Of a stretch of 64,000 nucleotides of DNA, positions 1 to 64,000 are shown piece after piece; the first letter of the stretch is position 1, and each line of letters opens with the position of its first letter. The stretch covers positions 20,483-84,482 of the forward strand of contig DULU01000052.1 in the NCBI GenBank assembly GCA_012840225.1, written 5' to 3'. A model generated the notes under the pieces. The model was not told the origin of the DNA. It ran no database searches and saw only the letters and a list, made by a program, of their open reading frames with translations. A program made the translations under genes and the position numbers. Source of the stretch: Bacillota bacterium. Its GTDB lineage: Bacteria; Bacillota; Limnochordia; DTU080.

Positions 1-1635
1 GTGCGCACCCTCGCCGGGGCCGGAGCCCGGGTGATCGCCCTGGATATCCTTTTCTCGGAGTCCGGGGAGGAGCCGGCCGACGATCTGGAGTTGGCTCTGG
101 CCATCAAGGAAGCCGGCCGGGTGGTGCTCGCCAATAAAGTGACGGAGATCGCCGGGATGGGCCTCAAGGCTGTGCAGGTGAGCCATCCGGTGGCTGTGCT
201 GGATGAGGCGGCGGCCAGAGTCGGCCTGGTCAATATGGAATATGATGACGACAACTTCATCCGCCGCTCCTTCCTGGGCCGGGAATATAACGGGGTGGTG
301 AGGAGTTCCTTCTCCCTGGCGGCCGCCGCTTTATACCACAATATGTCCAAGGCGGAAGAGGAGGCTTTGGCTGCCGCCGCCTGGGGCAGGGAAGCGGAGG
401 TGGCCGGGCGGAAAGTACGTCTCGCTCCTGATGGTACATATCAGATCAATTATGCCGGGGGAGCGGGCACTTATCCCATCTACTCTTATTACCAGGTGTT
501 ATATGGTCTGATCCCCCCCGAGCGCTTCAGAGACCGCATTGTGCTGGTGGGGGCTACGGATGAGACCATGCACGACACCTTCGCCACGCCCTTTTTTGCT
601 GCCGGCGGCGGGCCCATGCCGGGAGTGGAAGTGCACGCCAATGCCTTGGCCACCCTGCTGGCGGGAAATGAGCTCGCCGGAGCGCCGTGGTGGTTCGATG
701 TCTTCTATATTGTTCTCCTTGTCTGGATGGTGTCGGCATATATCGGCGGGGTGGGGCCCTGGCGGGGGCTGCTCTTCACCGCCGGGCTGATGGTGGTGCA
801 TGTGGCGGTGGCTGTGGCGGCTTTTCTTTTCCGGGATTTCCGCTACCCTCTCATAGCTCCGCTGGTGGCCATCTTCAGCTGCTATGCCACCGTGACCGCC
901 TACCGCTTTTATGTTGAGGAAAGCGAGCGCCGCCGGGTGCGCAGCCTTTTCGGCCGCTATGTGTCCGATGAGGTGGTGCGGGAGATCGTCGACAACCAGG
1001 AGGAGATCGTCCTGGGCGGCCGGCGCCAAGAGGTGACCGTGCTTTTTTCGGACATCAGGGGTTTCACCCAGATGTCGGAACGTATGCGGCCTGAAGATGT
1101 GGTAACCATGTTGAATGAGTATTTCGATGCCATGACCGAGGTGATCTTCAACTGCGGCGGTACGGTGGACAAATTTGTAGGCGACTGCATCATGGCCATT
1201 TGGGGAGCGCCTGTGCCGGTCACAGATGGTGCCGCCAGGGCAGTGAAGGCGGCGGTGCTGATGCGCCGGGCGCTCTCCCGGCTGCAGGAGAAATGGCAGA
1301 AAGAGGGAAAAGTGTCCTTTGATACCGGTATCGGCATCAATACGGCCGAAGTGGTGGCCGGGAATATCGGGTCGCAGCGGCGGATGGAATATACGGTGAT
1401 AGGCGCCGGTGTAAACCTGGCGGCCAGGTTGGAGAGCGCCACCAGGGATCTGGGGGTACCTATCCTGATCAGCGCCGCCACCTATAAAATGGCCGGCTCG
1501 GCAGTGTTGGCCAGGCCTCTGCCGCCGGTGATGGTGAAGGGCATTGAGCAGCCGGTGCCGGTGTGGGAAGTGCTGGGCTGGCGTGAAGCTGATGGAGAGG
1601 AAATCCTGGTTGCCGGAGGCACTGGCTACAATTAG
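1..1635 (+). CDS. Class III adenylate/guanylate cyclase with N-terminal CHASE2-type membrane sensor region; 5' partial (runs off window start)
   Basis: C-terminal catalytic motifs FSDIRGFTQMSE...VGDCIMAIWGAP...TVIGAGVNLAARLE are typical of the class III cyclase homology domain. The upstream hydrophobic segments (WWFDVFYIVLLVWMVSAYIGGV...) are consistent with a CHASE2 architecture. The ORF is open from base 1. Confidence 0.75.
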   Translation: MRTLAGAGARVIALDILFSESGEEPADDLELALAIKEAGRVVLANKVTEIAGMGLKAVQVSHPVAVLDEAAARVGLVNMEYDDDNFIRRSFLGREYNGVVRSSFSLAAAALYHNMSKAEEEALAAAAWGREAEVAGRKVRLAPDGTYQINYAGGAGTYPIYSYYQVLYGLIPPERFRDRIVLVGATDETMHDTFATPFFAAGGGPMPGVEVHANALATLLAGNELAGAPWWFDVFYIVLLVWMVSAYIGGVGPWRGLLFTAGLMVVHVAVAVAAFLFRDFRYPLIAPLVAIFSCYATVTAYRFYVEESERRRVRSLFGRYVSDEVVREIVDNQEEIVLGGRRQEVTVLFSDIRGFTQMSERMRPEDVVTMLNEYFDAMTEVIFNCGGTVDKFVGDCIMAIWGAPVPVTDGAARAVKAAVLMRRALSRLQEKWQKEGKVSFDTGIGINTAEVVAGNIGSQRRMEYTVIGAGVNLAARLESATRDLGVPILISAATYKMAGSAVLARPLPPVMVKGIEQPVPVWEVLGWREADGEEILVAGGTGYN

Positions 1636-1664
1636 GGATGAGGTGTACGGTTTTGGCCTTTATG

Positions 1665-2522
1665 CGCATCTTCGGGGCTAGGGGAACTCATCCGGCGCCA
1701 GGGGCGGAATTTGCCGGGTATGGAGGCGAGACGGCTTGCCTGGCCTTTTTTGCCGACGAGGCCGAGGAGGACGGCCGGCTTCTGGATGTGGGGCCGCTCG
1801 TGGTGCTGGACGGAGGGACCGGAGTGATCTCCCTCGGTGCGGCGCTGGCGAGAACACCAAAAGGGAGGGCGCCGGAAAGACGGCCGGAAATCAGCATCTT
1901 TCTCACCCACCTGCATTACGATCATATCAGCGGCCTGCCTTTTTTTGCCCCCATCTACCAGCCCAAACGGCGGATTAAGCTCTACCTGGCCGAGGACATG
2001 GTGCCCTATCTCCGTCAATACTGGCAAAGACCGTTTTTTCCGTTGAACATCGCCGAGGTGCCGGCCGATTTGCAGCTTGTCGGTCTGGCGGAGGCCGGAG
2101 AGGAGCAGCTGTTGCCGGAATTGACGGTAAAATACCGGCGTCTCCCTTCCCCGGCTCACCTGGACGGGGTGGTCATGTACCGGGTGACCGGTCCGAGGGG
2201 TGAGGTGGCCTATATTACCGACATCGAACTGGTGGCTCCCGAGATCATGGCGGAGGCGACGGCTTTTGCCAAGGGGGCAGAGGTACTGGTATGCGACGCC
2301 ACCTATATGTCGGGAGAAGAGTATGAGCAGCATCGGGGCTGGGGACACAATAATATCGATATGGCCCTGACTCTGGCGGCAGAAGCCGGGGTGCGGGATC
2401 TCTATCTTTTCCATCACGAGCCGACGCGCCGCGATGCGGAGCTGGAGCTGATATTGGCCCTGGCCAAAACCAGGAGGGAGCGGGTTTTCCTGGCTTCGCC
2501 GGCGGTCCAGGTCTACCTTTAG
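1665..2522 (+). CDS. MBL-fold metallo-hydrolase
   Basis: Metal-binding motif HLHYDHISGL (HxHxDH) and later D/H residues typical of the metallo-beta-lactamase fold. The start is uncertain; the ORF opens at 1638 and the ATG at 1665 was chosen. Confidence 0.55.
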   Translation, partial: RIFGARGTHPAPGAEFAGYGGETACLAFFADEAEEDGRLLDVGPLVVLDGGTGVISLGAALARTPKGRAPERRPEISIFLTHLHYDHISGLPFFAPIYQPKRRIKLYLAEDMVPYLRQYWQRPFFPLNIAEVPADLQLVGLAEAGEEQLLPELTVKYRRLPSPAHLDGVVMYRVTGPRGEVAYITDIELVAPEIMAEATAFAKGAEVLVCDATYMSGEEYEQHRGWGHNNIDMALTLAAEAGVRDLYLFHHEPTRRDAELELILALAKTRRERVFLASPAVQVYL

Positions 2523-2628
2523 CTTTGTCCGGTTTTCTATCCCGGGGAACAGGCGGCGCGGCGGCGATTGTGGTATCATTGGTTTTATCGAAAACAGGAT
2601 TTGATTATTAATAGCGAGGATCAGACAG

Positions 2629-3312
2629 ATGGCTGAACCGATATATGCCGAGTATTTTTTTGATTTAAGCGGATGGTCCCATGCTTCCATATTTAAAGAA
2701 GGCGAGCCGGTCTGGCAGGCGCTGGAGAGGCTCCCGGAATACCTGGCCGGCTTGGGGGAGCCGGTGCTGCTCGGGACGGTGGAGCCCGGCGCCTGGGTCG
2801 GCGAAAAGGTCTATCTGGCTGAAGGGGCGCTGGTGCAAGCCGGGGCTATGGTGTGCGGGCCGGCTTACATCGGTCCGGGCAGCGTCATCCGCCACGGCGC
2901 CTATGTCAGGGAAAACTGCCTCATCGGCGCCGATTGCGTGGTCGGGCACTGCAGCGAAACCAAGGGCTGCATCATGCTGGACGGAGCCCAGGCCCCTCAT
3001 TTCAACTATGTGGGCGACAGCATCCTGGGGAGGAAGGTGAACCTGGGCGCCGGGACCAAGCTTTCCAACCTGAAAAATGATCGCAGCGAAATCACCGTGA
3101 CGGTGGCCGGGACCACCTATGCCACCGGCCGGAAAAAGTTGGGAGCGATAATCGGCGACCGGGTGGCCGTCGGCTGCAATGCGGTGACGAGTCCCGGTAC
3201 GCTCATCGGGCCCAACTCGTCCATATATGCCAACGTGGTGGTGCGCGGCTTTGTCCCCGCCTTGTCCATCGTCAAATTGAGACAGACCCAAGAGATCATA
3301 CCCATGAGATAA
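2629..3312 (+). CDS. Left-handed beta-helix (hexapeptide-repeat) transferase, GlmU C-terminal-like
   Basis: Repeated [LIV]-G-x-x-x-x hexapeptide pattern (VIRHGAYVRENCLIGADCVVGHCSETKGCIMLDGA...VNLGAGTKL...IGDRVAVGCNAV). An RBS-like GAGGA lies upstream of the ATG. Confidence 0.5.
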   Translation: MAEPIYAEYFFDLSGWSHASIFKEGEPVWQALERLPEYLAGLGEPVLLGTVEPGAWVGEKVYLAEGALVQAGAMVCGPAYIGPGSVIRHGAYVRENCLIGADCVVGHCSETKGCIMLDGAQAPHFNYVGDSILGRKVNLGAGTKLSNLKNDRSEITVTVAGTTYATGRKKLGAIIGDRVAVGCNAVTSPGTLIGPNSSIYANVVVRGFVPALSIVKLRQTQEIIPMR

Positions 3313-3350
3313 GCCGGCCGGCAGGCGGGTGATGGTCCATCGGCTACCAT

Positions 3351-5369
3351 GTGTGGTTCATAGCTCAAGCCTGTGCTCCTGATTCCTATCCCGATGCCAA
3401 AGGCGCTCCCGCTCCCGGCGGGCCGGCGGCGCCCACGAAGCCATTAAAGCCTCTCGGAGCTTCGCGAGCGCATCTATGTTGTCGCTGGGGGGTGGCACCA
3501 AAAGGCGCCTTGCCGCCCGCACCCGGGGCAACGCTCGCCACCAAGGCGCTGCCGCTCTGGTTGGCGGAGTTGCTGGCGAGGCGGCTTTTCGGCAGCCTGG
3601 CGGGTGAGCGGGTGCTCAGCTCCACCTTTTTTCCTTTATATAAAGTCTACTGGCGCCTGCGGGGAGCAGGCCTCGCCGCGGCCTGGGGCTTTAAGGATAC
3701 CTTATGGCAAGATAACCCATGGCAGGATACTCTCCGGCAGCAGGGAGCGACGCAGGAGCAGGATGTGGAGGTGGAGGTGGGAGCAGACAAAGCGGCGGCT
3801 GCCCCTCCAGCTGGGGCTTTGGCGGAGACGGTGCTCCGGGTCACCAGCGGCCGGTATTTATCTGTGAGCGAGATCAAGGCGGAGTTGCCTCGTGAGGAGC
3901 GGGCCGCTTTTCGGCAGGAGTATTTGGACGACCTGGTCCGGCGGGGATCTTTGCGCTTCATGGCGGCCGTAGGTCCGGGGGAGAGCGGCGATATAGAGTG
4001 CAGGCGCTGCGGCAGCCGCAGGCGTATCGCATTTTCCTGGTGCGCCCGCTGTGCCATAGCTTGTCCAGAATGCCCCGAATGCCGGGACATGGGCCGCATG
4101 CGGGGCTGTGATGCCTTATATACCGCGGCAGAGCCTCCGGCCCCGCCGGCCTTCCGGCAGGACACCACCCTGGCCGCCACACCTGCCGCACCGTCCGGCG
4201 TTACACTTGTCACACCTCTCCAGCCGGAGCTGCCGTTTGCCTTGTCCAAAGCCCAGGCTCAGGCAGCCGGGGAGCTGGCGGCGGCCTCTGCCGCCAGGCA
4301 ATCGCCGGTGCTGGTGTGGGCGGCTTGCGGGGCGGGGAAGACGGAAGTGGCCTTTCATGCCGTAGCGCGGGAACTGGAGAGCGGCGGGCGGGTGCTCGTC
4401 ACCGCGCCGCGGCGGGATGTGGTGATCGACCTCTACCATCGCTTGGAGGCCGCCTTTCCGGGCTGCCGGATTGGCGGTCTGTGGGGGGGAGGGCGCTTCC
4501 TTCCGGCAGCAGGGCCGTCGCCGCAACTGATTGTCGCCACCACGCATCAAGCCATGCGGCTCAGCGCTTCGTTCAGCCTGGTGATTCTCGATGAATGCGA
4601 TGCTTTTCCATATAATGTCACCCCCATGCTGCAGCGCACCATCGCCCGCCTGAGCGAAGGCGGCGTCTTCATCCAGATGACCGCCACCCCGGCTCTCTCC
4701 ACCCGGCGGCAGGTAGCGGCTTCCGGGCGCATCATTTATATCCCGGCCCGCCATCATGGACATCCTTTGCCGGTGCCGAGCCTGCACCTGGACAGGTCTC
4801 TCGCCTCCTGGCCGGGAGGAGGGGTAGAGGCAGGAGCAGGGGGCGAGGTTGGAAGATGGGGGGGCAGAGGGGGAAGCAGCCGTGAGGGCGCGGCCGGCGA
4901 TACGGGCCAGGTGCCTAAAGTGCTCGCTGAGGTGATAGGGGAGACTCTGGCCGGCGGCGGGCGGCTTTTGGTGTTCGTGCCCACCAGGGCAATGGTGGCT
5001 CCGGTAGCCCGCTCCTTGCAACAAAATTTTAACATCGAGGTGGCCGGGGTGCATTCCGCCTCGCCGGAGCGGGATCTGGTGCGGGAAAAGCTGCGGAGCA
5101 GGGAATTAGCCCTGGTGGTATGCACCACCATCTTCGAGCGAGGCCTGACCTTTCCGGGCGTAGATGTGGCCGTGCTTTTCGCCGATAACGAAGCGGTTTT
5201 CGACCGGGCGACGCTGGTGCAGATCGCCGGGCGTCCGGGACGCACCACCGCTTTTCCCGAAGGCCGGGTTTACTTCATCGCTGCCCGCAAAAGCCGGTCC
5301 ATGCTGGGCGCCGTCGAAGATATTCGTTATTTGAACCGCCTCGCCGGGGAACGGAAATTGCTGTTATGA
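3351..5369 (+). CDS. comFA: ComFA-like competence helicase (DEAD/DEAH-box, with Zn-finger); long, possibly over-extended N-terminus
   Basis: Cys4 zinc finger CRRCGSRRRIAFSWCARCAIACPECPEC followed by Walker A VLVWAACGAGKTEVAF and DExD-like ILDECDAFPY. Similar in order and motifs to B. subtilis ComFA (WAVCGAGKTEM...IIDEVDAFPY). It is followed by comFC. The true start is probably internal (GTG near 3765-3777). Confidence 0.65.
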   Translation: MWFIAQACAPDSYPDAKGAPAPGGPAAPTKPLKPLGASRAHLCCRWGVAPKGALPPAPGATLATKALPLWLAELLARRLFGSLAGERVLSSTFFPLYKVYWRLRGAGLAAAWGFKDTLWQDNPWQDTLRQQGATQEQDVEVEVGADKAAAAPPAGALAETVLRVTSGRYLSVSEIKAELPREERAAFRQEYLDDLVRRGSLRFMAAVGPGESGDIECRRCGSRRRIAFSWCARCAIACPECPECRDMGRMRGCDALYTAAEPPAPPAFRQDTTLAATPAAPSGVTLVTPLQPELPFALSKAQAQAAGELAAASAARQSPVLVWAACGAGKTEVAFHAVARELESGGRVLVTAPRRDVVIDLYHRLEAAFPGCRIGGLWGGGRFLPAAGPSPQLIVATTHQAMRLSASFSLVILDECDAFPYNVTPMLQRTIARLSEGGVFIQMTATPALSTRRQVAASGRIIYIPARHHGHPLPVPSLHLDRSLASWPGGGVEAGAGGEVGRWGGRGGSSREGAAGDTGQVPKVLAEVIGETLAGGGRLLVFVPTRAMVAPVARSLQQNFNIEVAGVHSASPERDLVREKLRSRELALVVCTTIFERGLTFPGVDVAVLFADNEAVFDRATLVQIAGRPGRTTAFPEGRVYFIAARKSRSMLGAVEDIRYLNRLAGERKLLL

Positions 5370-5458
5370 TCCCCGGAGCTTTTTCTTTTTTATGGCTTTT
5401 GCTATGATATGTGTGTATGGGCCAAGCTCGTGACGGGAACGATCGAAGGAGTTCGATA

Positions 5459-6292
5459 ATGTTCCAGAAGGAGAAGGTGCGACACCGTCTCCAGATCTAT
5501 CGTCACTTGACCGGTGGCCTGGCTAGGGTGAGAGAAGACTTTGGCGATCTTTTGTTTCCCCCGCCGGCCGGCTGCGGTTATTGCGGAAGCGAGCTTATGC
5601 CGCCCCTGATGCCTTGGTGGACACCTGAGAATGCAGTGGACCAAACTTTGTGCCGGCGGTGCCTGGAACAGGTGGTATTTACCTCCGGACCGGGATGCGC
5701 CCGCTGCGGCCGACCCGAGCAGGAGGACAGGCTCTGTGTGTTCTGCCGCAACGACATATGCCGAGTGAGCGGCGGAAGCGCTACCGTCTATGAAGGGATC
5801 ATACCTGAGCTGACGCGGCGCTTGAAATTTAAAGGCGCCAGGCAACTGGCGGCTGCACTGGGCCGGATGGCCGCCATCACCGGCATGAAGGTTGCGGCCG
5901 GATGGCCGGTGACGGCTGTTGTCCCGGTGCCCCTGCATCAGGAGCGACTAGCTGAGAGAGGTTATAATCAGGCCCAGCTGATTGCCGGCGAGGTGGCGAG
6001 ATGGCTGGGGCGCCCGCTCTGGTCCGATATTTTGCTCCGCACGAGGAATACTAAACCTCAGAGCGGTTTGGATATTGCCGATAGAGCGAAGAACATTGAA
6101 GGAGCCTTTGTCGCCGTTGATGTTAAAAATTTAAGCAGACGATCAATTCTTTTGGTGGATGATGTGCTGACCACGGGAGCCACTCTGACGGCGGCGGCTG
6201 CTGCCCTCTTGGTGGCCGGTGCCGGCAGCGTCAGGTTTGTCACCGCCAGTGTGACGGTGGCCCCACCTCAGCACTGGAAGGGAGATTATTGA
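5459..6292 (+). CDS. comFC: ComF family protein ComFC (phosphoribosyltransferase-like)
   Basis: N-terminal Cys-rich region and C-terminal PRTase motif ILLVDDVLTTGATL. RBS GAAGGAG lies 8 nt upstream of the ATG at 5459. Position immediately after comFA. Confidence 0.75.
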   Translation: MFQKEKVRHRLQIYRHLTGGLARVREDFGDLLFPPPAGCGYCGSELMPPLMPWWTPENAVDQTLCRRCLEQVVFTSGPGCARCGRPEQEDRLCVFCRNDICRVSGGSATVYEGIIPELTRRLKFKGARQLAAALGRMAAITGMKVAAGWPVTAVVPVPLHQERLAERGYNQAQLIAGEVARWLGRPLWSDILLRTRNTKPQSGLDIADRAKNIEGAFVAVDVKNLSRRSILLVDDVLTTGATLTAAAAALLVAGAGSVRFVTASVTVAPPQHWKGDY

Positions 6293-6449
6293 CCAGAGGC
6301 AGTGTAGTGTAATGGGACGGTAATTAGACACCTTACCGACCGGGGGGAAAGAACAGCCGGAAAGATACCGGCCAAAAAACACAGGGCGGCCCATCAGCCC
6401 GGCAGCCGGCCACCGGTAGCCAGGGTTGTGTTCAGGGAGGGAGAGCAGC

Positions 6450-6674
6450 ATGCTAGTTCTCACACGCAAGCGTGACGAAAGCATCATCATTGGTGACGAT
6501 ATAAAAATCACGGTAGTGGAAGTGCGCGGCGATCAGGTCAAAATCGGGGTGGAAGCGCCGCGGGTGATTCCTGTGCACAGGGAGGAAGTGTATCGGGAAA
6601 TTCAGGAGGAAAAGGAAAGAGCAGCCCAAATGCAGGAAGTCGTCGCCGAGGGAGAAAGCCGGCCCGAGATGTAG
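6450..6674 (+). CDS. csrA: Carbon storage regulator CsrA
   Basis: [48 protein letters not shown] is essentially the CsrA consensus. RBS GGAGGGAG lies upstream. Confidence 0.85.
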
Positions 6675-6697
6675 CAAATAAAAGAGTTTTCAGTCGT

Positions 6698-6750
6698 CCG
6701 GGCGCACTGGAGGCGGCCGGTGCGCCCCTTCGCCATGGCATTTCTTCTTT
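6698..6750 (+). terminator. Putative intrinsic terminator after csrA (GC hairpin followed by delayed T-rich stretch)
   Basis: Stem CGGGCGCAC...GTGCGCCC followed by cttcgccatggcatttcttcttttcc. Confidence 0.35.
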
Positions 6751-6756
6751 TCCAGC

Positions 6757-6785
6757 TTGCACAAATACCGCAGGCGCAGTATAAT
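6757..6785 (+). promoter_or_regulatory. Consensus sigma-A type promoter (TTGCAC-N17-TATAAT)
   Basis: -35 TTGCAC (6757-6762), a 17-nt spacer, and a perfect -10 TATAAT (6780-6785). It drives a ~370-nt untranslated region upstream of the zinc-ribbon gene. Confidence 0.55.
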
Positions 6786-7154
6786 AGGGTAGCCGTATTG
6801 CTCAGGTCTGTGGTTGAAAGTCGAAGCCAGCCGCAGGCAAAGCGACCCACGTAAGGCGACGGATAATCAGTCGCCGAGCATGGTGCGGCTTAGTGTAAGT
6901 CCTGCCCACCACTTCCCTTAGGCCTTTCTCCGATCCCCTCAGATTATTGGGTGGTATTGGGTGCCTTGGAAACCGGCAGCGCAGTAGATCTATCTATGTC
7001 ACAACAACATGAAGATCAAGGAAGTGGTGGAGAGAAGCCCGCCGATTGGCGAGGATTCCCGCAGGTGAGTGTGGGGGCAAAGACCAGGTCAGCTGGGCAA
7101 TAACGGTTATTCTTTTGCCGGTCGTCCATGCCGGGGAAGTGGGGGATTGGAGAA

Positions 7155-7439
7155 ATGCCATTTACGGACAAGACCCTGAAATGTAAGGACTGCGGTCAGG
7201 AATTTGTGTTTACGGCAGGGGAGCAGTCGTTCTACCAGGAAAAGGGCTTCCAGAACGAGCCGAGCCGCTGTCGTGAATGCCGGGATTCCCGCAAAAGGGA
7301 ACGGGAGTCGGGAGCACCGCGCCAGCTTTATGATGTGACCTGTGCCGATTGCGGCGTCCAGACGCAGGTGCCGTTCCAGCCGCGCGGCGACCGTCCGGTT
7401 TATTGCCGGGAGTGCTTCGCCGCCAGGAAGTCTGTATAA
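7155..7439 (+). CDS. Zinc-ribbon domain protein (two CxxC...CxxC knuckles)
   Basis: CKDCGQEF...CRECRDSR and CADCGVQ...CRECF motifs. RBS GGGGGATTGGAGAA is immediately upstream of the ATG at 7155. Confidence 0.6.
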   Translation: MPFTDKTLKCKDCGQEFVFTAGEQSFYQEKGFQNEPSRCRECRDSRKRERESGAPRQLYDVTCADCGVQTQVPFQPRGDRPVYCRECFAARKSV

Positions 7440-7666
7440 CGAGCGACCTGACGACCTGCCGTTCCGGAGGTGCGCCGATTTTCGGTAATTGTGATCATAA
7501 CCGCATCAATAATTGTTCAAAATGAGAAGAGAAAAGGTGGCCTGGTGCAGGTCGCCTTTTCTTTACCGGTAGAGCGTTGTCACCAAGGATTTAGCGCCGA
7601 TCAGTCCAAGTATATATATAAGAATCCGCCATACGGACTAAGGTAATCGTGAAGGGAGCGGTGGTT

Positions 7667-8218
7667 ATGGCTCAGGATAAGAAGTTGCGGATATCCGTCA
7701 GGGGCAAGAATATCGAGGTTACCGAAGCCTTGCGCCTCCATGCGGAAAAGAAGGTGCAAAAGATCGGCAAATTTTTCCGCGGTGGGGGAGCCGTCGATGT
7801 CGAGGTGGAGCTAGGCGTGCAGCGGGAGTTGCACATCGCTGAGGTCACGGTGAAGGTGGATGGGCTGATGCTCCGGGGAGAAAGCCGGACCTCGGATATG
7901 TATGCCAGCATCGACGCTGCCGTGGACCGCATTGAACGCCAGTTCAATAAATATAAAACCAAAATTTTGCGCCGCCTGCAGGGGACGCCGCGCCTCAGCA
8001 CCGAGCGGCCGGCTGAACCTGAGGAAGAAGAAGAGAAGGCGCCGGTGGTGGTGCGCTCCAAGCGCTTCGGCGTCAAACCCATGGATGTGGAGGAAGCCAT
8101 CACCCAGATGGAGTTGCTCGGCCACGACTTCTTCGTATTCCACAATGCCGCCACCCAGCAGTTCAATGTGGTTTACAAAAGGCGGGACGGCAACTACGGT
8201 TTGATTGAGCCCGATTAA
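7667..8218 (+). CDS. hpf: Ribosome hibernation promoting factor (long HPF, RaiA/YvyD family)
   Basis: N-terminal RaiA domain (KLRISVRGKNIEVTEALRLHAEKKVQKIGKFF) plus C-terminal dimerisation domain (VKPMDVEEAITQMELLGHDFFVF.N). Located upstream of secA as in B. subtilis yvyD-secA-prfB. Confidence 0.85.
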   Translation: MAQDKKLRISVRGKNIEVTEALRLHAEKKVQKIGKFFRGGGAVDVEVELGVQRELHIAEVTVKVDGLMLRGESRTSDMYASIDAAVDRIERQFNKYKTKILRRLQGTPRLSTERPAEPEEEEEKAPVVVRSKRFGVKPMDVEEAITQMELLGHDFFVFHNAATQQFNVVYKRRDGNYGLIEPD

Positions 8219-8464
8219 GCGGTGCTTTTGTCTTTGTGATGCGGTGTCGCCGGCCAACCGGCGGCACCGGTCGACCGGGTAGATAGGCCTTCCCTTGCCG
8301 GGCACCGGCCGTTTGGCGTGACGCCCGGCTGTCTTTTAGCGGGATGAATATGATCGGTTCAGTGGAGAAAATGGAGGATAAGGCAACTACCTGGAGAAAT
8401 ATTCCATGTGTATGCCGGAGGTCGGCAGGACGCTATAGGGATATAAGGTGGGAGGACTCAACAT

Positions 8465-9088
8465 ATGCCGGAGACGATTCCCGCACCTGAACTGATTGAA
8501 GCGGAGCTGCGGCAGTTGCGGGGAGTTATCGCTGTCCGGGTGGTTGTGTCAATGCAAAAAATAGAAGAAGTGCATGTTCTTGCCGATCGTACCAGGCCGG
8601 CCAAACAGATTGTGCGCGACATTGAGGCGGCTTGTGCCGCCCGCTTCAATTTGGATATCGACCACCGGAAGATCAGTGTAGCTCAGATAGAAGCCTCGCC
8701 TTCACCAGCTTTTTTTCGCTTATGCCTGGAAAGCGTGACCGTGGAGACGGGGCGCGACAATGCCACCGCCGTGGTCTGCATCTCGGCTCAAGGGGAAAAA
8801 TTTACAGGGAAGGCCACCGGTTTGGCCGCGCTGGTTCCCCTGGGAAAACTAGCCGCCTTGGCGGCGATCAATGCCGTGGATAATTATATGGCCGGGCAGA
8901 TGAGGTTGGAGTTAACCGATTTTGTCCCTTTCAGGCTGGCCGGCTGGTCGGGTTTTGTGGCGGTGGTGTCGGTGCTGCAGGGAGCCAGGGAAGAAAAAAT
9001 GATCGGTTGTGCCCTGCTGCACCGCAACGAACCGGAAGCCGGGGTAAAAGCGGTGCTGGATGCCATAAACCAGTATCTCCCGTCTTGA
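8465..9088 (+). CDS. Conserved hypothetical protein (two-domain, no recognised motif)
   Basis: Good RBS GGTGGGAGGA 7 nt before the ATG. Coding-like composition. Sits between hpf and secA. Confidence 0.5.
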   Translation: MPETIPAPELIEAELRQLRGVIAVRVVVSMQKIEEVHVLADRTRPAKQIVRDIEAACAARFNLDIDHRKISVAQIEASPSPAFFRLCLESVTVETGRDNATAVVCISAQGEKFTGKATGLAALVPLGKLAALAAINAVDNYMAGQMRLELTDFVPFRLAGWSGFVAVVSVLQGAREEKMIGCALLHRNEPEAGVKAVLDAINQYLPS

Positions 9089-9095
9089 GCCGTTC

Positions 9096-9125
9096 TTGTC
9101 CGCATTTACCCGTCATGTTATAATC
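9096..9125 (+). promoter_or_regulatory. Putative secA promoter with extended -10 (TTGTCC-N18-TGtTATAAT)
   Basis: -35-like TTGTCC at 9096 and TGTTATAAT at 9117-9125, followed by a small GC hairpin plus T6 before the secA start. Confidence 0.4.
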
Positions 9126-9204
9126 AATTTGGTTTAAACTGCACGACTTAGCCGGGCGCGGTAACCAGCCCCGGTTTTTTAAATGCTTGCCGGGAGGGTG
9201 AGCG

Positions 9205-12030
9205 ATGCTTGGTTTTCTGAAAAGAATGGTTGATACCAATACAAAAGAAGTGCGCCGCCTGACGGAAAGAGCTCAAGCCATCACGGCTCTGGAACCTGAG
9301 ATCAAAAAGCTCACCGACGACGAGTTGCGGGCTAAGACCGGCCAGTTTAAGGAAAGGTTGGCCAGAGGTGCCGGTCTGGATGATATACTGGACGAGGCCT
9401 TTGCCGTGGTGAGGGAGGCGGCACAGCGCACCATCGGCCAGCGGCATTTCGATGTGCAGCTGATGGGCGGCATCGTCCTGCATGAAGGGCGCATCGCCGA
9501 GATGAAGACCGGCGAAGGGAAAACCTTGGTCTCCACCTTGCCGGTTTACCTCAATGCCTTGGCCGGCCGCGGGGTGCATGTGGTCACCGTCAACGACTAC
9601 CTGGCCCGCAGGGACTCCGAATGGATGGGGCATATCCACAAGTTCCTGGGTCTCTCGGTAGGTTGCATCCTTCATCACCTGGATTACGCCCAGCGGAAGC
9701 AAGCCTATGCCTGTGATATCACCTACGGCACCAACAATGAGTTCGGCTTCGACTACCTGCGGGACAATATGGTCCTCCACCCTGAGCAGCGGGTGCAGCG
9801 GGAGCTTTATTATGCCATCGTCGACGAGGTGGACTCCATCTTGATCGACGAAGCCCGCACCCCCCTGATCATTTCCGGGGCAGCGGAAGAGTCGACGGAG
9901 CATTACTACAAATTTGCCAAGCTGGTGCCCAGGCTGCAGAGGGATGTGGACTACACCGTCGATGAGAAGACCCGCCAGGTGGCCATCACCGAGGAAGGTG
10001 TGGAGAAGCTGGAGCGCTGGCTGGGTGTGAACATGTTTGACGAGACGCACTTTGAGCTGACGCATTACATGCAGCAGGCGCTCCGCGCTCACTGCCTTTA
10101 CCAGCGGGACCGGGATTATGTGGTGAAAGACGGCCAGGTGATCATCGTCGATGAGTTTACCGGCCGGCTGATGTTCGGCCGCCGCTATGGCGACGGGCTG
10201 CATCAGGCTATTGAAGCCAAGGAGAATGTGCGCATCGAGCGGGAGACCCAGACTCTGGCCTCCATCACTTTCCAGAACTATTTCCGCATGTATCGGAAGC
10301 TGGCGGGCATGACCGGTACGGCGGAGACTGAGGAGGCGGAATTCCGGAAGATCTACGGCATGGACGTGGTGGTGATCCCCACCAATATGCCTATGATCCG
10401 TGAGGATCTCCCCGATCTGGTCTATAAGACCGAGAAGGGCAAATTTGAGGCGGTGGTCGAGGAGATCAACAGGCTCTATGAGGAAGGCCGGCCGGTGCTG
10501 GTCGGTACCATCTCCATCGAGAAGTCGGAAAGGCTGTCGGAGATGCTGAAGCGGCGGGGCGTGCCGCACCGGGTGCTGAACGCCAAGCACCATGAGATGG
10601 AAGCGGAGATCATCGCCCAGGCCGGGAGGTATAAAGCGGTGACCATCGCCACCAACATGGCGGGCCGAGGCACGGACATCGTTCTGGGCGGCAACCCGGA
10701 ATACCTGGCCAAACAGCGCCTGCGCGCCGAGGGGGTGCCGCCGGAGATCCTGGCCGAGCTGACCGAGCACACCAGGTCGAACAATCCCGAGGTGCTCACC
10801 GCCAAGGAAAAATATATGAAATATTATAAGGAAATCAAGGCGGAGACCGACAAGGAACGGGAGAAGGTGCTCGCGCTCGGCGGCCTGATGATCATCGGCA
10901 CCGAGAGGCATGAGAGCCGGCGCATCGATAACCAGTTGCGCGGGCGCAGCGGCCGCCAGGGCGACCCGGGGGCTTCCCGCTTTTATGTTTCTCTCGAGGA
11001 TGATCTGATGCGCCTCTTCGGTTCCCAGCGCATCGCCGGGCTGATGGACCGCCTGGGCTGGCAGGACGACCAGCCGATAGAGCACAAGCGTATCACCAAG
11101 TCCATCGAGACCGCCCAGCGCAAAGTGGAATCCTATTATTTCGATATCCGCGAGCAGGTGCTCAAATATGACGATGTGCTGAACAAACAGCGGGAAGTAG
11201 TCTACGAGCTGCGGCGCAAAGTGCTGATGGGTGAGGATGTGCACCAGCGGGTCCTGGAAATGCTGGGGGATGTGGTGAAGAAGCTGGTGCAGAAGTTCTG
11301 TCCCGAAAAGGTCCATGCTGATGAGTGGGACTTAAGCGGCCTGGTGGAGAGCTTCCATGAGCTGATCGCCGCCGACACCGGCCTCACTGCGGCGGACCTG
11401 GCCGAAGCCGACCGGACGCAGGTGCAGGAGATTTTGACCGGTAAGGCACGCTCGGCCTATGAAGCCAGGGAGACCACCCTCGGCGCCGAGCATCTGCGGG
11501 AGCTGGAGCGGCTCGTCATATTGCACTTCATCGATCTCAGATGGATGGATCACCTGCGCAATATGGACGATCTGCGGGAAGGGATTGGGCTCAGGGCCTA
11601 TGCCCAGAAAGATCCGTTGCTGGAATACCAGTTTGAGGGCTTTCAGATGTTCCAGGCCATGATGGACTCGCTATATGAGGGAGTTTTACGCTACCTCTTC
11701 CGGGTGCAGATCACCCAGGACGGCAAGGACAAAAGCGCCGGCGGGCGACGGGCGGTGCTGGGCGGCAGCCGGGCCGGGCGCCATCCCCTGGCTGCTCAGA
11801 CCAATCGGAGCGGGGACGGCAGCGGCAGCGGGGGCGGTTTTGCGGCCGGCGGCATGGCCGGGACAGGCACCATGGCCGGGGCCGGTGGTATGGCCGGCAG
11901 CCCGGGCGGTGCCGGGAGCGGCGGAGGCGGCGTCAATCAGCCGCGGCGGGCTCCGGCAAAGGTGGGCCGGAATGATCCGTGCCCCTGCGGCTCGGGTAAG
12001 AAGTACAAAAAGTGTTGCGGGGCCAACTGA
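9205..12030 (+). CDS. secA: Preprotein translocase ATPase SecA
   Basis: Full-length SecA motifs (DEAD motor, MAGRGTDI, C-terminal zinc-binding [14 protein letters not shown]). Contains an unusual Gly-rich insertion just before the zinc motif. Confidence 0.95.
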
Positions 12031-12062
12031 AGATATCATGGCAGCACAGAGGGGGAATAGGC

Positions 12063-13170
12063 TTGGTTGAACTGAACGACATAAGAGACGGCCTGGACGA
12101 GTTGAATAAAAAGATCACCCAGATGGGTGATTATCTTTGACATAGAAGGCACGAAGAAACAACTGGCCGTCCTGGAAGAGAAGATGGGTGCCGGCGATTT
12201 CTGGCAAAATCCGGACGAGGCCAAGAAGGTAACCAAGGAAGCGAGCTTCCTGAAAGACAGGCTCACCTCCTGGACGGAGGTGAAGCAGCAGCATGACGAC
12301 CTGGCCGTCCTATTCGACCTGGCGGTTGAGGAAAACGACGAGAATTCGTTAAGCGAAGTGGCCACGGCGCTCGCCGACCTGCGGAACACAGTGGCCCGGC
12401 TGGAGCTTGCCACCTTGCTCAACGGCGAATTCGACAACGCCAACGCCATCATTTCCATTCATCCTGGGGCCGGGGGCACCGAATCCCAGGACTGGGCGGA
12501 GATGTTGCTGCGCATGTATACCCGCTGGGCCGAGGAGCACCGCTATGAGGTGGAGATGCTCGACTACCAGCCCGGTGATGAGGCGGGTATCAAGAGCGTC
12601 TCTTTCCTGGTGTCCGGTCCTTATGCTTATGGCTATCTCAAGGCCGAGAAAGGAGTGCACCGCCTGGTGCGCATATCGCCCTTCGATGCCTCGGGGCGGC
12701 GGCACACTTCCTTTGCCTCCATCGATTGCCTGCCGGAAATCGCCGACGATATAGAAATCGAGATCGACCCGGCAGACCTGAAGATCGATACCTACCGCTC
12801 CAGCGGGGCCGGCGGGCAGCATGTCAACAAGACCGAATCGGCTATCAGGATCCTGCATATTCCCACCGGCATCGTGGTCACCTGCCAGTCCGAGCGCTCG
12901 CAGCACTCCAACCGGGAGGCGGCCATGAAGATATTGCGGGCCAAACTTTATGAAAAGCAAAGGGAGGAACAGCGGCAAAAATTGGAGGATCTGCGCGGCG
13001 AACAGCGGGAGATCGCCTGGGGCAGCCAGATTCGCTCCTATGTCTTTTGCCCCTATACCATGGTGAAAGATCACCGCACCAATGCCGAAACCGGCAACGT
13101 GCAGGCGGTGATGGACGGTGATCTGGATATGTTCATCGAGGCCTATCTGCGTTGGCAGGCTTCCCAATAA
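12063..13170 (+). CDS. prfB: Peptide chain release factor 2 with programmed +1 ribosomal frameshift
   Basis: Frame 0 from TTG 12063 (RBS AGAGGGGGAA) encodes LVELNDIRDGLDELNKKITQMGDYL then TGA at 12138 within the classic CTT TGA C shift site. The +1 frame continues DIEGTKKQLAVLEEK... through the RF2 domains (SPF, GGQ-type NKTESAIRILH) to 13170. Mirrors the E. coli/B. subtilis prfB recoding site. Confidence 0.85.
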
Positions 13171-13205
13171 TTTCTATAAACGGCGGGAGGGAAGAGCACC
13201 GGTTT

Positions 13206-13973
13206 ATGGCCAAAATATGGAAACTGGTGAAAATAGCTTTGGTGCTGCTTTTGCTTGTGGCCGCCGTTTTGGCCGGGAGCCAGTATTATTTGCCTCTGGT
13301 GCTGGAGAGGAGCCTGGAGGAGAGCATTTTGGCAGCGGTGGATGAGGCGGAGTCGGTGCGGGTGGAGATCGAGGCTTTCCCGGCCCTGCTTCTTTTGACC
13401 GGGCGCATTCCCTCTCTTTCGCTGGATGTGCGACAGGCGGTGTTCAACGGCCTGAATGTCGAAGCTTTCCTGGTGGACGGCGAGAATATCGTCGTTGATC
13501 TGCCCAAGTTGCGCCAGGGTGAGGGACTGGAAATCAAGAAGGCCGATTCCATGCGGGTTTCGGCGGTGGTGGCCGAAGCCGATCTGAATGCCTATTTTGC
13601 CAAGGAATCCGGGGACAGCGGGGTGAACATCCAGCTCGGGCCGGAGACGAGCACGGTCAACGGTAATCTGAGCGTGCTCGGGCAGAAAATCCAGCTTTCC
13701 GTGAAAGGGCATTTCCAGGTGATCGCGCCGGCGAGCGTGGCCTTCGTCATCGACGACATATTGGTGGCGCAGGCCCGGCTGCCGAGATTCATTACCGACC
13801 CGCTGGCCGGCAAATTTGCCGTCACCATCGACTTGGCGGACTCACCTATACCGCTGGAGATCCGCGATATCCGCGTCGCCGATCAGCGCTTATATATCTA
13901 CGGCCAGAGGCCGGCTCATCTGGTAAACAGCAATAATGCGAAAGGTAGGTCCACGAGAGAGCCGGCCGATTAG
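13206..13973 (+). CDS. Membrane-anchored DUF2993 (LmeA-like) family protein
   Basis: N-terminal TM helix (IALVLLLLVAAVLAG) followed by a beta-rich repeated region. RBS GGGAGGGAAG lies upstream. Confidence 0.5.
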   Translation: MAKIWKLVKIALVLLLLVAAVLAGSQYYLPLVLERSLEESILAAVDEAESVRVEIEAFPALLLLTGRIPSLSLDVRQAVFNGLNVEAFLVDGENIVVDLPKLRQGEGLEIKKADSMRVSAVVAEADLNAYFAKESGDSGVNIQLGPETSTVNGNLSVLGQKIQLSVKGHFQVIAPASVAFVIDDILVAQARLPRFITDPLAGKFAVTIDLADSPIPLEIRDIRVADQRLYIYGQRPAHLVNSNNAKGRSTREPAD

Positions 13974-13984
13974 GGAGGTGGCCC

Positions 13985-16393
13985 TTGCTGCACCGGCTGA
14001 GCTTCCGTTATCTCTATCTTGTGCTCGCTTTGACCTTACTCGTCGCCCTGCAGCCGCTCGTGGCCAGATGGCAGAGGGAAACAGCAGCCAGGTCGGTGGC
14101 CATGGTGGTAGATTATTATGCCTTTGAGCAGTTGGCGACGATCTACGGTTTGGACCGGGCGGAGCTGTGGCCAGAGCTGCGGGGGGCCGGCGTGTGGGGA
14201 GCGGCGCTGGGTGAGTTGACCTTGAACAAAGCGGCGGCTAGGGGGTATCTGCAGCTTCTCCAGGGCGGGGAGGTGCAACCTGTCCTGCGGGCCGGCGGCT
14301 GTGCCGCTTGCCGGGTAAATGAGGCGGCCGTCTATGTGCTTTGGTGGGAAGGTGGGCCGACGCCGCCTTGGCTCGTGGATTCTCTGCGGCGGCATGTGGC
14401 TGCGGGGGTGAAGGAGATCTTTCCTTTACCTGCCGATGCCGCTGCCGCTGCCGGTGCCGCTGCCGCTGCCGGTGCCGGTGCTGCTACCGCTGCCGCTGCC
14501 GATGTCGGTGAAGAGGGACTGGTGATCAGGGAAGTATCGCCTGTGCCCGTTGGACTTGCGCTGTCTGCCACACCGTTGGCCCCGGCGGCTGATTTGCCGT
14601 CGGCCTCGCCGCTGGCCTCGCCGCCGGCTGCTCTACCGGAGGCGCCTCTCACCACTGCCTTGCTGGCCGGGCTGGGTTTGGGTCTGGCCCCGGAAGATGT
14701 GGCGGCCATCCGGGCGGCCGGACTGGTGGTGGTGCCGCGTTTTGCTCACCATCCGACCATCACGGCGGCACAGGTGGCCTTCCGCCTGAAGCAACTGGAT
14801 GAACTGGACTTGACGGGACCGCTCATCTTTGCCGGAGTGCAGCTCCCAGGTTACCCGGCGACCACCGCCCTCTGGACTGAAGGATTGGCCGGGCGCCCCA
14901 ATCCGGTCGGCTTGATCGAATTTGCCAGGCAGCCCGGCACCGCTGCCGTAGTCGAAGGTCATGACCTGTTGGCGGTCCGGGTTCATTCCATCACTCCCGC
15001 CGAGATGGCGACCATCGATATCGATACAGCCATAGCCCGCTTCTGGCGCGCCGTGCGGGAAAGAAACATCCGCCTGCTCTACATACATCCCATCCCTCCC
15101 GAGCATCCGCTGGTGGCGGCGCGGGCGGCGGCCATAGCAGCGGAAGCGGGGACGGATACGAGGCCGGAAACGAGGGTTGAATCGGAGGGGGAAACGGGAC
15201 CGGACCAGCCTCCGGTGATCATCTCTCCGGCGGCTTATGCGGCGGCGCTGGTGGAGATCAACACCGCCTATATTGCCCGGTTGGCTGCCGAACTCAAGGC
15301 GGCAGGTTTCCGGTTGGGTCCTCCCAGCACCTTCCAGCCATACAGCGTACCGCAGGTGGTTTTGCTCCTTTTGACCATCGGGGTGGGGCTGGCCGGAGCT
15401 GCTTTGGCAAAGTTATTGCGGGCGCCGCGGTGGGTTTATATACCGGTCGTGTTGCTCGCTGTAGCAGCCGCAGGCCTGGCTCCCCTCCTGGGCTACGATA
15501 TCTTCATTAAGCAAACTGTCGCTTTGGCCGCCGCCATCATCTTTCCCAGCCTGGCGGTGTTAAGCGTGGTTCCGGGAGAGGCCCGGAAAGCGGGAACCGG
15601 AGAGAAGAAGGTGGGAGGAAGCGGAGAGACGGATACCGGCGGGAAGGCGGGGAGATCCCTCTCAGGCCACTGGCTCTTTCTTTACTGCCGGGCGGCCCTA
15701 TTTTCGCTGGTCGGCGGTCTCATCGTGGCGGCGGTGCTGGCCGATACCCGTTTCCTCTTGCAGCTCTCCCAATTTTTAGGTGTCAAGCTGGCGCATATCG
15801 CTCCACCGCTCATCGTCCTTGTGGCCTTTTTCCTACATTGCTGTTCCTTCTCCGCGGCGGTGGACCGGAGGCGGCTTTTTCCCGGTATCAAGGACATGAG
15901 AGGCCGGGTGAAGGAGTGGCTTCTGCAGCCCATTCCCCTGTTTTATGCCCTCGGGTTGGGTGCCGTAGTCGTAGGCGGCTTCGTTTACATCCTGCGCACA
16001 GGGAATCAGGCGTTGCCGGTCGGCGGATGGGAGCAAGCTTTGCGGCAATGGCTGGAAGAGGTGCTTCTGGTGAGGCCCCGCACCAAAGAGATCCTCTTCG
16101 GTCACCCGCTTTTGGTAGCGGCTCTGGCGTCGCGTCCGGCAGTGCGGGCGATGGGGGAACGGGCATCTGCCGCCGGCTGGCTTTTAGCCGGTGCGGCAGT
16201 GGGCCAGCTATCCATGGTGAACAGCTTCTCCCATATTCACACGCCGCTTTTGATCAGCTTGTGGCGCACCTTTCTCGGACTGGCCGTAGGGTTGCTGGTG
16301 GGCTATCTGGTGGTGAGACCTATTATTACCTGGCTTTGGAGCCTGAGCTCAGGCGGAGACGGGAAAGTCGGGGATGGAAAACAGCATGTTTAA
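13985..16393 (+). CDS. Large polytopic membrane protein, DUF5693-like (csaB-associated)
   Basis: Multiple TM segments and an Ala/Gly low-complexity tract. Located directly upstream of, and overlapping, csaB, as DUF5693 proteins are in Firmicutes. TTG start with RBS AGGGAGGTG. Confidence 0.55.
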   Translation: MLHRLSFRYLYLVLALTLLVALQPLVARWQRETAARSVAMVVDYYAFEQLATIYGLDRAELWPELRGAGVWGAALGELTLNKAAARGYLQLLQGGEVQPVLRAGGCAACRVNEAAVYVLWWEGGPTPPWLVDSLRRHVAAGVKEIFPLPADAAAAAGAAAAAGAGAATAAAADVGEEGLVIREVSPVPVGLALSATPLAPAADLPSASPLASPPAALPEAPLTTALLAGLGLGLAPEDVAAIRAAGLVVVPRFAHHPTITAAQVAFRLKQLDELDLTGPLIFAGVQLPGYPATTALWTEGLAGRPNPVGLIEFARQPGTAAVVEGHDLLAVRVHSITPAEMATIDIDTAIARFWRAVRERNIRLLYIHPIPPEHPLVAARAAAIAAEAGTDTRPETRVESEGETGPDQPPVIISPAAYAAALVEINTAYIARLAAELKAAGFRLGPPSTFQPYSVPQVVLLLLTIGVGLAGAALAKLLRAPRWVYIPVVLLAVAAAGLAPLLGYDIFIKQTVALAAAIIFPSLAVLSVVPGEARKAGTGEKKVGGSGETDTGGKAGRSLSGHWLFLYCRAALFSLVGGLIVAAVLADTRFLLQLSQFLGVKLAHIAPPLIVLVAFFLHCCSFSAAVDRRRLFPGIKDMRGRVKEWLLQPIPLFYALGLGAVVVGGFVYILRTGNQALPVGGWEQALRQWLEEVLLVRPRTKEILFGHPLLVAALASRPAVRAMGERASAAGWLLAGAAVGQLSMVNSFSHIHTPLLISLWRTFLGLAVGLLVGYLVVRPIITWLWSLSSGGDGKVGDGKQHV

Positions 16394-17555
16394 CCTGGTG
16401 CTCGCCGGCTACTTCGGTTTCGGCAATGCTGGAGATGAAGCTCTGCTTGCCGGGTTGTTATCCGGTATCAATAAAGCGGTGGCAGCCGGTTCCCTGACCG
16501 GCTGCCGTATCCGACCGGTGGTGCTTTCAGCCAAGCCGGAAGAGACACGGAAACTGCATGGGGTGGCGGCCGTCGACCGCCACCATCCGGCTGCCATATG
16601 GCAGTCTCTGGCGAAGGCGGATGCCTTCTGGCTGGCGGGAGGCGGCCTTCTGCAGCAGGCCACCAGCCGGCGCAGCATTTACTACTATTTGGGCCTGTTG
16701 GCCTTGGCCCAAGCCCATGCCTTGCCTACCTGCCTTTTCGCCCAAGGCGTCGGTCCGCTGAAGACTTCCGGCGCCGCCGTTCTTCTGCGCATATTGCTCC
16801 CAAGATGCTGTGGCATTTGGGTGAGAGATGATCTATCCCGGAGGGTGTTGCTGGAGGTATTCGGCGAACGGCACCGGAGGGGGCCGCAGATCCAGGTGAC
16901 CGGCGATCCGGCCTTCCTTCTGCCGCCGGCCATGGAGGGCGGGGAAGAGGAGAGAGAAAAGGCGCCCGGAGAAAGAATAGCTGCCGGAGGGTCGCGCTGG
17001 GTGGTGGCCTGCCGTTCCTGGCGGGAGGAACAAGGGTGGAGCGGGCGCTTGGCTGCCGGCTTGGCTGAGGCGGCCAAAACCGGAGGGGCCGCGCTTCAGC
17101 TCCTCGCCATGCAGCCGGAGCAGGACCTGCCGTTTAACCGGCAGCTGGCGGCGGCGCTGCAGGATAGGGGCGCTCAAGTTCATCTCCTTCCCCCGCCGCC
17201 GGATTTCCGCCGGGTAATAATGCACATTGCCGGGGCGGATTTAGTGATAGCCATGCGCCTTCATGCGCTGATCATGGCGGCCGGAGCCGGGGTGCCGGCC
17301 GTGGCGGTGAGCTATGATCCCAAGGTGGATGCCCTGGCGAAAGATCTGGCTATTCCGCTCGTCTCTATTGGGGCACTTAAAGCCGCAGAGGGAGACCATT
17401 TGCTGAGTGCCGTGATCTGCCGGGCGGAAGCCGAAGAGCGTTCCGGGGGCGGGACGGCGACGGCAAGGAAGGAGATGGCCGCCAGGCTCCAAAAGCAGGT
17501 GGCGGCCGATTTGGTGGAGGCGCTCGCAGTATGCGGAGTGAGAAAGAAAGAATAA
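16374..17555 (+). CDS. csaB: Polysaccharide pyruvyl transferase CsaB
   Basis: N-terminal MFNLVLAGYFGFGNAGDEALLAGLL matches the CsaB/PvcB pyruvyl-transferase family. Confidence 0.8.
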   Translation: MENSMFNLVLAGYFGFGNAGDEALLAGLLSGINKAVAAGSLTGCRIRPVVLSAKPEETRKLHGVAAVDRHHPAAIWQSLAKADAFWLAGGGLLQQATSRRSIYYYLGLLALAQAHALPTCLFAQGVGPLKTSGAAVLLRILLPRCCGIWVRDDLSRRVLLEVFGERHRRGPQIQVTGDPAFLLPPAMEGGEEEREKAPGERIAAGGSRWVVACRSWREEQGWSGRLAAGLAEAAKTGGAALQLLAMQPEQDLPFNRQLAAALQDRGAQVHLLPPPPDFRRVIMHIAGADLVIAMRLHALIMAAGAGVPAVAVSYDPKVDALAKDLAIPLVSIGALKAAEGDHLLSAVICRAEAEERSGGGTATARKEMAARLQKQVAADLVEALAVCGVRKKE

Positions 17556-17617
17556 GCGGCGAAGCTGCCGCTCGGACGCCTCCAGGGGAGGATGTGGCCT
17601 GGGAACGGGATGCACCT

Positions 17618-18445
17618 ATGGGGCGGGAGAGAACTTTTGAGCGGGATGCGGCCCTGGTTCTGGGGGTGGCGGTCCATCGCGTCGATCAGGCAGGAGCAGG
17701 CGACTTTGTTGCGCGCCTCGTGGAACGCAGGCGGGAGGCACTCCGCCGGGATGGCGGGGAAGCGGGCTGCTCTGCCATACAAACGGCTCACATTGTCACC
17801 GCCAATAGCGAACTGGTGATGAAAGCCGCTGCCGACAGAGAGGTCGGGGAGATACTGGCAGCTGCCGATCTGGTTGTGGCCGACGGCATCGGGGTGGTGT
17901 GGGCTGCCGGTTTTCTCGGCACTCCTTTGCCGGGCCGGGTGGCCGGGATAGATCTGGCCTTTGCCCTGATCAGGCTCGCGGCGGCGAGAGGATGGCGGGT
18001 GTTTCTCCTCGGCGGGGAGCCGGGAGTGGCGGCAGAGGCGGCGGCTTTTTTGTGCCGCAGGTTCCCAGACCTCCTCGTATCAGGCACACATCATGGCTAT
18101 TTCTCCCCGGTGGAAGAGGAGCAGGTGCTGCGGCAGATTGCCGATAGCCGCTCCGACCTCTTGCTCGTGGCTATGGGAGCGCCGAGGCAGGAGCGCTGGA
18201 TCGCCGCTCACCGCCGGCAATTGGGGGCGGCGGTGGCTATTGGGGTGGGCGGCAGCTTCGATATCTGGGCCGGACGGAAGCGGCGGGCGCCGTTATGGCT
18301 GCAAAGATGCGGGCTGGAATGGGCTTATCGCCTCGCCCGCGAGCCGGCGAGGATTTGGCGCATGTCCGCTTTGCCCCGCTTTGTTCTTGCCGTGCTGCGG
18401 CAGAAATGGCAAATAGGCGGAGGTGGCCGGGGAAAGGATAAGTGA
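17618..18445 (+). CDS. tagA: WecB/TagA/CpsF family glycosyltransferase (N-acetylmannosaminyltransferase-like)
   Basis: LGVAVHRVDQAGA...IVTANSELV...LVVADGIGVVWAAGFLG...FLLGGEPGVA...LLLVAMGAPRQERWI is the TagA family pattern. Start chosen at an internal ATG. Confidence 0.7.
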   Translation: MGRERTFERDAALVLGVAVHRVDQAGAGDFVARLVERRREALRRDGGEAGCSAIQTAHIVTANSELVMKAAADREVGEILAAADLVVADGIGVVWAAGFLGTPLPGRVAGIDLAFALIRLAAARGWRVFLLGGEPGVAAEAAAFLCRRFPDLLVSGTHHGYFSPVEEEQVLRQIADSRSDLLLVAMGAPRQERWIAAHRRQLGAAVAIGVGGSFDIWAGRKRRAPLWLQRCGLEWAYRLAREPARIWRMSALPRFVLAVLRQKWQIGGGGRGKDK

Positions 18446-18472
18446 TAAGCAAAGATATCCGAAGGGCAGAAG

Positions 18473-19336
18473 ATGAGGCGGCAAAAGATGCACTGGCGGC
18501 GGCAAGCGATGGCATATGCAGGAGTGACGCTGGGCGCACTCCTCGTGGCGATCGGATTGGACTGGCTCCTCGTACCCAACAAAATAGCCGCCGGCGGAGT
18601 GAGCGGCCTCGCCACTGTGTTGCACCACCTCTTCCGCTGGCCGGTAGGCGTCACCATGCTGGCCATCAACATCCCGCTCTTTGCCGCCGCCCTCAAGGTC
18701 AAAGGTCTTGATTTCGGCATCAAGAGCCTTCTCGGCGCTGTTTTGACCAGCATATTCGTGGACCTTTTCGCCCCCTGGGCCGCTCCCGTCACCACCGATC
18801 CGGCCTTGGCCTCCTTTTACGGCGGGGTGATCATCGGCGTGGGCGCCGGCCTGACCATCAGAGCCGGCGGTTCCACCGGCGGCACCGATCTGGCCGCACA
18901 GCTCCTGCACCGCTATACCAACCTTTCGGTGGGGCGGGCTTTGCTTATTGTGGACGGAGTGGTGATCCTATGCGCCGGCCTGGTCTTCCATGCCGAACTC
19001 GCTCTCTGGGCGCTGATCGCCGTCTTTCTCACCACCAAAACCCTGGATCTGGTCCAGGAGGGGCGTAGCGTGGCCAAGATGGCTTTCATCATCTCCGATC
19101 ATGCCAAGGAGATCGCCGCAAAGGTGCTGCGGGAGATGGACCGGGGCGTCACCGCCTTGCAAGGGCGGGGCATGTATTCCGGTCAGGACCGCGAGGTGCT
19201 TTTGGTCATCGTGTCCGGTTCGGAGATCGACTTTTTGCGGCAAGTGGTGCAAATCTGCGATCCGCGGGCCTTTGTGGTGATCACCGACGCCTTTGATGTC
19301 TTGGGGGAAGGATTTCGCACTCATTCCGCCCGTTGA
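18473..19336 (+). CDS. YitT family membrane protein (DUF161/DUF2179)
   Basis: Conserved YitT N-terminal topology (GLDWLLVPNKIAAGGVSGLATVL) and C-terminal DUF2179-like region. Confidence 0.65.
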   Translation: MRRQKMHWRRQAMAYAGVTLGALLVAIGLDWLLVPNKIAAGGVSGLATVLHHLFRWPVGVTMLAINIPLFAAALKVKGLDFGIKSLLGAVLTSIFVDLFAPWAAPVTTDPALASFYGGVIIGVGAGLTIRAGGSTGGTDLAAQLLHRYTNLSVGRALLIVDGVVILCAGLVFHAELALWALIAVFLTTKTLDLVQEGRSVAKMAFIISDHAKEIAAKVLREMDRGVTALQGRGMYSGQDREVLLVIVSGSEIDFLRQVVQICDPRAFVVITDAFDVLGEGFRTHSAR

Positions 19337-19367
19337 TCTGCCGGCCCGGATAAAGTATAATAAAGCA

Positions 19368-20747
19368 ATGAACAACTTCACCAGGCAAAAGAAGATTATC
19401 AGCATAATCATCGTCGCCGCCTTAGTGGTCGGTGTTTCCTGCTTTTTGTCCAGGCGGACCGGCGCCGGCGCCAACGTCGTCGACAGCCCCTTTGAGGACC
19501 TGCGCACCGTCATGGACGTAATCGCCTTAATAAAAATGGAATATGTGGAGCCGGTTTCGGCAGCCGATCTGATGCGGGCCTATCTGGAGAAAGGGACCAT
19601 CAACGGTATGCTGCAGACCGTGTTGAACGACAGGTACACTCGCTATCTCGATCCGCCGGCATATAAGCAGATGCAAATCGATACCACCGGTACCTTTGCC
19701 GGCATCGGCATCACCGTGGGCATGTTGGACGGCCAGGTGACGGTGATCGCCCCCATCCCCAACACCCCCGGCCATCGCCAGGGCTTGCGCAGCGGCGACC
19801 GCATCGTGAAGATCGACGACCGTGATACCCAGTATATGGGCCTCGATGAGGCGGTAAGCCTGATGCGGGGGAAAGAGGGCACCTCCGTTACCCTGACCAT
19901 CGAGCGGGGCAAGAAAGAGAAGAAAGTTTTTGAGGTGACCATCGTCCGGGCGGTGATCGAAGTGCCCAGCATCACCTCGGCCAAGGTGTTGGCCGCCCCG
20001 GAGTGGCCCACGGCCTACCCGATCGGGTATATCCGCATGACCCAGTTCAGCGAGCGCACGGCTCAGGAGCTGGACCAGGCCATGAAAACCCTTGAGGAGC
20101 AGGGCATTCAGGGTTTGGTGCTCGATCTGCGCTACAACCCCGGCGGCCTTTTCACCACGGCTATCGAGGTGGCCGACAGATTCCTGACCGACGGCCCGAT
20201 TGTGCATAAGGTGGGGCGCGGCGGACAATCCAGAGAGACCTACAGCGCCAAGCAGCCCGGCACCTACAGGGCGATGCCCCTGGTGGTGCTGGTCAATGAA
20301 TGGAGCGCCAGCGCCTCCGAGATCGTCTCGGGCGCCTTGCAGGACCAGGGGGTCGCCGTGCTGGTCGGGACCCGCACCTTCGGCAAAGGGCTGGTGCAGT
20401 CCATCATCCCCATGCGGAACGGTTCGGCGCTTTCGCTCACCTCGGATCGCTATCAGACGGCAGGAGGCCGCGATATCGATCAGCAGGGCATTGAACCGGA
20501 TGTGGTAGTCGAGTGGCCCGAGCCCGAAGAAGGAGCTGTCCAGGAAGAGAGCCTGGCGGAAGATGAGGCCGGGGAAGAAGAGAGCGAAGAGATAGTGGAT
20601 GAGCTTCTCCCTCAGGAAGAAGAGGAGTGGCCTCTGCCCGACGATATCCAGCTTCTCAAAGCGCTAGAGGTGCTGCAGGATAAACAGCCCGCTCCGGCGG
20701 CGACACCCGCTGCGGCTTTTGGATGGGAATTGCCGCTCGCCGGATGA
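19368..20747 (+). CDS. ctpB: Carboxyl-terminal processing protease (S41, CtpB-like) with PDZ domain and acidic C-terminal tail
   Basis: N-terminal TM, PDZ (GDRIVKIDD), S41 catalytic region (LVLDLRYNPGG...NEWSASASEIVSGALQD...GKGLVQ). Confidence 0.8.
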   Translation: MNNFTRQKKIISIIIVAALVVGVSCFLSRRTGAGANVVDSPFEDLRTVMDVIALIKMEYVEPVSAADLMRAYLEKGTINGMLQTVLNDRYTRYLDPPAYKQMQIDTTGTFAGIGITVGMLDGQVTVIAPIPNTPGHRQGLRSGDRIVKIDDRDTQYMGLDEAVSLMRGKEGTSVTLTIERGKKEKKVFEVTIVRAVIEVPSITSAKVLAAPEWPTAYPIGYIRMTQFSERTAQELDQAMKTLEEQGIQGLVLDLRYNPGGLFTTAIEVADRFLTDGPIVHKVGRGGQSRETYSAKQPGTYRAMPLVVLVNEWSASASEIVSGALQDQGVAVLVGTRTFGKGLVQSIIPMRNGSALSLTSDRYQTAGGRDIDQQGIEPDVVVEWPEPEEGAVQEESLAEDEAGEEESEEIVDELLPQEEEEWPLPDDIQLLKALEVLQDKQPAPAATPAAAFGWELPLAG

Positions 20748-20795
20748 TGACGACCGCCTTTTCCCGCCTATTTTTGGCAATAGGATATAAGGACC

Positions 20796-22091
20796 ATGAC
20801 CTTGCTTGACTCCTATTGGCAGACAATCAGACTGCTGGTGCGCAGCTTACCTTATTACCTGCAGCGAGAGGATTTTCTGCTCATCATCGGAGTGGTTTTG
20901 TTGCTGGTATACGGGCAATACTCCCGTATTGCCGGCTACGAAAAGCGCCTTTTCGGAGCGGTTTTGCACCCGGCCTGGCCTCAGCTGTGGCGGTCTCTCG
21001 GCATGGGACTGATCGGCGGCCTCCTCGCCACGGCAATTTTCATCTTCACCGGCATTCCCTTAAGCGGGGCGGGGCTGTGGTATGTCTGGCTGGTGGCCAT
21101 ACTGCTCGCTCTCTGGCATCCCCGCTTTATCTGTTTTTCCTATGCCGGGGGATTCATTGCTTTAGCCGGCTTGATCTGGCCGCAGGCGGGCATCAACCCG
21201 CCGGCCATTATGGCGCTGGTGGCCGTGCTGCATCTGGTGGAAGCTTTGTTGATCAAAATCAACGGCGACTATGGCGCCATGCCGGTTTATGTCCGCTACC
21301 GCCCGGACATGCCCGACATGGTGGTCGGCGGCTTTGTCCTGCAGCGCTTTTGGCCGATTCCGCTTATCGCTCTGGTGGCGGTATGGGTAGCGGGGGATCT
21401 GCCGGCCGGCGAGCATGCCGTCATGCCCGACTGGTGGCCGCTGATCCGGCCGCAGGCCGTCTCCGCCGCCACCGACCTCAATCCGGTTTTCACCATGATT
21501 CCCGTGGTGGCGGCCTTGGGTTACAGCGATCTGGTGCTCACCTGCGAGCCGCGGCACAAAGCCGGGCATACGGCTTTCCTCCTCAGCCTCTTCAGTCTGG
21601 TGCTCCTGGGGCTGGCCTATCTCGCCCAGTTCCACCCGCTTTTTGTGGCCCTGGCGGCCCTCTTCTCCATCGCCGGCCATGAAGCGGTGATACACCTGGG
21701 ACGCCGCCGGGAACTCCTGGGCAAGCCGCTTTACCAGGCGGAGGCGGGAGCGATGGTCATGGATGTGCTGCCCGGATCGCCGGCGGCAGTCATGGGGCTG
21801 ACCAGGGGCGACATTATCCGCCGCATTAACGGCGAACCCATCCGCAGCAAGGCGGATGTGGCCAGGGCCATCGAGCCGTGGCTCATAGGTATGGAGATGG
21901 AAGTGACGGGGGCCTTCGACGGCCGCACCCGCACCCTCTACTATAAGGGTAAGGTACCCCCGCTGGGAGTGCTGCTCGTGCCTGAAGCCGGCGACCTTTA
22001 TTTTCTCGACCCCTATCAGGAAAGAGGGGGCTTGAGCCTGGTGAGGCGCTGGTGGCGGCGACTGACGGGAGGCTCCCGGCATGCCCGGTAA
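20796..22091 (+). CDS. minJ: Polytopic membrane protein with C-terminal PDZ domain (MinJ-like)
   Basis: Six or more predicted TM helices then a PDZ domain (VMDVLPGSPAAVMGLTRGDIIRRINGEPIRS). Sits adjacent to ctpB exactly as minJ in B. subtilis. No HExxH, so not a site-2 protease. Confidence 0.55.
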   Translation: MTLLDSYWQTIRLLVRSLPYYLQREDFLLIIGVVLLLVYGQYSRIAGYEKRLFGAVLHPAWPQLWRSLGMGLIGGLLATAIFIFTGIPLSGAGLWYVWLVAILLALWHPRFICFSYAGGFIALAGLIWPQAGINPPAIMALVAVLHLVEALLIKINGDYGAMPVYVRYRPDMPDMVVGGFVLQRFWPIPLIALVAVWVAGDLPAGEHAVMPDWWPLIRPQAVSAATDLNPVFTMIPVVAALGYSDLVLTCEPRHKAGHTAFLLSLFSLVLLGLAYLAQFHPLFVALAALFSIAGHEAVIHLGRRRELLGKPLYQAEAGAMVMDVLPGSPAAVMGLTRGDIIRRINGEPIRSKADVARAIEPWLIGMEMEVTGAFDGRTRTLYYKGKVPPLGVLLVPEAGDLYFLDPYQERGGLSLVRRWWRRLTGGSRHAR

Positions 22092-23127
22092 TAACTCGGA
22101 GAATCCGGGTGGGCGGCGACAGCTGGGCGGACAGCGGCGCCCGGACCGCTTATCCCTGGCCGGCCTGGCGGTGCTGCTGTTCCTGGCGCTTTTGGCGGGC
22201 TGCTACCTCCTGAAAGCCGTTTTTCCCTCCAGGAGTGTCCCTGTCACGGCTCCCCCTGCTGTTGTGCCGCCTTCCGAAACCGTGCCGCCCCTGCCCGAGG
22301 AGGAGGAAGAGGAGGCAGTCCTCAACGGGGCGGAGGCAGAGACCACCCCGGACCGGCGGGCGCTGCTGGAAATCATGGAAAGATCCTGGATCGCCCATCA
22401 GGAAGGCGACCGTCCCAAGCTGGCCTTGATCATCGACGACTGGGGCTATTACCGGCAAGCCGAAAATGATTTTCTGCAGATGGATCTGCCGCTTTCCATC
22501 GCCGTCCTCCCTTATCTCGGCCGCTCCCGCTCCGACGCCCTGGCGGCTCAGGAGGCGGGTTTCGATGTGCTGCTGCATTTGCCGATGGAGCCGGGGGGAG
22601 AGGATGAAACCCTGGTCAACGGGCAGAAAGGGATGATCACCACCTCCCAGAGCGATGAGGAGGTGAGAGCGGCCGTGGCCCAGGCTTTGGCCGAGGTGCC
22701 AGGGGCTATAGCCGTAAACAACCACATGGGCTCGAAGGCCACGGCCGATCTCCGGGTGATGCGGGCAGTTCTGGCTACCATAAAGGAGAACGGGCTCTTC
22801 TTTGTGGACAGCCGGACCACCGCTGCCACCAAAGGGCTGGTGGTAGGCGTGGAGCTGGACATGCCGGTGCTGGAGAGGGCCGTTTTCCTTGACGACCAGG
22901 ATGATGAGGAATATATCCGCTCCCAGCTGCTCAAGGCCGCCAGGATCGCCATGGCTGGGGGTTATGCCGTGGCCATCGGTCATGTCAGGGCGGCGACGGC
23001 CCGGGCCATTGCCGGAACGGTGGAGGAAATCAAGGATATGGGCGTTGCTCTGGTGCGCGTTTCGGAGTTGGTGTCTTCTGATAAAATAATTCTGCCGGAG
23101 TGGAAAAAGGAGCAGGAGATGGAATAG
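22081..23127 (+). CDS. Divergent polysaccharide deacetylase family protein (YibQ-like), probable lipoprotein
   Basis: Lipobox-like LLAGC after the signal region. ALIIDDWGY...VLPYLG...[11 protein letters not shown] motifs are typical of the YibQ family. Confidence 0.6.
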
Positions 23128-23216
23128 AGAAAGCGAATACCAAAGACGCTTCGGGAATAAGTGTTCGGCGCATTGGTGTTCGCCTGATGGTATTTCATGG
23201 AAGGTGTGGGCAAGGC

Positions 23217-25277
23217 ATGATGAGCAAAGCAGCCGGTGCCGCGTCCGGGCGGGCGCGCAAGCCGCCGGCTCAACCGTTCGAGGTGGTATCCGACTACCGA
23301 CCGGCAGGCGACCAGCCTCAAGCCATCGATGAACTGGTGGCGGCCGTGGAAGCCGGCGAGCGCTTCATCACCCTCCTAGGCGCCACCGGCACCGGGAAAA
23401 CCTATACCATGGCCAAGGTGATCGAACGGCTGCAGCGCCCCGCCTTGGTCATCGCGCACAACAAGATTCTCGCCGCCCAGCTCTGCAGCGAGTTCAGATC
23501 CTTTTTCCCCAAAAACGCCGTACATTATTTCGTCAGCTATTACGATTATTACCAGCCGGAGGCTTATGTGCCCCAGACCGATTTATATATCGAAAAAGAC
23601 GCCTCCATCAACGAAGAGATCGATCGCCTGCGTCACGCCGCCACCAGTTCTCTATTTGAGCGCCGGGACGTCCTGATCGTCGCCAGCGTTTCCTGCATCT
23701 ATGGGCTGGGCTCGCCGGCCGCCTACCTGGACATGACGGTCAGTCTGTCGGTGGGGGAGTGCCGGGACAGGGACGACATCCTGCGCCGGTTGGTGGCCAT
23801 GCAGTATAAACGCAACGACATCGGCTTCAAGCGGGGTACTTTCCGGGTGCGGGGCGATGTGATCGAGGTGATTCCCATCTACGAAGAGAACGTCATCCGC
23901 ATCGATCTCTTCGGCGATGAGGTGGAGCGTCTCCTCATGCTCGACCCGCTCACCGGCGAGGTGCTGGATGTTTTGGACAGCATCACCATCTATCCGGCTA
24001 CGCACTATATGACCCCGGAGGAGCAGATGACCAAAGCTTTGGCCAGCATCGAAGCCGAACTGGAGGAGCAGCTGGCCATCCTGCGCCGCCAGGGCAAGCT
24101 GCTGGAGGCGCAGCGGCTCGAGCAGCGCACCCGCTACGACCTGGAGATGATGCGGGAGGTGGGCTACTGCCAGGGTATCGAGAACTATTCCCGCCACCTC
24201 GACCAGCGCCAGGCGGGAGAGCCGCCGGCCACCCTGCTCGATTATTTCCCCCAGGACTACCTGATCATTGTGGACGAATCCCACCAGACCCTGCCGCAGG
24301 TGCGGGGGATGTATCACGGGGACCGCTCCCGCAAGGAGACGCTGGTGGAATATGGTTTCCGCCTGCCTTCGGCGCTCGACAACCGCCCCCTCACCTGGGA
24401 TGAATTCTATGAACGCATGCACCAGGCGGTATTCACCTCGGCCACCCCCGGCCCCTTTGAGCGGCAGGTCAGCTCCCGGGTGGTGGAGCAGATCATCAGG
24501 CCGACCGGCCTGGTCGATCCGGAGGTGGAAGTGCGGCCGGTAAGCGGGCAGATCGACGACCTGATAGCCGAGATCCGCCAGGTGGTTGCCAGGGGCGAGC
24601 GGGTGCTGATCACCACCCTCACCCGCAAGATGGCCGAAGACCTGACCGACTACCTGGCCGACGTGGGCATAAAGGTGCGCTACATGCACTATGAGATAGA
24701 AGCCCTGGAGCGAGTGGAGATCATCCGCAACCTGCGCCTGGGCAAGTTCGATGTGCTGGTGGGCATCAACCTCCTCCGGGAGGGTCTGGATCTGCCGGAG
24801 GTGTCCCTGGTGGCCATCCTCGATGCCGACAAGGAAGGCTTCCTGCGCTCGGAAACCTCGCTCATCCAGACCATCGGCCGGGCGGCCCGGAACGTGCACG
24901 GCAAGGTGATCATGTATGCCGACCAGATCACCGATTCCATGAGGCGGGCCATTGACGAGACGAACCGCCGGCGCGCCGTGCAGTTGGCTTTCAACCAAAA
25001 GCATGGCATCACGCCGGAAACGGTGCGCAAGGCCATACACGACTCCCTGCGGGTGGCCTCCGAGGAAGAAGCGGAAGCCAAGGCCAGGGACAAGAAGGCT
25101 CAGGCGAAAGCGGCGGCCGCCCGTCGGGTGGCGGCTTTGGATGCCAAGACGGTGGCCGCCCAGATCAAGAAACTGGAGGCCGCGATGATGGCGGCGGCGG
25201 AGAAGCTGGAGTTCGAGAAAGCCGCCGAGCTGCGGGATGAGATTGCCGAGCTGCGGGAACTGCTCGTGGAGTTATAA
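23217..25277 (+). CDS. uvrB: Excinuclease ABC subunit B UvrB
   Basis: [21 protein letters not shown]...[12 protein letters not shown]...[19 protein letters not shown]... C-terminal UVR domain ([15 protein letters not shown]). Confidence 0.95.
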
Positions 25278-25305
25278 TAATAATATTTATATTAAATTTA
25301 AAGGG

Positions 25306-28170
25306 ATGAAGCTCTTGAGCAACGGTGTCATCCGCGTGAAAGGGGCGCGGCAACACAACCTGAAAAATATCGATCTGGAGATCCCCCGCGGCAAACTGGT
25401 GGTCTTCACCGGCTTGTCGGGTTCGGGGAAATCGTCTCTGGCGTTTGATACCATCTATGCCGAAGGGCAGCGGCGTTACGTGGAATCCTTGTCCGCCTAT
25501 GCCCGGCAGTTTCTGGGCCAGATGGACAAGCCGGATGTGGACTTCATCGAAGGCCTCTCGCCGGCCATCTCCATCGACCAGAAGACCACCAGCCGCAATC
25601 CCCGCTCCACCGTGGGCACGGTGACCGAAATCTATGATTACCTCCGCCTGTTATATGCCCGCATCGGCCGGCCGCACTGCCCCACCTGCGGCAAGCCCAT
25701 CCGGCAGCAGTCGGTGGAGCAGATCGTCGACCAGGTGCTGGCCTTGGGCGAAGGGACCAGGATCCAGATCCTGGCGCCGGTGGTCAGAGGGCGGAAAGGG
25801 GAATACAAAAAGCTCCTGGAGGAGATCAGGAAGGACGGCTTCGCCCGCGTCAAGATTGACGGGGAGATCTATGAGGTGGGGGACACTCCCGAGCTCGACA
25901 AGAACAAAAAGCACGACATTGCGGTGGTGGTGGACCGCATCGTGGTGCGCTCCGAGATCGTCGCCCGCATCACCGACTCGATGGAGACCGCCCTGAAGCG
26001 GGGCGAAGGGGTGGTGATCATCGACGTGATCGGCCGGGAAGAGCTGATCTTTTCCGAAGCCTTTGCCTGTGTGGACTGCGGTTTCAGCTTTGAGGAGCTG
26101 ACGCCGCGCATGTTCTCCTTCAACAGCCCCTTCGGTGCCTGTCCCAAGTGCAGCGGCCTGGGAGAACGCCTGGAGATCGATCCGGAGCTGGTGCTGGACA
26201 AAAGCCTCTCCATCAGCGCAGGGGGCATCATCCCCTGGCGCAACAGTGCCAGCAAATGGCTGTCGAGCATGCTCAACGGCCTGTGCCGTGATTATAATAT
26301 CGACCCCAAGGCGCCGCTGGCCGAGTTGTCCGCCGAGCAGCTCAACGCCATCCTCTACGGCACCAAGGGACGGCAGATCAATTTCCCCTATACCAACAAA
26401 AGTGGCCGCACCCGCATCTTCACCTCCACCTTCCCCGGAGTGGTGAACCAGCTGCAGCGGCATTATCAGGAGACCTCGAGCGATTATATTAGAAACCAGA
26501 TCGAACAGTTTATGAGCACCCGCCCCTGCCCGGAGTGCCGGGGCAAGCGCCTCAAGCCGGAGAGCCTGGCCGTGACCGTCGGCGGCCTCAACATCATGCA
26601 GCTCACCGCCAAATCCGTGGACGAGGCCCGGAGTTTCTTCCAGGATCTGGCGCTCACCGAGCGGGAGGAACTCATCGCCCGCCAGCTCAAGAAGGAGATT
26701 CTGGCCCGGCTCGACTTCCTGACCAATGTCGGTTTGGGCTATCTTACCCTGGACCGGTCGGCCGGCAGCCTCTCGGGCGGCGAGGCGCAGCGCATCCGCC
26801 TGGCCACCCAGATCGGCTCCAGCCTGGTGGGGGTGCTATATATCCTCGACGAACCGAGCATCGGCCTGCACCAGAGGGACAATCACCGCCTCTTGGATAC
26901 GCTCAAGTCCCTGCGTGACCTGGGTAACACGGTGATCGTGGTAGAGCACGACGAGGAGACCATCAGAGCGGCGGACTTCCTGGTGGATATCGGTCCGGGG
27001 GCCGGGGTGCACGGCGGCGAGGTGGTGGCTGCCGGAACCATCGAGGATGTCATTGCCGCCCCGCGTTCTGTAACCGGCCAATTCCTGAGCGGCAAGCGCG
27101 CCATCCCCGTGCCGGCGGTGCGGCGGCCGACCAATGATAAATGGCTGACCATCAAAGGAGCCCGGGAACATAATCTGAAAAACATCGACGTGGCCATCCC
27201 CCTCGGGGTGTTCGTCTGTGTGACGGGCGTCTCCGGTTCGGGCAAGAGCACCCTGATCAACGAGATCCTCTACAAGCGGCTCGCCAGGGAGCTCAACCGG
27301 GCCAACACCCATGCCGGCGCTCACGACGCTATAGAGGGGCTGGAATATCTCTCCAAGGTGATCGATATCGACCAGTCGCCCATCGGCCGCACCCCCCGCT
27401 CCAACCCGGCCACCTATACCGGCGCCTTTGACGGCATCCGCCAGCTTTTTGCGGAGACGGTCGAAGCCAAGATGCGCGGTTATGGCCCGGGCCGCTTCAG
27501 CTTCAACATCAAGGGTGGCCGCTGCGAGGCCTGCCAGGGCGACGGCATCATCAAGATCGAGATGCATTTCCTGCCCGATGTCTATGTGCCCTGCGAGGTG
27601 TGCAAGGGGCGACGCTATAACCGCGAGACCCTCGAGGTGAAATATAAGGGCCACTCCATTGCCGATGTCCTGAATATGACGGTGGAGGAAGCCTGCGAGC
27701 TTTTCCGGCATATCCCGCGCATCAGCCGCAAACTCGAGACCCTTTTCGATGTGGGTTTGGGTTACATCACCCTCGGACAGTCGGCCACCACCCTCTCAGG
27801 CGGCGAAGCCCAGCGGGTGAAGCTCGCCACTGAACTGGCCAGGCGCAGCAACGGTAAAACCTTATATATCCTCGATGAGCCCACCACCGGCCTGCATATG
27901 GCCGATGTGGAGAAGCTCCTTTCCGTCCTGCACCGGCTGGTGGAGTCGGGCGACACGGTGGTGGTAATCGAGCATAACCTGGATGTGGTGAAGACGGCCG
28001 ACTATATCATCGACCTGGGGCCGGAGGGCGGCCATGAGGGCGGTCGGGTGGTGGCGACCGGTACACCCGAGGAAGTGGCCCAGGTGCCGGCGTCCTATAC
28101 AGGACAATTTCTCAGGCGCATCCTGGAAGCTGAAGCTCATCGGTCCAGGGAGGCGATAGCCGTCAAATGA
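25306..28170 (+). CDS. uvrA: Excinuclease ABC subunit A UvrA
   Basis: Two ABC ATPase modules ([35 protein letters not shown]; [11 protein letters not shown]) and Zn-finger CxxC motifs. Confidence 0.95.
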
Positions 28171-30251
28171 AGGCTCCGGACCAGCTCCCAGAGACCCTGC
28201 AGGAAAAACTGAAGCACATTCCCAACCGCCCCGGCGTCTACCTGATGAAAAACGAAGCCGGCGAAGTGATCTATGTCGGCAAAGCGGTCTCCCTGCGCCA
28301 GCGGGTGCGCAGCTATTTCCAGAAAAGCCGGGATGCCGGCGCCAAAGTGGCGGCGATGGTCAACCACGTCGCCGATTTTGATTACATCGTCACCGCCTCC
28401 GAGCTGGAAGCCCTGATCTTGGAGTGCAACCTGATCAAAGAGCACGAGCCCTGGTATAACATCCGCCTGAAAGACGACAAAAGTTATCCTTACATCATGC
28501 TGAGCAACGAACCCTTTCCCCGCCTGTCGGTGGTGCGCCGTCCCAAGGCGGAGGACCGGGTCTTCGGCCCATATACCGATGTGAAGGCGGTGCGCGGCAC
28601 CCTGGATCTCCTGCGCAAGTTGTTTCCCTTACGCACCTGCACCCTGGATCTCTCTAAAAATAGGCAGCATCGTCCCTGCCTGCTGTATCACATCGGGCGC
28701 TGCGGGGCGCCGTGCGCCGGCCTGCAGGATGAGGCAGATTACCAGGAGACGGTGGACCAGGTGGTGCTCTTCCTGCAAGGCCGGCAGTCGGAGATCATCT
28801 CCATGCTGCGGGCCCGCATGACCAAGGCCGCCGCCGCCCTGGAGTTCGAGAAAGCCGCCCGCCTGCGCGATCAGATCGCCGCCATCGAAAAGGTGATCGA
28901 ACGCCAGAAAATCGTCTCCGAAGCCAAAGTCGACCAGGATGTGCTGGGTTTGGCTGTCGCCGCCGATCTGGCCTGCATGCAGGTCCTTATGGTGCGGAGC
29001 GGCAAGATGGTGGGGAACGATCACTTTTTCCTGGATGTGGGCGAGGAGGACGACCAGGGCCGCATCATCGCCGCCTTTATCCAGCAATATTATGCGGAAG
29101 CCAGGATGATTCCGAAGGAGATACTGCTGCCCGGCGAGGTGGAGTCCCCGGCGGTGCTCGAGAAATGGCTCGGCCGGATCAAGGCGGGGCTGGAGCAGGG
29201 TGCCCGGCCGCCGGCGGTGGTCGGGGCTGCGCAGGGTGGGGCTGATGTGGGAGAAGTGAAAGATGAGGGAGATATGGGAGCTGAGAGAGATGTTGGAGCT
29301 GAGAGCGATGTAGGAGATGAGGGGGAGGAGAGCGGCGCCACAGGGAAGAGGCGCGACGGCCGCCGGGTGTATCTCCTGGTGCCTAAAAGAGGCTACAAGC
29401 GCCAGCTGGTGGAGATGGCCATAGAGAATGCCCGCCTGGTGTTGAAGGAGCGGGTGGAGCGGGAGAACCTGCGCCGCAGCCGGAACCAGGCCGGGCTGGT
29501 GGAATTGCAGGAACTGCTGGGCCTCCCGGCCCCGCCGGCGGTTATAGAAGCCTATGATATCTCCAACTTCCAGGGCGACGAAGTGGTGGCTTCCATGGTC
29601 ACCATGGTGGACGGGGAGCCGGACAGCTCGGGTTATCGCCGCTTCCGCATCCGCGGCTTTGCCGGCCAGGACGATTTTGCCGCCATGAAGGAAGTGGTGC
29701 GGCGCCGCTTTACCAGGGGCCTGAAGGAGCAGGCGGAACTGGCGGCCCTGCCGGAAGAGGAGCGGACGGCGGCGCTGCCCAATATGCGCTTTGCCCGCTT
29801 TCCCGATCTTATCTTGATCGACGGCGGTAAAGGGCAGCTTAACTCAGCGCTGGAGGCTTTGGCGGAAGTCGGCCGGCCGGATATCGCCGCCGTTGGGCTC
29901 GCCAAACGCCTGGAAGAGGTGGTGCTCCCCGGGCAGGACGAGACCCTGCGCCTGCCGGGCAATTCTCAAGCCCTGCAGCTCCTGATGCGCATTCGGGATG
30001 AAGCCCATCGCTTTGCCGTCACCTACCACCGCCAGCTGCGGGCCAAGAAGACCGCCGCTTCGGTGCTGGACGAAATTGAGGGAATAGGTCCCAAGCGCAA
30101 GCGCCTTTTGCTCAAGCATTTCGGCTCGCTGCGGGCGGTGCGCGCCGCCACCCTGGAAGAGCTGAAAGCTGTACCGGGTCTGCCGGCCGAGGTGGCGGAA
30201 CGTATAGCCAAACAGCTGGGGAATAAGGAAGGCGGATCTCCTTCACCTTAA
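28167..30251 (+). CDS. uvrC: Excinuclease ABC subunit C UvrC (with acidic low-complexity insertion)
   Basis: GIY-YIG N-terminus ([29 protein letters not shown]), UVR domain, RNaseH-like/(HhH)2 C-terminus. ATG overlaps the uvrA stop. Confidence 0.9.
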
Positions 30252-30481
30252 TATCCGTCAGCTCACTTTAAACTCTCTGATGATAGCCTTTCATTATTGC
30301 TGCCTGCCATTAAAAATATTAAGCTGTGACATTAATATTTATCATAAATCCCTTGACAAAGACGCGCCGGCGGCGCAAAATGTTGATGTCAATATATGCC
30401 GGCTCAGCCAGCGCATGGAGGGAGGCAAAGCCGGCACGGCCGCGGCTCGTTATTGAAGGACGGAAAGGAGTTGGGGGATGT

Positions 30482-30856
30482 ATGAGAAAACGACCTGCTC
30501 CGGGCACTTGTCCCGTATGCGGAGAGAGGATGCATTTGACCAGACTGGCTTGCGAAACCTGCGGCAGCAGCCTGGAAGGGCGGTTTGAACTATGCCGGTT
30601 TTGCCGCCTCACACCCGAACAACAGCAGTTTGTGGAAGTGTTCCTGGTGAACAGGGGGAACATCAGGGAGATGGAAAGGGTGCTGGGCATTTCCTATCCC
30701 ACCGTGCGCAGCCGGCTGGATGCCATCATCGAGACTCTGGGTTACACGGTGAACCGGGAAGATCAGGTCGACCAGGAGAAGCGCCGGGCGATCTTGGAGG
30801 CTTTGGAGAAGGGCGAGTTGAGTGTTTCGGAAGCGTTGCAGCGTCTGAAAAGCTGA
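30482..30856 (+). CDS. DUF2089-type protein (zinc ribbon + HTH)
   Basis: CPVCGERMHLTRLACETCG zinc ribbon followed by an HTH-like region (IREMERVLGISYPTVRSRLD). Strong RBS GGAGTTGGGGGATGT before the ATG. Confidence 0.6.
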   Translation: MRKRPAPGTCPVCGERMHLTRLACETCGSSLEGRFELCRFCRLTPEQQQFVEVFLVNRGNIREMERVLGISYPTVRSRLDAIIETLGYTVNREDQVDQEKRRAILEALEKGELSVSEALQRLKS

Positions 30857-30886
30857 AACTTGGTTTTTGGCATGGAGGTGCGAGGG

Positions 30887-32269
30887 ATGAAAGAAGAGCA
30901 GCTGATGATCTTACGGATGGTGGAGGAGGGCAAGATATCGGCTGAGGAGGCGGCCGCACTTCTTGATGCTCTGTTTCGGGAAGAAGACCAGCCGGGGGCG
31001 AAAGCGGTAGAGGCCACTGAAGCGGTGAAAGCGGCAGGAGCGACGAAGGTGGCGGAGCCCAAGGAAACCGTGGAGCCGGAGGAGCCCGGGGAACCCGGGG
31101 AGCCTGGAGAACCGGAGGAGCCTGTGGAGCCCGGGGAAGACGAAGCTGGCCGCATGTATGAAGAGATAGGCGAGCGGGCCGCTCAAATCGGCGTCACCTT
31201 CGGCGAACAGTTGGGGGCGCATATGGGCCGCCTGGGAGAACGCCTGAGCCGGGAGCTTTCCGCCCAGTTGGCTCACCTGGATAAGGCTTTGCGTCCTCTG
31301 GAAAAGTGGAAAGATATAACCTTCAGAATAGAAAAAATCAAAGATGTCGATCTGGGGAGCGGCGGGCTGCTGCGGCAGGAAGTGGTGGATGAATACACCG
31401 GCGAGTTTGCTCCCGGCGCGGAGTTGGTGAGAATCAACCTGCGCACCCGCAATGGACAATTGACGGCCAGATCGTGGGAGGAGCGCGGTTATAAAGTAAT
31501 CATCCGCAAAAAAGTGGTGGTGGAATCGGCGGGCGAGACGCCGGAGGAGTTGGCGGAGAAGGCCAAAAAGGCCGTCACTTATAGTTTCGGCGACAACTAC
31601 CTGGAGGTGCGGGCCAACGAAAGCAGAGTGGTGCCGATGGTGGCCGTTGAGGTCCTGGTGCCGGATAAACATAAATACCTCCTGGAGATGCACACCATCA
31701 ATGGAGGAATCATCTGCCGGGGATTGCGGCTCAGTCAGGCTTATATCAGCACCACCAACGGCGGCGTCAATACCGAGGAGCTGTCCGGTGCCGAGATGAG
31801 GGCGGAGTCCGTCAACGGCAGCGTCCAACTGGTCGATGCCGCTTTCAACACGGTGCGCATCACCACCACCAACGGTTCCATCCGCTGGAGCGGCAGCACC
31901 GGAAAGGCGACCTTGGCGACGACGAACGGCTCCATAACTGTGAATCTGACATCTCCACCTGTGAGCGGCGTCGGCAGTCGGCCCGGCGACGACCTGGATG
32001 CCGAAGCCAAGTATAACCTCACCACCACCAACGGCAGCATCAAAGTGGAAATCGATGCAGGTATGGAAAGCCTGCCGGTGCAGTTCGATGCCGCCACTTC
32101 CCATGGCAGCATTCGCCCCATCGGCGCCTGGCAGATCACCCATGAACATAAATCCATTGGTTCCAGAACGATGAGCGGTAGAGCCGGCACCGGTAAAGGT
32201 AATGGAGAAAAACCTTTGCTGTTGACGGCCCGGACCACCAACGGCTCAATCAAATTGATACGCCCCTGA
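30887..32269 (+). CDS. DUF4097/YvlB-like beta-helical 'putative adhesin' protein
   Basis: N-terminal EQLMILRMVEEGKISAEEAAALLDAL motif, acidic PEEPGEPGEPGEPEEPVEP linker, then repeated TTNGSI(R/T/K) beta-strand units characteristic of DUF4097. Confidence 0.6.
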   Translation: MKEEQLMILRMVEEGKISAEEAAALLDALFREEDQPGAKAVEATEAVKAAGATKVAEPKETVEPEEPGEPGEPGEPEEPVEPGEDEAGRMYEEIGERAAQIGVTFGEQLGAHMGRLGERLSRELSAQLAHLDKALRPLEKWKDITFRIEKIKDVDLGSGGLLRQEVVDEYTGEFAPGAELVRINLRTRNGQLTARSWEERGYKVIIRKKVVVESAGETPEELAEKAKKAVTYSFGDNYLEVRANESRVVPMVAVEVLVPDKHKYLLEMHTINGGIICRGLRLSQAYISTTNGGVNTEELSGAEMRAESVNGSVQLVDAAFNTVRITTTNGSIRWSGSTGKATLATTNGSITVNLTSPPVSGVGSRPGDDLDAEAKYNLTTTNGSIKVEIDAGMESLPVQFDAATSHGSIRPIGAWQITHEHKSIGSRTMSGRAGTGKGNGEKPLLLTARTTNGSIKLIRP

Positions 32270-32343
32270 TCTATAGACCTTATGAGAATGCCCTGTGAGG
32301 TAGCGGAAGAGCTACGCCAGAAAAATATGGGGAGGAATTTTAA

Positions 32344-32697
32344 ATGAAGGACGAAAAGCTCCAGATCCTGCGCATGCTGGAGGAAGGCAAAATCAATGCC
32401 GATGAGGCCTTCCAGCTCTTGTCCACCCTGGAGGAGAAAAAAGTGGTTCCGGCGCCGGCGAAAACGACGAAATTCCTGCGCATCGTGGTGAATGAAGGAG
32501 AAAGCGGGACCAAGGTGAATGTCAACATTCCCATATCTTTAATTAAAATAGCGCAACGGTTTATCCCCAAGAAGGTTTTGGAAGAACATCCGGAAATAAA
32601 CCTGGATGAGATCCTGATGGAGATCGAGAAAGGTGCCGAGGGCAAGCTGGTGGAAGTGAGAGATGGCCAAACCGAAGTGGATATTATCGTGGAATGA
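32344..32697 (+). CDS. Small protein sharing the YvlB-type N-terminal motif
   Basis: MKDEKLQILRMLEEGKINADEAFQLLSTL is near-identical to the N-terminus of the preceding gene. RBS GGGGAGGAA lies upstream. Confidence 0.5.
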   Translation: MKDEKLQILRMLEEGKINADEAFQLLSTLEEKKVVPAPAKTTKFLRIVVNEGESGTKVNVNIPISLIKIAQRFIPKKVLEEHPEINLDEILMEIEKGAEGKLVEVRDGQTEVDIIVE

Positions 32698-32849
32698 CGG
32701 GATAAGCGTGCGACCTGACGAGGGTGGAGAGCGGGCGGTATGATGGGATGGCCGGGATGGCCGCCGGTAGTCTTACTGGTCTTCCTTTTCGCTCTCCCTG
32801 CCTGCCGGAATTTATCATTAGGCATTATTTCGCCGGAGAGGTGCTTAGC

Positions 32850-33272
32850 ATGCCGCAGCCAATAATCAGACGCCGCTGGTGGCGGCCTGCCAATAGCAAA
32901 TTTTTCCTTGTTTACATAAAAGTGGAAGACATCCGCTTTCCCATCATCATCCCGTTCCCCCTGATCATCCTGGAAGAGCTCCTGACCGGACTGATGATCG
33001 TGACCTGGTTGGGAAAAGGCTTTTTGCGGCCGGGAGCGGTAAATTTTTTGGCCGGAGCCAAAGGTTGGGGTGGGCGCCATAAGGCTGCCGGCCGGGGGAA
33101 TAGGCCATACGGCTGGAGTGGGCTGAACGGGGTGAACATGCTGAATTATGTCGATCTTTGGCAGTGGCCGGCCGCCGCCCGCCAGGCTATAAGAACCTTG
33201 CGCCGCCAAGGTTCATATGATCTGGTGCATGTAAAGTCGGACGAAGCTGTGGTGCGCATCAGTTTAATCTAA
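32850..33272 (+). CDS. Hypothetical protein with one hydrophobic segment
   Basis: ORF with a good RBS (GGAGAGGTG 7 nt upstream). It fills an otherwise empty ~600-bp gap. No recognisable motif. Confidence 0.3.
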   Translation: MPQPIIRRRWWRPANSKFFLVYIKVEDIRFPIIIPFPLIILEELLTGLMIVTWLGKGFLRPGAVNFLAGAKGWGGRHKAAGRGNRPYGWSGLNGVNMLNYVDLWQWPAAARQAIRTLRRQGSYDLVHVKSDEAVVRISLI

Positions 33273-33295
33273 GGGAAAGGAAGAGGACGGAAGCG

Positions 33296-33637
33296 ATGTC
33301 GGGTATATTGACCAGATGGCTGATCAATACGGTGGCTTTGCTGATTGTGGCCTTTTTGATCGACGGCATCAAAGTGAGCGGTTTTGGAGCCGCCTTGATC
33401 GCCGCGGCGGTGCTGGGAGTGGTGAACGCCTTTATCCGGCCTGTGATCATGCTTTTTACCCTGCCGTTTAACGTTTTGACACTCGGTCTTTTGACCTTTG
33501 TGATCAACGGTTTTATGCTGCAGTTGACCTCGGCGGTGGTGAGCGGATTTGAAGTGAAAGGCTTGTGGGCTGCCATAATCGGCAGCCTGATCCTGAGCCT
33601 GGTCAGTTCTTTGCTCAGCTGGGTGATAGCCGTCTGA
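33296..33637 (+). CDS. YvlD-like / phage-holin-4 family membrane protein (DUF360)
   Basis: 113-aa protein with 3-4 TM helices (WLINTVALLIVAFLIDGIKVSGF...) as in B. subtilis YvlD. Confidence 0.65.
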   Translation: MSGILTRWLINTVALLIVAFLIDGIKVSGFGAALIAAAVLGVVNAFIRPVIMLFTLPFNVLTLGLLTFVINGFMLQLTSAVVSGFEVKGLWAAIIGSLILSLVSSLLSWVIAV

Positions 33638-33662
33638 TGGTAAGTCAATCGGGGAGAGACAA

Positions 33663-34463
33663 ATGATGCCTATACGACTGATAGCTATAGATATGGACGG
33701 TACCCTGCTCACCGATGACCTGCAGATTCCTTCTTCGGCCAAGGCGGCCATCGCCGCCGCCCGGGCCAGAGGGGTGCGGGTGGTGCCGGCGACGGGGCGC
33801 ATGTTCGTCTCCGCCTTGCCATATGCCAGGCAGATAGGGGCCGAAGGCCCGATCATCGCCTATAACGGCGCCAAGGTAGTCGATCTGGACGGTAGGGTGC
33901 GCAAACACCACCCGGTACCTCCGGAGGAAGCTTTGGCTTTGGTGGATCTGGCCGAGAAACATGATTTGTGCCTGCATCTTTATTTCGAGGACCAGACATA
34001 TGTACGCCGCTTCGATGAGGGAGCGCAGTATTATGCGTCCTTGGCCGGGGTGGAGCCGGTGGTCATGCCCGACCTGCGCCCGGTAGCCCGCCGGGGCACC
34101 ACGAAAGCCCTCATCGTGGACGATCCGGCGGCGGTGGAGCGGTGGTGCGGCGAATTATCCCGCCGGTTCGCCGGGCGGCTTTTGGTGACGCGCTCCCTTC
34201 CCCGCTTTGTGGAGTTCATGGCCGCAGGAGTCTGTAAAGGCGTCGCTTTGGCCGAACTGGCGGCCGAACTCGGCCTGGCTCCGGAAGAAGTGATGGCCAT
34301 CGGCGACAGTTATAACGATATAGACATGCTCACCTATGCCGGTGTCGGGGTAGCCCTCGGCAACGCCCAGCCGGCGGTGAAAGAGATGGCCGACTGGGTG
34401 AGCAGTGCCAATACCGATCACGGGGTAGCCAGAGCCATAGAAAAGTTTGTGTTGGCTTCATAG
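33663..34463 (+). CDS. Cof-type HAD-IIB family hydrolase
   Basis: IAIDMDGTLL (HAD motif I), ...ATGR..., ...GDSYNDIDML (motif IV). Confidence 0.75.
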   Translation: MMPIRLIAIDMDGTLLTDDLQIPSSAKAAIAAARARGVRVVPATGRMFVSALPYARQIGAEGPIIAYNGAKVVDLDGRVRKHHPVPPEEALALVDLAEKHDLCLHLYFEDQTYVRRFDEGAQYYASLAGVEPVVMPDLRPVARRGTTKALIVDDPAAVERWCGELSRRFAGRLLVTRSLPRFVEFMAAGVCKGVALAELAAELGLAPEEVMAIGDSYNDIDMLTYAGVGVALGNAQPAVKEMADWVSSANTDHGVARAIEKFVLAS

Positions 34464-34982
34464 ATGTGTTTAGGGCGCGGGAGTTTTATTATTTTGTTAC
34501 CGGATACCGTATACGGTATGCGCATATGGAACCATAAAAACTGGAGAAAAAGAGAGATAATGGAAGATATACAGTGTTTGGTAGAACTGGAATATAATAA
34601 ACCGCTTGATATAGCAGGACAGAGCCAAATATGCAAAGAAATAGGCAACCGGGACGACAGCAATGTCACATCCCTGTGGCATATGGCCTTGCTCTTCAGC
34701 AGTCGGGCCCGCGGCCGGGAAAGGAGGTGTTATCCCCCATCTGCCGGACGGAGGCCCTGAAGAGAAGAAGGTCGCCGGACGGAGCAAGCGACTAAGCCGG
34801 GGCGCATCAGGAAAAGGAATGAAAGGCGAGGAAACATGGACACTCCCTTTTATCGGCTGGTGCACCCCCACCTGGCAACAGATGCAGATGAAGCAAAAAA
34901 TGCCGCAGCCCCAAGGCGCAGCTGCGCCTGACGGGGCAAAGACACAGGAAAATGAACACCATCAAGGGGGATAACAAGCCAC

Positions 34983-36254
34983 ATGAAAAAATTGGTATCG
35001 CTTTTGACCGCAGTTTTGGCTCTGGCTCTGATCGGCACCATGCCTGCCGTCGCCGCCGGAGTCCTGAAGACGGACGGCAAACTTGCCGGGGAATACAAAA
35101 TACAGAACGGTAACCTGCCGGCTGCAGCCAACTTGACCACCGAGGTCAATCTGGCGGTGGAGGCTGAGGAGGAAGGCTGGCGGGCCGAGGCGGAGTTGGG
35201 TAACCTCATCGGCGGCGCGACCGCTTTGGGTGAGTATCAGATCGAGTTCCGCGATCCCAGGCTCAACCTCAGCTTCTGGGGTCTGGGCCGGGAATACCAG
35301 GAAGAGGATCTCACCGATCCATTTGAGTTCATAACCTCCGCACACAAATATATGGGCAATTTGAAGGCCCGGGCTATTGCCGGTCCGCTCACGGTGGATT
35401 TTGAGGACGACGGCGAGTTCTTCGTGTTCGGCGAGAAAGAGATCGCCGGGCAGACCCTCGGTATCGCCGCCCACCACAAATTGCCCTTGAGCAACGGCTT
35501 CACCGCTTTAGGCTACGACCGCATCAACCTGGCCGGTGTAGAGCTGACTGCCGGTGTGGGTGTCAACACCAAAGCCACCGCTCCCTCAGATCTGGCCTAT
35601 GCGGTGAAAGCCGAGGTGCCGGTACCTGTGGTGCCGGAACTGAAAGCTATCGCCCAGTTTAAGATCCAGCCGGCCGGCTTCAACGGCGCCGATGAAAAGG
35701 AAATCAAGCTGGAAGGCGTGCATGAGACGGACTTGCTGAAAGTGAACGGTTCATTCGCCAACGCCATGTCCAATACCACCGGAGCATTCAAACAGAATGT
35801 AGTGGAAGCCACAGCAGAGTGGCGTGGGGCCAAAGGCGAGCTGGACTGGGACGAGCAGTTTGAGAGCGATGAATACTTCAAGAACACGGCTCCTGCCGTC
35901 CGGGCGCAGCTCAACCGCACCACCACTCCGGGCGACGTGGTCGCTACCAAAATAGCCGTGACCGGCACCTCGCCCATCATTCCCGGACAGGTCTGGGTGC
36001 TCGGCAGCCTGGTTAATGAACCGGAAGCCAAGCGCACGGAGATCAAGGGCGACGGTTATATCAAGATGAGTGAAAAGATCATCCTGGAACCGGGTGTACG
36101 CTATGAGAAGGCTCCGGTCGAAACCATGGAGCTGATCGGCAAGGCCACCTATCAGATGAATGAAAACGGTAAAGTATGGGCCAAATATGCCCAGAAAAAC
36201 ACCGGAGGCACGAGGAACGACGAGATCAGCGCCGGATACGAAGTGCTGTTTTAA
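34983..36254 (+). CDS. Predicted outer-membrane beta-barrel protein (paralog A; signal peptide, C-terminal Y-x-V-L-F)
   Basis: Sec signal peptide MKKLVSLLTAVLALALIGTMPAVAAG. Beta-rich alternating composition. C-terminus ISAGYEVLF with terminal Phe and hydrophobics at -3/-5/-7. RBS AAGGGGGATAA is shared with the paralogs. Confidence 0.6.
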   Translation: MKKLVSLLTAVLALALIGTMPAVAAGVLKTDGKLAGEYKIQNGNLPAAANLTTEVNLAVEAEEEGWRAEAELGNLIGGATALGEYQIEFRDPRLNLSFWGLGREYQEEDLTDPFEFITSAHKYMGNLKARAIAGPLTVDFEDDGEFFVFGEKEIAGQTLGIAAHHKLPLSNGFTALGYDRINLAGVELTAGVGVNTKATAPSDLAYAVKAEVPVPVVPELKAIAQFKIQPAGFNGADEKEIKLEGVHETDLLKVNGSFANAMSNTTGAFKQNVVEATAEWRGAKGELDWDEQFESDEYFKNTAPAVRAQLNRTTTPGDVVATKIAVTGTSPIIPGQVWVLGSLVNEPEAKRTEIKGDGYIKMSEKIILEPGVRYEKAPVETMELIGKATYQMNENGKVWAKYAQKNTGGTRNDEISAGYEVLF

Positions 36255-36332
36255 TCGGACAGCGGTTTTCAGCCGGCGTTTGCTCCGGACCCAATAATAA
36301 AATAAATATAGAAAATAACAGAAATAGTGGTG

Positions 36333-36374
36333 AGAGCACCTGCACCGGTCGGCGCAGGTGCTCTTTCTTCTTTT
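36333..36374 (+). terminator. Rho-independent terminator
   Basis: AGAGCACCTGC-accggtcggc-GCAGGTGCTCT followed by TTCTTCTTTT. Confidence 0.65.
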
Positions 36375-36893
36375 CAGCTTTCAGCTTCCCTCAGCCGTCA
36401 GTTTCCCTCCGCTTATCTTTAATCTATGTTTTTATTGGTTTTATAGTTAAAAATTGCAATTGGCCGGAAGGAATTGGCGTTATCATGATGAAATATCGTA
36501 TAACTTCTGCAGCCGGATATGGGTACGAGGGGAATAAAAATAAAGTATGTAAGGTAATCCTTACATCCCTTGACGGGAAGCGATAAATTTACCAAAAAAG
36601 GCAGCGAACCAGCAGGAAAACGAGGATATTAGTAAAAACATACAAGGTGCATAGAGGGCGAAGGCTATAAGTCCGGATTAACTGGCGGTAGGGAAAGGAG
36701 GTGCACCCCGAGGTTTACCGCGAGTGCAGTGAATCACCGGACATAGCGGGGGGCTGGATGCCGGTAACGAAAGCGTCTGCTGTTCACTAATGGTAACAAG
36801 GTCACTTTAGTGAAGATATGGCGCTGTGTCCGGCCGGCAGTAAACATACGCATGCTCCTCTTAATAAATGAAAAAACTAAGGGGGTTCTATAA

Positions 36894-38240
36894 ATGAAGA
36901 AGCTAGTATTAGCTCTATGTCTAGTGCTGACATTGAGTGTGGCGGCATATGCCGACACCACAGTTGAGGTGGGTATTACCGGACAGGTCAAGTGGGATGC
37001 CAACGTAGCTCAGAAAGACGATCCCGGCTATGGGAGCCAACCGGTCCTCAAGGTAACAAGCAAGGGAACCGGCTGGACGGCCTCTTTTGATACCTTCTAC
37101 AACCGCTTCAAGCTCCAGGGCAGCGAAGGCCCGTTGAGCGTAGCGGTATGGGGAGGCTTTGGTCCCAGCGGTTTGGGCGTGGCGAGCTATGAGCGTGTAT
37201 CGCCCGTAGTCCGTCCGGACAGCACGTTCAACTGGATCCAGGGCGCTCAGGATTCCAATGCGAGCAACTGGAGATTCCGCACCGTATATAACCATAGCCT
37301 GGCCAAGTTGACCCTGGACTACGATAATCAAAGCGACCAAGCCATCCTGGCGGCTGAGAAGACCATCTCCGGCTTCGCTTCCGGTATTGGTGTCCAGCGT
37401 TCTACCAACCCGACCAAGGACGAGTCCGTCTTCGCCGCTTGGACCAGCGGCAAGATCGCCGGTGCGACGGTGGTCGGCGTAGGTGCCATCCAGGCGGTCA
37501 ACGGCGACACCAAGGATCGTACCAGCGTCGGTGTCAAAGCCACCTATACCATTCAGCCGATCAACGTCACGGCCATGGGTTACTTCATGGTGCGCGGCAA
37601 GAGCTTCGGCAATGTCACCACCGGTTATATCGAAGGTTCCAAGAACATCATCAACAACCTTGGCAACCTCTATGGTTACTTCAAGTATGATAAAAATGCT
37701 ACCACTGATGTCGTCACCACCAACATCTATGGTCGTCTGCGCCTGCGCGGCGATACCGGATCCGCGTTCAACTGGAACCTGGTAGACGGTTACACCAGGG
37801 ATCGCAGCTGGCTCAAGGTGAAGACCTACTCCAGCCAGTTCTACGTCCAGAGAACCCAGGCGGGTGATAAAGTCAGCCTGTTCAGGTTCTATGGCTTAGG
37901 CGTGGTTAAGTTGGATGTGGCCAAAGGTCTGTGGGTCCGTCCCGAGATCTACATCGAGCCCATCGCCAATGCTAACAAGGACAAGAGAACACTCGTCAAT
38001 GGCAATGCTTATCTGCAGCTGACCGACCGGGTCTTTGCCGAGGCGACCGGACAGTATCAGAATAGGAGCCAGGATGACAATCCTTCCAATAACTTCAGCG
38101 TTTCCATCGGCTTCTCCGCCGATCCGGTAACCGTGCATCTGGAGCCCACCAAGCGGGTAACGTTGAAGGTCGAGTCTTCGACCAGCACCGCCAATGTGAC
38201 CACCAATTCGGCTACGCTGAACTACCTCCTGGTCTTCTAA
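36894..38240 (+). CDS. Predicted outer-membrane beta-barrel protein (paralog B)
   Basis: Signal peptide MKKLVLALCLVLTLSVAAYA. ~55% identical to paralog C over its length (shared blocks QRSTNPTKDESV..WTSGKI, GRLRLRGD.GS...W.LVD.YTR, GLWVRPE.YIEP, LVNGNAYL.LTDRV). C-terminus ATLNYLLVF. Confidence 0.65.
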   Translation: MKKLVLALCLVLTLSVAAYADTTVEVGITGQVKWDANVAQKDDPGYGSQPVLKVTSKGTGWTASFDTFYNRFKLQGSEGPLSVAVWGGFGPSGLGVASYERVSPVVRPDSTFNWIQGAQDSNASNWRFRTVYNHSLAKLTLDYDNQSDQAILAAEKTISGFASGIGVQRSTNPTKDESVFAAWTSGKIAGATVVGVGAIQAVNGDTKDRTSVGVKATYTIQPINVTAMGYFMVRGKSFGNVTTGYIEGSKNIINNLGNLYGYFKYDKNATTDVVTTNIYGRLRLRGDTGSAFNWNLVDGYTRDRSWLKVKTYSSQFYVQRTQAGDKVSLFRFYGLGVVKLDVAKGLWVRPEIYIEPIANANKDKRTLVNGNAYLQLTDRVFAEATGQYQNRSQDDNPSNNFSVSIGFSADPVTVHLEPTKRVTLKVESSTSTANVTTNSATLNYLLVF

Positions 38241-38279
38241 TCGTCAAGATTTAGAAACAGAGGATAGAAACTTCAAAAT

Positions 38280-38390
38280 AGAACCGCTGTAGCCTGTGCT
38301 GCAGCGGTTCTATTTGTTTAGCGCTCTTCGACCATAACTACTTATCCTTGTAGCAGCACCGGTGCTCATAGCCGGTGCTTTTCTTTTTTT
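38280..38390 (+). terminator. Two tandem intrinsic terminator hairpins
   Basis: GAACCGCTG...CAGCGGTTC + TATTTGTTT (38281-38320), and GCACCGG-tgctcatag-CCGGTGC + TTTTCTTTTTTT (38355-38390). Confidence 0.6.
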
Positions 38391-38748
38391 AGCCCTTGGC
38401 AGCAGTTGGGATAGTTAATAGTAATATCCAGGCACAGCATGCGCAGAAAAGAAGGAAAACAGGGAAATGCAAAGAAACAATGATATACAAGAATGCATTA
38501 CAGGCGGAAAGCTTGGCTGTACTGGCGGTGGAGAAAGGAGGTGTTCCCCACAAGTTGGCCGCAAGGGCAGTGATCGCCAAGCTGAAGCGGGGAGCACGGT
38601 ATTAAGGAAAATGAAGGTTGGGGCAGCAGTCGGTGTGGTCTGGAAGGAAACTTGGACACTTTCAGCGGCAGCCGGTGCCGCCACAGCCGACCATAAGACA
38701 TTTACCTGCTCCTCCTATAGATGAAGCAACAACTTAGGGGGTTTATTG

Positions 38749-40086
38749 ATGAAGAAGTTAGCATTAGCATTATGCTTGGTGTTGACCTGCAGTTTCCTGG
38801 CGTATGCCGAGACTGAGGTGAAAGTCGGGGTAGCCGGCGAGACCACCTGGACACCGGGCGCCATCGTGAAGACCGACGGACAAGGTTTAGTGCTGAAAGT
38901 GAACAGCAAGGGAGAAGGATGGACGGCAACGTATGACTCCATGACCCAGCGCTATAAGATCCGGGCCGGTGAAGGTCCCTTGCGCGTTGATCTCTGGGGT
39001 GCGGACAATGGGAATAAAATCCCGGAGCGTTTGTCCTATTTGCGGTCGGATTCCAACCTGAACTATATTCAGGGTAGTCAGGATTCCGCCGACAACAACT
39101 GGAAGATGCGCGTGAGCTACGACCATGACCTGGCCGACCTGGTCCTGGATTACGACAATGCCACCAACCAGGCTATCTTGGCGGCGCAGAAGAAAATCGC
39201 CGGCTTTGATTCCGCAGTGGCTATCCAGCGTTCCACCGATCCGACCAAAGATGAATCCATCATCGGCGGTTGGACAAGCGGTAAAATCGGTCCGGTGGGC
39301 GTAGTCGGCGTGGCCGCCGTGAAAGCCAACAACGGCGATACCACCGACGCCATGAGCATCGGTGCCAAAGCGACGTACACCATCAAGCCGCTAGATATCA
39401 ACACCATGGCTTATGTCTCCAAGCGCGGCAAGAATTTCGGCGATGTCACCACCCTTTACGCCGAAGCTTCGAAGAACATCATCAACGGTCTGGGTAATCT
39501 CTATGCTAAGGTGCAAAACGACACCAAAGCTTCCGACGGTACCGTCACCAACACCGTATATGGACGCGTCCGCCTGCGTGGCGACAGCGGCAGCAGCTAT
39601 GACTGGGATCTGGTCGACACCTACACCAGGCAGCTCGACTGGTTGAAGACCAAGACTTATGCCGGTCAGGTTTATGCCCAGAACACCACGACCAACGGGC
39701 AGACCACTCTGCAGCGGCTGTATGGTATTGCCACCGTCAAGATGGATGTCGGCAACGGCCTGTGGGTCAGACCCGAAGTCTATATTGAGCCGGTAAACTC
39801 CATCGACAAGAATACCGGTAAAGCGGTGACCAGAACGCTCGTCAACGGCAATGCTTACCTGAAGCTCACCGACCGGGTCTCCTTGGAGTCCAATGTCTCC
39901 TTTGAAAACAGGAACACCTTCACCAAGGGTCCGAGGACTGCGTATGGCGCCGCCGTCGGTTTCCAGATGGATCCCACGGATGCCCACATCCAGTCCGACA
40001 AGCAGGTTAAGCTGGCCTATAACTCCAGCACCGTGGACGAAGTGACCAACAACACCGCCACTTTGAGCTATATGCTGGTCTTCTGA
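38749..40086 (+). CDS. Predicted outer-membrane beta-barrel protein (paralog C)
   Basis: Signal peptide MKKLALALCLVLTCSFLAYA. C-terminus ATLSYMLVF. RBS TAGGGGGT 6 nt upstream of the ATG. Confidence 0.65.
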   Translation: MKKLALALCLVLTCSFLAYAETEVKVGVAGETTWTPGAIVKTDGQGLVLKVNSKGEGWTATYDSMTQRYKIRAGEGPLRVDLWGADNGNKIPERLSYLRSDSNLNYIQGSQDSADNNWKMRVSYDHDLADLVLDYDNATNQAILAAQKKIAGFDSAVAIQRSTDPTKDESIIGGWTSGKIGPVGVVGVAAVKANNGDTTDAMSIGAKATYTIKPLDINTMAYVSKRGKNFGDVTTLYAEASKNIINGLGNLYAKVQNDTKASDGTVTNTVYGRVRLRGDSGSSYDWDLVDTYTRQLDWLKTKTYAGQVYAQNTTTNGQTTLQRLYGIATVKMDVGNGLWVRPEVYIEPVNSIDKNTGKAVTRTLVNGNAYLKLTDRVSLESNVSFENRNTFTKGPRTAYGAAVGFQMDPTDAHIQSDKQVKLAYNSSTVDEVTNNTATLSYMLVF

Positions 40087-40167
40087 TAAGAAGATATTGC
40101 AGTTAGCCAAACAGATGGCCAAAGGGATTGCGAGGCTCTGGCCATAAGGCCATAGTCCTCCTGAAGT

Positions 40168-40212
40168 AAACCGCCGCCGCCGCAGCTGCTGCTGCGGCGG
40201 TTGGCGTTTGGG
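40168..40212 (+). terminator. Intrinsic terminator-like GC hairpin
   Basis: AACCGCCGCCGCCGCAGC-TGCT-GCTGCGGCGGTT followed by GGCGTTTGGG. Confidence 0.5.
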
Positions 40213-40289
40213 TGGATAGGCATAGCCGGCTGAGTTGTGTGGCGGCCGATTTGGGTCAAATGGAAATGGGGTGGGTGCTCATTTGCCTG

Positions 40290-40319
40290 TTGACGGGGGA
40301 ATAGGAGTAGTGGTATAGT
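40290..40319 (+). promoter_or_regulatory. Sigma-A-like promoter (TTGACG-N18-TATAGT) upstream of the 40453 gene
   Basis: -35 TTGACG (40290-40295), 18-nt spacer, -10 TATAGT (40314-40319), followed by an AT-rich ~130-nt leader. Confidence 0.45.
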
Positions 40320-40452
40320 AAAACTAACGTACTGATTGTCTTTGGGGAACAGATACAAAGATATTAAAAATAAATATAACCAAATAACTAACCTACATAA
40401 GCGGGGCGAAAGAGTGAGCGGAGCAAACCGGTCAGGCTGTCGGCAGCTTCTC

Positions 40453-42039
40453 ATGCTCATAAAGATCTTTTGGGTAGTGCTTGTTATGTCCGCTGTCGTG
40501 GTGTGGCGGGCGAAAGCGGCAGAGGTGCATGGCACGCTGGCACTGGAGGGCAGCTACAATCGCTTTACCGGGTGGCGATTTGCGGAAAGCGAAGCGAAGG
40601 TGACTTATAAGCCGGCTTGGTGGCGGAATGCCGAGTTGGCCATAACCTTCAAAGACAGCCGGGCAGCTCTGGGCTATAAGTGGCTCCTGGAAGATAAGGT
40701 TTGGCGCATCGCCACCTGGCAGGGGGTCTGTCGGGAGAGCGGTTGGCGGGATCCTTTTTCTTTGGTGTCGCTCAGCGGCGTTCCGGTGGCCCCTTGGCGC
40801 CTGCGCCTGGAGCACAAAACTTGGGGTCTTGGGAGCGATCTGGCCCCCTCGCATCATGCTCTGCACTGGCGGAAGAGTATGGGAAAAATGCGTATCGGCC
40901 TGCTTTTTACAGGTAGCGGTGCTGCGGCGGCGTCCTTACCTGACGACGATGAAGATGATGATGGGGAAAGTGATGAGCAAATCGGCGGCGATGGCGATGA
41001 TGAAGATGCCGATGATAACGGCAGTGTTGCCGCCGGAAGCTTATTCGGCGTAATATATGCCCGCTATGATAACGGCGGTTGGTATGGTGCTTTTTCGCTC
41101 GCCGGGAGCCGGGCGGGCGGGAGAGAAGCCGGGAGCGACGGCCAAACGCGGGGCGCTTATGCTTTTGAGCTCAGGCATAGAAGTGATCGCTTCTATATTT
41201 CCCTGGCGGATAAATATAAAGAAGCCGGCTTCAAAAATCCTGATAAACCCCTCAGCCGGGTAAGCAAATTCCGGGTAGGCTGGAGGATTGGAAATTTCAC
41301 CCTCTTCCTGGAGGAGAGGATAGAGGAGGAAGGTAAGCGGAAAAGATGGCAGGAACTGGCTTTGGGTGTGCGTCCCAAGGCCAGGGCCGGCCCCCTGTCT
41401 ACCTTGATCACGGAGCGCCTGGTGGCCGCCGGGGGACCACTCTCCTGGTTGGTGCGCTGGGAAAGGTTGGTAGCGCCATCTTCCCGGTGGACCATGCAGG
41501 TGGAAGTGCGCGGCCCCTGGCGATCCGGCAGCCAGGGTGATAGCCAAGGCGGCAGCCAGGGTGGCAGCCAAGGTGGTAGCCAAGGTGGTAGCCAAGGCGG
41601 CAGCCAAGGTGGTAGTCAGGGTGGCAGTCTGGGCGGCAGTCTGGGCGGCGGCTGGGGCTGGCGGCTGGTTTTGGCCGAAAACAGGGATACCTGGCTCAAC
41701 TGGTATGTCACCTTGCCGGGCGGGAAGAGGGTGCTCACCAAATATTCGGTAATGGCCTGGAAGACGGCCATTCTCTACCAGTTGGTGCTCCCCGGAGGCC
41801 GGCAAGTGGGAGGTGAGTTGGCCGGCGGCGCCGAATACCGGGACCGTGACCCACCGGCAGTCCCACCTGCTCTTATGATCAGCGGTACCTGGTGGTCATG
41901 GAAGGTGAAGGCCGCCAAAAAACTGAATGACCGGATAACGCTCGCTTGGGAATATGAGCACCTATATGCCGATGATCTGCCGGCCGGGGCGGTCTGGCGC
42001 GAAAGTGGGCAAAAATGGCATTTGCTGTGGCAGTTTTAA
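40453..42039 (+). CDS. Secreted beta-rich protein with (GGSQG)n and acidic tracts, C-terminal beta-signal-like ...LLWQF (putative OM protein)
   Basis: Signal-like MLIKIFWVVLVMSAVVVWRAKAAEV. Poly-acidic DDDEDDDGESDEQIGGDGDDEDADDNG. Ten-plus GGSQG repeats. Terminal Phe with W at -3 and L at -5. The start is uncertain (ORF opens at 40336). Confidence 0.5.
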   Translation: MLIKIFWVVLVMSAVVVWRAKAAEVHGTLALEGSYNRFTGWRFAESEAKVTYKPAWWRNAELAITFKDSRAALGYKWLLEDKVWRIATWQGVCRESGWRDPFSLVSLSGVPVAPWRLRLEHKTWGLGSDLAPSHHALHWRKSMGKMRIGLLFTGSGAAAASLPDDDEDDDGESDEQIGGDGDDEDADDNGSVAAGSLFGVIYARYDNGGWYGAFSLAGSRAGGREAGSDGQTRGAYAFELRHRSDRFYISLADKYKEAGFKNPDKPLSRVSKFRVGWRIGNFTLFLEERIEEEGKRKRWQELALGVRPKARAGPLSTLITERLVAAGGPLSWLVRWERLVAPSSRWTMQVEVRGPWRSGSQGDSQGGSQGGSQGGSQGGSQGGSQGGSQGGSLGGSLGGGWGWRLVLAENRDTWLNWYVTLPGGKRVLTKYSVMAWKTAILYQLVLPGGRQVGGELAGGAEYRDRDPPAVPPALMISGTWWSWKVKAAKKLNDRITLAWEYEHLYADDLPAGAVWRESGQKWHLLWQF

Positions 42040-42304
42040 TCTCCGGACAGCGAATGGATTTTTTCGTCAGAAGCAGGGATTAAACCGATTTTCACCAAAT
42101 CATCCATTAAAGCAGGAAGGCGGCGGGTGATGGCGAAATATCGGTATGTGCCCCGGTGTGTGCGTTGCACCGAGCACCGGGCGGATTGCCGGCCTGCCGT
42201 TTTAGAGACGGAGATCAAGGCAGTAGAGCCCTGAACAGGACTCAGGTTCAGGGGTGCCAAGAATGAGTCTCGGCTGTAAGGCCGAAAGGAGGAGGAGCCA
42301 CGCT

Positions 42305-43414
42305 GTGGCACAAGTAATTCTTCAACATGTTACCAAGAGATTTGGTAACGTCATCGCTGTCAACGACGCTACTCTTGAAGTCAGGGACCGGGAATTTATG
42401 GTTTTGGTAGGTCCGTCAGGTTGCGGTAAGTCTACCACCTTGCGCATGGTAGCCGGGTTGGAGGATGTCACCGAAGGGAATATTTATATCGGTGAGACTC
42501 TGGTAAACAACATCCCGCCCAAAGACCGGGACATTGCCATGGTGTTCCAGAACTATGCTCTATACCCGCATATGGACGTATACAACAACATGGCTTTCGG
42601 TCTGAAGCTGCGCAAGTTCCCCAGAGCGGAAATCGATCGCCGGGTGCGTGAGCATGCCCGCCTGTTGGGCATCGAAAACTTGCTCGACCGCAAGCCGACC
42701 CAGCTCTCCGGCGGCCAGAAGCAGCGCGTGGCCGTAGGTCGGGCTATTGTGCGTGAGCCCAAGGTGTTCTTGATGGACGAGCCTCTGTCCAACCTGGACG
42801 CTTTGCTCCGGGTGCAGATGCGCGCCGAGCTTTCCAAGATTCATGCCCGCTTGCAGACCACTGCTATTTACGTGACCCACGACCAGACAGAAGCCATGAC
42901 CATGGGCGACAGGATCTGCGTGCTGAAAGACGGCGTCATTCAGCAGGTGGGACCGCCGCTGGAGATCTATGATCATCCGGTTAATGTCTTCGTCGCCGGC
43001 TTCATCGGCAACCCGCCCATGAACTTCGTCAACGGCTTCCTGAAGAAGGAAGGCGACAACTACATCTTCGATGCCAACGGCGCCTTCAGGGTGACCATCC
43101 ATCCGGACCGGGCGCGGCAGATCAAGAATATCGGCGCCTATGTCGACAAGGAAGTGATCCTGGGCATCAGGCCTGAGGATATCGACGATGCCAAAATTCA
43201 TCCCGGCGACGAGAGCAATACGGTAATTGCCATGGTCGACGTGGTCGAGCCGATGGGTGCCGAAAGCCTGATCTACCTGTCGAAAGGCGAAGCCCAGCTG
43301 GTGGCCAAAGTCGACCCGCACAGTGATGCCGAGGACGGAGTGGAGCATCCGGTGCGCCTGAACATGAAGAAGGTCCATATCTTCGACAAGGATACCGAGC
43401 AAGTCGTGGTGTGA
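42305..43414 (+). CDS. msmX: Sugar ABC transporter ATP-binding protein (MsmX/UgpC/MalK type)
   Basis: Near-identical core to B. subtilis MsmX (FMVLVGPSGCGKSTTLRMVAGLE...AMVFQNYALYPHM.VY.N.AFGLKLRK...LSGGQKQRVAVGRAIVREP). Solitary ATPase, as msmX often is. GTG start with AGGAGG upstream. Confidence 0.85.
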   Translation: MAQVILQHVTKRFGNVIAVNDATLEVRDREFMVLVGPSGCGKSTTLRMVAGLEDVTEGNIYIGETLVNNIPPKDRDIAMVFQNYALYPHMDVYNNMAFGLKLRKFPRAEIDRRVREHARLLGIENLLDRKPTQLSGGQKQRVAVGRAIVREPKVFLMDEPLSNLDALLRVQMRAELSKIHARLQTTAIYVTHDQTEAMTMGDRICVLKDGVIQQVGPPLEIYDHPVNVFVAGFIGNPPMNFVNGFLKKEGDNYIFDANGAFRVTIHPDRARQIKNIGAYVDKEVILGIRPEDIDDAKIHPGDESNTVIAMVDVVEPMGAESLIYLSKGEAQLVAKVDPHSDAEDGVEHPVRLNMKKVHIFDKDTEQVVV

Positions 43415-43475
43415 GTGTGAGGCCGCCCGGGTGAGTCTACCGGCCGCTTGAGCGACCAATTTGCGACAGTTCACC

Positions 43476-43510
43476 AAAAGGAGCTGGGTTGTGGCCCGGC
43501 TCCTTTTAGC
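43476..43510 (+). terminator. Rho-independent terminator after msmX
   Basis: AAAGGAGC-tgggttgtggcccg-GCTCCTTT followed by TAGC. Confidence 0.55.
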
Positions 43511-43588
43511 AAAGGGCACACCGTGAAATAATAGTGGAATACTATTGGTAGTGTTGATGACGATGATGATGAAGGGGTCGATAGGAAA

Positions 43589-44689
43589 ATGACGGGCAAG
43601 GCTGACAAGGCTAATCTCGACAACCTGGAATGGCTGGCGGAGCGGGATCCGAGCGGTATGCTCTCCCTGGTGGAGGGTCTGCCTGCCCAATGCCGGGAAG
43701 CCGAGCGCATTGCCCGCAGCCACCCTCTTCCTGACTGGCCCCGGCCGGAACATGTGGTGGTGCTCGGTATGGGCGGATCAGCTATCGGGGGGGATCTGAT
43801 CCGGGCTCTCGCCGAGTCTGAAGCCGGTGTGCCGGTGCTGGTGAACAGAGATTACAGCCTGCCCCGCTTTGTGGGGCCGGGCAGTCTGGTGATTGCTTCC
43901 AGCTATTCGGGGAACACCGAGGAGACCCTAAGCGCCTATAGGCAAGCCAGGGAGCGGGGTGCCAAAATAGTGGCCATATGTACCGGTGGCGAGCTGGCCA
44001 GGTTGGCGGCGGCTGACGGCTTTCCCATGATCCGCATTCCCGGCGGGTTGATGCCCAGGGCGGCCATCGGCTATTCCTTTGTGCCTCTGCTGGTCCTCTT
44101 TGAAAGGCTGGGCTTCCTGCCCGGTCAGAGAGAAGCTCTGGCCGAGATGTATCAGGTGCTGGAGGAGCAGGCCGGACAATTCGGACGCTCGAGCCCCGTG
44201 TCCGCCAACCCCGTATCCGCCAATCCGGTCAAGGAGTTGGCCTGGAAGCTCGTCGGGTGCATACCTTTGGTGATCGGCTCGCAGGGCTGGAAAGGCACGG
44301 TGGCCTACAGATGGAAATGCCAGATCAACGAGAATGCCAAAGCGCCGGCCTTTTGGAATGTATTTCCCGAAATGAACCATAACGAAACAGTCGGCTTTGA
44401 AGCCCCGGAAGAGCTGGTCCGCAGGATACATGTAATATTATTGCGTGATGAGGAGGATCCGCCGCAGATCGCCAGGCGGGTTGATGTGACGAAGGAACTC
44501 CTGTCCGGGCGGGTGGCCGGAATCACGGAGTTTTACACCCGGGGGAAATCGGCGGTGGCCAAGCTGTTTTCGCTGGTATATCCCGGTGATTTCACCAGCG
44601 TCTATTTAGCCTGCCTGCATGGAGTGGATCCCACACCGATCAAAGCCATCGATCGGCTGAAAGCAGAGCTGTCCAAAGTGAAGGGGTAA
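43589..44689 (+). CDS. Bifunctional phosphoglucose/phosphomannose isomerase (SIS-domain PGI/PMI family)
   Basis: VVLGMGGSAIGGDL and ASSYSGNTEETL SIS motifs. ~365 aa, the typical length for this family. Confidence 0.7.
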   Translation: MTGKADKANLDNLEWLAERDPSGMLSLVEGLPAQCREAERIARSHPLPDWPRPEHVVVLGMGGSAIGGDLIRALAESEAGVPVLVNRDYSLPRFVGPGSLVIASSYSGNTEETLSAYRQARERGAKIVAICTGGELARLAAADGFPMIRIPGGLMPRAAIGYSFVPLLVLFERLGFLPGQREALAEMYQVLEEQAGQFGRSSPVSANPVSANPVKELAWKLVGCIPLVIGSQGWKGTVAYRWKCQINENAKAPAFWNVFPEMNHNETVGFEAPEELVRRIHVILLRDEEDPPQIARRVDVTKELLSGRVAGITEFYTRGKSAVAKLFSLVYPGDFTSVYLACLHGVDPTPIKAIDRLKAELSKVKG

Positions 44690-44721
44690 TCTGTATGCCG
44701 TACAGAAACGGGGGGTAGCTC

Positions 44722-45009
44722 TTGAGGAAACGGCGACGTATCACGATTTATCTGCCTGAGAGTTTGCTGTATGAGATCGGACTGGTGATGCGCCAGACCA
44801 AGACCTGTCGCTGCCGCAGCGAGTTCATTCGCATGGGAATGGAACATTATGTGCAGGAGCAAAAAGAGGTGCACCGCCGGCTCGTCCTCCAGAATCGCCT
44901 GGCGGTGGGATATCAGATGATGGGGGCTCTCAATCTGGAATTGGCTGCGGAAGCAGACGACGATGCCGGCTGGCAGGATTACGAACAGGCTTTAGCGGAG
45001 GTAGAGTGA
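44722..45009 (+). CDS. ndoAI: Antitoxin EndoAI/MazE-like (ribbon-helix-helix)
   Basis: RITIYLPESLLYEI RHH N-terminus. Immediately precedes the MazF/EndoA toxin with a 4-nt gap. TTG start with GGGGGG RBS. Confidence 0.65.
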   Translation: MRKRRRITIYLPESLLYEIGLVMRQTKTCRCRSEFIRMGMEHYVQEQKEVHRRLVLQNRLAVGYQMMGALNLELAAEADDDAGWQDYEQALAEVE

Positions 45010-45012
45010 TAT

Positions 45013-45366
45013 TTGTTGGAGGTGCGCAGAGGCGATATCGTTTACGCAAATTTAAACCCGGTGATCGGTTCCGAGCAGGGAGGGACCAGGCCGGTGCTGG
45101 TGTTGCAAAACGACATCGGCAATCGCTTTAGCCCTACCACGATTGTGGCGGCCATCACATCCAAAATCAGGAAGGCGAAGCTACCCACCCACGTTGAGCT
45201 GAAGGCGGGGCACTATGGGCTGGAAAAGGACTCGGTGGTCCTTCTGGAGCAGCTCAGGACGATTGACAAGCGGCGGCTGAAGGAAAGCATCGCCCATTTG
45301 GATGAGAAAACCATGGAAAAGGTGAATCATGGTCTGGCTATAAGCGTGGGGCTGATCGAAATTTAA
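45013..45366 (+). CDS. ndoA: mRNA interferase toxin EndoA (MazF/PemK family)
   Basis: [58 protein letters not shown]...[16 protein letters not shown] is highly similar to B. subtilis EndoA (YdcE). Confidence 0.85.
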
Positions 45367-45511
45367 GATAAATAAGTATAGTCATTCCCAGGCCAGGGCC
45401 GCCGGCACAGCGATGTGCCGGCACTGCAGTTATTATTAGTAATTTATGGTAAGGTATTATTGTGTCCGAAGGCAGAGTGAAAATGAAAGTGGAAGGGGAA
45501 GGGGCGACGCC

Positions 45512-46288
45512 TTGCATCCAGTAGTATTATTGTCTGCCGGGGTAGACAGCGACGGGCAGAGATATGGTGGGCCGTTGATATATATTGAAGCGATAGTCAG
45601 AGCCGGAGGGGCGGCTTTGGTGGTACCGCCGGGGCAAAAAAGAGAAGTGATCGCCGACCTGTGCGAGCTGGCCGACGCCGTTTTGCTTCCGGGCGGTGTC
45701 GATGTGGATCCGAATTTATATAATGAAGAGCCCCTGAAGGTCAACGGGCGGATAGATCCTTATGCGGATGAAGTGGACATGCTGCTGGCCCGGCATGCCT
45801 TGACCACGGGAAAGCCGCTTTTGGCCATCTGCCGCGGCTGTCAGGTGATGAATGTAGCTGCCGGCGGCAGCCTGATCCAGGATATATATGCACAGAAATA
45901 TACCGAAAAGCAGCATACGCAAAATGCCCCTCGTTGGTACGCCACCCATCTGATTGATATTGTGAAGGGAAGTCTGTTACATAATGTGCTTGGGGTGGAG
46001 CGCCTGCCGGTAAACAGTTTCCATCATCAGGCGGTGCGTAGCCCCGGGAAAGGGTTGGTGGTGGCGGCCCGGGCTGAAGATGGGATAATTGAGGCGATTG
46101 AGTGCCCGGAGCACCCCTTTGCCATTGGGGTGCAATGGCACCCTGAAGCGATGGCGGGGAGGAACGCCGTGCAGCAGCAGCTTTTCGACCGGTTTGTGGC
46201 GGCGGCGACGGCGGAGAAGGAGAAGAGGATGAGGGAGAGGGAGAGAGTGCTGGGGAAGGCGAGCGATAGGGGGGAGGCGGCCATATGA
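45512..46288 (+). CDS. Gamma-glutamyl-gamma-aminobutyrate hydrolase family protein (class I glutamine amidotransferase, peptidase C26)
   Basis: LLAICRGCQVMNVAAGGSL (catalytic Cys) ... VQWHPE (His/Glu). TTG start with GGAAGGGG RBS. Confidence 0.65.
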   Translation: MHPVVLLSAGVDSDGQRYGGPLIYIEAIVRAGGAALVVPPGQKREVIADLCELADAVLLPGGVDVDPNLYNEEPLKVNGRIDPYADEVDMLLARHALTTGKPLLAICRGCQVMNVAAGGSLIQDIYAQKYTEKQHTQNAPRWYATHLIDIVKGSLLHNVLGVERLPVNSFHHQAVRSPGKGLVVAARAEDGIIEAIECPEHPFAIGVQWHPEAMAGRNAVQQQLFDRFVAAATAEKEKRMRERERVLGKASDRGEAAI

Positions 46289-47328
46289 GCGAAGTGGCGG
46301 TTCATGTCGTCCGGGGCGGCCTGGTGGAAAGCCGCCATCATCTCTCCCTGGCGATCTGCACGCCGTCCGGAGAGTTGCTGGCTTCCTGCGGCAATCCTGA
46401 ACGCCTCACCTTCTGGCGGTCGGCAGCCAAACCGGTACAGCTATTGCCGCTCGTGGCGGCGGGAGGAGCAGAGCACTTCGGCTTTACCGCCCATGAGCTC
46501 GCCGTGATGGCCGGGTCGCATAGCGGTGAGAAACCTCATGTGGAGGCTGTCCAGTCCATACTGCGCAAGATCGGTTTGGATCAGGAACATCTGCGCTGCG
46601 GCATTCATACGCCCAGCAGCCGGGCGGCGGCGGAAGAGCTGGCGAGAAGCGGCCGGGCGCCAAGCCAGCTGCATTGCAATTGCTCCGGCAAACATGCCGC
46701 CATGCTGGCGCTGGCTGTTTTGAAAGGCTGGCCGACGGCCGGTTACATAGAGATGAATCACCCGGTGCAACAGGAAATGTTGGCGGTGGTGGCGGCGGTG
46801 ACCGGGGTGCCGGCCGAGGTCATACCTGTGGCGGTGGACGGCTGCGGCGTGGTCACCTTTATGATCAGCCTGAGGGCTATGGCCCAGGCCTATGCCAGGC
46901 TCGCCACAGGGGAGGAACTGCCAAGAGCTCCAGGGTGGCGGGAGGCGGCGGCGCGGGTCTCGGAGGCCATGCGGACGCACCCCCATATGGTGGCGGGTAC
47001 GGGGCAGTTGGTTACCTCCCTGATGGCGGCTACCGGCGGGCGGCTCGTGGTAAAAAGCGGGGCGGAAGGTTTGATATGCGTGGGACTTCCCGAGCGAGCC
47101 TGGGGGTTGGCGCTGAGGATCGAGGACGGCAGCAGCCGGGCGGTGGGTCCGGCGGTGATTGAATTGCTGCGCCGCCTGGGAGCGGTGAGCGATGAGGAGG
47201 CCGGCTCACTGGCAGATTGGCATCGGCCGGAGATCCGCAATTTTTCCGGCAGGGTGGTAGGCTTGATCGAGGCGGTGTTTCCCGAACCGCTGGCCGCTGC
47301 TTTGGCCAGGCTGCGGGCCGGGTTGTAA
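46285..47328 (+). CDS. Asparaginase II family protein (PF06089-like)
   Basis: VHVVRGGLVESRHH...TFWRSAAKPVQ...GSHSGE..H...CSGKHAAMLA pattern typical of the L-asparaginase II family. Confidence 0.6.
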   Translation: MSEVAVHVVRGGLVESRHHLSLAICTPSGELLASCGNPERLTFWRSAAKPVQLLPLVAAGGAEHFGFTAHELAVMAGSHSGEKPHVEAVQSILRKIGLDQEHLRCGIHTPSSRAAAEELARSGRAPSQLHCNCSGKHAAMLALAVLKGWPTAGYIEMNHPVQQEMLAVVAAVTGVPAEVIPVAVDGCGVVTFMISLRAMAQAYARLATGEELPRAPGWREAAARVSEAMRTHPHMVAGTGQLVTSLMAATGGRLVVKSGAEGLICVGLPERAWGLALRIEDGSSRAVGPAVIELLRRLGAVSDEEAGSLADWHRPEIRNFSGRVVGLIEAVFPEPLAAALARLRAGL

Positions 47329-47338
47329 GGAGGCAGGC

Positions 47339-47713
47339 GTGATGCCGACGTTGATGCTGGTAGACGATGACGTGTCGGTGCGGGAGGTTTTGCGGGATTA
47401 TATACAGCTCTACTGCCCACAGTTTATAATAACTGCCGAGGCCGGCGATGGAGAGGAAGCAGTTCTCCTGGCGGAGCGCCACAAACCGGACGTGATATTG
47501 ATGGATGTGCGCATGCCGGTCCTGGATGGTATCGAAGCCACCCGCCGCATCAAGCAGGAGTTGGGCCTCGCCAGTTCGGTCATCACCTTTACCAGCTATG
47601 CCTACCCGGAGCTTGAGAGCGAGGCAAAAAAGGTGGGCGCTTTGCATCACCTGCGTAAGCCGTTCACCCTCGATGAGTTACAGAATGTGTTGACGTCAGT
47701 GGTGAAAGTATAA
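47339..47713 (+). CDS. Stand-alone response-regulator receiver (REC) domain protein
   Basis: LMLVDDDVSVREVL...PDVILMDVRMPVLDGIEATRRIK...K(P)F. Only 124 aa, with no output domain. Confidence 0.7.
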   Translation: MMPTLMLVDDDVSVREVLRDYIQLYCPQFIITAEAGDGEEAVLLAERHKPDVILMDVRMPVLDGIEATRRIKQELGLASSVITFTSYAYPELESEAKKVGALHHLRKPFTLDELQNVLTSVVKV

Positions 47714-48231
47714 TGGATAATTGTTCCGGCACCTCTAGCTGCTCTCGGTATCGCAGCGAAAATGCTGAGATGACTGCCGCTATCGGCCGGAGGCTGGGGG
47801 AAGCAGCCGGAAGCGGCGATATTTTTGTCCTGCAAGGTGATTTGGGAGCAGGGAAGACCCAGTTTATCAAGGGATTGGCGGAAGGATTGGGTCTGGACGG
47901 CCGCCTGGTGAGCAGTCCTACCTTTACCATCATGCAGCGTTACTCGGGAGGCCGCCTGCCGCTGCAGCACTTCGACCTCTACCGCCTGGAATCCGTCGCC
48001 GAACTTGAAGGCCTGGGCTTTGCCGAACTGGTGGATGATTGGCCGGGCGTGACGGCCATCGAATGGGGAGACCGCTTCCGCGAAGCCATGCCGCCTTGGG
48101 CAATTTGGGTCAACATTGAGCATGTCCGCCGGCCTGGCCAGGAAGATGCCGGGAGCATTCGTGTTATTTCTATTTGCCGGCCTGTGGAGGGACAAGCTCA
48201 GGAAGAGCGGGATGATGATGATGATAAGTGA
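47713..48231 (+). CDS. tsaE: tRNA t6A37 biosynthesis ATPase TsaE (YjeE)
   Basis: Walker A GDLGAGKTQFIKGLAEGLG, SPTFT motif. ATG overlaps the preceding stop. Confidence 0.8.
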   Translation: MDNCSGTSSCSRYRSENAEMTAAIGRRLGEAAGSGDIFVLQGDLGAGKTQFIKGLAEGLGLDGRLVSSPTFTIMQRYSGGRLPLQHFDLYRLESVAELEGLGFAELVDDWPGVTAIEWGDRFREAMPPWAIWVNIEHVRRPGQEDAGSIRVISICRPVEGQAQEERDDDDDK

Positions 48232-48279
48232 GGAGAGGAGAGGACCTGTGCAGTTGGGTTTCAGGAGAGGCGACGGCGC

Positions 48280-49035
48280 TTGAGGCTATTGGCACTGGAC
48301 ACCTCGACTTCTACCGGCGGGGCGGCACTTTGGGAAAATGGCCATATCCAGGATGAAATCCTCTTGGAAGTGGCGGCCACCCATTCCGAGCGGCTCCTGC
48401 CGGCGGTGGCATCGTTGATGAGCGCCGCCGGCTGGGAGGGAAGTTCATTGGCGGCTATTGCCGTTGCCGTCGGCCCAGGTTCCTTTACCGGATTGCGCAT
48501 CGGGGTGACGACGGCGAAAGCTTTAGCCTACGGCTGGAGTCTGCCTTTGATCGGGGTAAGCACCCTCGAGGCCATGGCCTGGCAGATCGCCGGGCGGAGC
48601 GGCATTGTGGCGCCGATCATCAATGCCCGGAGGGAGCGGGTATATGCCGCTGCCTATGATGTGAGCGCCTGCCCCGCTGCCCTGCCGAAAACGCTCCTGG
48701 CACCTATAAACCAGCGTGCCGACCGCTTCTTTCAGTCTCTAATCGACTTGGCCCTGGCCTCCCGGCAATCGGATGGGGCGCCGGCCGGCCAGCCGATAAT
48801 AATCATCGGTGAAGATATATCGTTATTTAAGGAGCAGATAGACAAGGTGTTGCGGGAGCGGTGGCAGCCGTTGCCCGCCCCGTTGCATGTGCTCAGGCCG
48901 GGGAGCGTGGCTTCCCTGGGCGCCAAGAGGTTCGCACAAGGCGAGCAGCATGATCTATTCTCCCTGACACCGCACTATGTCAGGAAAGCGGAGGCCGAGA
49001 TAAAGTGGGAGAGAGCGCACCAGCCATCACCATAG
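48280..49035 (+). CDS. tsaB: tRNA t6A37 biosynthesis protein TsaB (YeaZ)
   Basis: MRLLALDTSTSTGGAALWENG...AVGPGSFTGLRIGVTTAKALAYGW. Confidence 0.8.
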   Translation: MRLLALDTSTSTGGAALWENGHIQDEILLEVAATHSERLLPAVASLMSAAGWEGSSLAAIAVAVGPGSFTGLRIGVTTAKALAYGWSLPLIGVSTLEAMAWQIAGRSGIVAPIINARRERVYAAAYDVSACPAALPKTLLAPINQRADRFFQSLIDLALASRQSDGAPAGQPIIIIGEDISLFKEQIDKVLRERWQPLPAPLHVLRPGSVASLGAKRFAQGEQHDLFSLTPHYVRKAEAEIKWERAHQPSP

Positions 49036-49040
49036 ATCCC

Positions 49041-49496
49041 ATGCGGCTGAAAGATATCGCTGGTGTATTAAAAATAGAGAAAGCCTCATTCACCATACCC
49101 TGGTCGAAGCAGGCCTTCTATTCCGAGTTGCTGGAGAACGACAGAGCCTATTATTTGGTGGCCAAGGCGGGGGACCAGGTGTTAGGCTACATCGGTATCT
49201 GGTTGGTAGCCGACGAGGGGCACATTACCAACGTGGCCGTACATCCTGACTATAGGCATAGAGGTATCGGGCGCCGGTTGATGCTGGCCATCGAAGAGCT
49301 GGCCAGAGCCCGCCGGGTGAAGCGGCTGACGCTGGAGGTGCGGGTGTCCAACACCATCGCCCAGAATCTATATAAACAGCTCAATTTTGTCAGCGCCGGC
49401 ATCAGGCCCAGGTATTACCGGGATAATGATGAGGATGCCGTCATCATGTGGAAAGACCTGACAATAGATAATGAGTTTAGTTACCCGGGGAAATGA
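49041..49496 (+). CDS. rimI: Ribosomal-protein-alanine N-acetyltransferase RimI (GNAT)
   Basis: GNAT motif (HITNVAVHPDYRHRGIGRRLM). Located between tsaB and tsaD as in the canonical tsaEB-rimI-tsaD operon. Confidence 0.8.
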   Translation: MRLKDIAGVLKIEKASFTIPWSKQAFYSELLENDRAYYLVAKAGDQVLGYIGIWLVADEGHITNVAVHPDYRHRGIGRRLMLAIEELARARRVKRLTLEVRVSNTIAQNLYKQLNFVSAGIRPRYYRDNDEDAVIMWKDLTIDNEFSYPGK

Positions 49497-49567
49497 ACGG
49501 GTGGAGAGAAGAGCAACCTGAGGCGCGGCGTGCAACCTGGTGCGCAATCTGCTGAGTAGTGTTGAGT

Positions 49568-49624
49568 GGTGGGCAATCTGATGAGCGGTGGGCAATATGA
49601 TGAGCGGTGGGCAATATGATGAGC
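49568..49624 (+). repeat. 3 x 19-bp tandem repeat (GGTGGGCAAT[A/C]TGATGAGC) spanning the tsaD translation start
   Basis: Three tandem copies directly visible. The last copy contains the tsaD ATG codons. Confidence 0.8.
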
Positions 49625-50626
49625 GGCGAGTTATTGCTGGGAATTGAAACAAGCTGTGATGAGACAGCGGCAGCGGTGGTGGCGGAGGGGCGCACCATAC
49701 TTTCCAATGTAGTGGCCTCGCAAATTGACCTGCACCAGAAATGGGGCGGGGTGGTGCCTGAAGTGGCGAGCAGGCAGCATGTGGAAGCCATCATGCCGGT
49801 GATCGACAAAGCACTGAAAGATGCCGGAACGACGCCGGACAAGCTGGCCGCGATAGCGGTCACCTGCGGTCCCGGTCTGGTGGGAAGCCTGCTGGTCGGA
49901 TTGTCGGCGGCCAAAGCCCTGGCGTTTAGCGCCGGGAAGCCGCTGATCGGTGTCAACCATATTGAAGGCCACATTTACGCCAATTTTCTGGCGCACCGGG
50001 AAGTGACGGCGCCTTTGGTCTGCCTGACCGTGTCGGGCGGGCATACCAATCTGCTATATATGCCGGAGCCGGGTGTATATAAGGTGATGGGGCGGACCCG
50101 TGACGATGCGGCCGGAGAAGCATTAGATAAAGTCGGGCGGGTGATGGGGCTCCCATATCCGGCCGGAGCGCATATCGACCGGCTGGCCAGGGAGGGGAAG
50201 CCGGGAGCGGTGCAGCTGCCGCGAGGGCTGCTCGAGGGTCTGGATTTCAGCTTCAGCGGGCTGAAGACCGCCGCCATCAATTACCTGCATAATGCCGCCC
50301 AGCGGCATGAGGAAGTGAATATGGCCGATTTTGCCGCCGGCCTGCAGGAGGCGGTGGTCGATGTGCTGGTGGCGAAGACCATGCATGCCGCCGAACAGGT
50401 CGGGGTGGATATCATCATCATGTCGGGCGGGGTGGCCGCCAATACCCGCCTGCGCCGGCGTTTGCGTGAGGAAGCTGAAAGCGCCGGCAAACGCCTTTTT
50501 TACCCCCCGGTGGAGCTTTGCACCGACAACGCCGCCATGATCGCCAGCGCCGGCTATTTTCGCTACCGGCGCGGGGAATACGCTGATCTAACCTTAAACG
50601 CCGAACCCTCCCTGCGGCTGGAATAA
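49616..50626 (+). CDS. tsaD: tRNA N6-adenosine threonylcarbamoyltransferase TsaD (Kae1/YgjD)
   Basis: LLLGIETSCDETAAAVV...HIEGH...SGGVAAN motifs. The start lies within a tandem repeat, so the exact initiation codon is ambiguous (GTG 49607 / ATG 49616 / ATG 49619). Confidence 0.9.
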   Translation: MMSGELLLGIETSCDETAAAVVAEGRTILSNVVASQIDLHQKWGGVVPEVASRQHVEAIMPVIDKALKDAGTTPDKLAAIAVTCGPGLVGSLLVGLSAAKALAFSAGKPLIGVNHIEGHIYANFLAHREVTAPLVCLTVSGGHTNLLYMPEPGVYKVMGRTRDDAAGEALDKVGRVMGLPYPAGAHIDRLAREGKPGAVQLPRGLLEGLDFSFSGLKTAAINYLHNAAQRHEEVNMADFAAGLQEAVVDVLVAKTMHAAEQVGVDIIIMSGGVAANTRLRRRLREEAESAGKRLFYPPVELCTDNAAMIASAGYFRYRRGEYADLTLNAEPSLRLE

Positions 50627-50635
50627 TCCGGAAAT

Positions 50636-50700
50636 CCCTCCTAACCTCCTAATCTCCTAATCTCCTGACCTCCTAACCTCCTGACCTCCTGACTTCCTGT
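50636..50700 (+). repeat. Tandem heptamer array (CCTCCTRA / TCTCCTAA, ~9 units) downstream of tsaD
   Basis: cctcctaacctcctaatctcctaatctcctgacctcctaacctcctgacctcctgacttcct. The complement is an array of AGGAG(G) Shine-Dalgarno-like units. Confidence 0.7.
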
Positions 50701-50955
50701 CCCCCTACCCTTCTGCCCTCCAGCCCTGCCCTACCCACCTCCCCGGAGCTGAGAATATATAAATTATTCTAACCGTCTTCTTCCTTAAAGAAGGAATAGG
50801 CTACCGTCTGTGGAAAAACCAACAAAGTCCACCCAAACGGTCAGTGATCAGAGTCGAAGGCTGTCTCATCGGGAAACATGGGGCCTTTTATCTGGACTGG
50901 GCTTGAGAATATAGGGAATAACGCAAGTTTCAATATTTTATGAGGGGGAACGGAG

Positions 50956-52146
50956 ATGCCGTCTCGCGCTGAACGTATGTCTCTCTTGGGAACGGAAAAT
51001 GCCTTCGAGGTGTTGGCCGAGGTGAAGAAGCTTGAGGCCGCCGGGCGCCATATCATCAGTTTCGCCATCGGCGAGCCTGATTTCGATACGCCGGTCAATA
51101 TTAAGGAGGCGGGCATAAAGGCCATCCGGGAGGGATACACCCATTACAACCCGTCGGCCGGGATTATGGAGCTGCGGCAAGCTATTGCCCGTTATATAGC
51201 CAAGACCCGCCATATCCATGTCGATCCGGAAGAAGTGGTGGTGACCCCGGGGGCTAAGCCGATCATATTTCATGGGATCCTGGCGACTGTAAATCCGGGC
51301 GAAGAGGTAATCTATCCCAATCCGGGTTTCCCCATCTATGAATCGGTGATCAGGTTTGTGGGAGCCAAGCCGGTGCCCCTCGCTTTGCGGGAGGACCGCG
51401 AGTTCTCCTTCGATGTGGATGAGCTGCGCAGCAAGATCAATCCCAATACCAAGTTGATCATCCTCAACTCGCCGCAAAACCCGACGGGAGGCTGCCTGTC
51501 GCAGAGCGATCTGGAAGCGGTGGCGGAGATGGCCCTGCGCTATGATTGCTGGGTGCTCTCCGATGAGGTATACTCCCGGATGGTGTTTGACGGGGAATTC
51601 TACAGCATCGCCACCATTCCGGACATGAAGGAGCGGACCATCATCCTCGACGGCTTCTCCAAGACCTACGCCATGACCGGATGGCGCATCGGCTTCGGGG
51701 TGATGCCCAAGTCGTTGGCTATCGATGTAGCTCGCCTCGAGACCAACTGTGAGTCGTGTACGGCCACTTTCACCCAGATAGCCGGAATTGAAGCTTTGGA
51801 AGGCCCCCAGGACGCTTCGGCCGCCATGGTCGCCGAATTCAAAGAGCGGCGGCGCCTGATTGTGGACGGTCTGAACGATATCCCCGGCTTCAAATGCCTG
51901 ATGCCTAAGGGAGCGTTTTATGTATTTCCCAATGTCTCCGAGGCCTGTCGGCGTTTGGGGTTGAGGGGAGCGAAACAGTTACAAGAAAAGCTTCTTTATG
52001 AAGGCAATGTAGCTGTGCTACCGCGCTCCTCCTTCGGTTCCAGAAACGAGGGCGAGACCGAGGAATATCTGCGGTTTTCTTACGCCACCTCCAGGGAAGC
52101 CATCGTCGAGGGCTTGCAGCGGATTAAAGAAGTGGTAGCGAAGTAG
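50956..52146 (+). CDS. Pyridoxal-phosphate-dependent aminotransferase, class I/II (AspAT-like)
   Basis: Class I fold motifs including GFSKTYAMTGWRIG (PLP-Lys) and N-terminal LGTENAFEVL. RBS GAGGGGGAA lies upstream. Confidence 0.8.
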   Translation: MPSRAERMSLLGTENAFEVLAEVKKLEAAGRHIISFAIGEPDFDTPVNIKEAGIKAIREGYTHYNPSAGIMELRQAIARYIAKTRHIHVDPEEVVVTPGAKPIIFHGILATVNPGEEVIYPNPGFPIYESVIRFVGAKPVPLALREDREFSFDVDELRSKINPNTKLIILNSPQNPTGGCLSQSDLEAVAEMALRYDCWVLSDEVYSRMVFDGEFYSIATIPDMKERTIILDGFSKTYAMTGWRIGFGVMPKSLAIDVARLETNCESCTATFTQIAGIEALEGPQDASAAMVAEFKERRRLIVDGLNDIPGFKCLMPKGAFYVFPNVSEACRRLGLRGAKQLQEKLLYEGNVAVLPRSSFGSRNEGETEEYLRFSYATSREAIVEGLQRIKEVVAK

Positions 52147-52204
52147 AGCTGGGTATGGTATAGATTGGTAAAGTAAGGGGTCATACGGGGAAGGAGTAGT
52201 TTAT

Positions 52205-54241
52205 ATGGCGCTAGAGAAGAATCCTATCAGCCTTGTGCATTTTATGGCTTATCCTGGTCCGGGTAATACCCGCTCCGTGCAGAGAGGGGAAGCCAGGGCT
52301 GAGTACCTATTGCACACTTTGGAAGAGGTGCTGAATGATCCATATTTCCAGGGTGTGGAAATAACCTATATAAAGAATGATCAAATACGGGCCAAAGTGG
52401 CCGATCTGCTGAAAGCGTCGGGCAAAAGGGTGATATTCGGTGCCCAGCCCGTGCAGCTGATCAATGAGGACGGCCTCATTCCGCCCGGCGATATCTCTTG
52501 TCCCGACGAGGTCGGCCGGCGTCAAGCCGTGCAGCGGCTGAAAAAATGCCTGGAGCAGGCATATGAGTTAGGCGCGGTGGATTTCGGTTTGATAAGTGGC
52601 GCCGATCCTGGGGCGGCATCGGGTTTGGACAGGCGGGAAGCAGCCAAAACCCAACTTCTCAGATCTCTGCACGAATTGTGTGTGTATGCCGGAGAGCTGG
52701 CCCAAAAGCAGGGACGTACGCCCATCCGCATCACCTTGGAGCTTTTCGACCGCTCTACCGAACCGGGGCACAAGAACCAGCTGATCGGTCCGGCCAGGGA
52801 AGCGGTGGAGCTGGCTCGGATTATGCAGGATGCCTACGGCCATCGCAATTTCGGCTTGCTATATGATCTGAGTCATATGCCTCTCATCAAGGGGCGGAGC
52901 TTCAATGCCGAGACGCCTGAAGTGCTGCGGGAGTTGGCTCCCTTCCTCAATCATGTGCATATCGGTACCTGTGTTACCAATCCGGAGGACAAGCTATACG
53001 GCGACTCCCATCCTCGCCTGGACTATCCCGGCAGCGCCGTTACCCAGGAAATGCTGGCCGACTTCCTCAAAATGCTGGTGGATATCGGTTATGAGGGCGG
53101 CATCGGCTTTGAAGTGGTGCCATATGGGGACGAGCTTTCTTCGGCCGTGGTGCGCAGCACGCAAACCATCTTCGACATCGCCCGCAACCGGATCGATGTC
53201 AACTATTGCCTGGGAACCTTTTATTTCCAGCCTCGCCGCTTCTTCAACGAGACGTGGTTCGACATGCTGAACGAGTTGCGGGTTAGCCGGCCGAATGCCG
53301 TCGCCGAGGCTGCCGCCGCCCGCCGTCGCCGTTCCACCCTCACCGAGGACGGCAAACTGGTGATTGTGGCCGCCGACCATCCGGCCCGGCGGGTGACCCG
53401 CGTGGGGAGCGATCCCACCGCCATGGGCGACCGGATGAGTTATCTCGGGCGCATCGTCCGCACTCTCCTCGGTAAAGGCGTGGACGGGGTGATGGCCACA
53501 CCCGATATTATTGAAGAACTCCTGCTGATCGATGTCCTGCTCAAGGAGAAAGGCCGCAAGGAAGGCATTCTTGACGGCAAGCTGGTGATCGGTTCCATGA
53601 ACCGCAGCGGTCTGGCCGGCGTGGAATATGAGATGGACGACCGCCTCACCGCCATGACTGTGGAGCATTTGAAGCAGCTTAATTGCGACGGCGGCAAACT
53701 CTTGCTGCGCATTGATCCGGGGCGTCATTCCCGCTATTCTATCGCCACCATGGCCTATTGCGCCCAGGCGGTGAGCGACTGCCGCAAAGCCGGCTTGCCG
53801 GTATTTGTGGAGCCTTTGCCGGTGGAAGAGACGCCTGAGGGGTATAAAGTGGTGATGACGCCGGATGCCTTGATCCAGACCATCGGTGTGGCCACCTCGC
53901 TGGGCGGTTCAGCTCATCACATGTGGATCAAGGTACCGTATGTAAATGACTACCACCGGGTGGTAAAAGCGACCACCTTGCCCATTTTGATGTTGGGCGG
54001 GGCGTCCAAAGAAAATCCCTTGCCCACCATCAGGGAGTTTGAGCAAGGTATGGGCGAAGGTGCCAATGTGCGGGGCGTGATGGTCGGCCGGAATGTCCTC
54101 TACTGCGGCAAGGACGATCCCTTGGCCGTGGTGGAAGCGATCGCCATGATCGTGCACCAGGGCGCCGGCATGGATGAAGCTGTCCGCCATCTCGCCGCAG
54201 CCCGGGGCCGTTCCTACGACTGGTTTGAGACCCTCATTTAG
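52205..54241 (+). CDS. Two-domain fusion: N-terminal xylose-isomerase-like TIM-barrel (sugar phosphate isomerase/epimerase) + C-terminal class-I-aldolase-like (DeoC/LacD/Cgl0159-type) barrel
   Basis: N-terminal half (~1-330) has the sugar-phosphate isomerase/epimerase pattern (metal-binding E/D/H positions, GFEVVPYGDE). C-terminal half (~340-678) resembles DhnA/LacD-type class I aldolase-like barrels (KLVIVAADHP...GVDGVMATPD...KLLLRID...FVEPLP). Single uninterrupted 678-aa ORF. Confidence 0.55.
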   Translation: MALEKNPISLVHFMAYPGPGNTRSVQRGEARAEYLLHTLEEVLNDPYFQGVEITYIKNDQIRAKVADLLKASGKRVIFGAQPVQLINEDGLIPPGDISCPDEVGRRQAVQRLKKCLEQAYELGAVDFGLISGADPGAASGLDRREAAKTQLLRSLHELCVYAGELAQKQGRTPIRITLELFDRSTEPGHKNQLIGPAREAVELARIMQDAYGHRNFGLLYDLSHMPLIKGRSFNAETPEVLRELAPFLNHVHIGTCVTNPEDKLYGDSHPRLDYPGSAVTQEMLADFLKMLVDIGYEGGIGFEVVPYGDELSSAVVRSTQTIFDIARNRIDVNYCLGTFYFQPRRFFNETWFDMLNELRVSRPNAVAEAAAARRRRSTLTEDGKLVIVAADHPARRVTRVGSDPTAMGDRMSYLGRIVRTLLGKGVDGVMATPDIIEELLLIDVLLKEKGRKEGILDGKLVIGSMNRSGLAGVEYEMDDRLTAMTVEHLKQLNCDGGKLLLRIDPGRHSRYSIATMAYCAQAVSDCRKAGLPVFVEPLPVEETPEGYKVVMTPDALIQTIGVATSLGGSAHHMWIKVPYVNDYHRVVKATTLPILMLGGASKENPLPTIREFEQGMGEGANVRGVMVGRNVLYCGKDDPLAVVEAIAMIVHQGAGMDEAVRHLAAARGRSYDWFETLI

Positions 54242-54309
54242 TCGCTTCTCAGGAAGGTCACTTCTCAGGAAGGTCGCTTCTTAGGCAGGTTACTTCAGGA
54301 GGTTAGATT
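54242..54309 (+). repeat. ~4 x 16-17-bp tandem repeat (GTCRCTTCTCAGGAAG) ending in the deoR-family gene RBS/start
   Basis: tcgcttctcaggaag gtcacttctcaggaag gtcgcttcttaggcag gttacttcaggagg. Each unit ends in an SD-like AGGAAG/AGGAGG. The last unit supplies the RBS for the TTG start at 54310. Confidence 0.65.
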
Positions 54310-55071
54310 TTGTTTGCTGAAGAGCGCCGGAGAATGATAGCCGCTGATCTGCAGGTGCGGGGTCGGGTGCTGGCCGGCGAGCTGGCCAAGCGGTATGGTG
54401 TGACGGAAGAGACCATCCGGCGTGACCTTAAGTGGCTGGAAGCAGCGGGAAAAGCTGTCAGAACCCATGGGGGAGCGCTTTGGCGCGGCGAAGCCGGGCT
54501 GCTCCCCCCGCTCGCCATCCGGCAAGGCAAATCATACGCAGCCAAACGGGCCATCGGTGCTTACGCCGCCGGTTTAGTTAACGACGGCCAGGCGATATTT
54601 ATCGATTCGGGCAGCACGGCCCTGGAATTGGCCCGGTCCTTGCGCCAGAAGAAGAACCTGCATGTGGTGACCAATTCCCTGCTGGTGGCCAATGAGCTGG
54701 CCACCGGCGAGGGGATAGAGGTACATATGCCCGGGGGCACACTCCGGGCCGATGAGATGTGCCTGGTAGGCCCGGAAGCGGTGGCCGGACTGGCTCATTA
54801 TCGGGCCGATTTGGCCTTCATCAGCTGCGCCGGGGTAGATCCCAAAAGTGGTGTGGCCGTGTACAACTCCTTTCAGGCCGAAGTCAAGCGGGCGATGTTG
54901 CGCCATGCGGCCAGGCGGGTGCTGCTGGTGGATTCTACCAAGCTCGGACAGGTCGCCTTAGTACAAGTGGCGAAATGCGATGAATTCGACCTCATGATAA
55001 CCGACTCAGGAGCCGGAGAGGACAAAACGATTCTCTTCCGCCAGGCAGGCGTGGAAGTAGCGATCGCCTAA
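54310..55071 (+). CDS. DeoR/GlpR family transcriptional regulator
   Basis: N-terminal HTH (RRRMIAADLQVRGRVLAGELAKRYGVTEETIRRDLKWLE) and C-terminal DeoR sugar-phosphate-binding domain (IFIDSGSTALELA...VVTNSL). Confidence 0.8.
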   Translation: MFAEERRRMIAADLQVRGRVLAGELAKRYGVTEETIRRDLKWLEAAGKAVRTHGGALWRGEAGLLPPLAIRQGKSYAAKRAIGAYAAGLVNDGQAIFIDSGSTALELARSLRQKKNLHVVTNSLLVANELATGEGIEVHMPGGTLRADEMCLVGPEAVAGLAHYRADLAFISCAGVDPKSGVAVYNSFQAEVKRAMLRHAARRVLLVDSTKLGQVALVQVAKCDEFDLMITDSGAGEDKTILFRQAGVEVAIA

Positions 55072-55115
55072 CCGGCAGGCTTCGCTTTCGCTTTCGCTTC
55101 ACCTTTTATCTTGGT

Positions 55116-56537
55116 TTATTCGTTCTTCGCCTTCAGTATCTTCTCACGGTAATTCGTCATCTGCTTCTCCAGATAATTAACAAGCAAATTGTAGCCGGTG
55201 AGATCCCGCAAAGGCGCCCATGGAATAGCCTGCTTTATCTTCTCCGTTATTCTGGCCAGGCTCAAGTCCTCCCACCTGAAGATAAGGAGCGTTATATTTC
55301 TTTCATTGCAGATCTTCTGCTTGGTCTTATCCAGCCTCTTCTGCTTGGCTACTGCCGATTGATTATATAGATCGGTCGCCCGATAATGCTGCTCTCCGTT
55401 GAACTCGCAGGCCACATTCTGCTTTTCATAATAGCGGTCGAAGTGCATCTGCTCATGAGTATATGGATTCTTTAAAAAATCGGGTGTGGCATTGTCGACG
55501 CCGTTATCCCACTCCAGGATCAGATTTAGGGCCTCCCGCATCAGAGCTTCGCCACGGAATTTGGCCCGGTAGAGATTGTGCTCTGCCTTCAGCATCTTGA
55601 TCCTTACCGGGTTGCTGATATAAAACAGCTTATCTTTCGTCTTTTTCATGGTGCGGATGTCGATCCACTCTTCATCGCGCAGTTTGAACAAAGCTCGGCG
55701 TACCGTCTTAACATTCAAGTAGAGCATCTTGGCAATACTGGTATATGTATAGGTGGCTTCACGGGAGCTGCGCTTATATTTCGGCAAGGTTTGCAAGGTG
55801 CCATATATCAATCTGGCCTGCGCACCTAGACGCGTATCATTGACCAAATCAACCGGTATATAAACCTTCTTGCAATAATTGTAACGCGGCGTGAAAATCG
55901 TGGCGGCTAAAGCCTGGCGGCGCTCCCGAGCCTGAGCCTGGATTTGGGCCTGGATCTGAGCTAACTGTGCCTGGAACTGCTCCTCGTTCAGTACCTGAGC
56001 CTGATTTATTTCCTGAGCTTGAGCCTGTGTTTGGAGGCCTTGATTGCCGACCTGTGGTGGGAATGGCGGGAGCTGCGTCTGTGCTTGATGCCAGGCATTG
56101 ACCTGACCTTGGATGGGAGGTTGGCTTTTCATTTGGGGATCATTTTGTATCGGGTAGAATGCTTGAGGGGGAGTGGGATGAGAAGGAGTATGGATTGACT
56201 GCGTATGGGTTGACTGCACCGGCGGTTTGATCCAGATCTCCGGCTGCACCAACCACTTGTGGATATAGAGCTGGGAAAGAGCACAGCATACAGTAGGCTT
56301 GGACAACCCGATTCGCTCAGCTATCCTTGCCGGGCAATAGAGCTGATCAGGATCAATGCGGGCATCGTTGACATCCAAGGCTAAAGCCATCCAAACCAAT
56401 TTGGCCGAATTGGACAAATCTGGCTCCAGCAGGAGGTCTTTTGGCACCCACACCACTTTATTAATATTGATGATTTTGCTTGCCATAAAGCAACCACGCT
56501 CCGATTCCCCGGCATGGCTGCGCGCAAGCGTTCTCAT
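55116..56537 (-). CDS. Foreign-looking protein: two tandem winged-HTH domains, Gln-rich linker, C-terminal DUF559/Vsr-like (restriction-endonuclease-fold) domain
   Basis: Two homologous HTH modules (residues ~20-95 and ~215-300). Q/A-rich coiled linker QAQAQEINQAQVLNEEQFQAQLAQIQAQIQAQARE. C-terminal CEFNGEQHY...D...K...L...G..LLIFRWEDL resembles the E-x-D-G-x-Q-H...R(F/I) pattern of DUF559/Vsr-like nucleases. Local GC is ~45-50% versus ~62% in the flanks. Confidence 0.6.
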   Translation of the reverse strand: MRTLARSHAGESERGCFMASKIININKVVWVPKDLLLEPDLSNSAKLVWMALALDVNDARIDPDQLYCPARIAERIGLSKPTVCCALSQLYIHKWLVQPEIWIKPPVQSTHTQSIHTPSHPTPPQAFYPIQNDPQMKSQPPIQGQVNAWHQAQTQLPPFPPQVGNQGLQTQAQAQEINQAQVLNEEQFQAQLAQIQAQIQAQARERRQALAATIFTPRYNYCKKVYIPVDLVNDTRLGAQARLIYGTLQTLPKYKRSSREATYTYTSIAKMLYLNVKTVRRALFKLRDEEWIDIRTMKKTKDKLFYISNPVRIKMLKAEHNLYRAKFRGEALMREALNLILEWDNGVDNATPDFLKNPYTHEQMHFDRYYEKQNVACEFNGEQHYRATDLYNQSAVAKQKRLDKTKQKICNERNITLLIFRWEDLSLARITEKIKQAIPWAPLRDLTGYNLLVNYLEKQMTNYREKILKAKNE

Positions 56538-56810
56538 TCTGCTTCTCCACTCTGGCTGTGAATCCTGCCGGCGTGAAATAAAAATTATAAAGGTCGTATA
56601 TAAAACAGATGCAATATTAATTGGAATATAATTACAGCACGTAATGTAATAATTACATGATGTAACAGGCTGTCGATGATGGCCACTATATAAAAACCTC
56701 CAGTTCAGACCGTATCAGTCCACGGATATGACCATCGTTTCCCTGCTCTCTGTATAAAAGTATGAATCGGTTTGGGCGTACCGATGAGAGGTTAGAGTTA
56801 AACTGGATAA

Positions 56811-57320
56811 CGATTCGGAATAGTGGCATTACGAGGTGGGAAATAACAATAGGCCGGATCTGGCAAAAGGCCAGCTCAGAAAATCCGGGCTTCGGGGTGA
56901 AGGTATTTGTTTTCTCCCCCTCAGAAGTCAGACTAATCCGGATGGTTCGGATGAGTGCCGGACGACAAATACGGCCGGGGATTGGGAATAGTGGCATTAC
57001 GAGGCGGGAAAAAACAATAGGCCGGATCTGGCGAAAGGCCAGCTCAGGAAATCCGGGTTTCGGGGAGAGGGTATTTGTTTTCTCCCCCTCAGAAGTCAGG
57101 CAAATCAGGAAGGTGTGGATGAGTGCCAGGTGGCAAAAATGGCAGACGATTGGGAATAGAGGCATTGCGGGGCGAAAAAAAACAATGGGCCGGATCTGGC
57201 AAAAGGCCAGCTCAGGAAGACCGGGTCTGTGGGTGAGGGTATTTGTTTTCTTCTCTTTGGATGTCAGGCAAATCAGAAAATGGTGCATAAATGATGGGGA
57301 GCGGGAGGCACAAGTGGATA
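56811..57320 (+). repeat. Three tandem copies of a ~169-bp non-coding repeat, each containing the hairpin CTGGCAAAAGGCCAG
   Basis: Units begin at ~56811, ~56981 and ~57149 (GATTGGGAATAGTGGCATTACGAGG...GGCCGGATCTGGCAAAAGGCCAGCTCAG...GGTATTTGTTTTCTCCCCCTCAGAAGTCAG) with ~85-90% identity between copies. ORFs on both strands across it are repeat artefacts. Confidence 0.85.
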
Positions 57321-57478
57321 TAGACCAAGCGAGAATTCGGGTATGTATTTTCTAGCATGGGTTTTATGGTGGGAAAGAATGCTAAACTGTTAGAAAGAAT
57401 GCACAGCTGCGGACCGGCTAAAGGTTCCGGTCAGAGGTTAAGGCGGAAAGTGGAGTAGATGCAGCTCTGGCTGTGGTT

Positions 57479-58288
57479 TCAGTTTTCGGCATCCTGGCTG
57501 GATGGACGGCGCCATTCATAGCGGTAACTGGGCAAGAGATCCTTCACGAAGGAATCTACCGCTTGCTCCAGGACGCCGGCTCTCACCTGGGGAACGGCAG
57601 TCCGTCTTAATTTGGGTAGGAGAGATTCCGGAGGTGGGGAGTCGTAGTGCCAGGTCAGTACTTCCAATTCGCTTTCTTCGTTGCTTTCGCTAACCTTTTT
57701 GGACCAGATTATTTCTCCCGTACCGGCATTGATGATTCTGACCTGGACCGTCAAGTGGATGTTGGTATTCAGGCTTGAATACCAGTTGGGAGATCTTCCT
57801 TCAGAAGTGGACCCGATGCGGTAGGGAACCTGTACATATATATCTTCCATATAATAGGTCACTTCGCCGGTGATCAAAACATCGCAGGAGAGAGCTTTAC
57901 CTAATCTAACCGCTGTTTCGGGACTGGTAGCCTCAACTGGGGTGATACCTAATTTAGCTAGGACGGCGGCGGTTGAAGCTCTGTCCTGGACGGTAAAATA
58001 CCCTGAGGAGGCGGCTACCTGGCCGAGCAAATCAGCGAATTCTATAGCAATCCCCGGATCATTGGTGGCGTTCACAAAATCGAGGATGGCGATGTTATTT
58101 ATGTCGCCTATGGGAGCTAACGGAGGGACGAGTACTCTGACTCGCTCTCCCATACATCCGGAGAGAAGCACCGCTAAACCACCTATTAAGCATAAGTAGA
58201 GGAAAAGCTGCCGGCGGTGTCCTGTAGAATTAAATGATCCGAAATACTCGGCCCAAAAATGCTCGGCCATGCGTTTTGCTTTATGCAT
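57479..58288 (-). CDS. Lipoprotein with TolB-N/LpoB/CsgG-like fold
   Basis: Lipobox LLSGC after a hydrophobic h-region. GDINNIAILDFVN...LITGEV pattern is reminiscent of LpoB/CsgG-type periplasmic lipoproteins. Confidence 0.5.
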   Translation of the reverse strand: MHKAKRMAEHFWAEYFGSFNSTGHRRQLFLYLCLIGGLAVLLSGCMGERVRVLVPPLAPIGDINNIAILDFVNATNDPGIAIEFADLLGQVAASSGYFTVQDRASTAAVLAKLGITPVEATSPETAVRLGKALSCDVLITGEVTYYMEDIYVQVPYRIGSTSEGRSPNWYSSLNTNIHLTVQVRIINAGTGEIIWSKKVSESNEESELEVLTWHYDSPPPESLLPKLRRTAVPQVRAGVLEQAVDSFVKDLLPSYRYEWRRPSSQDAEN

Positions 58289-58530
58289 GATTGCCTGCTG
58301 CCTCCGGATATTTATTACCCAGCAAACCTGCGCATATTACGATCCAACGATCCGGCAATCGGTAAAGTAAGTTCGAAGTGAAGTTCGGCGGATAGCTTCG
58401 GCGGGGAAACGGCGATATCCTGCTTTTTATGGGCATTTGTGCTTATTGTTGTGAAGGCGGAGGCTACCAAAAACAGGGAAAAGAAAAAAGAGAACGAATA
58501 ATATATGGCTTGTTGGTGGTCTGCATTGAC

Positions 58531-58563
58531 ATTGGCATTGGCATTGCCAACGCCAATGCCAAT
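58531..58563 (+). repeat. Hexamer (GCATTG)n array forming a 12-bp perfect inverted repeat (ATTGGCATTGGC-N9-GCCAATGCCAAT)
   Basis: The inverted repeat is directly visible. It is flanked by further (CGCAAC/GCAATC) hexamers up to ~58585. Confidence 0.5.
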
Positions 58564-58645
58564 CGCAACCGCAATCGCAACAACAAGCTGCCTAAATACC
58601 ACTTAAACTACTCATTTAGTAAAACATGTCTGGGGGGAAGTGTGT

Positions 58646-59029
58646 ATGTCTAAAGAGCGCAAGATCATCATTAAGGCTGACCAGGTGGTAAAAGAGGCTG
58701 TTCTCAACAACTCCAAAACGGCCGATGCTATCTGGGAAAAGCTGCCCATCACCGGTCGGGCTAACCGCTGGGGTGATGAAATTTACTTTTCCATACCTGT
58801 GCGCATAGGTCCGGAAAACGGGAAAGAAGTTGTTGAGGTGGGCGATCTGGGATATTGGCCTCCTGGTAATGCCTTCTGTATATTCTGGGGACCCACACCG
58901 GCCAGTGTAGGCAACGAAATCCGTCCTGCCAGTCCGGTGAATGTATTCGGCCGCATCGTAAAGGGAGCCACTGATTTCAAGGCGGTACGTTCGGGCTGCC
59001 AGATCGAAATAAGAAAGGCTGAGGAATAG
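58646..59029 (+). CDS. Cyclophilin-like superfamily protein (PF04126-like)
   Basis: GDLGYWPPGNAFCIFWGPTP and ~125-aa length fit the cyclophilin-like (TM1367-type) family. RBS GGGGGGAAG lies upstream. Confidence 0.5.
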   Translation: MSKERKIIIKADQVVKEAVLNNSKTADAIWEKLPITGRANRWGDEIYFSIPVRIGPENGKEVVEVGDLGYWPPGNAFCIFWGPTPASVGNEIRPASPVNVFGRIVKGATDFKAVRSGCQIEIRKAEE

Positions 59030-59033
59030 AACT

Positions 59034-59900
59034 TTGATCGATGTAGCCTTAGTCCCTGGTGAAATTGTGGAGAAGAAGGTTTCGGCATCACAGGTGGTGG
59101 TGGTAATCGATGTGTTGCGCGCCAGCACTACCATCATCACCGCCCTTGAGGCTGGAGCGAGCAGTGTAATACCGGTGGTGGAAACGGAAGAGGCTATAAG
59201 TTTGAGCGCCTCTTTGGGAGAACAAACTGTATTGGGGGGCGAGCGGCAAGGCCGGCGCCTCTTGGGTTTTCATTTGGGTAATTCACCGCTGGAATATACG
59301 CCGGAGATTGTGCGGGGGCGGGTGGTGGTCATGACCACCACCAATGGTACCTTTGCTTTAAAGAAGGTGAAAGGGGCGCACGCTATTGCCGTAGCTGCTT
59401 TCCGCAATGCGGCGGCGGTGGCGGCGATGCTGAGAGCGCATCTATCCCAAGGCCGGCAGGTGTTATTGGTATGCGCCGGTACAGAACGCCGGTTTACGCT
59501 TGAAGATGCCTGCTTAGCCGGATTGCTGGTTGAATTGGTTACCGGTGGCAGTGAGCCCGGGGCGAGTGCATTGGTGAGTGGAAAGGAGTGCGAGAGGGCG
59601 GACGAAAAGGAGAGCGAGTGTGAGACGGAGAGCGAGTGTGAGATGGAGAGCGGAATAAGAGAAATATCCACCAGAGAAATATCCGCCTCGACGACCGGCC
59701 TCACCGACAGCGCCTGGGCGGCCTTGTCCTTATGGCGGGCGGTGGAGCGTAATCCCTATAATGCCGTCACCAGATCCAGGCATGGGCAACGCCTCATCGA
59801 GATGGGATTTGGGGCCGATGTGGAGTTTTGTGCTCGCTTGTCGGATTGCGACGTGATACCCATACTGCAGGACGGCCGCCTGATCAAATTAGGTGGATAG
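59034..59900 (+). CDS. comB: 2-phosphosulfolactate phosphatase family protein (ComB-like) with Cys/Glu-rich low-complexity insertion
   Basis: VVVIDVLRASTTIITAL...MTTTNGT...LVCAG motifs of the ComB family. Insertion ECERADEKESECETESECEMESGIREISTREIS near the C-terminus. TTG start. Confidence 0.6.
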   Translation: MIDVALVPGEIVEKKVSASQVVVVIDVLRASTTIITALEAGASSVIPVVETEEAISLSASLGEQTVLGGERQGRRLLGFHLGNSPLEYTPEIVRGRVVVMTTTNGTFALKKVKGAHAIAVAAFRNAAAVAAMLRAHLSQGRQVLLVCAGTERRFTLEDACLAGLLVELVTGGSEPGASALVSGKECERADEKESECETESECEMESGIREISTREISASTTGLTDSAWAALSLWRAVERNPYNAVTRSRHGQRLIEMGFGADVEFCARLSDCDVIPILQDGRLIKLGG

Positions 59901-59988
59901 GATGGATGTATAAGCTGATCAATATGGCGGAAAACTTGTCCAGAACCTCTTGCATTTGGCAATTAGGTTTACTATGATAGTGGTTGAG

Positions 59989-60015
59989 TTAGCACTCACC
60001 TGAGAGGAGTGCTAA
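59989..60015 (+). promoter_or_regulatory. CIRCE operator (HrcA binding site) upstream of groES
   Basis: TTAGCACTC-acctgagag-GAGTGCTAA is a perfect match to the CIRCE consensus TTAGCACTC-N9-GAGTGCTAA. Confidence 0.85.
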
Positions 60016-60239
60016 CAGCAAGGGACAACAGCAAGGGACAACAGCAAATGAGGGGCATACAGGCCGGTAGCTAAGTCAGGTCAGGTCAGGCGTCCGCTGG
60101 GGACGTTCGCTCATGAAGGCCTGGATAGCCCTCACTGGTTGCTGCTAAGCTAATAAGACAAAAAAGTTTAAACATAAACCAGTGCAAATACAAACAATTC
60201 TGTTATTATCATGATTCATTGCTGAAGGAGGATGCTCAA

Positions 60240-60527
60240 GTGAATCTGAAGCCGCTGGCCGATCGGATTGTAGTTGAACCAATTGAGGGTGATGAAAAGA
60301 CGGCAGGAGGTATCATTCTGCCCGATAATGCCAAAGAGAAACCGCAGCAAGGAAAGGTCTTGGCTACCGGTAAAGGCAGATTGGCTAAGAACGGTGAGAT
60401 TATGCCTTTGTCGGTGAAAGTTGAAGACAGGGTTCTTTTCCCGAGCTATTGCGGCACCGAAGTGAAGATCGGTGGCAAAAAGTATTTGATAATGTCGGAA
60501 AGCGACATCCTGGCCATTATCCAGTGA
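60240..60527 (+). CDS. groES: Co-chaperonin GroES
   Basis: [27 protein letters not shown]...GKVLATGKG is the Cpn10 consensus. GTG start with GGAGGA 8 nt upstream. Confidence 0.9.
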
Positions 60528-60619
60528 CAATGACCGGGCGCCCTCGACCTCATGGTGAATGGCGGATGTAATGGCCTTATTACCTATGCCAATTACCTCA
60601 ACAGGAAAGGTGATGATAG

Positions 60620-62275
<1,656 letters not shown>

Positions 62276-62299
62276 CCGGAGCCGGCCTAATCGAAGAAT

Positions 62300-62346
62300 C
62301 GGGAAAGAAAAAGCGGCGGGTGTGCGGTGAAGAACCGTCATCCGCC
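62300..62346 (+). terminator. Weak intrinsic terminator after groEL
   Basis: GCGGCGG...CCGCCG followed by TTTTCT. Confidence 0.4.
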
Positions 62347-62430
62347 GTTTTCTGCTTATCTGCTTATCTGCTTATCTGCGTACCTGCTTATCTGTGTACC
62401 TGCTCATCAGCGCATCTACTCATCACTCAT
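62347..62430 (+). repeat. Degenerate tandem octamer array (CTGCTTAT-like, ~10 units) between convergent groEL and the minus-strand OM-like gene
   Basis: ctgcttatctgcttatctgcttatctgcgtacctgcttatctgtgtacctgctcatcagcgcatctactcatcactcatctacttat. Confidence 0.6.
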
Positions 62431-63761
62431 CTACTTATAGGCATATGGTACTTTATATCCACGAAGCCGATGGCGGTCACTTTGTTGTATCCTTTTCTGT
62501 TCTTGGCATTCTGCACCGGACCCACCCCGAAGCGGGCCGAGAGCTCGACATTGGGGAGGAGTTGGTAGGTGGCGGAGGTATAGATCAGCTGTGCCGATTC
62601 CACCACCCCGGTCAGGAAGGAATTGTCTTTGGTCTTTTCGTAGCCGTCTTTTTCCCAGGTGTCGCCTATGCGGCCCTCGCCATGGCGCCGGATGATCAAA
62701 CCGACATCGGTAAAGCCAAAGATGGGGCGGGCAAATTGGTAGTTTAGATGCAGTTCGTCGCCGTCCGGGCCATATGGAAAGCCGAGGAGAAAGTCATGAT
62801 GCACATAATGACCGATGTCTTTTTGAAATGAATAGGTGTAATTATTCACCCGGACATATTGCAGGTTCAGTTTTCCAAAACGCCAAAGCGGCAGTTCCGC
62901 CCGGGCCAGGCCGGCTACCTGAAATATTTGATATGTACCGAACCAATGCGGCATGTCGTCCACCATCAGCTCGGCACCGATCAGCGCTCCGCCTTTGGTG
63001 CGGTACATGCCTTGCACGAAAGCGTAGACATTTACATCATTATTATTTATAAACCCGGCGTCCAGTCCCACCCATTGGGTCCAGTAATAAGGCCAGGGCA
63101 GAAAGGAGACCAGGTTTACGGCAAATTTGCGATTACATACCGCCGTTTCGCCGATGGCGGCGGTGGCTCCGCCGACGGTCAAGGTCAGGCGATGGGCCAA
63201 TAGATAACGATCATCTCCTGAAAGCCGGCCGATGATCTTGTCGACGGTGGCCGGACCACGCCTGAAGGAGTATTGCAGTTGGTCGTAGCCGGGGGCGTGT
63301 GGCGACAAAACGACGGTATCTCCCTGCCAGAGACTCCAGTTGTTGGCCAAGCGTCCGACTGAGACTTTTAACTTGGCGTTGTAGGCCAATTCGGTGGCTG
63401 TGGAAAGGTAGGCGGCCGAGATGCCGTTATATTCGTTAAGCTTGGCAAAGCGGCGGCTGACCTTCAGCGCCAGGCGCCAGGGAGGATCAGGGAGGGAGGT
63501 GGAGAGGGTGGAGGAGGCTGAGCCCGGTGACGGAGCGATCTGGAAGGTTACATCCTGGCGCATGGAGTCCATGAAGGTGTCGGGCGAGAGCACCTTGATG
63601 GAAACCTCGCTCTCGATGCCGCCGGCCTCACTTGCACCGCCGGCACTGGCTAAGGCGCAGGGCTTGGCGGCCATGGGGATGGGCATAATCATATGTAAAT
63701 GCGATAGGAGTATGGGGGTGCAGATGATGCAGATCAGGTACTTTACATATGGGCGTTTCAC
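62427..63761 (-). CDS. Secreted beta-rich protein, putative outer-membrane protein (Wzi/capsule-assembly-like?)
   Basis: 444-aa minus-strand ORF with N-terminal hydrophobic signal region, abundant alternating aromatic/hydrophobic beta-strand-like segments (GTYQIFQVAGLARAEL, ELHLNYQFARPIFGFTDVGLII). GTG start with AGGAGG upstream on the minus strand. Family assignment is tentative. Confidence 0.4.
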   Translation of the reverse strand: MKRPYVKYLICIICTPILLSHLHMIMPIPMAAKPCALASAGGASEAGGIESEVSIKVLSPDTFMDSMRQDVTFQIAPSPGSASSTLSTSLPDPPWRLALKVSRRFAKLNEYNGISAAYLSTATELAYNAKLKVSVGRLANNWSLWQGDTVVLSPHAPGYDQLQYSFRRGPATVDKIIGRLSGDDRYLLAHRLTLTVGGATAAIGETAVCNRKFAVNLVSFLPWPYYWTQWVGLDAGFINNNDVNVYAFVQGMYRTKGGALIGAELMVDDMPHWFGTYQIFQVAGLARAELPLWRFGKLNLQYVRVNNYTYSFQKDIGHYVHHDFLLGFPYGPDGDELHLNYQFARPIFGFTDVGLIIRRHGEGRIGDTWEKDGYEKTKDNSFLTGVVESAQLIYTSATYQLLPNVELSARFGVGPVQNAKNRKGYNKVTAIGFVDIKYHMPISR

Positions 63762-63819
63762 GTTGGGCTGAGCCTCCTGCGTCGGCGGATTGTGGATCGT
63801 AAATAATAGATCGGATCAG

Positions 63820-63955
63820 ATAAGTATTCGGTATGGAGATATGAGATCCTGTAGCCAGTAGCCTGTAGCAGGTAGCCAGAAGCCAGTAGCCGGTAGCGTT
63901 GGGGGAGGTGGCATGGGAGTTGGCATGGGAGTTGGCATGTGAGGTGCATGGGAGG
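63820..63955 (+). repeat. Two adjacent short tandem repeat arrays (GTAGCC[A/T/G] heptamers; GGCATGGGAGKT 12-mers) upstream of the minus-strand gene start
   Basis: gtagccagtagcctgtagcaggtagccagaagccagtagccggtagcg followed by ggcatgggagttggcatgggagttggcatgtgaggtgcatgggaggggacatgtgaggtggcatgggaggg. Confidence 0.6.
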
Positions 63956-64000
63956 GGACATGTGAGGTGGCATGGGAGGGCGACAAGTTTCGGTTAAGCT

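Follow-up and report, generated by a model that had tools for sequence, protein, structure and literature searches.

We conclude, with a probability of about 0.9, that the interval between comFC and hpf in the 64-kb stretch of Bacillota DNA analysed here (the window) contains three independent things side by side: a raiA-motif (ModT) RNA gene with its own promoter, a csrA gene that is a presumably FliW-free but selectively maintained remnant of a flagellar cluster, and a double zinc-finger gene probably expressed by read-through from the RNA gene (Table 1). The source organism is an unclassified Bacillota MAG (protein HHW09454.1) met in biogas-reactor metagenomes.

Table 1. Features of the comFC-secA segment, in window coordinates.
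Feature	Position	Strand	Basis or remark
comFC (ComF-family phosphoribosyltransferase-like competence protein)	5459..6292	+	Pfam DZR_2 + Pribosyltran; NCBIfam comF subfamily match below cut-off
csrA, 74 aa, without adjoining fliW or flagellin gene	6450..6674	+	Pfam CsrA 92.6 bits; NCBIfam CsrA equivalog
GC-rich hairpin 3' of csrA, 11 bp, loop AGGCGG	6700..6727	+	fold; possible non-canonical terminator
Sigma-A-type promoter of raiA RNA gene, TTGCAC-N17-TATAAT	6757..6785	+	sequence; -10 conservation
raiA motif (ModT) structured non-coding RNA, ~314 nt including 4-bp P1 extension	6793..7106	+	Rfam RF03072
P5 hairpin of raiA RNA	6855..6875	+	covarying stem, variable loop
Conserved single-stranded linker UUAGUGUAAG of raiA RNA	6890..6899	+	Rfam alignment, lineage comparison
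P7 expansion segment of raiA RNA	6907..7029	+	10-bp basal stem (6907-6916 / 7020-7029) + ~100-nt branched insert
Shortened P8 hairpin of raiA RNA	7035..7058	+	without AGUA/GAA E-loop of relatives
U-rich tract UUAUUCUUUU directly 3' of P1 3' strand	7107..7116	+	possible weak terminator allowing read-through
Ribosome-binding block GGAAGUGGGGGAU 5' of zinc-finger gene	7135..7147	+	conserved in orphan-clade lineages
Double zinc-finger protein gene, 94 aa (CxxC-x17-CxxC; zf_Tbcl + zf_Tbcl_2)	7155..7439	+	Pfam, TIGR04272
Strong intrinsic terminator, 17-bp stem then UUUUCUUU	7532..7564	+	fold
hpf/raiA ribosome hibernation factor gene	7667..8218	+	Pfam Ribosomal_S30AE + S30AE_C
secA (prfB next in order)	9205-12030		

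The region 3' of csrA had been described in a first-pass annotation as an untranslated leader of ~370 nt. Instead, it holds a discrete and known structured RNA gene: positions 6797-7101 of the + strand match the Rfam model RF03072 over its full length (model positions 1-209 of 209; 143.1 bits, gathering score 101.3, E 2e-35), which establishes family membership, and this is the single raiA RNA match in the 64-kb window. Judged by sequence, 6793-7106 is thus a copy of the already described raiA/ModT RNA, a widespread and highly structured RNA of Bacillota and Actinomycetota (Weinberg 2017, PMC5737381; Soares 2024, PMC10861870; Lence 2024, PMC11706538; He 2026, PMC12968392). raiA RNAs scoring 130-191 bits occupy the corresponding place in 16 loci, some related and some distant. 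The genomic context is likewise that of the family, where comFC is the usual upstream neighbour (74% of loci) and a raiA gene lies downstream in 66% of loci (PMC10861870), and where flagellar genes have been noted upstream (PMC5737381). The window RNA is placed between comFC, two genes upstream, and hpf, two genes downstream, at a flagellar-gene site. It differs in its immediate neighbours, which are csrA rather than comFC upstream and the apparently co-transcribed zinc-finger gene rather than hpf downstream.

With other raiA/ModT RNAs, the window RNA shares the covariance-model match over the full length, a sigma-A promoter of its own, helices P6, P7 and P8 (the last two altered), and the invariant P1b/P1c, P3/P4 and pseudoknot sequences; like the RNA of Clostridium acetobutylicum, it has a GAAA turn after P1c and no P2. 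The closing stem P1 (CAG-GU-CUGUGG... with ...CCA-GGU-CAGCUGGG) is present with its conserved GU and GGU bulges, and its outer pairs carry compensatory changes on both sides in 1-6 sequences each among 12 lineages. Compensatory base changes in these lineages also occur in P5 and P6 and in the bases of P7 and P8, and the core blocks (P3/P4 and the pseudoknot strands) are invariant across 11-12 lineages. The RNAalifold consensus was used for covarying helices only; it folds the invariant 5' domain differently from the published structure.

At ~310 nt, the RNA is longer than the family average of ~200 nt. The excess is a branched P7 region of 124 nt; the C. acetobutylicum RNA has a 4-bp P7 and that of Nocardioides a 14-bp one. 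Relative to the Rfam model, 114 nt are inserted, and the region ranges from 19 to 124 nt among 11 related lineages. An independent element within this insert was considered and rejected, as it has no other Rfam match (E <= 10), a marginal fold (z -1.7 versus shuffles), and no sequence conservation with the equally long insert of the closest relative (L021). We therefore treat it as a hypervariable expansion segment. Although P6, P7 and P8 are all present, P8 is cut to 24 nt and has no E-loop, the element that in solved structures docks onto the core (PMC12968392). A P6-P7-P8 domain with such a core-docking E-loop is found in 68% of raiA members, and members without P8 are known. The linker UUAGUGUAAG, proposed as the KhpA/KhpB contact (PMC12968392), is one nucleotide short of the published UUAGA(C/A)GUAA consensus in the window and in its whole clade. 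Because of the missing E-loop and the shorter linker, full functional equivalence to the characterised raiA RNAs is assumed here by analogy. The window RNA is predicted to adopt the raiA fold, with a long closing stem P1 and a P3/P4/pseudoknot core; its P7 expansion is exceptionally large and its P8 is short. By the same analogy, to C. acetobutylicum and Clostridioides difficile, it would be abundant and presumably act in trans, affecting the stationary-phase transition, sporulation and aggregation.

The consensus sigma-A promoter annotated upstream of the RNA is present, but only its -10 element (TATAAT, 6780-6785) is perfect; the -35 element (TTGCAC, 6757-6762) matches the consensus at just 3-4 of six positions. 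The -10 sequence, TATAAT or TATACT, is kept 19-21 nt before the invariant CAGGTCTGTGG in 10/11 related lineages, and a conserved sigA promoter has been reported for modT in clostridia (PMC11706538). This arrangement indicates that the promoter is the raiA RNA's own, with transcription predicted to start at about 6791-6792. The terminator annotated between csrA and this promoter is only a possible, non-canonical one. Its GC-rich hairpin exists, but the T-rich run (6741-6751) begins only 13 nt later and the terminator scan did not call it; a canonical terminator occupies the equivalent place in L021.

At the 3' end of the RNA, most flagellated relatives have a U-tract after P1, whereas L021, L018, L032 and L035 lack one. 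The U-rich tract of the window could be the terminator of most transcripts, in which case the zinc-finger gene would need another source of transcription. In six loci, the window and five others, the spacer between the RNA and the zinc-finger gene measures 36-58 nt (48 nt in the window). None of the five non-window spacers contains a terminator hairpin followed by a U-run, the window spacer has only its weak U-tract, and no separate promoter for the zinc-finger gene was found in those 48 nt. Strong terminators follow the zinc-finger gene in the window, L034 and L035, and read-through isoforms of ModT are known (PMC11706538). From its placement, the gene looks co-transcribed with the raiA RNA. 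Most likely, it would be expressed by read-through from the raiA promoter in a unit predicted to close at the 7532-7564 terminator.

The Pfam and NCBIfam matches bore out that comFC is followed by csrA with no gene between them. Similarly, the reported lack of flagellar genes before hpf was confirmed and extended: tblastn and Pfam searches for flgM, flgN, flgK, flgL, fliW, flagellin, fliD and fliS found no homologues across the whole 64-kb window. A search of genome contigs with ComFC as the query returned only distant homologues (29-46% identical, from other phyla) and no useful synteny. The synteny of Limnochordia-like relatives established where these genes had been. Flagellated members have the order comFC-flgM-flgN-flgK-flgL-fliW-csrA-flagellin-fliD-fliS…raiA RNA-hpf. 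More specifically, fliW lies directly 5' of csrA in L015 (Limnochorda pilosa), L016, L017, L022 and L031; the flagellar cluster begins right after comFC in L015-L017, whose contigs reach far enough upstream; and flagellin, flaG, fliD and fliS lie 3' of csrA in L015 and L016, whose contigs reach downstream. In L031, csrA directly precedes the raiA RNA. The comFC-csrA junction occurs in the window and in at least four other divergent lineages. In the window and 3/4 of these other lineages, csrA is followed by the raiA RNA, the zinc-finger gene and hpf; the contig of the remaining one (L033) ends after csrA. These gene orders support the earlier proposal that csrA stands where a flagellar late-gene cluster has been lost, and csrA is a real orphan at the level of the locus. 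The flagellar searches covered the 64 kb and overlapping metagenome contigs, and FliW is probably absent from the whole genome. Independent losses of the ancestral CsrA-FliW system have been acknowledged (PMC13443453).

We propose that csrA would be the leftover of the late-gene cluster (flgM...fliW-csrA-flagellin...fliS), lost on both sides in the window lineage. The protein resembles the CsrA of the CsrA-FliW-flagellin partner switch of Bacillus subtilis and other flagellated bacteria in being of the Firmicute type, with 74 aa and a C-terminal extension, and its ancestral place after fliW and downstream of comFC is evident in the relatives of the window. It matches the Pfam family far above the cut-off of 27 bits and two NCBIfam equivalogs (98.1 bits, cut-off 73; 90.6 bits, cut-off 70.1), and its RNA-binding core residues are kept in a core that aligns with those of FliW-linked CsrAs. 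In contrast to the partner switch, the window locus has no fliW or flagellin gene adjoining csrA, and Asn55 is replaced. FliW binding requires Asn55 and the C-terminal extension of CsrA (PMC13407953). Asn55 is present in 111/120 of the closest CsrAs but is Lys in the window protein, which still has a 19-residue C-terminal tail. Replacement of this residue (by K, Q, A or T) was found in 4/5 orphan lineages compared to 0/5 FliW-linked ones, L021 being the orphan that keeps it. The loss of the residue needed for FliW inhibition implies that the window CsrA presumably regulates other mRNAs, free of FliW control.

A functionless csrA that is heading for loss would also account for the disappearance of its partner and target genes from the locus and for the replaced FliW-contact residue. 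Moreover, the C-terminal tail is truncated in L018-type lineages, whose CsrA has 64 aa, and a strain-level contig (L029) has an in-frame deletion of 12 codons in csrA, a hint that some populations can do without the gene. Nevertheless, we consider loss of function very unlikely. The csrA reading frame is intact in five lineages whose ComFC proteins are only 44-49% identical, and the CsrA core is 84-100% identical among orphan lineages (43-51/51 residues) at saturated synonymous sites. The window core is identical to that of L021 at 51/51 residues with a pS of 0.75, again at saturation. Where dN/dS was measurable, in three unsaturated lineage pairs that do not include the window, it was 0.04-0.06. 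This conservation shows strong purifying selection on csrA in the orphan lineages, as read from sequence comparison; the kept RNA-binding residues and the equivalog scores also speak against a remnant. Thus, csrA would have been retained by selection as the gene of an RNA-binding protein.

Under the first-pass proposal, the ~370-nt stretch would be a 5' leader of the zinc-finger mRNA to which CsrA binds, or else a sponge similar to CsrB, with multiple GGA motifs that titrate the orphan CsrA. The RNA is comparable to CsrB, CsrC, RsmY and RsmZ in being non-coding, ~300 nt long, transcribed from its own promoter and encoded near csrA, which lies directly upstream, as it also does in L031. In contrast to these sponges, which have several-fold more GGA motifs than raiA RNAs, it has neither an excess of GGA nor repeated GGA-loop hairpins, its few GGA are not conserved, and it belongs to another well-defined family. 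The description of the region as GGA-rich did not hold: 6786-7154 contains 8 GGA, where dinucleotide shuffles give 8.4 +/- 2.1 and window tiles of the same length 9.1, and the local density of 5-8 per 300 nt compares with a window mean of 7.4. Within the 305-nt raiA RNA there are 5 GGA where 6.9 are expected. Among the raiA RNAs compared, the density is 0.4-1.9 GGA per 100 nt, which is below mononucleotide expectation, and the orphan lineages do not exceed the flagellated ones.

The hairpin GGCGAC-GGAUAAUCA-GUCGCC, put forward as a GGA-loop site at ~6874-6894, does exist, but it lies at 6855-6875 and is the variable P5 stem of raiA. It presents the only GGA in a loop (6861). The stem covaries and the loop sequence varies (GGAUAAUCA in the window, GCAAAAAGC in L021, GCAAAG in L018), and the loop GGA is missing in L021, L018 and L032.

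The proposed GGA-containing Shine-Dalgarno region upstream of the zinc-finger gene (GGGGGAUUGGAGAAaug) was found as described. Its ribosome-binding block, GGAAGYGRGGGAU, contains two GGA and is conserved in each of the four orphan-clade lineages. AAGCGAGGGAUU also occurs in the Christensenellales locus L035, but the first GGA is absent in Thermosinus and Christensenellales. By eye, the block looks like a long Shine-Dalgarno element able to pair with the 3' tail of the 16S RNA, and its GGA motifs are largely those inherent in any Shine-Dalgarno sequence of the GGAGG type. In addition, bridging of two GGA by one CsrA dimer needs a minimum spacing, and the two GGA starts, 9 nt apart, are close to or below it. 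The raiA family also occurs in Actinomycetota and at loci without a nearby csrA. The raiA identity of the RNA, the chance-level GGA content and the unconserved P5-loop GGA together leave a CsrA sponge or CsrA-bound leader unsupported, and we regard either as highly improbable.

The zinc-finger protein itself is well conserved. It scores above curated cut-offs in Pfam (86.7 and 71.6 bits; PF13451, PF23477) and against TIGR04272 (72.7 bits), and homologues across Bacillota are 65-77% identical. An alignment of 35 sequences has 30 invariant columns and eight invariant Cys, and the protein, with an AF2 model of pLDDT 87, has two zinc knuckles and a basic linker. Zinc binding by the domain has been demonstrated only in archaeal homologues (PMC12704099). 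An in-frame ATG at 7128 was rejected as the start codon: among lineages, the distance between the ribosome-binding block and the start codon shifts by 1-2 nt, so the block is not coding.

The zinc-finger gene lies 3' of the raiA RNA in 6/6 loci examined from three classes, including Thermosinus and a Christensenellales MAG. Thermosinus carboxydivorans is a Negativicute. At L035, promoter, RNA, gene and terminator form an isolated module between genes on the opposite strand. Moreover, 15/19 over-long ORF calls for the zinc-finger gene (plus P0351) contain, at a constant distance, a translated copy of the invariant 3' segment of raiA, in a sample biased to GC-rich, stop-codon-poor upstream sequence. 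On the other hand, eight related raiA loci have no zinc-finger gene, and no raiA RNA was found near more distant homologues of the protein (50-62% identical) at 51 loci on IMG/VR contigs. We found no mention of the adjacency in the raiA literature searched. Gene callers missed or mis-called the zinc-finger gene in L018-L020 and L032, and such errors, which are frequent, may explain the silence of neighbourhood surveys.

Tentatively, the raiA RNA and the zinc-finger gene could form a conserved two-gene operon in Limnochordia-like bacteria, T. carboxydivorans and Christensenellales, in which the protein would serve the RNA as a dedicated partner or effector, or be an output that the RNA regulates in cis. 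It is doubtful, although conceivable, that the protein is a partner or effector that joins the RNA in a ribonucleoprotein, encoded in the same operon much as OLE RNA lies beside its partner genes. This idea draws on the adjacency in six loci, the raiA segments in the over-long ORFs, the many invariant columns, the zinc binding of the domain, and the combination of two zinc knuckles with a basic linker, which is common in nucleic-acid binders. Like OLE RNA with oapA and other partner genes, the window has a large, conserved, structured Bacillota RNA that is immediately followed on its own strand by a small conserved gene, an arrangement shared by several lineages. Unlike that system, the protein is a soluble zinc binder and not a membrane protein, it is only a candidate for binding raiA, and the linkage is confined to part of the raiA family. 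Weighing further against this idea are the 51 loci without a nearby raiA RNA, the biased ORF sample, the presence of other downstream genes in C. acetobutylicum and C. difficile, and ModT pull-downs in C. difficile, which enriched KhpA/KhpB with no mention of such a zinc protein.

Alternatively, in this and related lineages the raiA element could be the leading portion of the zinc-finger mRNA and control the gene in cis, for instance through processing, stability, or read-through past P1 that depends on a ligand or protein. The short spacers at the six loci of three classes, free of a terminator hairpin with U-run in the five outside the window, the isolated L035 module and the known read-through isoforms are consistent with such a role. 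We judge it unlikely: deletion phenotypes were complemented in trans in two species, the RNA is often distant from the next gene or on the opposite strand to it, eight related loci have no zinc-finger gene, and an RNA of the reported abundance would be ill suited as the dedicated leader of a single small gene. As a weaker corollary of the two-gene operon, the FliW-independent CsrA of this aflagellate clade may have been recruited to the raiA-zinc-finger module through the GGA-containing ribosome-binding block.

Under the favoured reading of three independent things side by side, the raiA/ModT RNA of the window is one more ordinary copy in the usual place, and its identification removes the proposed story of a CsrA sponge. 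The uncultured, Limnochordia-like Bacillota clade becomes a natural case of a Firmicute CsrA with a role that involves neither FliW nor flagellin. Finally, the apparently co-transcribed zinc-finger gene, which also occurs in the cultured T. carboxydivorans Nor1, provides a concrete candidate for a raiA partner that is open to binding assays and knockouts.

ORF listing together with Pfam and NCBIfam scans bore out the gene order of the first-pass annotation, in which comFC is followed by csrA, and placed secA and prfB beyond hpf. By contrast, the untranslated leader placed downstream of csrA is a raiA RNA (raiA motif, ModT; Rfam RF03072), which is the sole Rfam match in the window and covers the whole model (143.1 bits vs a gathering score of 101.3; E 2e-35). 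Comparative genomics revealed the raiA motif in 2017 (PMC5737381), and >2,500 members are known in Bacillota and Actinomycetota (PMC5737381, PMC10861870, PMC11706538, PMC12968392). It lies 3' of comFC in 74% of loci and 5' of the raiA/hpf gene, which encodes a ribosome hibernation factor, in 66% (PMC10861870). The RNA binds KhpA/KhpB, and its loss disturbs sporulation, aggregation, and stationary-phase entry (PMC5737381, PMC10861870, PMC11706538, PMC12968392). The flagged RNA is therefore a member of a known family in a known context. The proteins of the window are labelled as those of a Bacillota bacterium MAG from biogas reactors; the nearest homologues of its CsrA are in Limnochordia, and its GroEL is 76-77% identical to those of Limnochordia MAGs.

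Coordinates of features in the window and in contigs or loci of relatives (L numbers)
Locus	Feature	Coordinates	Strand	Remarks
Window	CHASE2-cyclase	1-1635	+	
Window	MBL-fold protein	1638-2522	+	
Window	Hexapeptide transferase	2629-3312	+	
Window	comFA	3351-5369	+	
Window	comFC	5459-6292	+	
Window	csrA	6450-6674	+	480-nt gap 3' of csrA
Window	Promoter-like site	6757-6785		TTGCAC-N17-TATAAT
Window	raiA RNA	6797-7101		
Window	Linker of raiA RNA	6890-6899		single-stranded
Window	P7 base	6907-6916 / 7020-7029		10 bp
Window	Weak tract	7107-7116		UUAUUCUUUU
Window	94-aa double zinc-finger gene	7155-7439	+	zf_Tbcl + zf_Tbcl_2, TIGR04272
Window	Strong terminator	7532-7564		
Window	hpf	7667-8218	+	then 207-aa gene, secA, prfB
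Window	207-aa protein	8465-9088		between hpf and secA
Window	prfB	12012-13170		
Window	prfB frameshift site	about 12132-12141		TAT CTT TGA C
Window	Four consecutive ORFs	34983-42039	+	423, 448, 446, 567 aa
L018	Cyclase + MBL-fold pair	344-3035		
L020	Cyclase + MBL-fold pair	1709-4400		
L034	raiA RNA + zinc-finger gene	3707-4291		
L035	raiA RNA + zinc-finger gene	3658-4276		
L021	raiA RNA + zinc-finger gene	2566-3214		
L018	raiA RNA + zinc-finger gene	7180-7733		gene 7443-7733
L032	raiA RNA + zinc-finger gene	1050-1571		gene 1281-1571
L020	Zinc-finger gene	8808-9098		
L029	csrA with deletion	about 1326-1472		
L017	c-di-GMP-I riboswitch	2167-2251		84 bits

The promoter that had been assigned to the leader is present and is that of the raiA RNA itself. 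Of 11 related lineages, 10 have a -10 box (TATAAT or TATACT) 19-21 nt 5' of the invariant CAGGTCTGTGG, and a conserved sigA promoter has been reported for modT (PMC11706538). A predicted start near 6791-6792 would put the 5' end of the RNA exactly at the base of stem P1, which can be extended by 4 pairs (6793-6796 with 7103-7106). The reported hairpin with a GGA loop exists, at 6855-6875 rather than 6874-6894, and is the variable P5 stem of the raiA RNA, in which the stem covaries and the loop sequence differs in every relative. The putative terminator following csrA contains an 11-bp GC hairpin, but its T-run comes only 13 nt further on and a terminator scan did not call it.

We compared raiA RNAs from 12 Limnochordia-like lineages, which were gathered by following CsrA homologues to their contigs and by scanning metagenomes for a pattern. 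Their lengths span 174-308 nt, with nearly all of the variation in P7, which measures 19 nt in L031, 33 in L018, 71 in L025, 104 in L026, 115 in L021, and 124 in the window. There, an insert of roughly 100 nt, itself branched, sits on the basal pairs of P7; its sequence is not conserved even compared to L021, and its fold is only marginally better than those of shuffles. Because P7 is known as a poorly conserved peripheral stem, we read this insert as an expansion segment, large yet inside the family pattern. P8 of the window is a shortened, 24-nt stem without the E-loop, an element seen docked on the core in solved raiA RNA structures (PMC12968392). The conserved linker reads UUAG-N-GUAAG in all 12 RNAs, 1 nt shorter throughout this clade than the published UUAGA(C/A)GUAA, a proposed KhpA/KhpB contact (PMC12968392). 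Stems P1, P5, and P6 and the basal portions of P7 and P8 are backed by compensatory changes.

The interpretation of csrA as an orphan at a deleted flagellar locus proved sound at the locus level. In L015 (Limnochorda pilosa), L016, and L017, comFC is followed by a gene for a small Zn protein and then by flgM-flgN-flgK-flgL-fliW-csrA. Flagellin, flaG, fliD, and fliS genes lie 3' of csrA in L015 and L016, and the L017 contig stops just past csrA. Further downstream, both L015 and L016 have a raiA RNA; in L016 hpf-secA comes next, and the L015 locus stops ahead of any hpf. L031 carries flgK-flgL-fliW-csrA-raiA RNA-hpf, and the short contig L022 carries flgL-fliW-csrA. No homologues of these relatives' flagellar genes (flgM/N/K/L, fliW, flagellin, flaG, fliD, fliS) were found in the 64 kb of the window. 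The order comFC-csrA-raiA RNA-zinc-finger gene-hpf recurs in L021, L018/19/20/23/29, and L032, and L033 has comFC-csrA, after which the contig ends. Compared to the window, ComFC of these orphan lineages is just 44-49% identical and HPF 62-66%. Nevertheless, 43-51 residues of the 51-residue CsrA core equal those of the window, with synonymous sites saturated, and dN/dS is 0.04-0.06 where dS is estimable. These values imply that csrA is maintained by selection and is more than a leftover. In L029, of the L018 type, csrA lacks about 12 codons, an in-frame loss that takes out one strand region; orphan csrA is possibly dispensable in some strains, or this is an assembly artefact.

Asn55 is reported to be invariant in CsrA-FliW systems and to be needed for binding FliW, as is the C-terminal extension (PMC13407953). 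It is present in all five FliW-linked relatives and in 111 of the 120 closest homologues. By contrast, the window has Lys at position 55, L018 has Gln together with a truncated tail, L032 has Ala, and L033 has Thr; every non-Asn55 lineage that could be placed in context is a fliW-less orphan. L021, also an orphan, retains Asn55, and Fisher's exact test for the association of Asn55 loss with orphan status gives p = 0.048, uncorrected for phylogeny. The surface used by FliW has thus drifted in orphan CsrA, and this evidence and that of selection strengthen the orphan observation, which is an instance of the already acknowledged independent losses of an ancestral CsrA-FliW system (PMC13443453).

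Several other features were observed around these loci. A CHASE2-sensor adenylate/guanylate cyclase gene directly 5' of the MBL-fold gene is kept upstream of comFA across the orphan-csrA clade; the MBL-fold protein has a faint or weak match to the Apyc1 cyclic-nucleotide phosphodiesterase family, and the pair may be a unit making and degrading a cyclic nucleotide. The 207-aa protein matches only LeuA_dimer, an allosteric domain, below threshold, and nothing in NCBIfam; L018 and L020 encode a similarly sized protein in the corresponding place, and flagellated L016 does not. prfB contains a canonical programmed +1 frameshift site linking the short frame upstream to the main frame of RF2. None of the four consecutive ORFs matches Pfam; N-termini resembling signal peptides occur in the first three, ORFs two and three are paralogues (51% identical), and all four possibly encode proteins of the surface or outer membrane of a diderm, Limnochordia-like cell. 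In flagellated L017, a few kb ahead of the comFC-flagellar cluster, a c-di-GMP-I riboswitch lies 5' of DUF192 and HD-GYP-type genes; it is noteworthy because c-di-GMP rises upon ModT loss in C. difficile.

The first-pass annotation further proposed that a GGA-rich leader binds or titrates CsrA. The juxtaposition of csrA and the raiA RNA is accounted for by deletion of the intervening genes, and a role of the RNA as a CsrA sponge or CsrA-bound leader is not supported. Region 6786-7154 holds 8 GGA motifs, its dinucleotide shuffles hold 8.4 +/- 2.1, and equal-length tiles of the window hold 9.1; counted locally, there are 5-8 per 300 nt vs a window mean of 7.4. GGA density of raiA RNAs is alike in orphan and flagellated lineages (0.4-1.9 per 100 nt) and under the mononucleotide expectation, and L021, L018, and L032 share none of the GGA positions that the window has inside its raiA RNA. 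Moreover, the family is found in phyla and loci that lack csrA. A 13-nt block 5' of the zinc-finger gene, GGAAGYGRGGGAU, is kept in four orphan-clade lineages (window, L021, L018, L032) and is non-coding, since its distance from the start codon differs between lineages. Most of it (AAGCGAGGGAUU) also occurs in L035, an 8-kb csrA-free locus of a Christensenellales MAG; L035 and Thermosinus have both lost the first GGA. The simplest reading of the block is a strong ribosome-binding site, with CsrA binding there a conjectural alternative.

The zinc-finger protein has 30 invariant columns among 35 sequences, with homologues in Clostridia, Negativicutes, and others that are 65-77% identical. Its AF2 model is confident (pLDDT 87), predicts two zinc-knuckle units with a basic helix between them, and has no significant structural neighbours; zinc binding by the zf domain has been demonstrated solely for archaeal small proteins (PMC12704099). 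In the two distant homologues checked, a raiA RNA lies on the same strand and ends 36 nt 5' of the start codon. The RNA of L034 (Thermosinus carboxydivorans Nor1; 191 bits) lies 3' of flaG-fliD-fliS-fliT, and that of L035 (168 bits) is in a promoter-RNA-gene-terminator unit isolated between opposite-strand genes. In total, the raiA RNA precedes the zinc-finger gene in 6/6 loci (window, L021, L018, L032, L034, L035) from three Bacillota classes, and the spacers measure 36-58 nt. None of the five non-window spacers contains a terminator hairpin with a U-run, the window spacer has a weak tract, and a strong terminator follows the window gene; the gene appears, from this arrangement, to be co-transcribed with the RNA. 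Independent support came from overlong upstream ORF calls, which in 15 of 19 homologues (plus P0351) contain the translated invariant raiA 3' segment 15-19 codons 5' of the core motif, in a sample biased to GC-rich, stop-poor upstream sequence.

The link is not universal. The gene is absent from eight flagellated Limnochordia-like raiA loci, different genes lie downstream of the raiA RNA in C. acetobutylicum and C. difficile, and none of 51 more distant homologues on IMG/VR contigs has a raiA RNA nearby. L036-L075, from IMG/VR contigs classed as viral, form a large, tight homologue group (start MYNDKTIVCKDCGQEFTFTANEQEFF...; 50-62% identical to the window protein) with short upstream spacers and no raiA RNA, and are either phage or misclassified bacterial DNA. 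Gene callers overlooked the zinc-finger gene in L018, L019, and L020 and called a spurious 180-aa antisense ORF across the RNA and gene in L032, so that annotation-based neighbourhood surveys would overlook it. The gene is unmentioned beside the raiA RNA in the main texts of the raiA papers, and "raiA motif" and "zinc" never occurred together in the literature searched. The putative raiA RNA-zinc-finger gene operon is the lead with the most novelty, and it merits a systematic survey and a binding test.

Follow-up and report, generated by a model that had tools for sequence, protein, structure and literature searches.

The window, that is, the whole 64-kb stretch of DNA analysed here, contains three genes that are each preceded by a long structured 5′ leader, called A, B and C in the following (Table 1). 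The proteins downstream of leaders B and C are tandem paralogs with 51% identity, while proteins A and B share only 21% identity (pairwise E-value 0.001). The preliminary description of the locus spoke of three paralogs of outer-membrane proteins (OMPs), which thus is correct for B and C and has to be qualified for A; leader A has the motifs of the other two despite only distant gene kinship. None of the three proteins has a match in Pfam or NCBIfam, and no SLH domain is found in the three genes. They are assigned as OMPs on the basis of a signal peptide, a Phe as the last residue, a low-confidence model (pLDDT 37) that is all-beta, and the occurrence of this leader upstream of OmpM-type porins elsewhere.

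The three leaders share an exact 11-mer, GAAAGGAGGTG (called M1), which is present once in each of them and nowhere else on either strand of the window. The number expected from shuffled sequences is 0.01, and three copies were reached in 0 of 100 shuffles. M1 is located 264 (A), 201 (B) and 216 nt (C) from the start codon, in agreement with the ca 200–260 nt given previously, and the C-run described after it is indeed seen within 2–4 nt in all copies (TTATCCCCC in A, CACCCC in B and TTCCCC in C). The blocks GCAGTGA... and AGCGGGG[G/A]GC, which had been noted downstream in B and C, are present in both leaders. A further block common to all three, motif 2 (GGWAACWWGGWCACT, three matches in the window vs 0.04 expected), lies ca 100 nt 3′ of M1; it was absent from the preliminary list.

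Table 1. Parts of leaders A, B and C, in coordinates of the window (MFE: taken from the MFE fold).
Leader	Feature	Position	Strand	Remarks
A	whole structured 5′ leader	34685-34982	+	precedes 423-aa gene 34983-36254
A	M1 GAAAGGAGGTG	34719-34729	+	tip of hairpin P1/P2; exact match and MFE
A	P1	34692-34698 with 34758-34764	+	MFE
A	P2	34705-34709 with 34753-34757; 34715-34718 with 34744-34747	+	MFE
A	C1 TTATCCCCC, anti-SD tract	34730-34738	+	MFE, full leader
A	P4	34820-34852	+	loop is motif 2 GGAAACATGGACAC, 34830-34843
A	G2 GGGG with C2 CCCC	34799-34802 with 34865-34868	+	extends P4
A	real ribosome-binding site AAGGGGGAT and ATG	34964-34985	+	GGGGG 34966-34970; ATG 34983
B	leader	36664-36893	+	precedes 448-aa gene 36894-38240
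B	M1 GAAAGGAGGTG	36693-36703	+	capped by P2 and P1
B	P2	36685-36692 with 36714-36721	+	MFE
B	P1	36664-36668 with 36743-36747; 36671-36676 with 36737-36742	+	MFE
B	C1 CACCCC	36704-36709	+	
B	P4, 8-bp stem TTCACTAA/TTAGTGAA	36783-36814	+	loop holds motif 2 GGTAACAAGGTCAC, 36792-36805
B	G2 GGGGGG	36748-36753	+	inside the AGCGGGGGGC block of the preliminary description
B	C2, anti-SD TGCTCCTCTTA	36853-36863	+	MFE: 36857-36863 pairs with SD region TAAGGGG 36878-36884
B	real SD and ATG	36878-36896	+	GGGGG 36881-36885; ATG 36894
C	leader	38510-38748	+	precedes 445-aa gene 38749-40086
C	M1 GAAAGGAGGTG	38533-38543	+	capped by P2 and P1
C	P2	38521-38529 with 38558-38571	+	MFE
C	P1	38510-38517 with 38576-38583	+	MFE
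C	C1 TTCCCCACAAGTTGG	38544-38558	+	
C	P4, CTGGAAG/CTTTCAG	38640-38665	+	motif 2 GGAAACTTGGACAC at 38646-38659
C	G2 GGGGAGCA	38589-38596	+	MFE: pairs with C2 TGCTCCTC, 38707-38714
C	C2, anti-SD TGCTCCTCCTA	38707-38717	+	CCTCCTA complementary to SD region TAGGGGG 38735-38741
C	real SD and ATG	38735-38751	+	GGGGG 38737-38741; ATG 38749

M1 is only one block of a multi-helix leader of ca 170–200 nt, in which the elements follow in the order P1/P2 hairpin, variable hairpin P3, G2, P4, C2 and the real Shine-Dalgarno sequence (SD), the latter being GGGGG or GGAGG. The apical region of P1/P2 holds M1 and, 2–8 nt 3′ of it, the pyrimidine tract C1, while the 12-nt loop of P4 is motif 2. M1 thus lies at the tip of a long hairpin that covaries, and motif 2 is the loop of a strongly covarying one. 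An alignment of 64 P4 sequences has 77.9% of the cells paired and a covariation score of 0.559, as compared to 0.186 in shuffles, of which 0/500 reach it, and to 0.14–0.22 when the partners are slid; columns 11/28, for example, contain AU 29, GC 29, CG 5 and GU 1. For P1/P2, the energy of a leader's own strands is −29.1 kcal/mol vs −21.7 for strands combined across clades (0/20000 permutations reach this, compared to 379/20000 for a control region), where it should be noted that these own-versus-cross tests contain a small composition effect and that their controls, at p about 0.02–0.07, are not entirely null. RNAalifold applied to 16 Synergistetes leaders recovered P1, P2a and P2b with compensatory changes.

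The two-motif pattern AAAGGAGGTG-N80-110-GGWAACWWGGWSAC was found at 48 genome loci, compared with about 4 expected by chance in a rough estimate. At 44 of these the pattern is followed, after 45–150 nt and on the same strand, by a gene for a signal-peptide protein ending in F. Many of these proteins are SLH/OmpM porins, and many have the SLH motif F.DVP.DHWAY at the N-terminus. Among the taxa are Armatimonadota, Halanaerobiales, Limnochordia, Synergistota, Wallbacteria and Ozemobacter, and the leader precedes an SLH/OmpM gene in three cultured Synergistetes, in Negativicutes-type loci and in many Bacillota MAGs. The Negativicutes-type leaders are of a short form, which has the motif-2 module before the same gene family and lacks the M1 domain. 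The motif 2 hairpin is hence more widely conserved than M1, which makes M1 an accessory and motif 2 the universal, putative sensor. Judged from its sequence and gene context, the leader is a cis-acting element of abundant outer-membrane-protein genes in diderm Terrabacteria, with M1 as its best-conserved block.

That the element is a conserved cis-regulatory RNA structure, as proposed in the preliminary description, is borne out by its recurrence with covariation across many phyla. A lack of covariation in orthologs had been named there as the mark of simple carry-over by duplication, and the covariation is instead strong. B and C are indeed tandem paralogs, but the motifs are common also to the distantly related A, and the leader recurs before unrelated OMP families, so that a functionless duplication residue is ruled out. 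The faint resemblance to ydaO-type (c-di-AMP) riboswitches that had been suggested did not survive either, since no family of Rfam 15, ydaO-yuaA included, matches the leaders even at E<=10. Together, these two options retain practically no probability.

We now turn to the pyrimidine tracts. In about 40 of 47 leaders, C1 and C2 are the two best partner zones of the SD region. The energy of the C1:SD pairing is −15.25 for own vs −12.1 for cross pairs, and that of C2:SD is −14.15 vs −12.05, with 0/20000 permutations in each case; a control region for SD partners gives −9.62 vs −8.98 and 1318/20000, which reflects the composition effect mentioned above. Compensatory variants include GTTCCTC/GAGGAAC, AATCCTC/GAGGATT, CGTTCCCC/GGGGAACG, TTGGTTGA/TCAACCAA, AACACTTC/GGAGTGTT and, in copy A of the window, GTTATCCCCC/GGGGGATAAC, and the type of SD follows that of C2 (GGGGG with CCCCC, GGAGG with TCCTCCT). 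In leader A, C1 together with the UG of M1 (34728-34738) is a perfect 11-bp complement of the real SD region at 34966-34976, and in leader C the CCCC and AAGTTG of C1 are complementary to CAACTT..GGGG, which lies upstream of and within the SD. C1 and C2, being complementary to and co-varying with the real SD region, are thus two anti-SD strands. G2 can in turn hold C2; in the MFE fold of C this pairing encloses the P3/P4 domain, and by analogy the purine tract G2 of B may pair with its C2. Sequestration of the SD, which had been proposed in the form of a hairpin between M1 and the C-run, is accordingly part of the design, but with another partner: the M1:C1 pairing is weak (−5.2 kcal/mol vs −5.6 for shuffled sequence), and the sequence that C1 co-varies with is instead the real SD region, some 200 nt further 3′.

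With the 16S rRNA 3′ tail taken to be ...CACCUCCUUUC in these uncultured organisms, M1 is a perfect 11-nt complement of it, which agrees with the earlier view of its core as an extended 16S complement far from any start codon. The three cultured Synergistetes found by protein homology all have a perfect M1, despite a diverged motif 2, as do 13 more metagenome loci of Synergistetes type that were located without the use of an RNA pattern. More distant clades have the variants GGAAGGAGGTG, GAGAGGAGGTG, GAGGGGAGGTG and GAAGGGAGGGG, in which A to G changes in the GAAA part would retain G.U pairing with the 16S UUU; in some of them U10 is replaced by G as well, a change that would prevent pairing with the 16S A.

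A perfect SD could serve a short leader peptide that regulates the downstream gene, and in copy C a TTG 13 nt past GGAGG opens an 18-codon ORF. However, there is none in copies A and B, a start codon 4–12 nt past GGAGG occurs in only 6 of 29 clade representatives (TTG in five of them) vs 30% by chance, and the ORFs have neither conservation nor a common register. As no conserved uORF was found behind M1 in these representatives, we reject this reading as very improbable.

Another option considered was that the leader provides a platform for a protein, be it similar to CsrA, a factor of the envelope-stress response or an autoregulator, with the motif-2 loop (in many copies ACAAGGA(C/G)A) and the AAGGAGG of M1 as two GGA hairpin-loop sites on which a dimer would repress or stabilise the mRNA. 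Both motifs are displayed in loops, and many copies of the motif-2 loop are similar to the BS1 site of B. subtilis hag and to RUACARGGAUGU, the consensus for CsrA binding. However, the GGA of motif 2 is not conserved, being GGU in copy B of the window, in Halanaerobium and in some Armatimonadota, GGG in Thermanaerovibrio and GGC in some other copies, and the invariance of M1 reaches well past a GGA site. We consider this scenario quite improbable.

Very probably, this class of leaders corresponds to the published SLH motif, as indicated by gene association and taxa rather than by the consensus. According to the text of Stav et al. (2019, BMC Microbiol 19:66, PMC6429828), that motif (type sequence T. 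lienii NC_016148.1:613490-613841) is a cis-regulatory riboswitch candidate located upstream of genes for SLH-domain (about 60%) or unknown-function proteins in Synergistaceae, Clostridia, Negativicutes and metagenomes. Both are thus structured leaders before SLH/OmpM genes in overlapping taxa, whereas the genes of the window lack an SLH domain. The text of PMC6429828 mentions neither the 16S-complementary block nor the two anti-SD strands, nor the members in Armatimonadota, Halanaerobiales and Wallbacteria, nor the existence of a short and a long form.

In addition to this classification, a metabolite or second-messenger riboswitch would be consistent with the multi-helix covarying fold, with its invariant loop and junction nucleotides, and with two anti-SD strands laid out like an expression platform. 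P1/P2/M1, P3 and P4/motif 2 would then form one aptamer, and its ligand would determine if C1 and C2 stay within it (ON) or are set free to pair with the SD (OFF), and M1 would line the binding pocket or make tertiary contacts, resembling an SD merely through competing with the real one for C1. The invariant purine block could equally well serve as the core of an aptamer or as a site to which a protein binds. However, the gene context, with structural OMPs instead of enzymes or transporters, hints at no ligand, the M1 domain is dispensable in the Negativicutes-type leaders, and M1, which pairs with C1 no better than shuffled sequence, is a poor anti-anti-SD. Moreover, an aptamer role does not predict that six M1 positions outside GGAGG also fit the 16S complement. 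The riboswitch is therefore possible but rather unlikely. Platforms of translational riboswitches and RNA thermometers likewise have SD-covarying pyrimidine tracts that upstream purines can hold (here G2:C2 and M1:C1), but they differ in that the two anti-SD strands here are separate, about 100 nt apart, and in the weakness of the M1:C1 'holder' pairing.

The first nine nucleotides of M1 are GAAAGGAGG, identical to what is reportedly the STAB-SD of the Bacillus thuringiensis cry3A mRNA. The latter is an SD at −125 with no ORF behind it, proposed in the text of PMC12970973, which cites Agaisse & Lereclus (1996), to bind the 16S 3′ end of the 30S subunit, block ribonucleases and stabilise a very highly expressed mRNA. 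M1, too, lies far upstream with no ORF. However, STAB-SD is a few nucleotides from a processed 5′ end and requires no surrounding fold, while M1 is at the tip of a 30–40-bp hairpin of a multi-domain leader, beside an anti-SD, and conserved across phyla. A pure mRNA stabiliser that does not switch, a decay-resistant 5′ structure, as in the E. coli ompA 5′ UTR or S-layer gene leaders, plus STAB-SD in which the pairing of C-tracts and SD is incidental to both being G/C-rich runs, would fit the stable hairpins at the 5′ end and genes encoding the most abundant envelope proteins. Against it, co-variation between the SD flanks and those of C1 and C2 extends beyond the G/C runs, which argues for selection for SD pairing; furthermore, M1 is inside P1/P2 and not at the 5′ end, and the conserved motif-2 loop is unaccounted for. 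We regard it as unlikely, more so than the riboswitch.

The reading we favour, with a probability of roughly 0.45, is that the leader, very probably of the SLH motif class, is a cis-acting element for both translational control and stability, with M1 as a predicted 30S dock. The leader would set how often the real ribosome-binding site opens, and probably would also lengthen the life of the mRNA. By analogy with cry3A, a docking site would be the most economical reading of M1: having no start codon behind it and pairing weakly with C1, it may dock 30S subunits, and a subunit parked there would cover the adjoining C1, leaving the real SD free, and block 5′-to-3′ decay. Several observations count against this explanation, among them the regulation of the same gene family by Negativicutes-type leaders that have no M1 domain, the predicted partial pairing of the GGAGG core of M1 (unpaired probability 0.30, vs 0.76 for GAAA) and the rarity of SD:C1 pairing in the MFE folds of the 47 leaders, where the SD is mostly paired locally or with C2 and rarely with C1 (29 vs 3).

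The E. coli ompA 5′ UTR and the leaders of S-layer genes are long structured 5′ UTRs that stabilise the mRNAs of very abundant envelope proteins. The present leader is also long and structured, on the mRNA of the most abundant envelope protein, but there is no sequence or structural homology, and the known leaders have neither a conserved 16S-complementary block nor a conserved 12-nt loop. As in their case, the leader may plausibly be linked to growth rate and mRNA stability. If the favoured reading is true, the availability of ribosomes would determine how strongly the major envelope protein is expressed.

The repeated leader motif that the preliminary description had pointed out proved to be real. 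Scanning both strands of the window, we find three matches to M1, the 11-mer complementary to the 16S 3' end, one upstream of each of the three OMP-type genes A, B and C (see table), while shuffled sequences contain 0.01 on average and none of 100 shuffles reaches three. A C-run follows M1 in all three leaders, and the distance from M1 to the start codon is 264 (A), 201 (B) and 216 nt (C). Alignment of the three leaders gives a second conserved block, motif 2, whose flanks are inverted repeats that differ in each copy. The element can be recognised by GAAAGGAGGUG together with a hairpin loop of the form G(N)AAC(NN)GG(NNN)C.

Coordinates of the leader elements and of the neighbouring features in the window
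Feature	Position	Strand	Remark
M1, GAAAGGAGGTG	34719, 36693, 38533	+	exact match
Motif 2, GGWAACWWGGWCACT	34830, 36792, 38646		3 matches vs 0.04 expected
Gene A	34983-36254		signal peptide, C-terminal Phe
Gene B	36894-38240		signal peptide, C-terminal Phe
Gene C	38749-40086		signal peptide, C-terminal Phe
Fourth gene	40336-42039		567 aa
Promoter-like site of fourth gene	40290-40319
Predicted pairing, leader A	34728-34738 with 34966-34976		TGTTATCCCCC with GGGGGATAACA
G+C-rich hairpins, then T-runs	36336-36372, 38284-38316, 38355-38389, 40170-40205		after each of the three genes
Hairpin site flagged by the scan tool	38355-38379
raiA RNA (RF03072)	6797-7101	+	143 bits, E=2e-35
SHOCT-like plus DUF4097 ('toastrack') protein gene	30860-32269	+
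Cof-type HAD hydrolase	33663-34463
MalK-like ABC ATPase	42254-43414

The proteins encoded by A, B and C have no Pfam or NCBIfam match. The AlphaFold model of protein B, of low confidence (pLDDT 36.9), has a signal helix followed by an all-beta part. Together with the product of the next gene, they form a row of four consecutive secreted or envelope-type proteins outside any such family, and they have hardly any homologs in a set of 5.8 billion proteins (A and B have 2-3 matches each). The fourth has a promoter-like site of its own and is without the leader motif. Of the hairpins with T-runs only one site was flagged by the scan tool, and a sigma-70 promoter scan of the regions before the three leaders gave nothing convincing. 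The arrangement of hairpins and T-runs suggests that each gene forms, with its leader, a separate transcription unit. For the SHOCT/DUF4097, HAD hydrolase and MalK-like genes nearby, no functional link to the leaders is evident.

The window proteins have few close homologs (three for B and two for A), and the sole orthologous contig comes from the same strain, with identical leaders, and is uninformative. Genomes were therefore searched with a two-motif pattern, AAAGGAGGTG-N80-110-GGWAACWWGGWSAC. This gave 48 loci, where our own rough estimate of chance is about 4. Four of the loci (L009, L044, L016 and L029) appear to be chance matches. According to the record titles, the loci belong to Armatimonadota, Halanaerobium/Halanaerobiales, Limnochordia, Wallbacteria, Ozemobacter, Synergistales and numerous MAGs of Bacillota and Clostridia. 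At 44 of the 48 loci, a gene in the same orientation lies 45-150 nt 3' of the element and encodes a signal-peptide protein ending in Phe, and many of these proteins begin with the SLH signature F.DVP.DHWAY, a mark of OmpM-type porins/tethers. The possibility that the motif was simply carried over by gene duplication is refuted, as the element recurs in many taxa with covariation and proteins A and B are just 21% identical (B and C, 51%). Paired leader copies before neighbouring OMP genes were also observed at L018 (5301, 7290), L014 (3391, 6852, - strand), L023 (1486, 3381) and L040 (1526, 4154); tandem OMP genes, each with its own leader, are a recurring arrangement, of which the window has three.

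Per-sequence folds and folds of the window leaders agree on one predicted architecture. From 5' to 3' it consists of a long P1/P2 hairpin with M1 in its apical region and the pyrimidine tract C1 2-8 nt after M1, a short conserved stretch with AUAG and GC(A/G)G, the variable hairpin P3, the purine tract G2, the hairpin P4 with motif 2 as its 12-nt loop, a second pyrimidine tract C2, and the real SD. For P4, 77.9% of cells are paired in 64 sequences, and the covariation score is 0.559, compared to 0.186 in shuffles (0/500 reach it) and 0.14-0.22 when the partners are slid. One pair of columns, 11/28, is AU in 29 sequences, GC in 29, CG in 5 and GU in 1. The covariation is also seen in the set collected by pattern only, to which no stem filter was applied.

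MAFFT with RNAalifold, on all 44 leaders and on 15 of them, recovered only P4 and not P1/P2, because the length of the 5' domain is too variable. P1/P2 was instead tested by permuting own against cross duplexes and by an alignment restricted to Synergistetes. The two strands pair at -29.1 kcal/mol with their own partners and at -21.7 kcal/mol with those of other clades, a difference reached in 0/20000 permutations (379/20000 for a control region), and RNAalifold on 16 Synergistetes leaders found P1, P2a and P2b with compensatory changes. The 5' domain has only modest MFE z-scores (mean -1.2). The leader is conserved, covarying and modular, and the cis-regulatory RNA proposed from the sequence was right in kind, with conservation and covariation extending across phyla.

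We now turn to the relation between the pyrimidine tracts and the real SD. Most Bacillota-like and Synergistetes loci have AAGGGGGA as their SD, those of Armatimonadota CAAGGAGGA, and the tract after P4 follows the SD type: it is CCCCC where the SD is AAGGGGGA, and UCCUCCUG in Armatimonadota. Duplexes were evaluated for 29 clade representatives with 20000 permutations. C1:SD has -15.25 kcal/mol for own and -12.1 kcal/mol for cross pairs, and C2:SD has -14.15 and -12.05 kcal/mol, in both cases with 0/20000 permutations reaching the own value, while a control from the middle region has -9.62 and -8.98 kcal/mol (1318/20000). The complementarity reaches into the non-G/C flanks, with compensatory variants there, namely GTTCCTC/GAGGAAC, AATCCTC/GAGGATT, CGTTCCCC/GGGGAACG, TTGGTTGA/TCAACCAA and AACACTTC/GGAGTGTT. 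Two anti-SD strands hence co-evolve with the real SD. In the predicted MFE fold of the full leader A the two segments given in the table are perfectly paired, and in copies B and C the predicted partner of C2 (TGCTCCTC...) is either the SD or G2, which in these copies is the AGCGGGG[G/A]GC block noticed earlier. In MFE folds 41 of 47 leaders have a paired SD, whose release would cost ca 3 kcal/mol. As a separate observation, the RBS context AACCAAGGGGGUU just 5' of the ATG is nearly invariant in Synergistetes (L051, L054-L057, L063-L072) and could fold into an AACC/GGUU hairpin with AAGGG in the loop, a possible third state of the SD.

The complementarity of M1 refers to a 16S 3' tail that is taken to read ...CACCUCCUUUCU-3' and to end in CCUCCUUUC. 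Leaders were also collected without any RNA pattern, via OmpM protein homology. The perfect 11-mer is present in all three cultured Synergistetes (Thermanaerovibrio, Aminomonas and Dethiosulfovibrio), ca 180-196 nt from the ATG, whereas motif 2 has diverged in them; a metagenome scan with OmpM alignment gave it in 13 Synergistetes-type loci. More distant clades have the variants GGAAGGAGGTG, GAGAGGAGGTG, GAGGGGAGGTG, GAAGGGAGGGG and GAAAGGAGGGA. The only changes in their GAAA part are from A to G, and the new G would still pair, as G.U, with the UUU of the 16S tail. U10 is changed to G in GAAGGGAGGGG and GAAAGGAGGGA and in the soil-clade forms GGAAGGAGGGG and GAGAGGAGGGG, and this G would be mismatched to the A of the 16S. 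An almost invariant 16S-complementary block is displayed beside one of the anti-SD strands.

It had been suggested that the C-run pairs with M1 in a hairpin that sequesters it. A strong hairpin of this kind is rejected, since the M1:C1 pairing of -5.2 kcal/mol is no better than the -5.6 kcal/mol of shuffled sequence. The calculated unpaired probability is 0.76 for the GAAA of M1 and 0.30 for its GGAGG core. In the Negativicutes-type OmpM leaders from gut metagenomes (L086, L093, L097, L108, L112, L120 and others), G2, P4 with motif 2, and C2 are kept, but these short leaders lack the M1 domain and have a promoter ca 35 nt 5' of the motif-2 module, for example TTGACA-17-TATAAT in L097. This means that M1 is part of an optional 5' module and that the motif-2 module is the ancestral or universal core. 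In this modular build the motif-2 hairpin and its G2/C2/SD platform are universal, and a module displaying M1 can be added.

Motif 2 itself bears a likeness to rRNA. Its variant GGUAACAAGGU (window 36792-36805; L005, L012, L030 and others) is identical in sense to GUAACAAGGUA, the universally conserved 16S stretch of the 1492R primer site, which lies ca 40 nt away from the anti-SD tail to which M1 is complementary. The invariant positions G.AAC..GG..AC all fit this stretch. The likeness could be coincidence or mimicry of rRNA for a 30S-binding factor.

We propose that the leader tunes the accessibility of the RBS and probably also the life of the mRNA. M1 would most likely dock 30S subunits, and a parked subunit would mask the neighbouring C1 and protect the mRNA by blocking 5' decay, such that translation and stability of the mRNA for a major outer-membrane tether/porin would scale with free ribosomes, while some factor would read motif 2. 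That M1 is a phylum-spanning 30S docking site on a hairpin tip, working as a ribosome-gated switch with the motif-2 hairpin as a second input, is a tentative reading, with a probability of roughly 0.3. In a more far-reaching version of this option, M1 would be placed beside the AUG by the C1:SD helix and would serve as a discontinuous, split SD; the median distance from M1 to the helix plus from the helix to the AUG, 12 nt, speaks against this geometry, and the option is weakly disfavoured.

A precedent for 30S docking is STAB-SD, described in PMC12970973: this SD, remote from any start codon, binds 30S and confers stability on the cry3A mRNA. M1 resembles it in being 16S-complementary and 201-264 nt from the ATG with no conserved start codon behind it. 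However, STAB-SD, which acts through 30S binding and whose mutation reduces the mRNA half-life, is near the 5' end of the stable transcript, whereas M1 would be at least 30 nt inside, as P1/P2 enclose it.

Among known classes, the closest is the SLH motif (Stav et al. 2019, PMC6429828). According to that paper, it was identified in an intergenic region of Thermovirga lienii (NC_016148.1:613490-613841) before an S-layer-homology gene, and 80 examples are known from Synergistaceae, Clostridia, Negativicutes and metagenomes, ca 60% of them before SLH-domain genes and the rest before genes of unknown function. The literature searched gave no later paper mentioning it, and the Thermovirga lienii protein was absent among the 120 matches listed in the OmpM homology search. 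As far as this description goes, the gene association agrees, with the 44 loci before signal-peptide, C-terminal-Phe proteins including many SLH proteins (PF00395 is present in the Synergistetes genes behind the leader) and the window genes without known domain fitting the unknown-function class. The taxa agree as well, namely Synergistetes, Clostridia/Bacillota MAGs and the Negativicutes-type loci with the motif-2 module, while the range found here is wider, adding Armatimonadota, Halanaerobiales, Wallbacteria and Ozemobacter. By gene association and taxa, the element very probably belongs to the SLH motif class, and the window leaders would be new members of it, in triplicate, before OMPs without an SLH domain. 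The same paper presents the motif as a riboswitch candidate with no ligand assigned, and a ligand-sensing riboswitch with M1 as part of the aptamer is the main rival to 30S docking. The two readings are partly compatible and not fully exclusive.

Rfam 15 contains no counterpart of the element. Searching 34400-38800 of the window at E<=10 gave three chance-level matches and no riboswitch, the whole window at the gathering threshold gave only raiA, which is located elsewhere and unrelated to the leaders, and the element was unmatched in 18 related loci. The faint likeness to ydaO-type elements noted earlier is not borne out, as neither ydaO-yuaA (c-di-AMP, RF00379) nor any other Rfam 15 family matches the leaders, which rules out that riboswitch. 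A leader bound by CsrA/RsmA would carry an unchanging GGA, typically A(N)GGA, in the hairpin loops of at least two sites; this explanation is weakened because the GGA in motif 2 is not invariant, with GGU, GGG or GGC in a sizeable minority of 64 hairpins, including window copy B. An attenuator based on a leader peptide was rejected, since a start codon stands at SD spacing behind M1 in 6 of 29 leaders, compared to 30% expected, and the ORFs are not conserved. These readings, like carry-over, are weak or refuted.

In diderm Firmicutes, Synergistetes and related phyla, the OmpM-type proteins are the link that holds the outer membrane to the cell wall, and they rank among the most abundant proteins there. 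The leader before them is an orphan regulatory RNA, published once, absent from Rfam and with no known signal, and its class spans many more phyla than published. The results show that two anti-SD strands covary with the SD and that the block conserved best is complementary to the whole 16S 3' tail, and they make the class amenable to testing. Even by itself the class is of moderate interest; docking to 16S, if confirmed, would raise this considerably, as the STAB-SD principle would then extend from one Bacillus toxin gene to the control of envelope biogenesis across Terrabacteria.

What the first reader, a model, noticed from the sequence alone, without database searches (positions are those of the whole stretch)
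34983..40086. Tandem cluster of three paralogous predicted outer-membrane beta-barrel proteins in a Firmicutes-syntenic chromosome
Three consecutive genes (34983-36254, 36894-38240, 38749-40086) share several features. All have near-identical RBS (AAGGGGG) and classical Sec signal peptides (MKKL[VA]L[AL]LCLVLT...A[YA]A). They are beta-rich with alternating polar/hydrophobic composition. They end in a canonical BAM-type beta-signal: terminal Phe and hydrophobic/aromatic residues at -3, -5 and -7 (..TLNYLLVF, ..TLSYMLVF, ..SAGYEVLF). Paralogs B and C are ~55% identical, and paralog A is more divergent. The surrounding gene order (comF-csrA-hpf-secA-prfB, ctpB-minJ, uvrBA, yvlBD, ndoAI-ndoA, tsaEB-rimI-tsaD, CIRCE-groESL) is characteristically Bacillus/Clostridia-like, including MinJ, which is largely Firmicutes-restricted. 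Genuine OMPs here would therefore imply a diderm Firmicute lineage (e.g. Limnochordia-like; high GC fits). The proteins lack the N-terminal SLH domain of the known diderm-Firmicute porin OmpM, so they may be a distinct, undescribed porin family.
Basis: partly seen in the sequence, partly recalled or inferred. Interest (0 to 1): 0.75.

Follow-up and report, generated by a model that had tools for sequence, protein, structure and literature searches.

The report
New outer-membrane barrel family, diderm Firmicute
Three neighbouring genes encode an undescribed family of large outer-membrane beta-barrel (porin-like) proteins, found only in Limnochordia-type Firmicutes, a two-membrane lineage most of whose genomes had no OmpM (the known diderm-Firmicute porin and tether) detected in a published survey.

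Summary
Three tandem genes (A 34983-36254, B 36894-38240, C 38749-40086) encode 423-448 aa proteins with Sec signal peptides and a C-terminal ...h-x-h-x-F beta-signal. B and C are 51% identical. A joins them only through profiles.

None matches any Pfam or NCBIfam model. A full HMMER scan of 1.84 billion representatives finds 92 relatives, and 77 of the 95 family sequences then in hand end in Phe.

The genes sit at a conserved locus (uvrC-DUF2089-DUF4097-HAD ... MalK/GATase-tsaEB-rimI-tsaD-groESL) in eight other loci. Two are MAGs UBA5420 and UBA5493, published as Limnochordia with no OmpM, OmpA, Pal or Lpp detected. Relatives encode TolC-like and TamB-like proteins within 10 kb of a family member.

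Best reading: BAM-assembled, probably abundant channel proteins of OmpM-less diderm Firmicutes. BamA/LPS genes could not be checked in the source genome, and channel function is inferred.

Each gene also carries a conserved 5' hairpin displaying GAAAGGAGGUG, which resembles the STAB-SD mRNA stabiliser.

The parts
34983..36254 (+). Paralog A: 423-aa precursor of a predicted outer-membrane beta-barrel (divergent 'A-type' subfamily; ends SAGYEVLF).
   Evidence: ORF. No Pfam or NCBIfam hit. 287 bits against the leave-out family profile. 44% identical to the orthologous first gene of locus L010.
36894..38240 (+). Paralog B: 448-aa precursor of a predicted outer-membrane beta-barrel (ends TLNYLLVF).
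   Evidence: ORF. 51% identical to C. 101 bits against the leave-out family profile.
38749..40086 (+). Paralog C: 445-aa precursor; the protein that was modelled (about 24-strand barrel; ends TLSYMLVF).
40336..42039 (+). ORF D: a possible fourth, very divergent secreted beta-rich protein. It ends HLLWQF, is Trp/Arg/Gly-rich, and carries an acidic insert and GSQG repeats. The start codon is uncertain. Membership of the family is not shown.
   Evidence: ORF. hhalign gives only 60% probability over the N-terminal 100 residues. No hit with family HMMs. 12-nt tandem repeat at 41526-41649. Length is 520 aa versus 565 aa in two assemblies.
34700..34752 (+). 5' leader element of A: a hairpin region containing the invariant GAAAGGAGGTG (34719-34729).
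36681..36725 (+). 5' leader hairpin of B displaying GAAAGGAGGTG (36693-36703). A TATAAG -10-like box lies about 12 nt upstream.
38522..38565 (+). 5' leader hairpin of C displaying GAAAGGAGGTG (38533-38543).
36333..36374 (+). Intrinsic-terminator-like hairpin plus T-run after A. It implies that A is transcribed on its own.
   Evidence: Read directly from the sequence (AGAGCACCTGC...GCAGGTGCTCT TTCTTCTTTT).
38355..38389 (+). Intrinsic-terminator-like hairpin plus T-run after B.
40290..40319 (+). Sigma-70-like promoter (TTGACG-18-TG-TATAGT) in front of ORF D. D lacks the SD-like leader.
42254..43414 (+). MalK/MsmX-type ABC ATPase. It is the conserved neighbour of the barrel genes in most of the syntenic loci (context, not shown to be functionally linked).
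16374..17555 (+). CsaB polysaccharide pyruvyl transferase (with TagA/WecG 17531-18445 and DUF5693 13985-16393). This is the machinery that makes the ligand of SLH domains (context for the tether question).
   Evidence: CsaB lies on the same contigs as the family genes in UBA5420 and UBA5493.

Best explanation
A, B and C are paralogous members of an undescribed family of large (about 24-strand), plug-less, SLH-less outer-membrane beta-barrel proteins. The family appears specific to Limnochordia-type diderm Firmicutes.

Proposed mechanism:
- Each gene is transcribed alone from its own promoter, with a long 5' leader (inferred).
- The precursor is exported by Sec and cut after the A-x-A site (inferred from sequence).
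- The C-terminal h-x-h-[GS]-[VYFI]-x-[VIL]-x-F signal is recognised by the BAM machinery, which inserts the barrel into the outer membrane (inferred from the motif and the predicted fold).
- There the proteins act as water-filled channels, that is, as the main nutrient-diffusion pores of an organism whose relatives lack OmpM (inferred).
- The paralogs differ mostly in their longer loops, which would give different selectivity or surface properties.
- The conserved 5' hairpin exposing a perfect Shine-Dalgarno-like GAAAGGAGGUG would stabilise the mRNAs in the manner of STAB-SD. This fits very abundant envelope proteins (inferred).
For: Sequence features:
- Signal peptides and terminal Phe.
- Family-wide beta-signal: 77 of the 95 family sequences then in hand end in F, with V/I/L at -3, V/Y/F/I at -5, G/S at -6 and A/L/F/V at -7.
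- Strands alternate hydrophobic and polar faces.

Predicted structure:
- AF2 with 56 homologues gives pLDDT 86.5 and pTM 0.79; the five models score 83.8-86.5; 24 long antiparallel strands start straight after the signal peptide.
- Foldseek finds 159 PDB matches at E<=1e-3, and all 50 listed are OM barrels.

Weak sequence signals point the same way:
- Pfam OMP_b-brl (5 members) and Porin_4 (4 members, best 1.3e-6).
- PDB Porin 1 at E 7e-5.

Host lineage:
- The locus is syntenic in L005, L009, L010, L012-L015 and L019; L018 shares only the downstream GATase-tsaEB-rimI-tsaD part.
- UBA5420 and UBA5493 are listed as Limnochordia, with SLH and CsaB but without OmpM, OmpA, Pal or Lpp.
- The OM marker cluster is reported in all 46 UBA Limnochordia, and cultured Limnochordia are diderm by TEM.
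- TolC-like OEP genes (71.7, 54.8 and 46.5 bits against a gathering score of 22) with HlyD and MacB lie directly upstream of a family member in L018.
- TamB (27.9 bits against 22.4) lies within 10 kb of a member in L007.

Native genes: GC3 equals that of the rest of the window.

Leader: GAAAGGAGGTG occurs 3 times in the window, all upstream of A, B and C, against 0.01 expected. It recurs upstream of family genes in nine other distinct loci, inside a hairpin whose stem sequence differs between loci.
Against: - BamA, LptD, LpxA-D and Skp were not found, because only about 81 kb of the source genome could be read (window). The diderm state of this particular organism is therefore inferred from relatives and literature.
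- Assignment of the source MAG to Limnochordia rests on synteny and shared possession of a rare family. GroEL is only 68-72% identical to the listed relatives, and NCBI calls it just 'Firmicutes bacterium'.
- TM-scores to individual PDB barrels are low (0.2-0.49).
- A 24-strand plug-less barrel would be unusually wide for a general porin.
- No expression or proteomic data were examined.
Confidence: 0.7

Rival explanations
1. The proteins are substrate-specific oligosaccharide channels ('glycoporins') that feed ABC sugar importers energised by the adjacent MalK/MsmX-type ATPase. This would be analogous to malK-lamB in E. coli, rather than to general porins.
For: - A MalK-type ATPase is the immediate neighbour of the barrel genes in most of the syntenic loci. 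In L009 the barrel genes are flanked by two copies.
- A Cof-type HAD sugar phosphatase, PGI/SIS and a ROK kinase are also nearby.
- Cultured Limnochordia are polysaccharide degraders.
- A wide barrel would suit oligosaccharides.
Against: - Each barrel gene has its own leader and terminator, so there is no operon with malK.
- No solute-binding protein or permease genes are adjacent.
- Adjacency may simply reflect frozen synteny.
Confidence: 0.15
2. The proteins are the barrel half of a split OmpM-like tether. Like Omp-beta of Thermotogae, the SLH-less barrel would pair with a separate SLH or coiled-coil protein that binds pyruvylated cell-wall polymer. It would then serve both as pore and as outer-membrane anchor in Limnochordia that lack a fused OmpM.
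For: - Most UBA Limnochordia have SLH proteins and CsaB but no OmpM, OmpA, Pal or Lpp.
- CsaB, TagA and DUF5693 lie about 18 kb upstream in the window and on the same contigs in UBA5420 and UBA5493.
- A split Omp-alpha/Omp-beta system is documented in Thermotogae and neighbouring phyla.
Against: - No SLH or coiled-coil gene was found in the roughly 81 kb read around the cluster.
- The mature protein has no periplasmic extension that could dock a partner.
- No comparison with Omp-beta sequences was possible.
- The absence of OmpM in draft MAGs may be partly a matter of incompleteness or of detection.
Confidence: 0.1
3. The proteins are not membrane proteins. They would be secreted beta-rich wall or S-layer-associated proteins of a monoderm Firmicute, and the barrel would be an AlphaFold artefact of amphipathic beta sequences.
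For: - NCBI taxonomy says only 'Firmicutes'.
- No BamA was seen in the DNA available.
- Several deep Firmicutes stain Gram-negative without having an outer membrane.
Against: - Five concordant models at pLDDT 84-86 built from a 56-sequence alignment.
- Only membrane-barrel structural neighbours among those listed.
- A strictly conserved terminal Phe beta-signal.
- No SLH, CWB or other wall-binding domains.
- TolC-like and TamB-like genes next to family members.
- Syntenic relatives classified in a lineage reported as diderm.
Confidence: 0.04
4. The proteins are translocation pores for a macromolecule, either usher-like (pili), a polysaccharide exporter, or an MtrB-like sheath for an electron conduit, rather than solute channels.
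Against: - At 425 aa there is room only for the barrel. There is no plug, N-terminal or C-terminal domain, and no Usher, Plug or POTRA Pfam hits.
- No chaperone, pilin, glycosyltransferase-export or multihaem cytochrome genes are adjacent in any of the loci read.
- Tandem paralogs with stabilised mRNAs fit abundant porins better.
Confidence: 0.04

Closest known systems
OmpM / Mep45 / SlpA (SLH-porin tethers of diderm Terrabacteria; V. parvula OmpM1, PDB 8bym)
   Same: - Outer-membrane beta-barrel of a diderm Firmicute or Terrabacterium.
- Occurs as several paralogs.
- Expected to be a major channel.
   Different: - No SLH domain and no coiled-coil stalk.
- About 24 predicted strands, against 16 in OmpM1.
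- No detectable sequence similarity.
- It occurs in genomes where no OmpM was detected.
Classical Gram-negative porins (Pfam Porin_4 / Porin_1; OmpF, Omp-Pst1 5nxn)
   Same: - Sec signal, terminal-Phe beta-signal and an amphipathic antiparallel barrel.
- A long loop after strand 5 (residues 86-116), where L3 would be.
- Faint profile similarity: Porin_4 in 4 of 56 members; Porin 1 at E 7e-5.
   Different: - A, B and C themselves match no porin model.
- About 24 strands rather than 16.
- The oligomeric state is unknown.
FimD/PapC usher translocation barrel (24 strands)
   Different: Ushers are about 800 aa, with a plug and N- and C-terminal domains, and they sit in chaperone-usher operons. None of that is present here.
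Omp-beta of Thermotogae (barrel half of a split OmpM-like system)
   Same: An SLH-less barrel in a diderm Terrabacterium that also has CsaB and separate SLH proteins.
   Different: No sequence or structure comparison could be made. No Omp-alpha-like partner gene lies next to the cluster.
STAB-SD 5' mRNA stabiliser of B. thuringiensis cry3A (for the leader element)
   Same: A perfect Shine-Dalgarno-like sequence (GAAAGGAGG...) lies in the 5' UTR, far upstream of the real start codon of a very highly expressed gene.
   Different: - Here it is displayed inside a hairpin whose stem sequence differs between loci, and it lies 160-270 nt upstream of the start codon.
- Its function is untested.
- The lineage is different.

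Membership tests
BAM-assembled outer-membrane beta-barrel proteins (general class) | Cleavable Sec signal peptide | tested here: met
   MKK + hydrophobic core + A-x-A in A, B and C, and in nearly all full-length family members. Judged by eye; no predictor was run.
BAM-assembled outer-membrane beta-barrel proteins (general class) | C-terminal beta-signal: terminal aromatic residue (Phe) with hydrophobic residues at -3, -5, -7 | tested here: met
   77 of the 95 family sequences in hand end in F. Residues: -3 V/I/L; -5 V/Y/F/I; -6 G/S; -7 A/L/F/V.
BAM-assembled outer-membrane beta-barrel proteins (general class) | Antiparallel barrel with an even number of strands | tested here: met
BAM-assembled outer-membrane beta-barrel proteins (general class) | Host possesses an outer membrane and BamA | not testable with these tools
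   Only about 81 kb of the source genome was readable, and no BamA lies there. Indirect evidence: syntenic relatives UBA5420 and UBA5493 are classed as Limnochordia; the OM cluster is reported in all 46 UBA Limnochordia; TolC-like and TamB-like genes lie next to family members.
OmpM (SLH-porin tether) | N-terminal SLH domain | tested here: not met
   No SLH hit at E<=1 in A, B or C, and SLH is not among the 25 most frequent families listed for the 56 members.
OmpM (SLH-porin tether) | Coiled-coil stalk between SLH domain and barrel | tested here: not met
   Strand 1 starts at residue 21, directly after the signal peptide.
OmpM (SLH-porin tether) | 16-stranded porin barrel (V. parvula OmpM1) | tested here: not met
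Classical porins (Pfam Porin_1 / Porin_4) | Match to the family model at or above the gathering score | tested here: not met
   No hits for A, B or C. 4 of 56 relatives match Porin_4 (best E 1.3e-6; their scores against the gathering cut-off were not shown). The one Porin_4 score shown, for the 'family 2' neighbour in L005, is 25.7 bits against 27.
Classical porins (Pfam Porin_1 / Porin_4) | Trimeric assembly with an L3 constriction loop | not testable with these tools
   A 31-residue low-confidence loop follows strand 5. No multimer prediction or coordinates were available.
Chaperone-usher ushers (FimD/PapC) | Plug domain plus N- and C-terminal periplasmic domains; chaperone and pilin genes adjacent | tested here: not met
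   The mature protein is 425 aa and is all barrel. No Usher or PapC Pfam hits. No such neighbours.
TonB-dependent transporters | N-terminal plug domain and TonB box inside a 22-strand barrel | tested here: not met
   No Plug or TonB_dep_Rec hits. There are no residues available for a plug.
Thermotogae Omp-beta (split OmpM-like system) | SLH-less barrel working with a separate SLH/coiled-coil Omp-alpha; homology to Omp-beta | not tested
CsaB is present in the window. No SLH gene lies in the DNA read.
STAB-SD type 5' mRNA stabiliser (leader element) | SD-like sequence complementary to the 16S 3' end in the 5' UTR that does not start translation | tested here: met
   GAAAGGAGGTG lies 160-270 nt upstream of the start codons. 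In B and C no upstream ORF shared between them follows the motif (read from the sequences).
STAB-SD type 5' mRNA stabiliser (leader element) | Binding of 30S subunits protects the mRNA from 5'-3' decay (RNase J) | not testable with these tools
   This needs half-life and 5'-end mapping experiments.

The most novel reading that the evidence does not exclude
This family (with the second, distantly related barrel family found beside it in relatives) is the missing major outer-membrane protein set of the OmpM-less majority of Limnochordia.

In that case, pore function and peptidoglycan tethering, which are fused in OmpM of Negativicutes, would be uncoupled here. The outer membrane would be held either by a split, Omp-alpha/Omp-beta-like partnership between these barrels and separate SLH proteins bound to CsaB-pyruvylated polymer, or by an entirely unknown tether.

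That would represent a natural intermediate state on the proposed path to outer-membrane loss in Firmicutes.
Probability: 0.2. Interest if true: 0.8.

Novelty: new variant of a known kind. Interest (0 to 1): 0.6.

Why it matters
Diderm Firmicutes are the model for how Gram-positive bacteria lost the outer membrane. [quoted passage not shown]

Published supplementary data show that nearly all uncultured Limnochordia listed lack OmpM, OmpA, Pal and Lpp. The main text of that preprint does not discuss these Limnochordia entries.

A lineage-wide, syntenic, multi-copy family of large SLH-less barrels provides concrete candidates for the porins of these organisms. It also makes it possible to test experimentally how their outer membrane is tethered.

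The family additionally adds a compact (425 aa) barrel of about 24 strands to the known outer-membrane protein repertoire, and a conserved leader RNA that may be a stabiliser of abundant envelope-protein mRNAs.

Tried and rejected
Searches that were limited or led nowhere:
- The word-indexed protein searches found almost nothing (4, 2 and 7 hits). Only the exhaustive HMMER scan revealed the family.
A 17-sequence subfamily gave 4 genomes.

Taxonomy of the source MAG:
- 90% clusters of GroEL, SecA and UvrA name only 'Firmicutes/Bacillota bacterium'.
- The Campanaro 2020 supplement gives only 'Firmicutes sp.' for the related MAG AS08sgBPME_312 (locus L012); the source MAG's own identifier was not known.
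- Taib et al. 2020 is not held.

Looking for BamA or other OM machinery:
- I read about 7 kb upstream and about 7 kb downstream of the window and found none. Two look-ups failed on start-codon mismatch.
- The single metagenome scan fetched DNA upstream of the TamB-like gene and showed a histidine kinase, not BamA.

Leader RNA:
- Rfam has no match at gathering score or at E<=1.
- RNAalifold gave no consensus because the stems are out of register in the alignment. Single-sequence folds were used instead.

ORF D: it is not a demonstrable family member, despite a weak N-terminal hhalign match.

Explanations considered and dropped:
- Recent horizontal acquisition, because GC3 matches the genome.
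- Lipoprotein, because there is no proper lipobox.
- An MtrB-like cytochrome sheath, an usher, or a TonB-dependent transporter, because the partner genes and domains are absent.

Full report
**1. The observation**

ORF listing confirms three same-strand genes at the stated coordinates: A 34983-36254 (423 aa), B 36894-38240 (448 aa) and C 38749-40086 (445 aa).

- Each starts with MKK, a hydrophobic core and an A-x-A cleavage site. Each ends in Phe with alternating hydrophobic residues.
- B and C are 51% identical over their full length (E 3e-156).
- A and C are not significantly similar by BLAST (E 0.41), but they are linked. A matches metagenomic protein P0004 at E 5e-38, and C matches the same protein at a database-wide E of 2.6e-8.
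- A profile built from 51 relatives that excludes all window sequences scores A 287 bits, C 133 bits and B 101 bits, full length.
- GC3 of A, B and C (0.71-0.72) equals that of neighbouring housekeeping genes. They are therefore native genes; the lower overall GC comes from amino-acid composition and AT-rich spacers.

**2. A new, small family**

- A, B and C match nothing in Pfam or NCBIfam, even at E<=1.
- Word-indexed searches of 5.8 billion proteins return only 4 and 2 hits.
- An exhaustive HMMER scan of 1.84 billion cluster representatives, using a 6-sequence profile, finds 92 proteins at E<=1e-3 and 33 at E<=1e-30.
- Full-length members are 410-550 aa and begin with very similar signal peptides. 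Of the 95 family sequences then in hand, 77 end in Phe; most of the rest look like fragments.
- The C-terminal consensus is h(-9)-x-h(-7)-[GS]-[VYFI]-x-[VIL]-x-F. By established knowledge this is the signature of BAM substrates.
- In a 56-sequence alignment only R121 and F445 (C numbering) are invariant. W58, W83, G156 and Y405 are nearly invariant.
- Scanning all 56 members against Pfam gives only weak hits. The families matched by more than one member are OM-barrel models: OMP_b-brl in 5, Porin_4 in 4 (best 1.3e-6), DUF5777 and Phage_OMP.
- The family profile weakly matches Providencia Porin 1 in the PDB (E 7e-5).

**3. Predicted structure**

- With only 6 sequences, AlphaFold2 gave a mediocre model (pLDDT 67.7).
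- With the 56-sequence alignment the model of C reaches pLDDT 86.5 and pTM 0.79, and the five models score 83.8-86.5.
- DSSP shows 24 long antiparallel strands that start at residue 21, immediately after the signal peptide.
- Connections between strands are short, apart from two long ones at residues 86-116 and 278-303.
- There is no room for a periplasmic domain, a stalk or a plug.
- In most strands one face is hydrophobic and the other polar.
- Foldseek against the PDB finds 159 matches at E<=1e-3, and all 50 listed are outer-membrane barrels: MOMP, OccK/OpdK, LptD, FimD/PapC and TonB-dependent receptors. TM-scores are only 0.2-0.49, so no known barrel is a close template.
- I could not inspect coordinates. 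Closure, pore size and loop topology are therefore inferred. The strand count should be read as 'about 24'.

**4. Who carries it**

- The window is a biogas-fermenter MAG that NCBI labels only 'Firmicutes bacterium'.
- Contexts of family members on long contigs are strikingly conserved. The order is uvrC - DUF2089 - DUF4097 - HAD, then a MalK-type ATPase on one side or the other of 2-4 barrel genes, then (mazEF) - GATase - tsaE - tsaB - rimI - tsaD - groESL. This holds in L005, L009, L010, L012, L013, L014, L015 and L019; L018 shares the GATase-tsaEB-rimI-tsaD part.
- L013 and L015 come from MAGs UBA5420 and UBA5493. The supplementary table of Witwinowski et al. (bioRxiv 10.1101/2021.05.31.446380) lists both as Firmicutes; Limnochordia. 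It records SLH proteins and CsaB for them but 'NA' for OmpM/OmpM-like, OmpA, Pal and Lpp.
- Nearly all the UBA Limnochordia listed there show the same pattern. Among the entries read, only L. pilosa and UBA5435 have OmpM.
- Their CsaB genes lie on the same contigs as the barrel genes. This mirrors the window, where CsaB, TagA and DUF5693 lie about 18 kb upstream.
- According to PMC11456536, Taib et al. 2020 found the outer-membrane marker cluster in all 46 UBA Limnochordia, and cultured Limnochordia are diderm by TEM.

Independent hints of an outer membrane:
- In L018 the family gene lies directly downstream of TolC-like OEP genes (71.7, 54.8 and 46.5 bits against a gathering score of 22), together with a HlyD adaptor and a MacB ABC transporter.
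- In L007 a TamB protein (27.9 bits against 22.4) lies within 10 kb of a family member.
- The window itself encodes a lipoprotein that matches CsgG (32.4 bits against 20.8).

What I could not do is find BamA, Lpt or Lpx genes in the source genome. Only about 81 kb of it was accessible, and none lies there.

**5. Gene organisation and leader RNA**

- A and B are each followed by a terminator-like hairpin (sequence).
- Each of A, B and C is preceded by a spacer of 500-640 nt.
- The three spacers share a block centred on GAAAGGAGGTG. This is a perfect complement of the 16S rRNA 3' end.
- The 11-mer occurs exactly three times in the window, each time 215-265 nt upstream of the start codon of A, B or C. 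The chance expectation is 0.01.
- The same motif lies 160-270 nt upstream of family genes (and of several adjacent 'family 2' genes) in L005, L007, L009, L010, L012-L015 and L019.
- In single-sequence folds of the 14 sites folded it sits in the loop of a hairpin in nearly all of them (paralog A's minimum-energy fold differs), and the 4-10-bp outer stem differs in sequence between loci (GGCGGU/ACCGC, GGUAUUCUGG/CCAGGUACC, GUUACUGG/CCAGUGAC, CGAC/GUCG, and others).
- A -10-like box lies 10-20 nt upstream of the hairpin.
- Rfam has no match.
- The closest known device is STAB-SD of B. thuringiensis cry3A. That is an SD-like sequence in the 5' UTR that binds 30S subunits and blocks RNase J1 (PMC4113751).
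- I infer an mRNA-stabilising leader, which fits very abundant envelope proteins. This is untested.

**6. Most likely function, and rivals**

- *Shown.* The proteins form a rare family of secreted proteins with a BAM-type C-terminal signal and a confidently predicted architecture of about 24 antiparallel strands. They are encoded in multiple tandem copies at a conserved locus in a lineage published as diderm.
- *Inferred.* They are inserted into the outer membrane by BAM and form channels. This is probably the main diffusion route in organisms that lack OmpM.
- *Paralog differences.* B and C differ most in the long connections. A strain variant of B (P0003) carries C-like residues in the 278-303 segment. 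This suggests loop-level diversification or gene conversion.
- *Rivals.* These are sugar-specific channels linked to the adjacent MalK ATPase; the barrel half of a split, Omp-alpha/Omp-beta-like tether; macromolecule translocation pores; and non-membrane secreted proteins. The last two are poorly supported, as set out in the rival entries.

**7. Comparison with known families, and novelty**

- The family is not OmpM. It has no SLH domain and no stalk, and its strand number differs.
- It is not a member of the Pfam porin families.
- It is not an usher or a TonB-dependent transporter, because it has no plug or accessory domains.
- It most resembles, in fold class only, large plug-less OM barrels.
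- That Limnochordia are diderm is already known, so the presence of OMPs is expected.
- What is new is the family itself, its unusual size-to-strand ratio, its occurrence in tandem copies (up to three in this window), and its presence precisely in the genomes where the canonical diderm-Firmicute porin and tether is missing.
- I rate it a new variant of a known kind, with interest 0.6.

Noticed in passing
window 34700-34752, 36681-36725, 38522-38565; also L005 8139 and 9839, L007 7953, L009 2020 and 3729, L010 9750 and 11595, L012 9839, L013 9838, L014 9831, L015 9836, L019 7857 and 9822: A conserved 5' leader hairpin exposes the invariant GAAAGGAGGUG (a perfect Shine-Dalgarno-like sequence) 160-270 nt upstream of the barrel genes examined. 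The stem sequence differs between loci. There is no Rfam match. It resembles the STAB-SD mRNA stabiliser.
   Followed up: partly
window 40336-42039 (+): ORF D follows C and also ends in ...LLWQF. It is Trp/Arg/Gly-rich, with an acidic insert and a 12-nt (GSQG) tandem repeat at 41526-41649. Its length differs between assemblies (520 aa versus 565 aa). It has its own sigma-70-like promoter and lacks the SD-like leader. Similarity to the family is only weak and N-terminal.
   Followed up: partly
L005 8319-9623, L009 2029-3513, L013 8223-9611, L015 8249-9613, L019 8107-9315, L007 8291-9466, L018 3-1118: A second, distantly related predicted barrel family (390-435 aa; ends G[LM]KV[EDQS]F; weak Porin_4 similarity) sits immediately upstream of the family-1 gene in most relatives. 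It is absent from this window.
   Followed up: partly
P0003 versus window 36894-38240 and 38749-40086 (protein residues about 285-305): A strain variant of B from another metagenome is nearly identical to B, except for a short segment (GSGYDWDLADGYTRDRDW) that resembles C. This suggests gene conversion between the paralogs in a loop region.
   Followed up: no
window 57479-58288 (-): A lipoprotein (LSGC lipobox) matches Pfam CsgG above the gathering score (32.4 bits against 20.8). In Gram-negatives CsgG is an outer-membrane lipoprotein channel, so this may be another outer-membrane marker in the window.
   Followed up: partly
window 62427-63761 (-): A 444-aa beta-rich protein with a hydrophobic N-terminus has no family match in Pfam or NCBIfam. 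It could be another envelope protein.
   Followed up: no
window 13152-18445 (+): A cluster of LmeA-like lipid-binding protein, DUF5693, CsaB pyruvyl transferase and TagA/WecG. This is the machinery for the pyruvylated wall polymer that SLH domains bind. It lies on the same contig as the barrel genes in UBA5420 and UBA5493 too.
   Followed up: partly
window 6797-7101 (+): raiA RNA (Rfam RF03072, 143 bits, E 2e-35) lies upstream of the hpf gene.
   Followed up: no
window 56810-57276: A 168-nt tandem repeat (2.8 copies, 85% identical) lies in a low-GC stretch between a 473-aa HTH-like ORF and the CsgG-like gene. It has no Rfam match and its nature is unknown.
   Followed up: no
L018 4103-6461: The TolC-like OEP upstream of the family member is split into three consecutive ORFs (295, 279 and 142 aa). 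These may be two genes plus a frameshift, or an assembly error.
   Followed up: no
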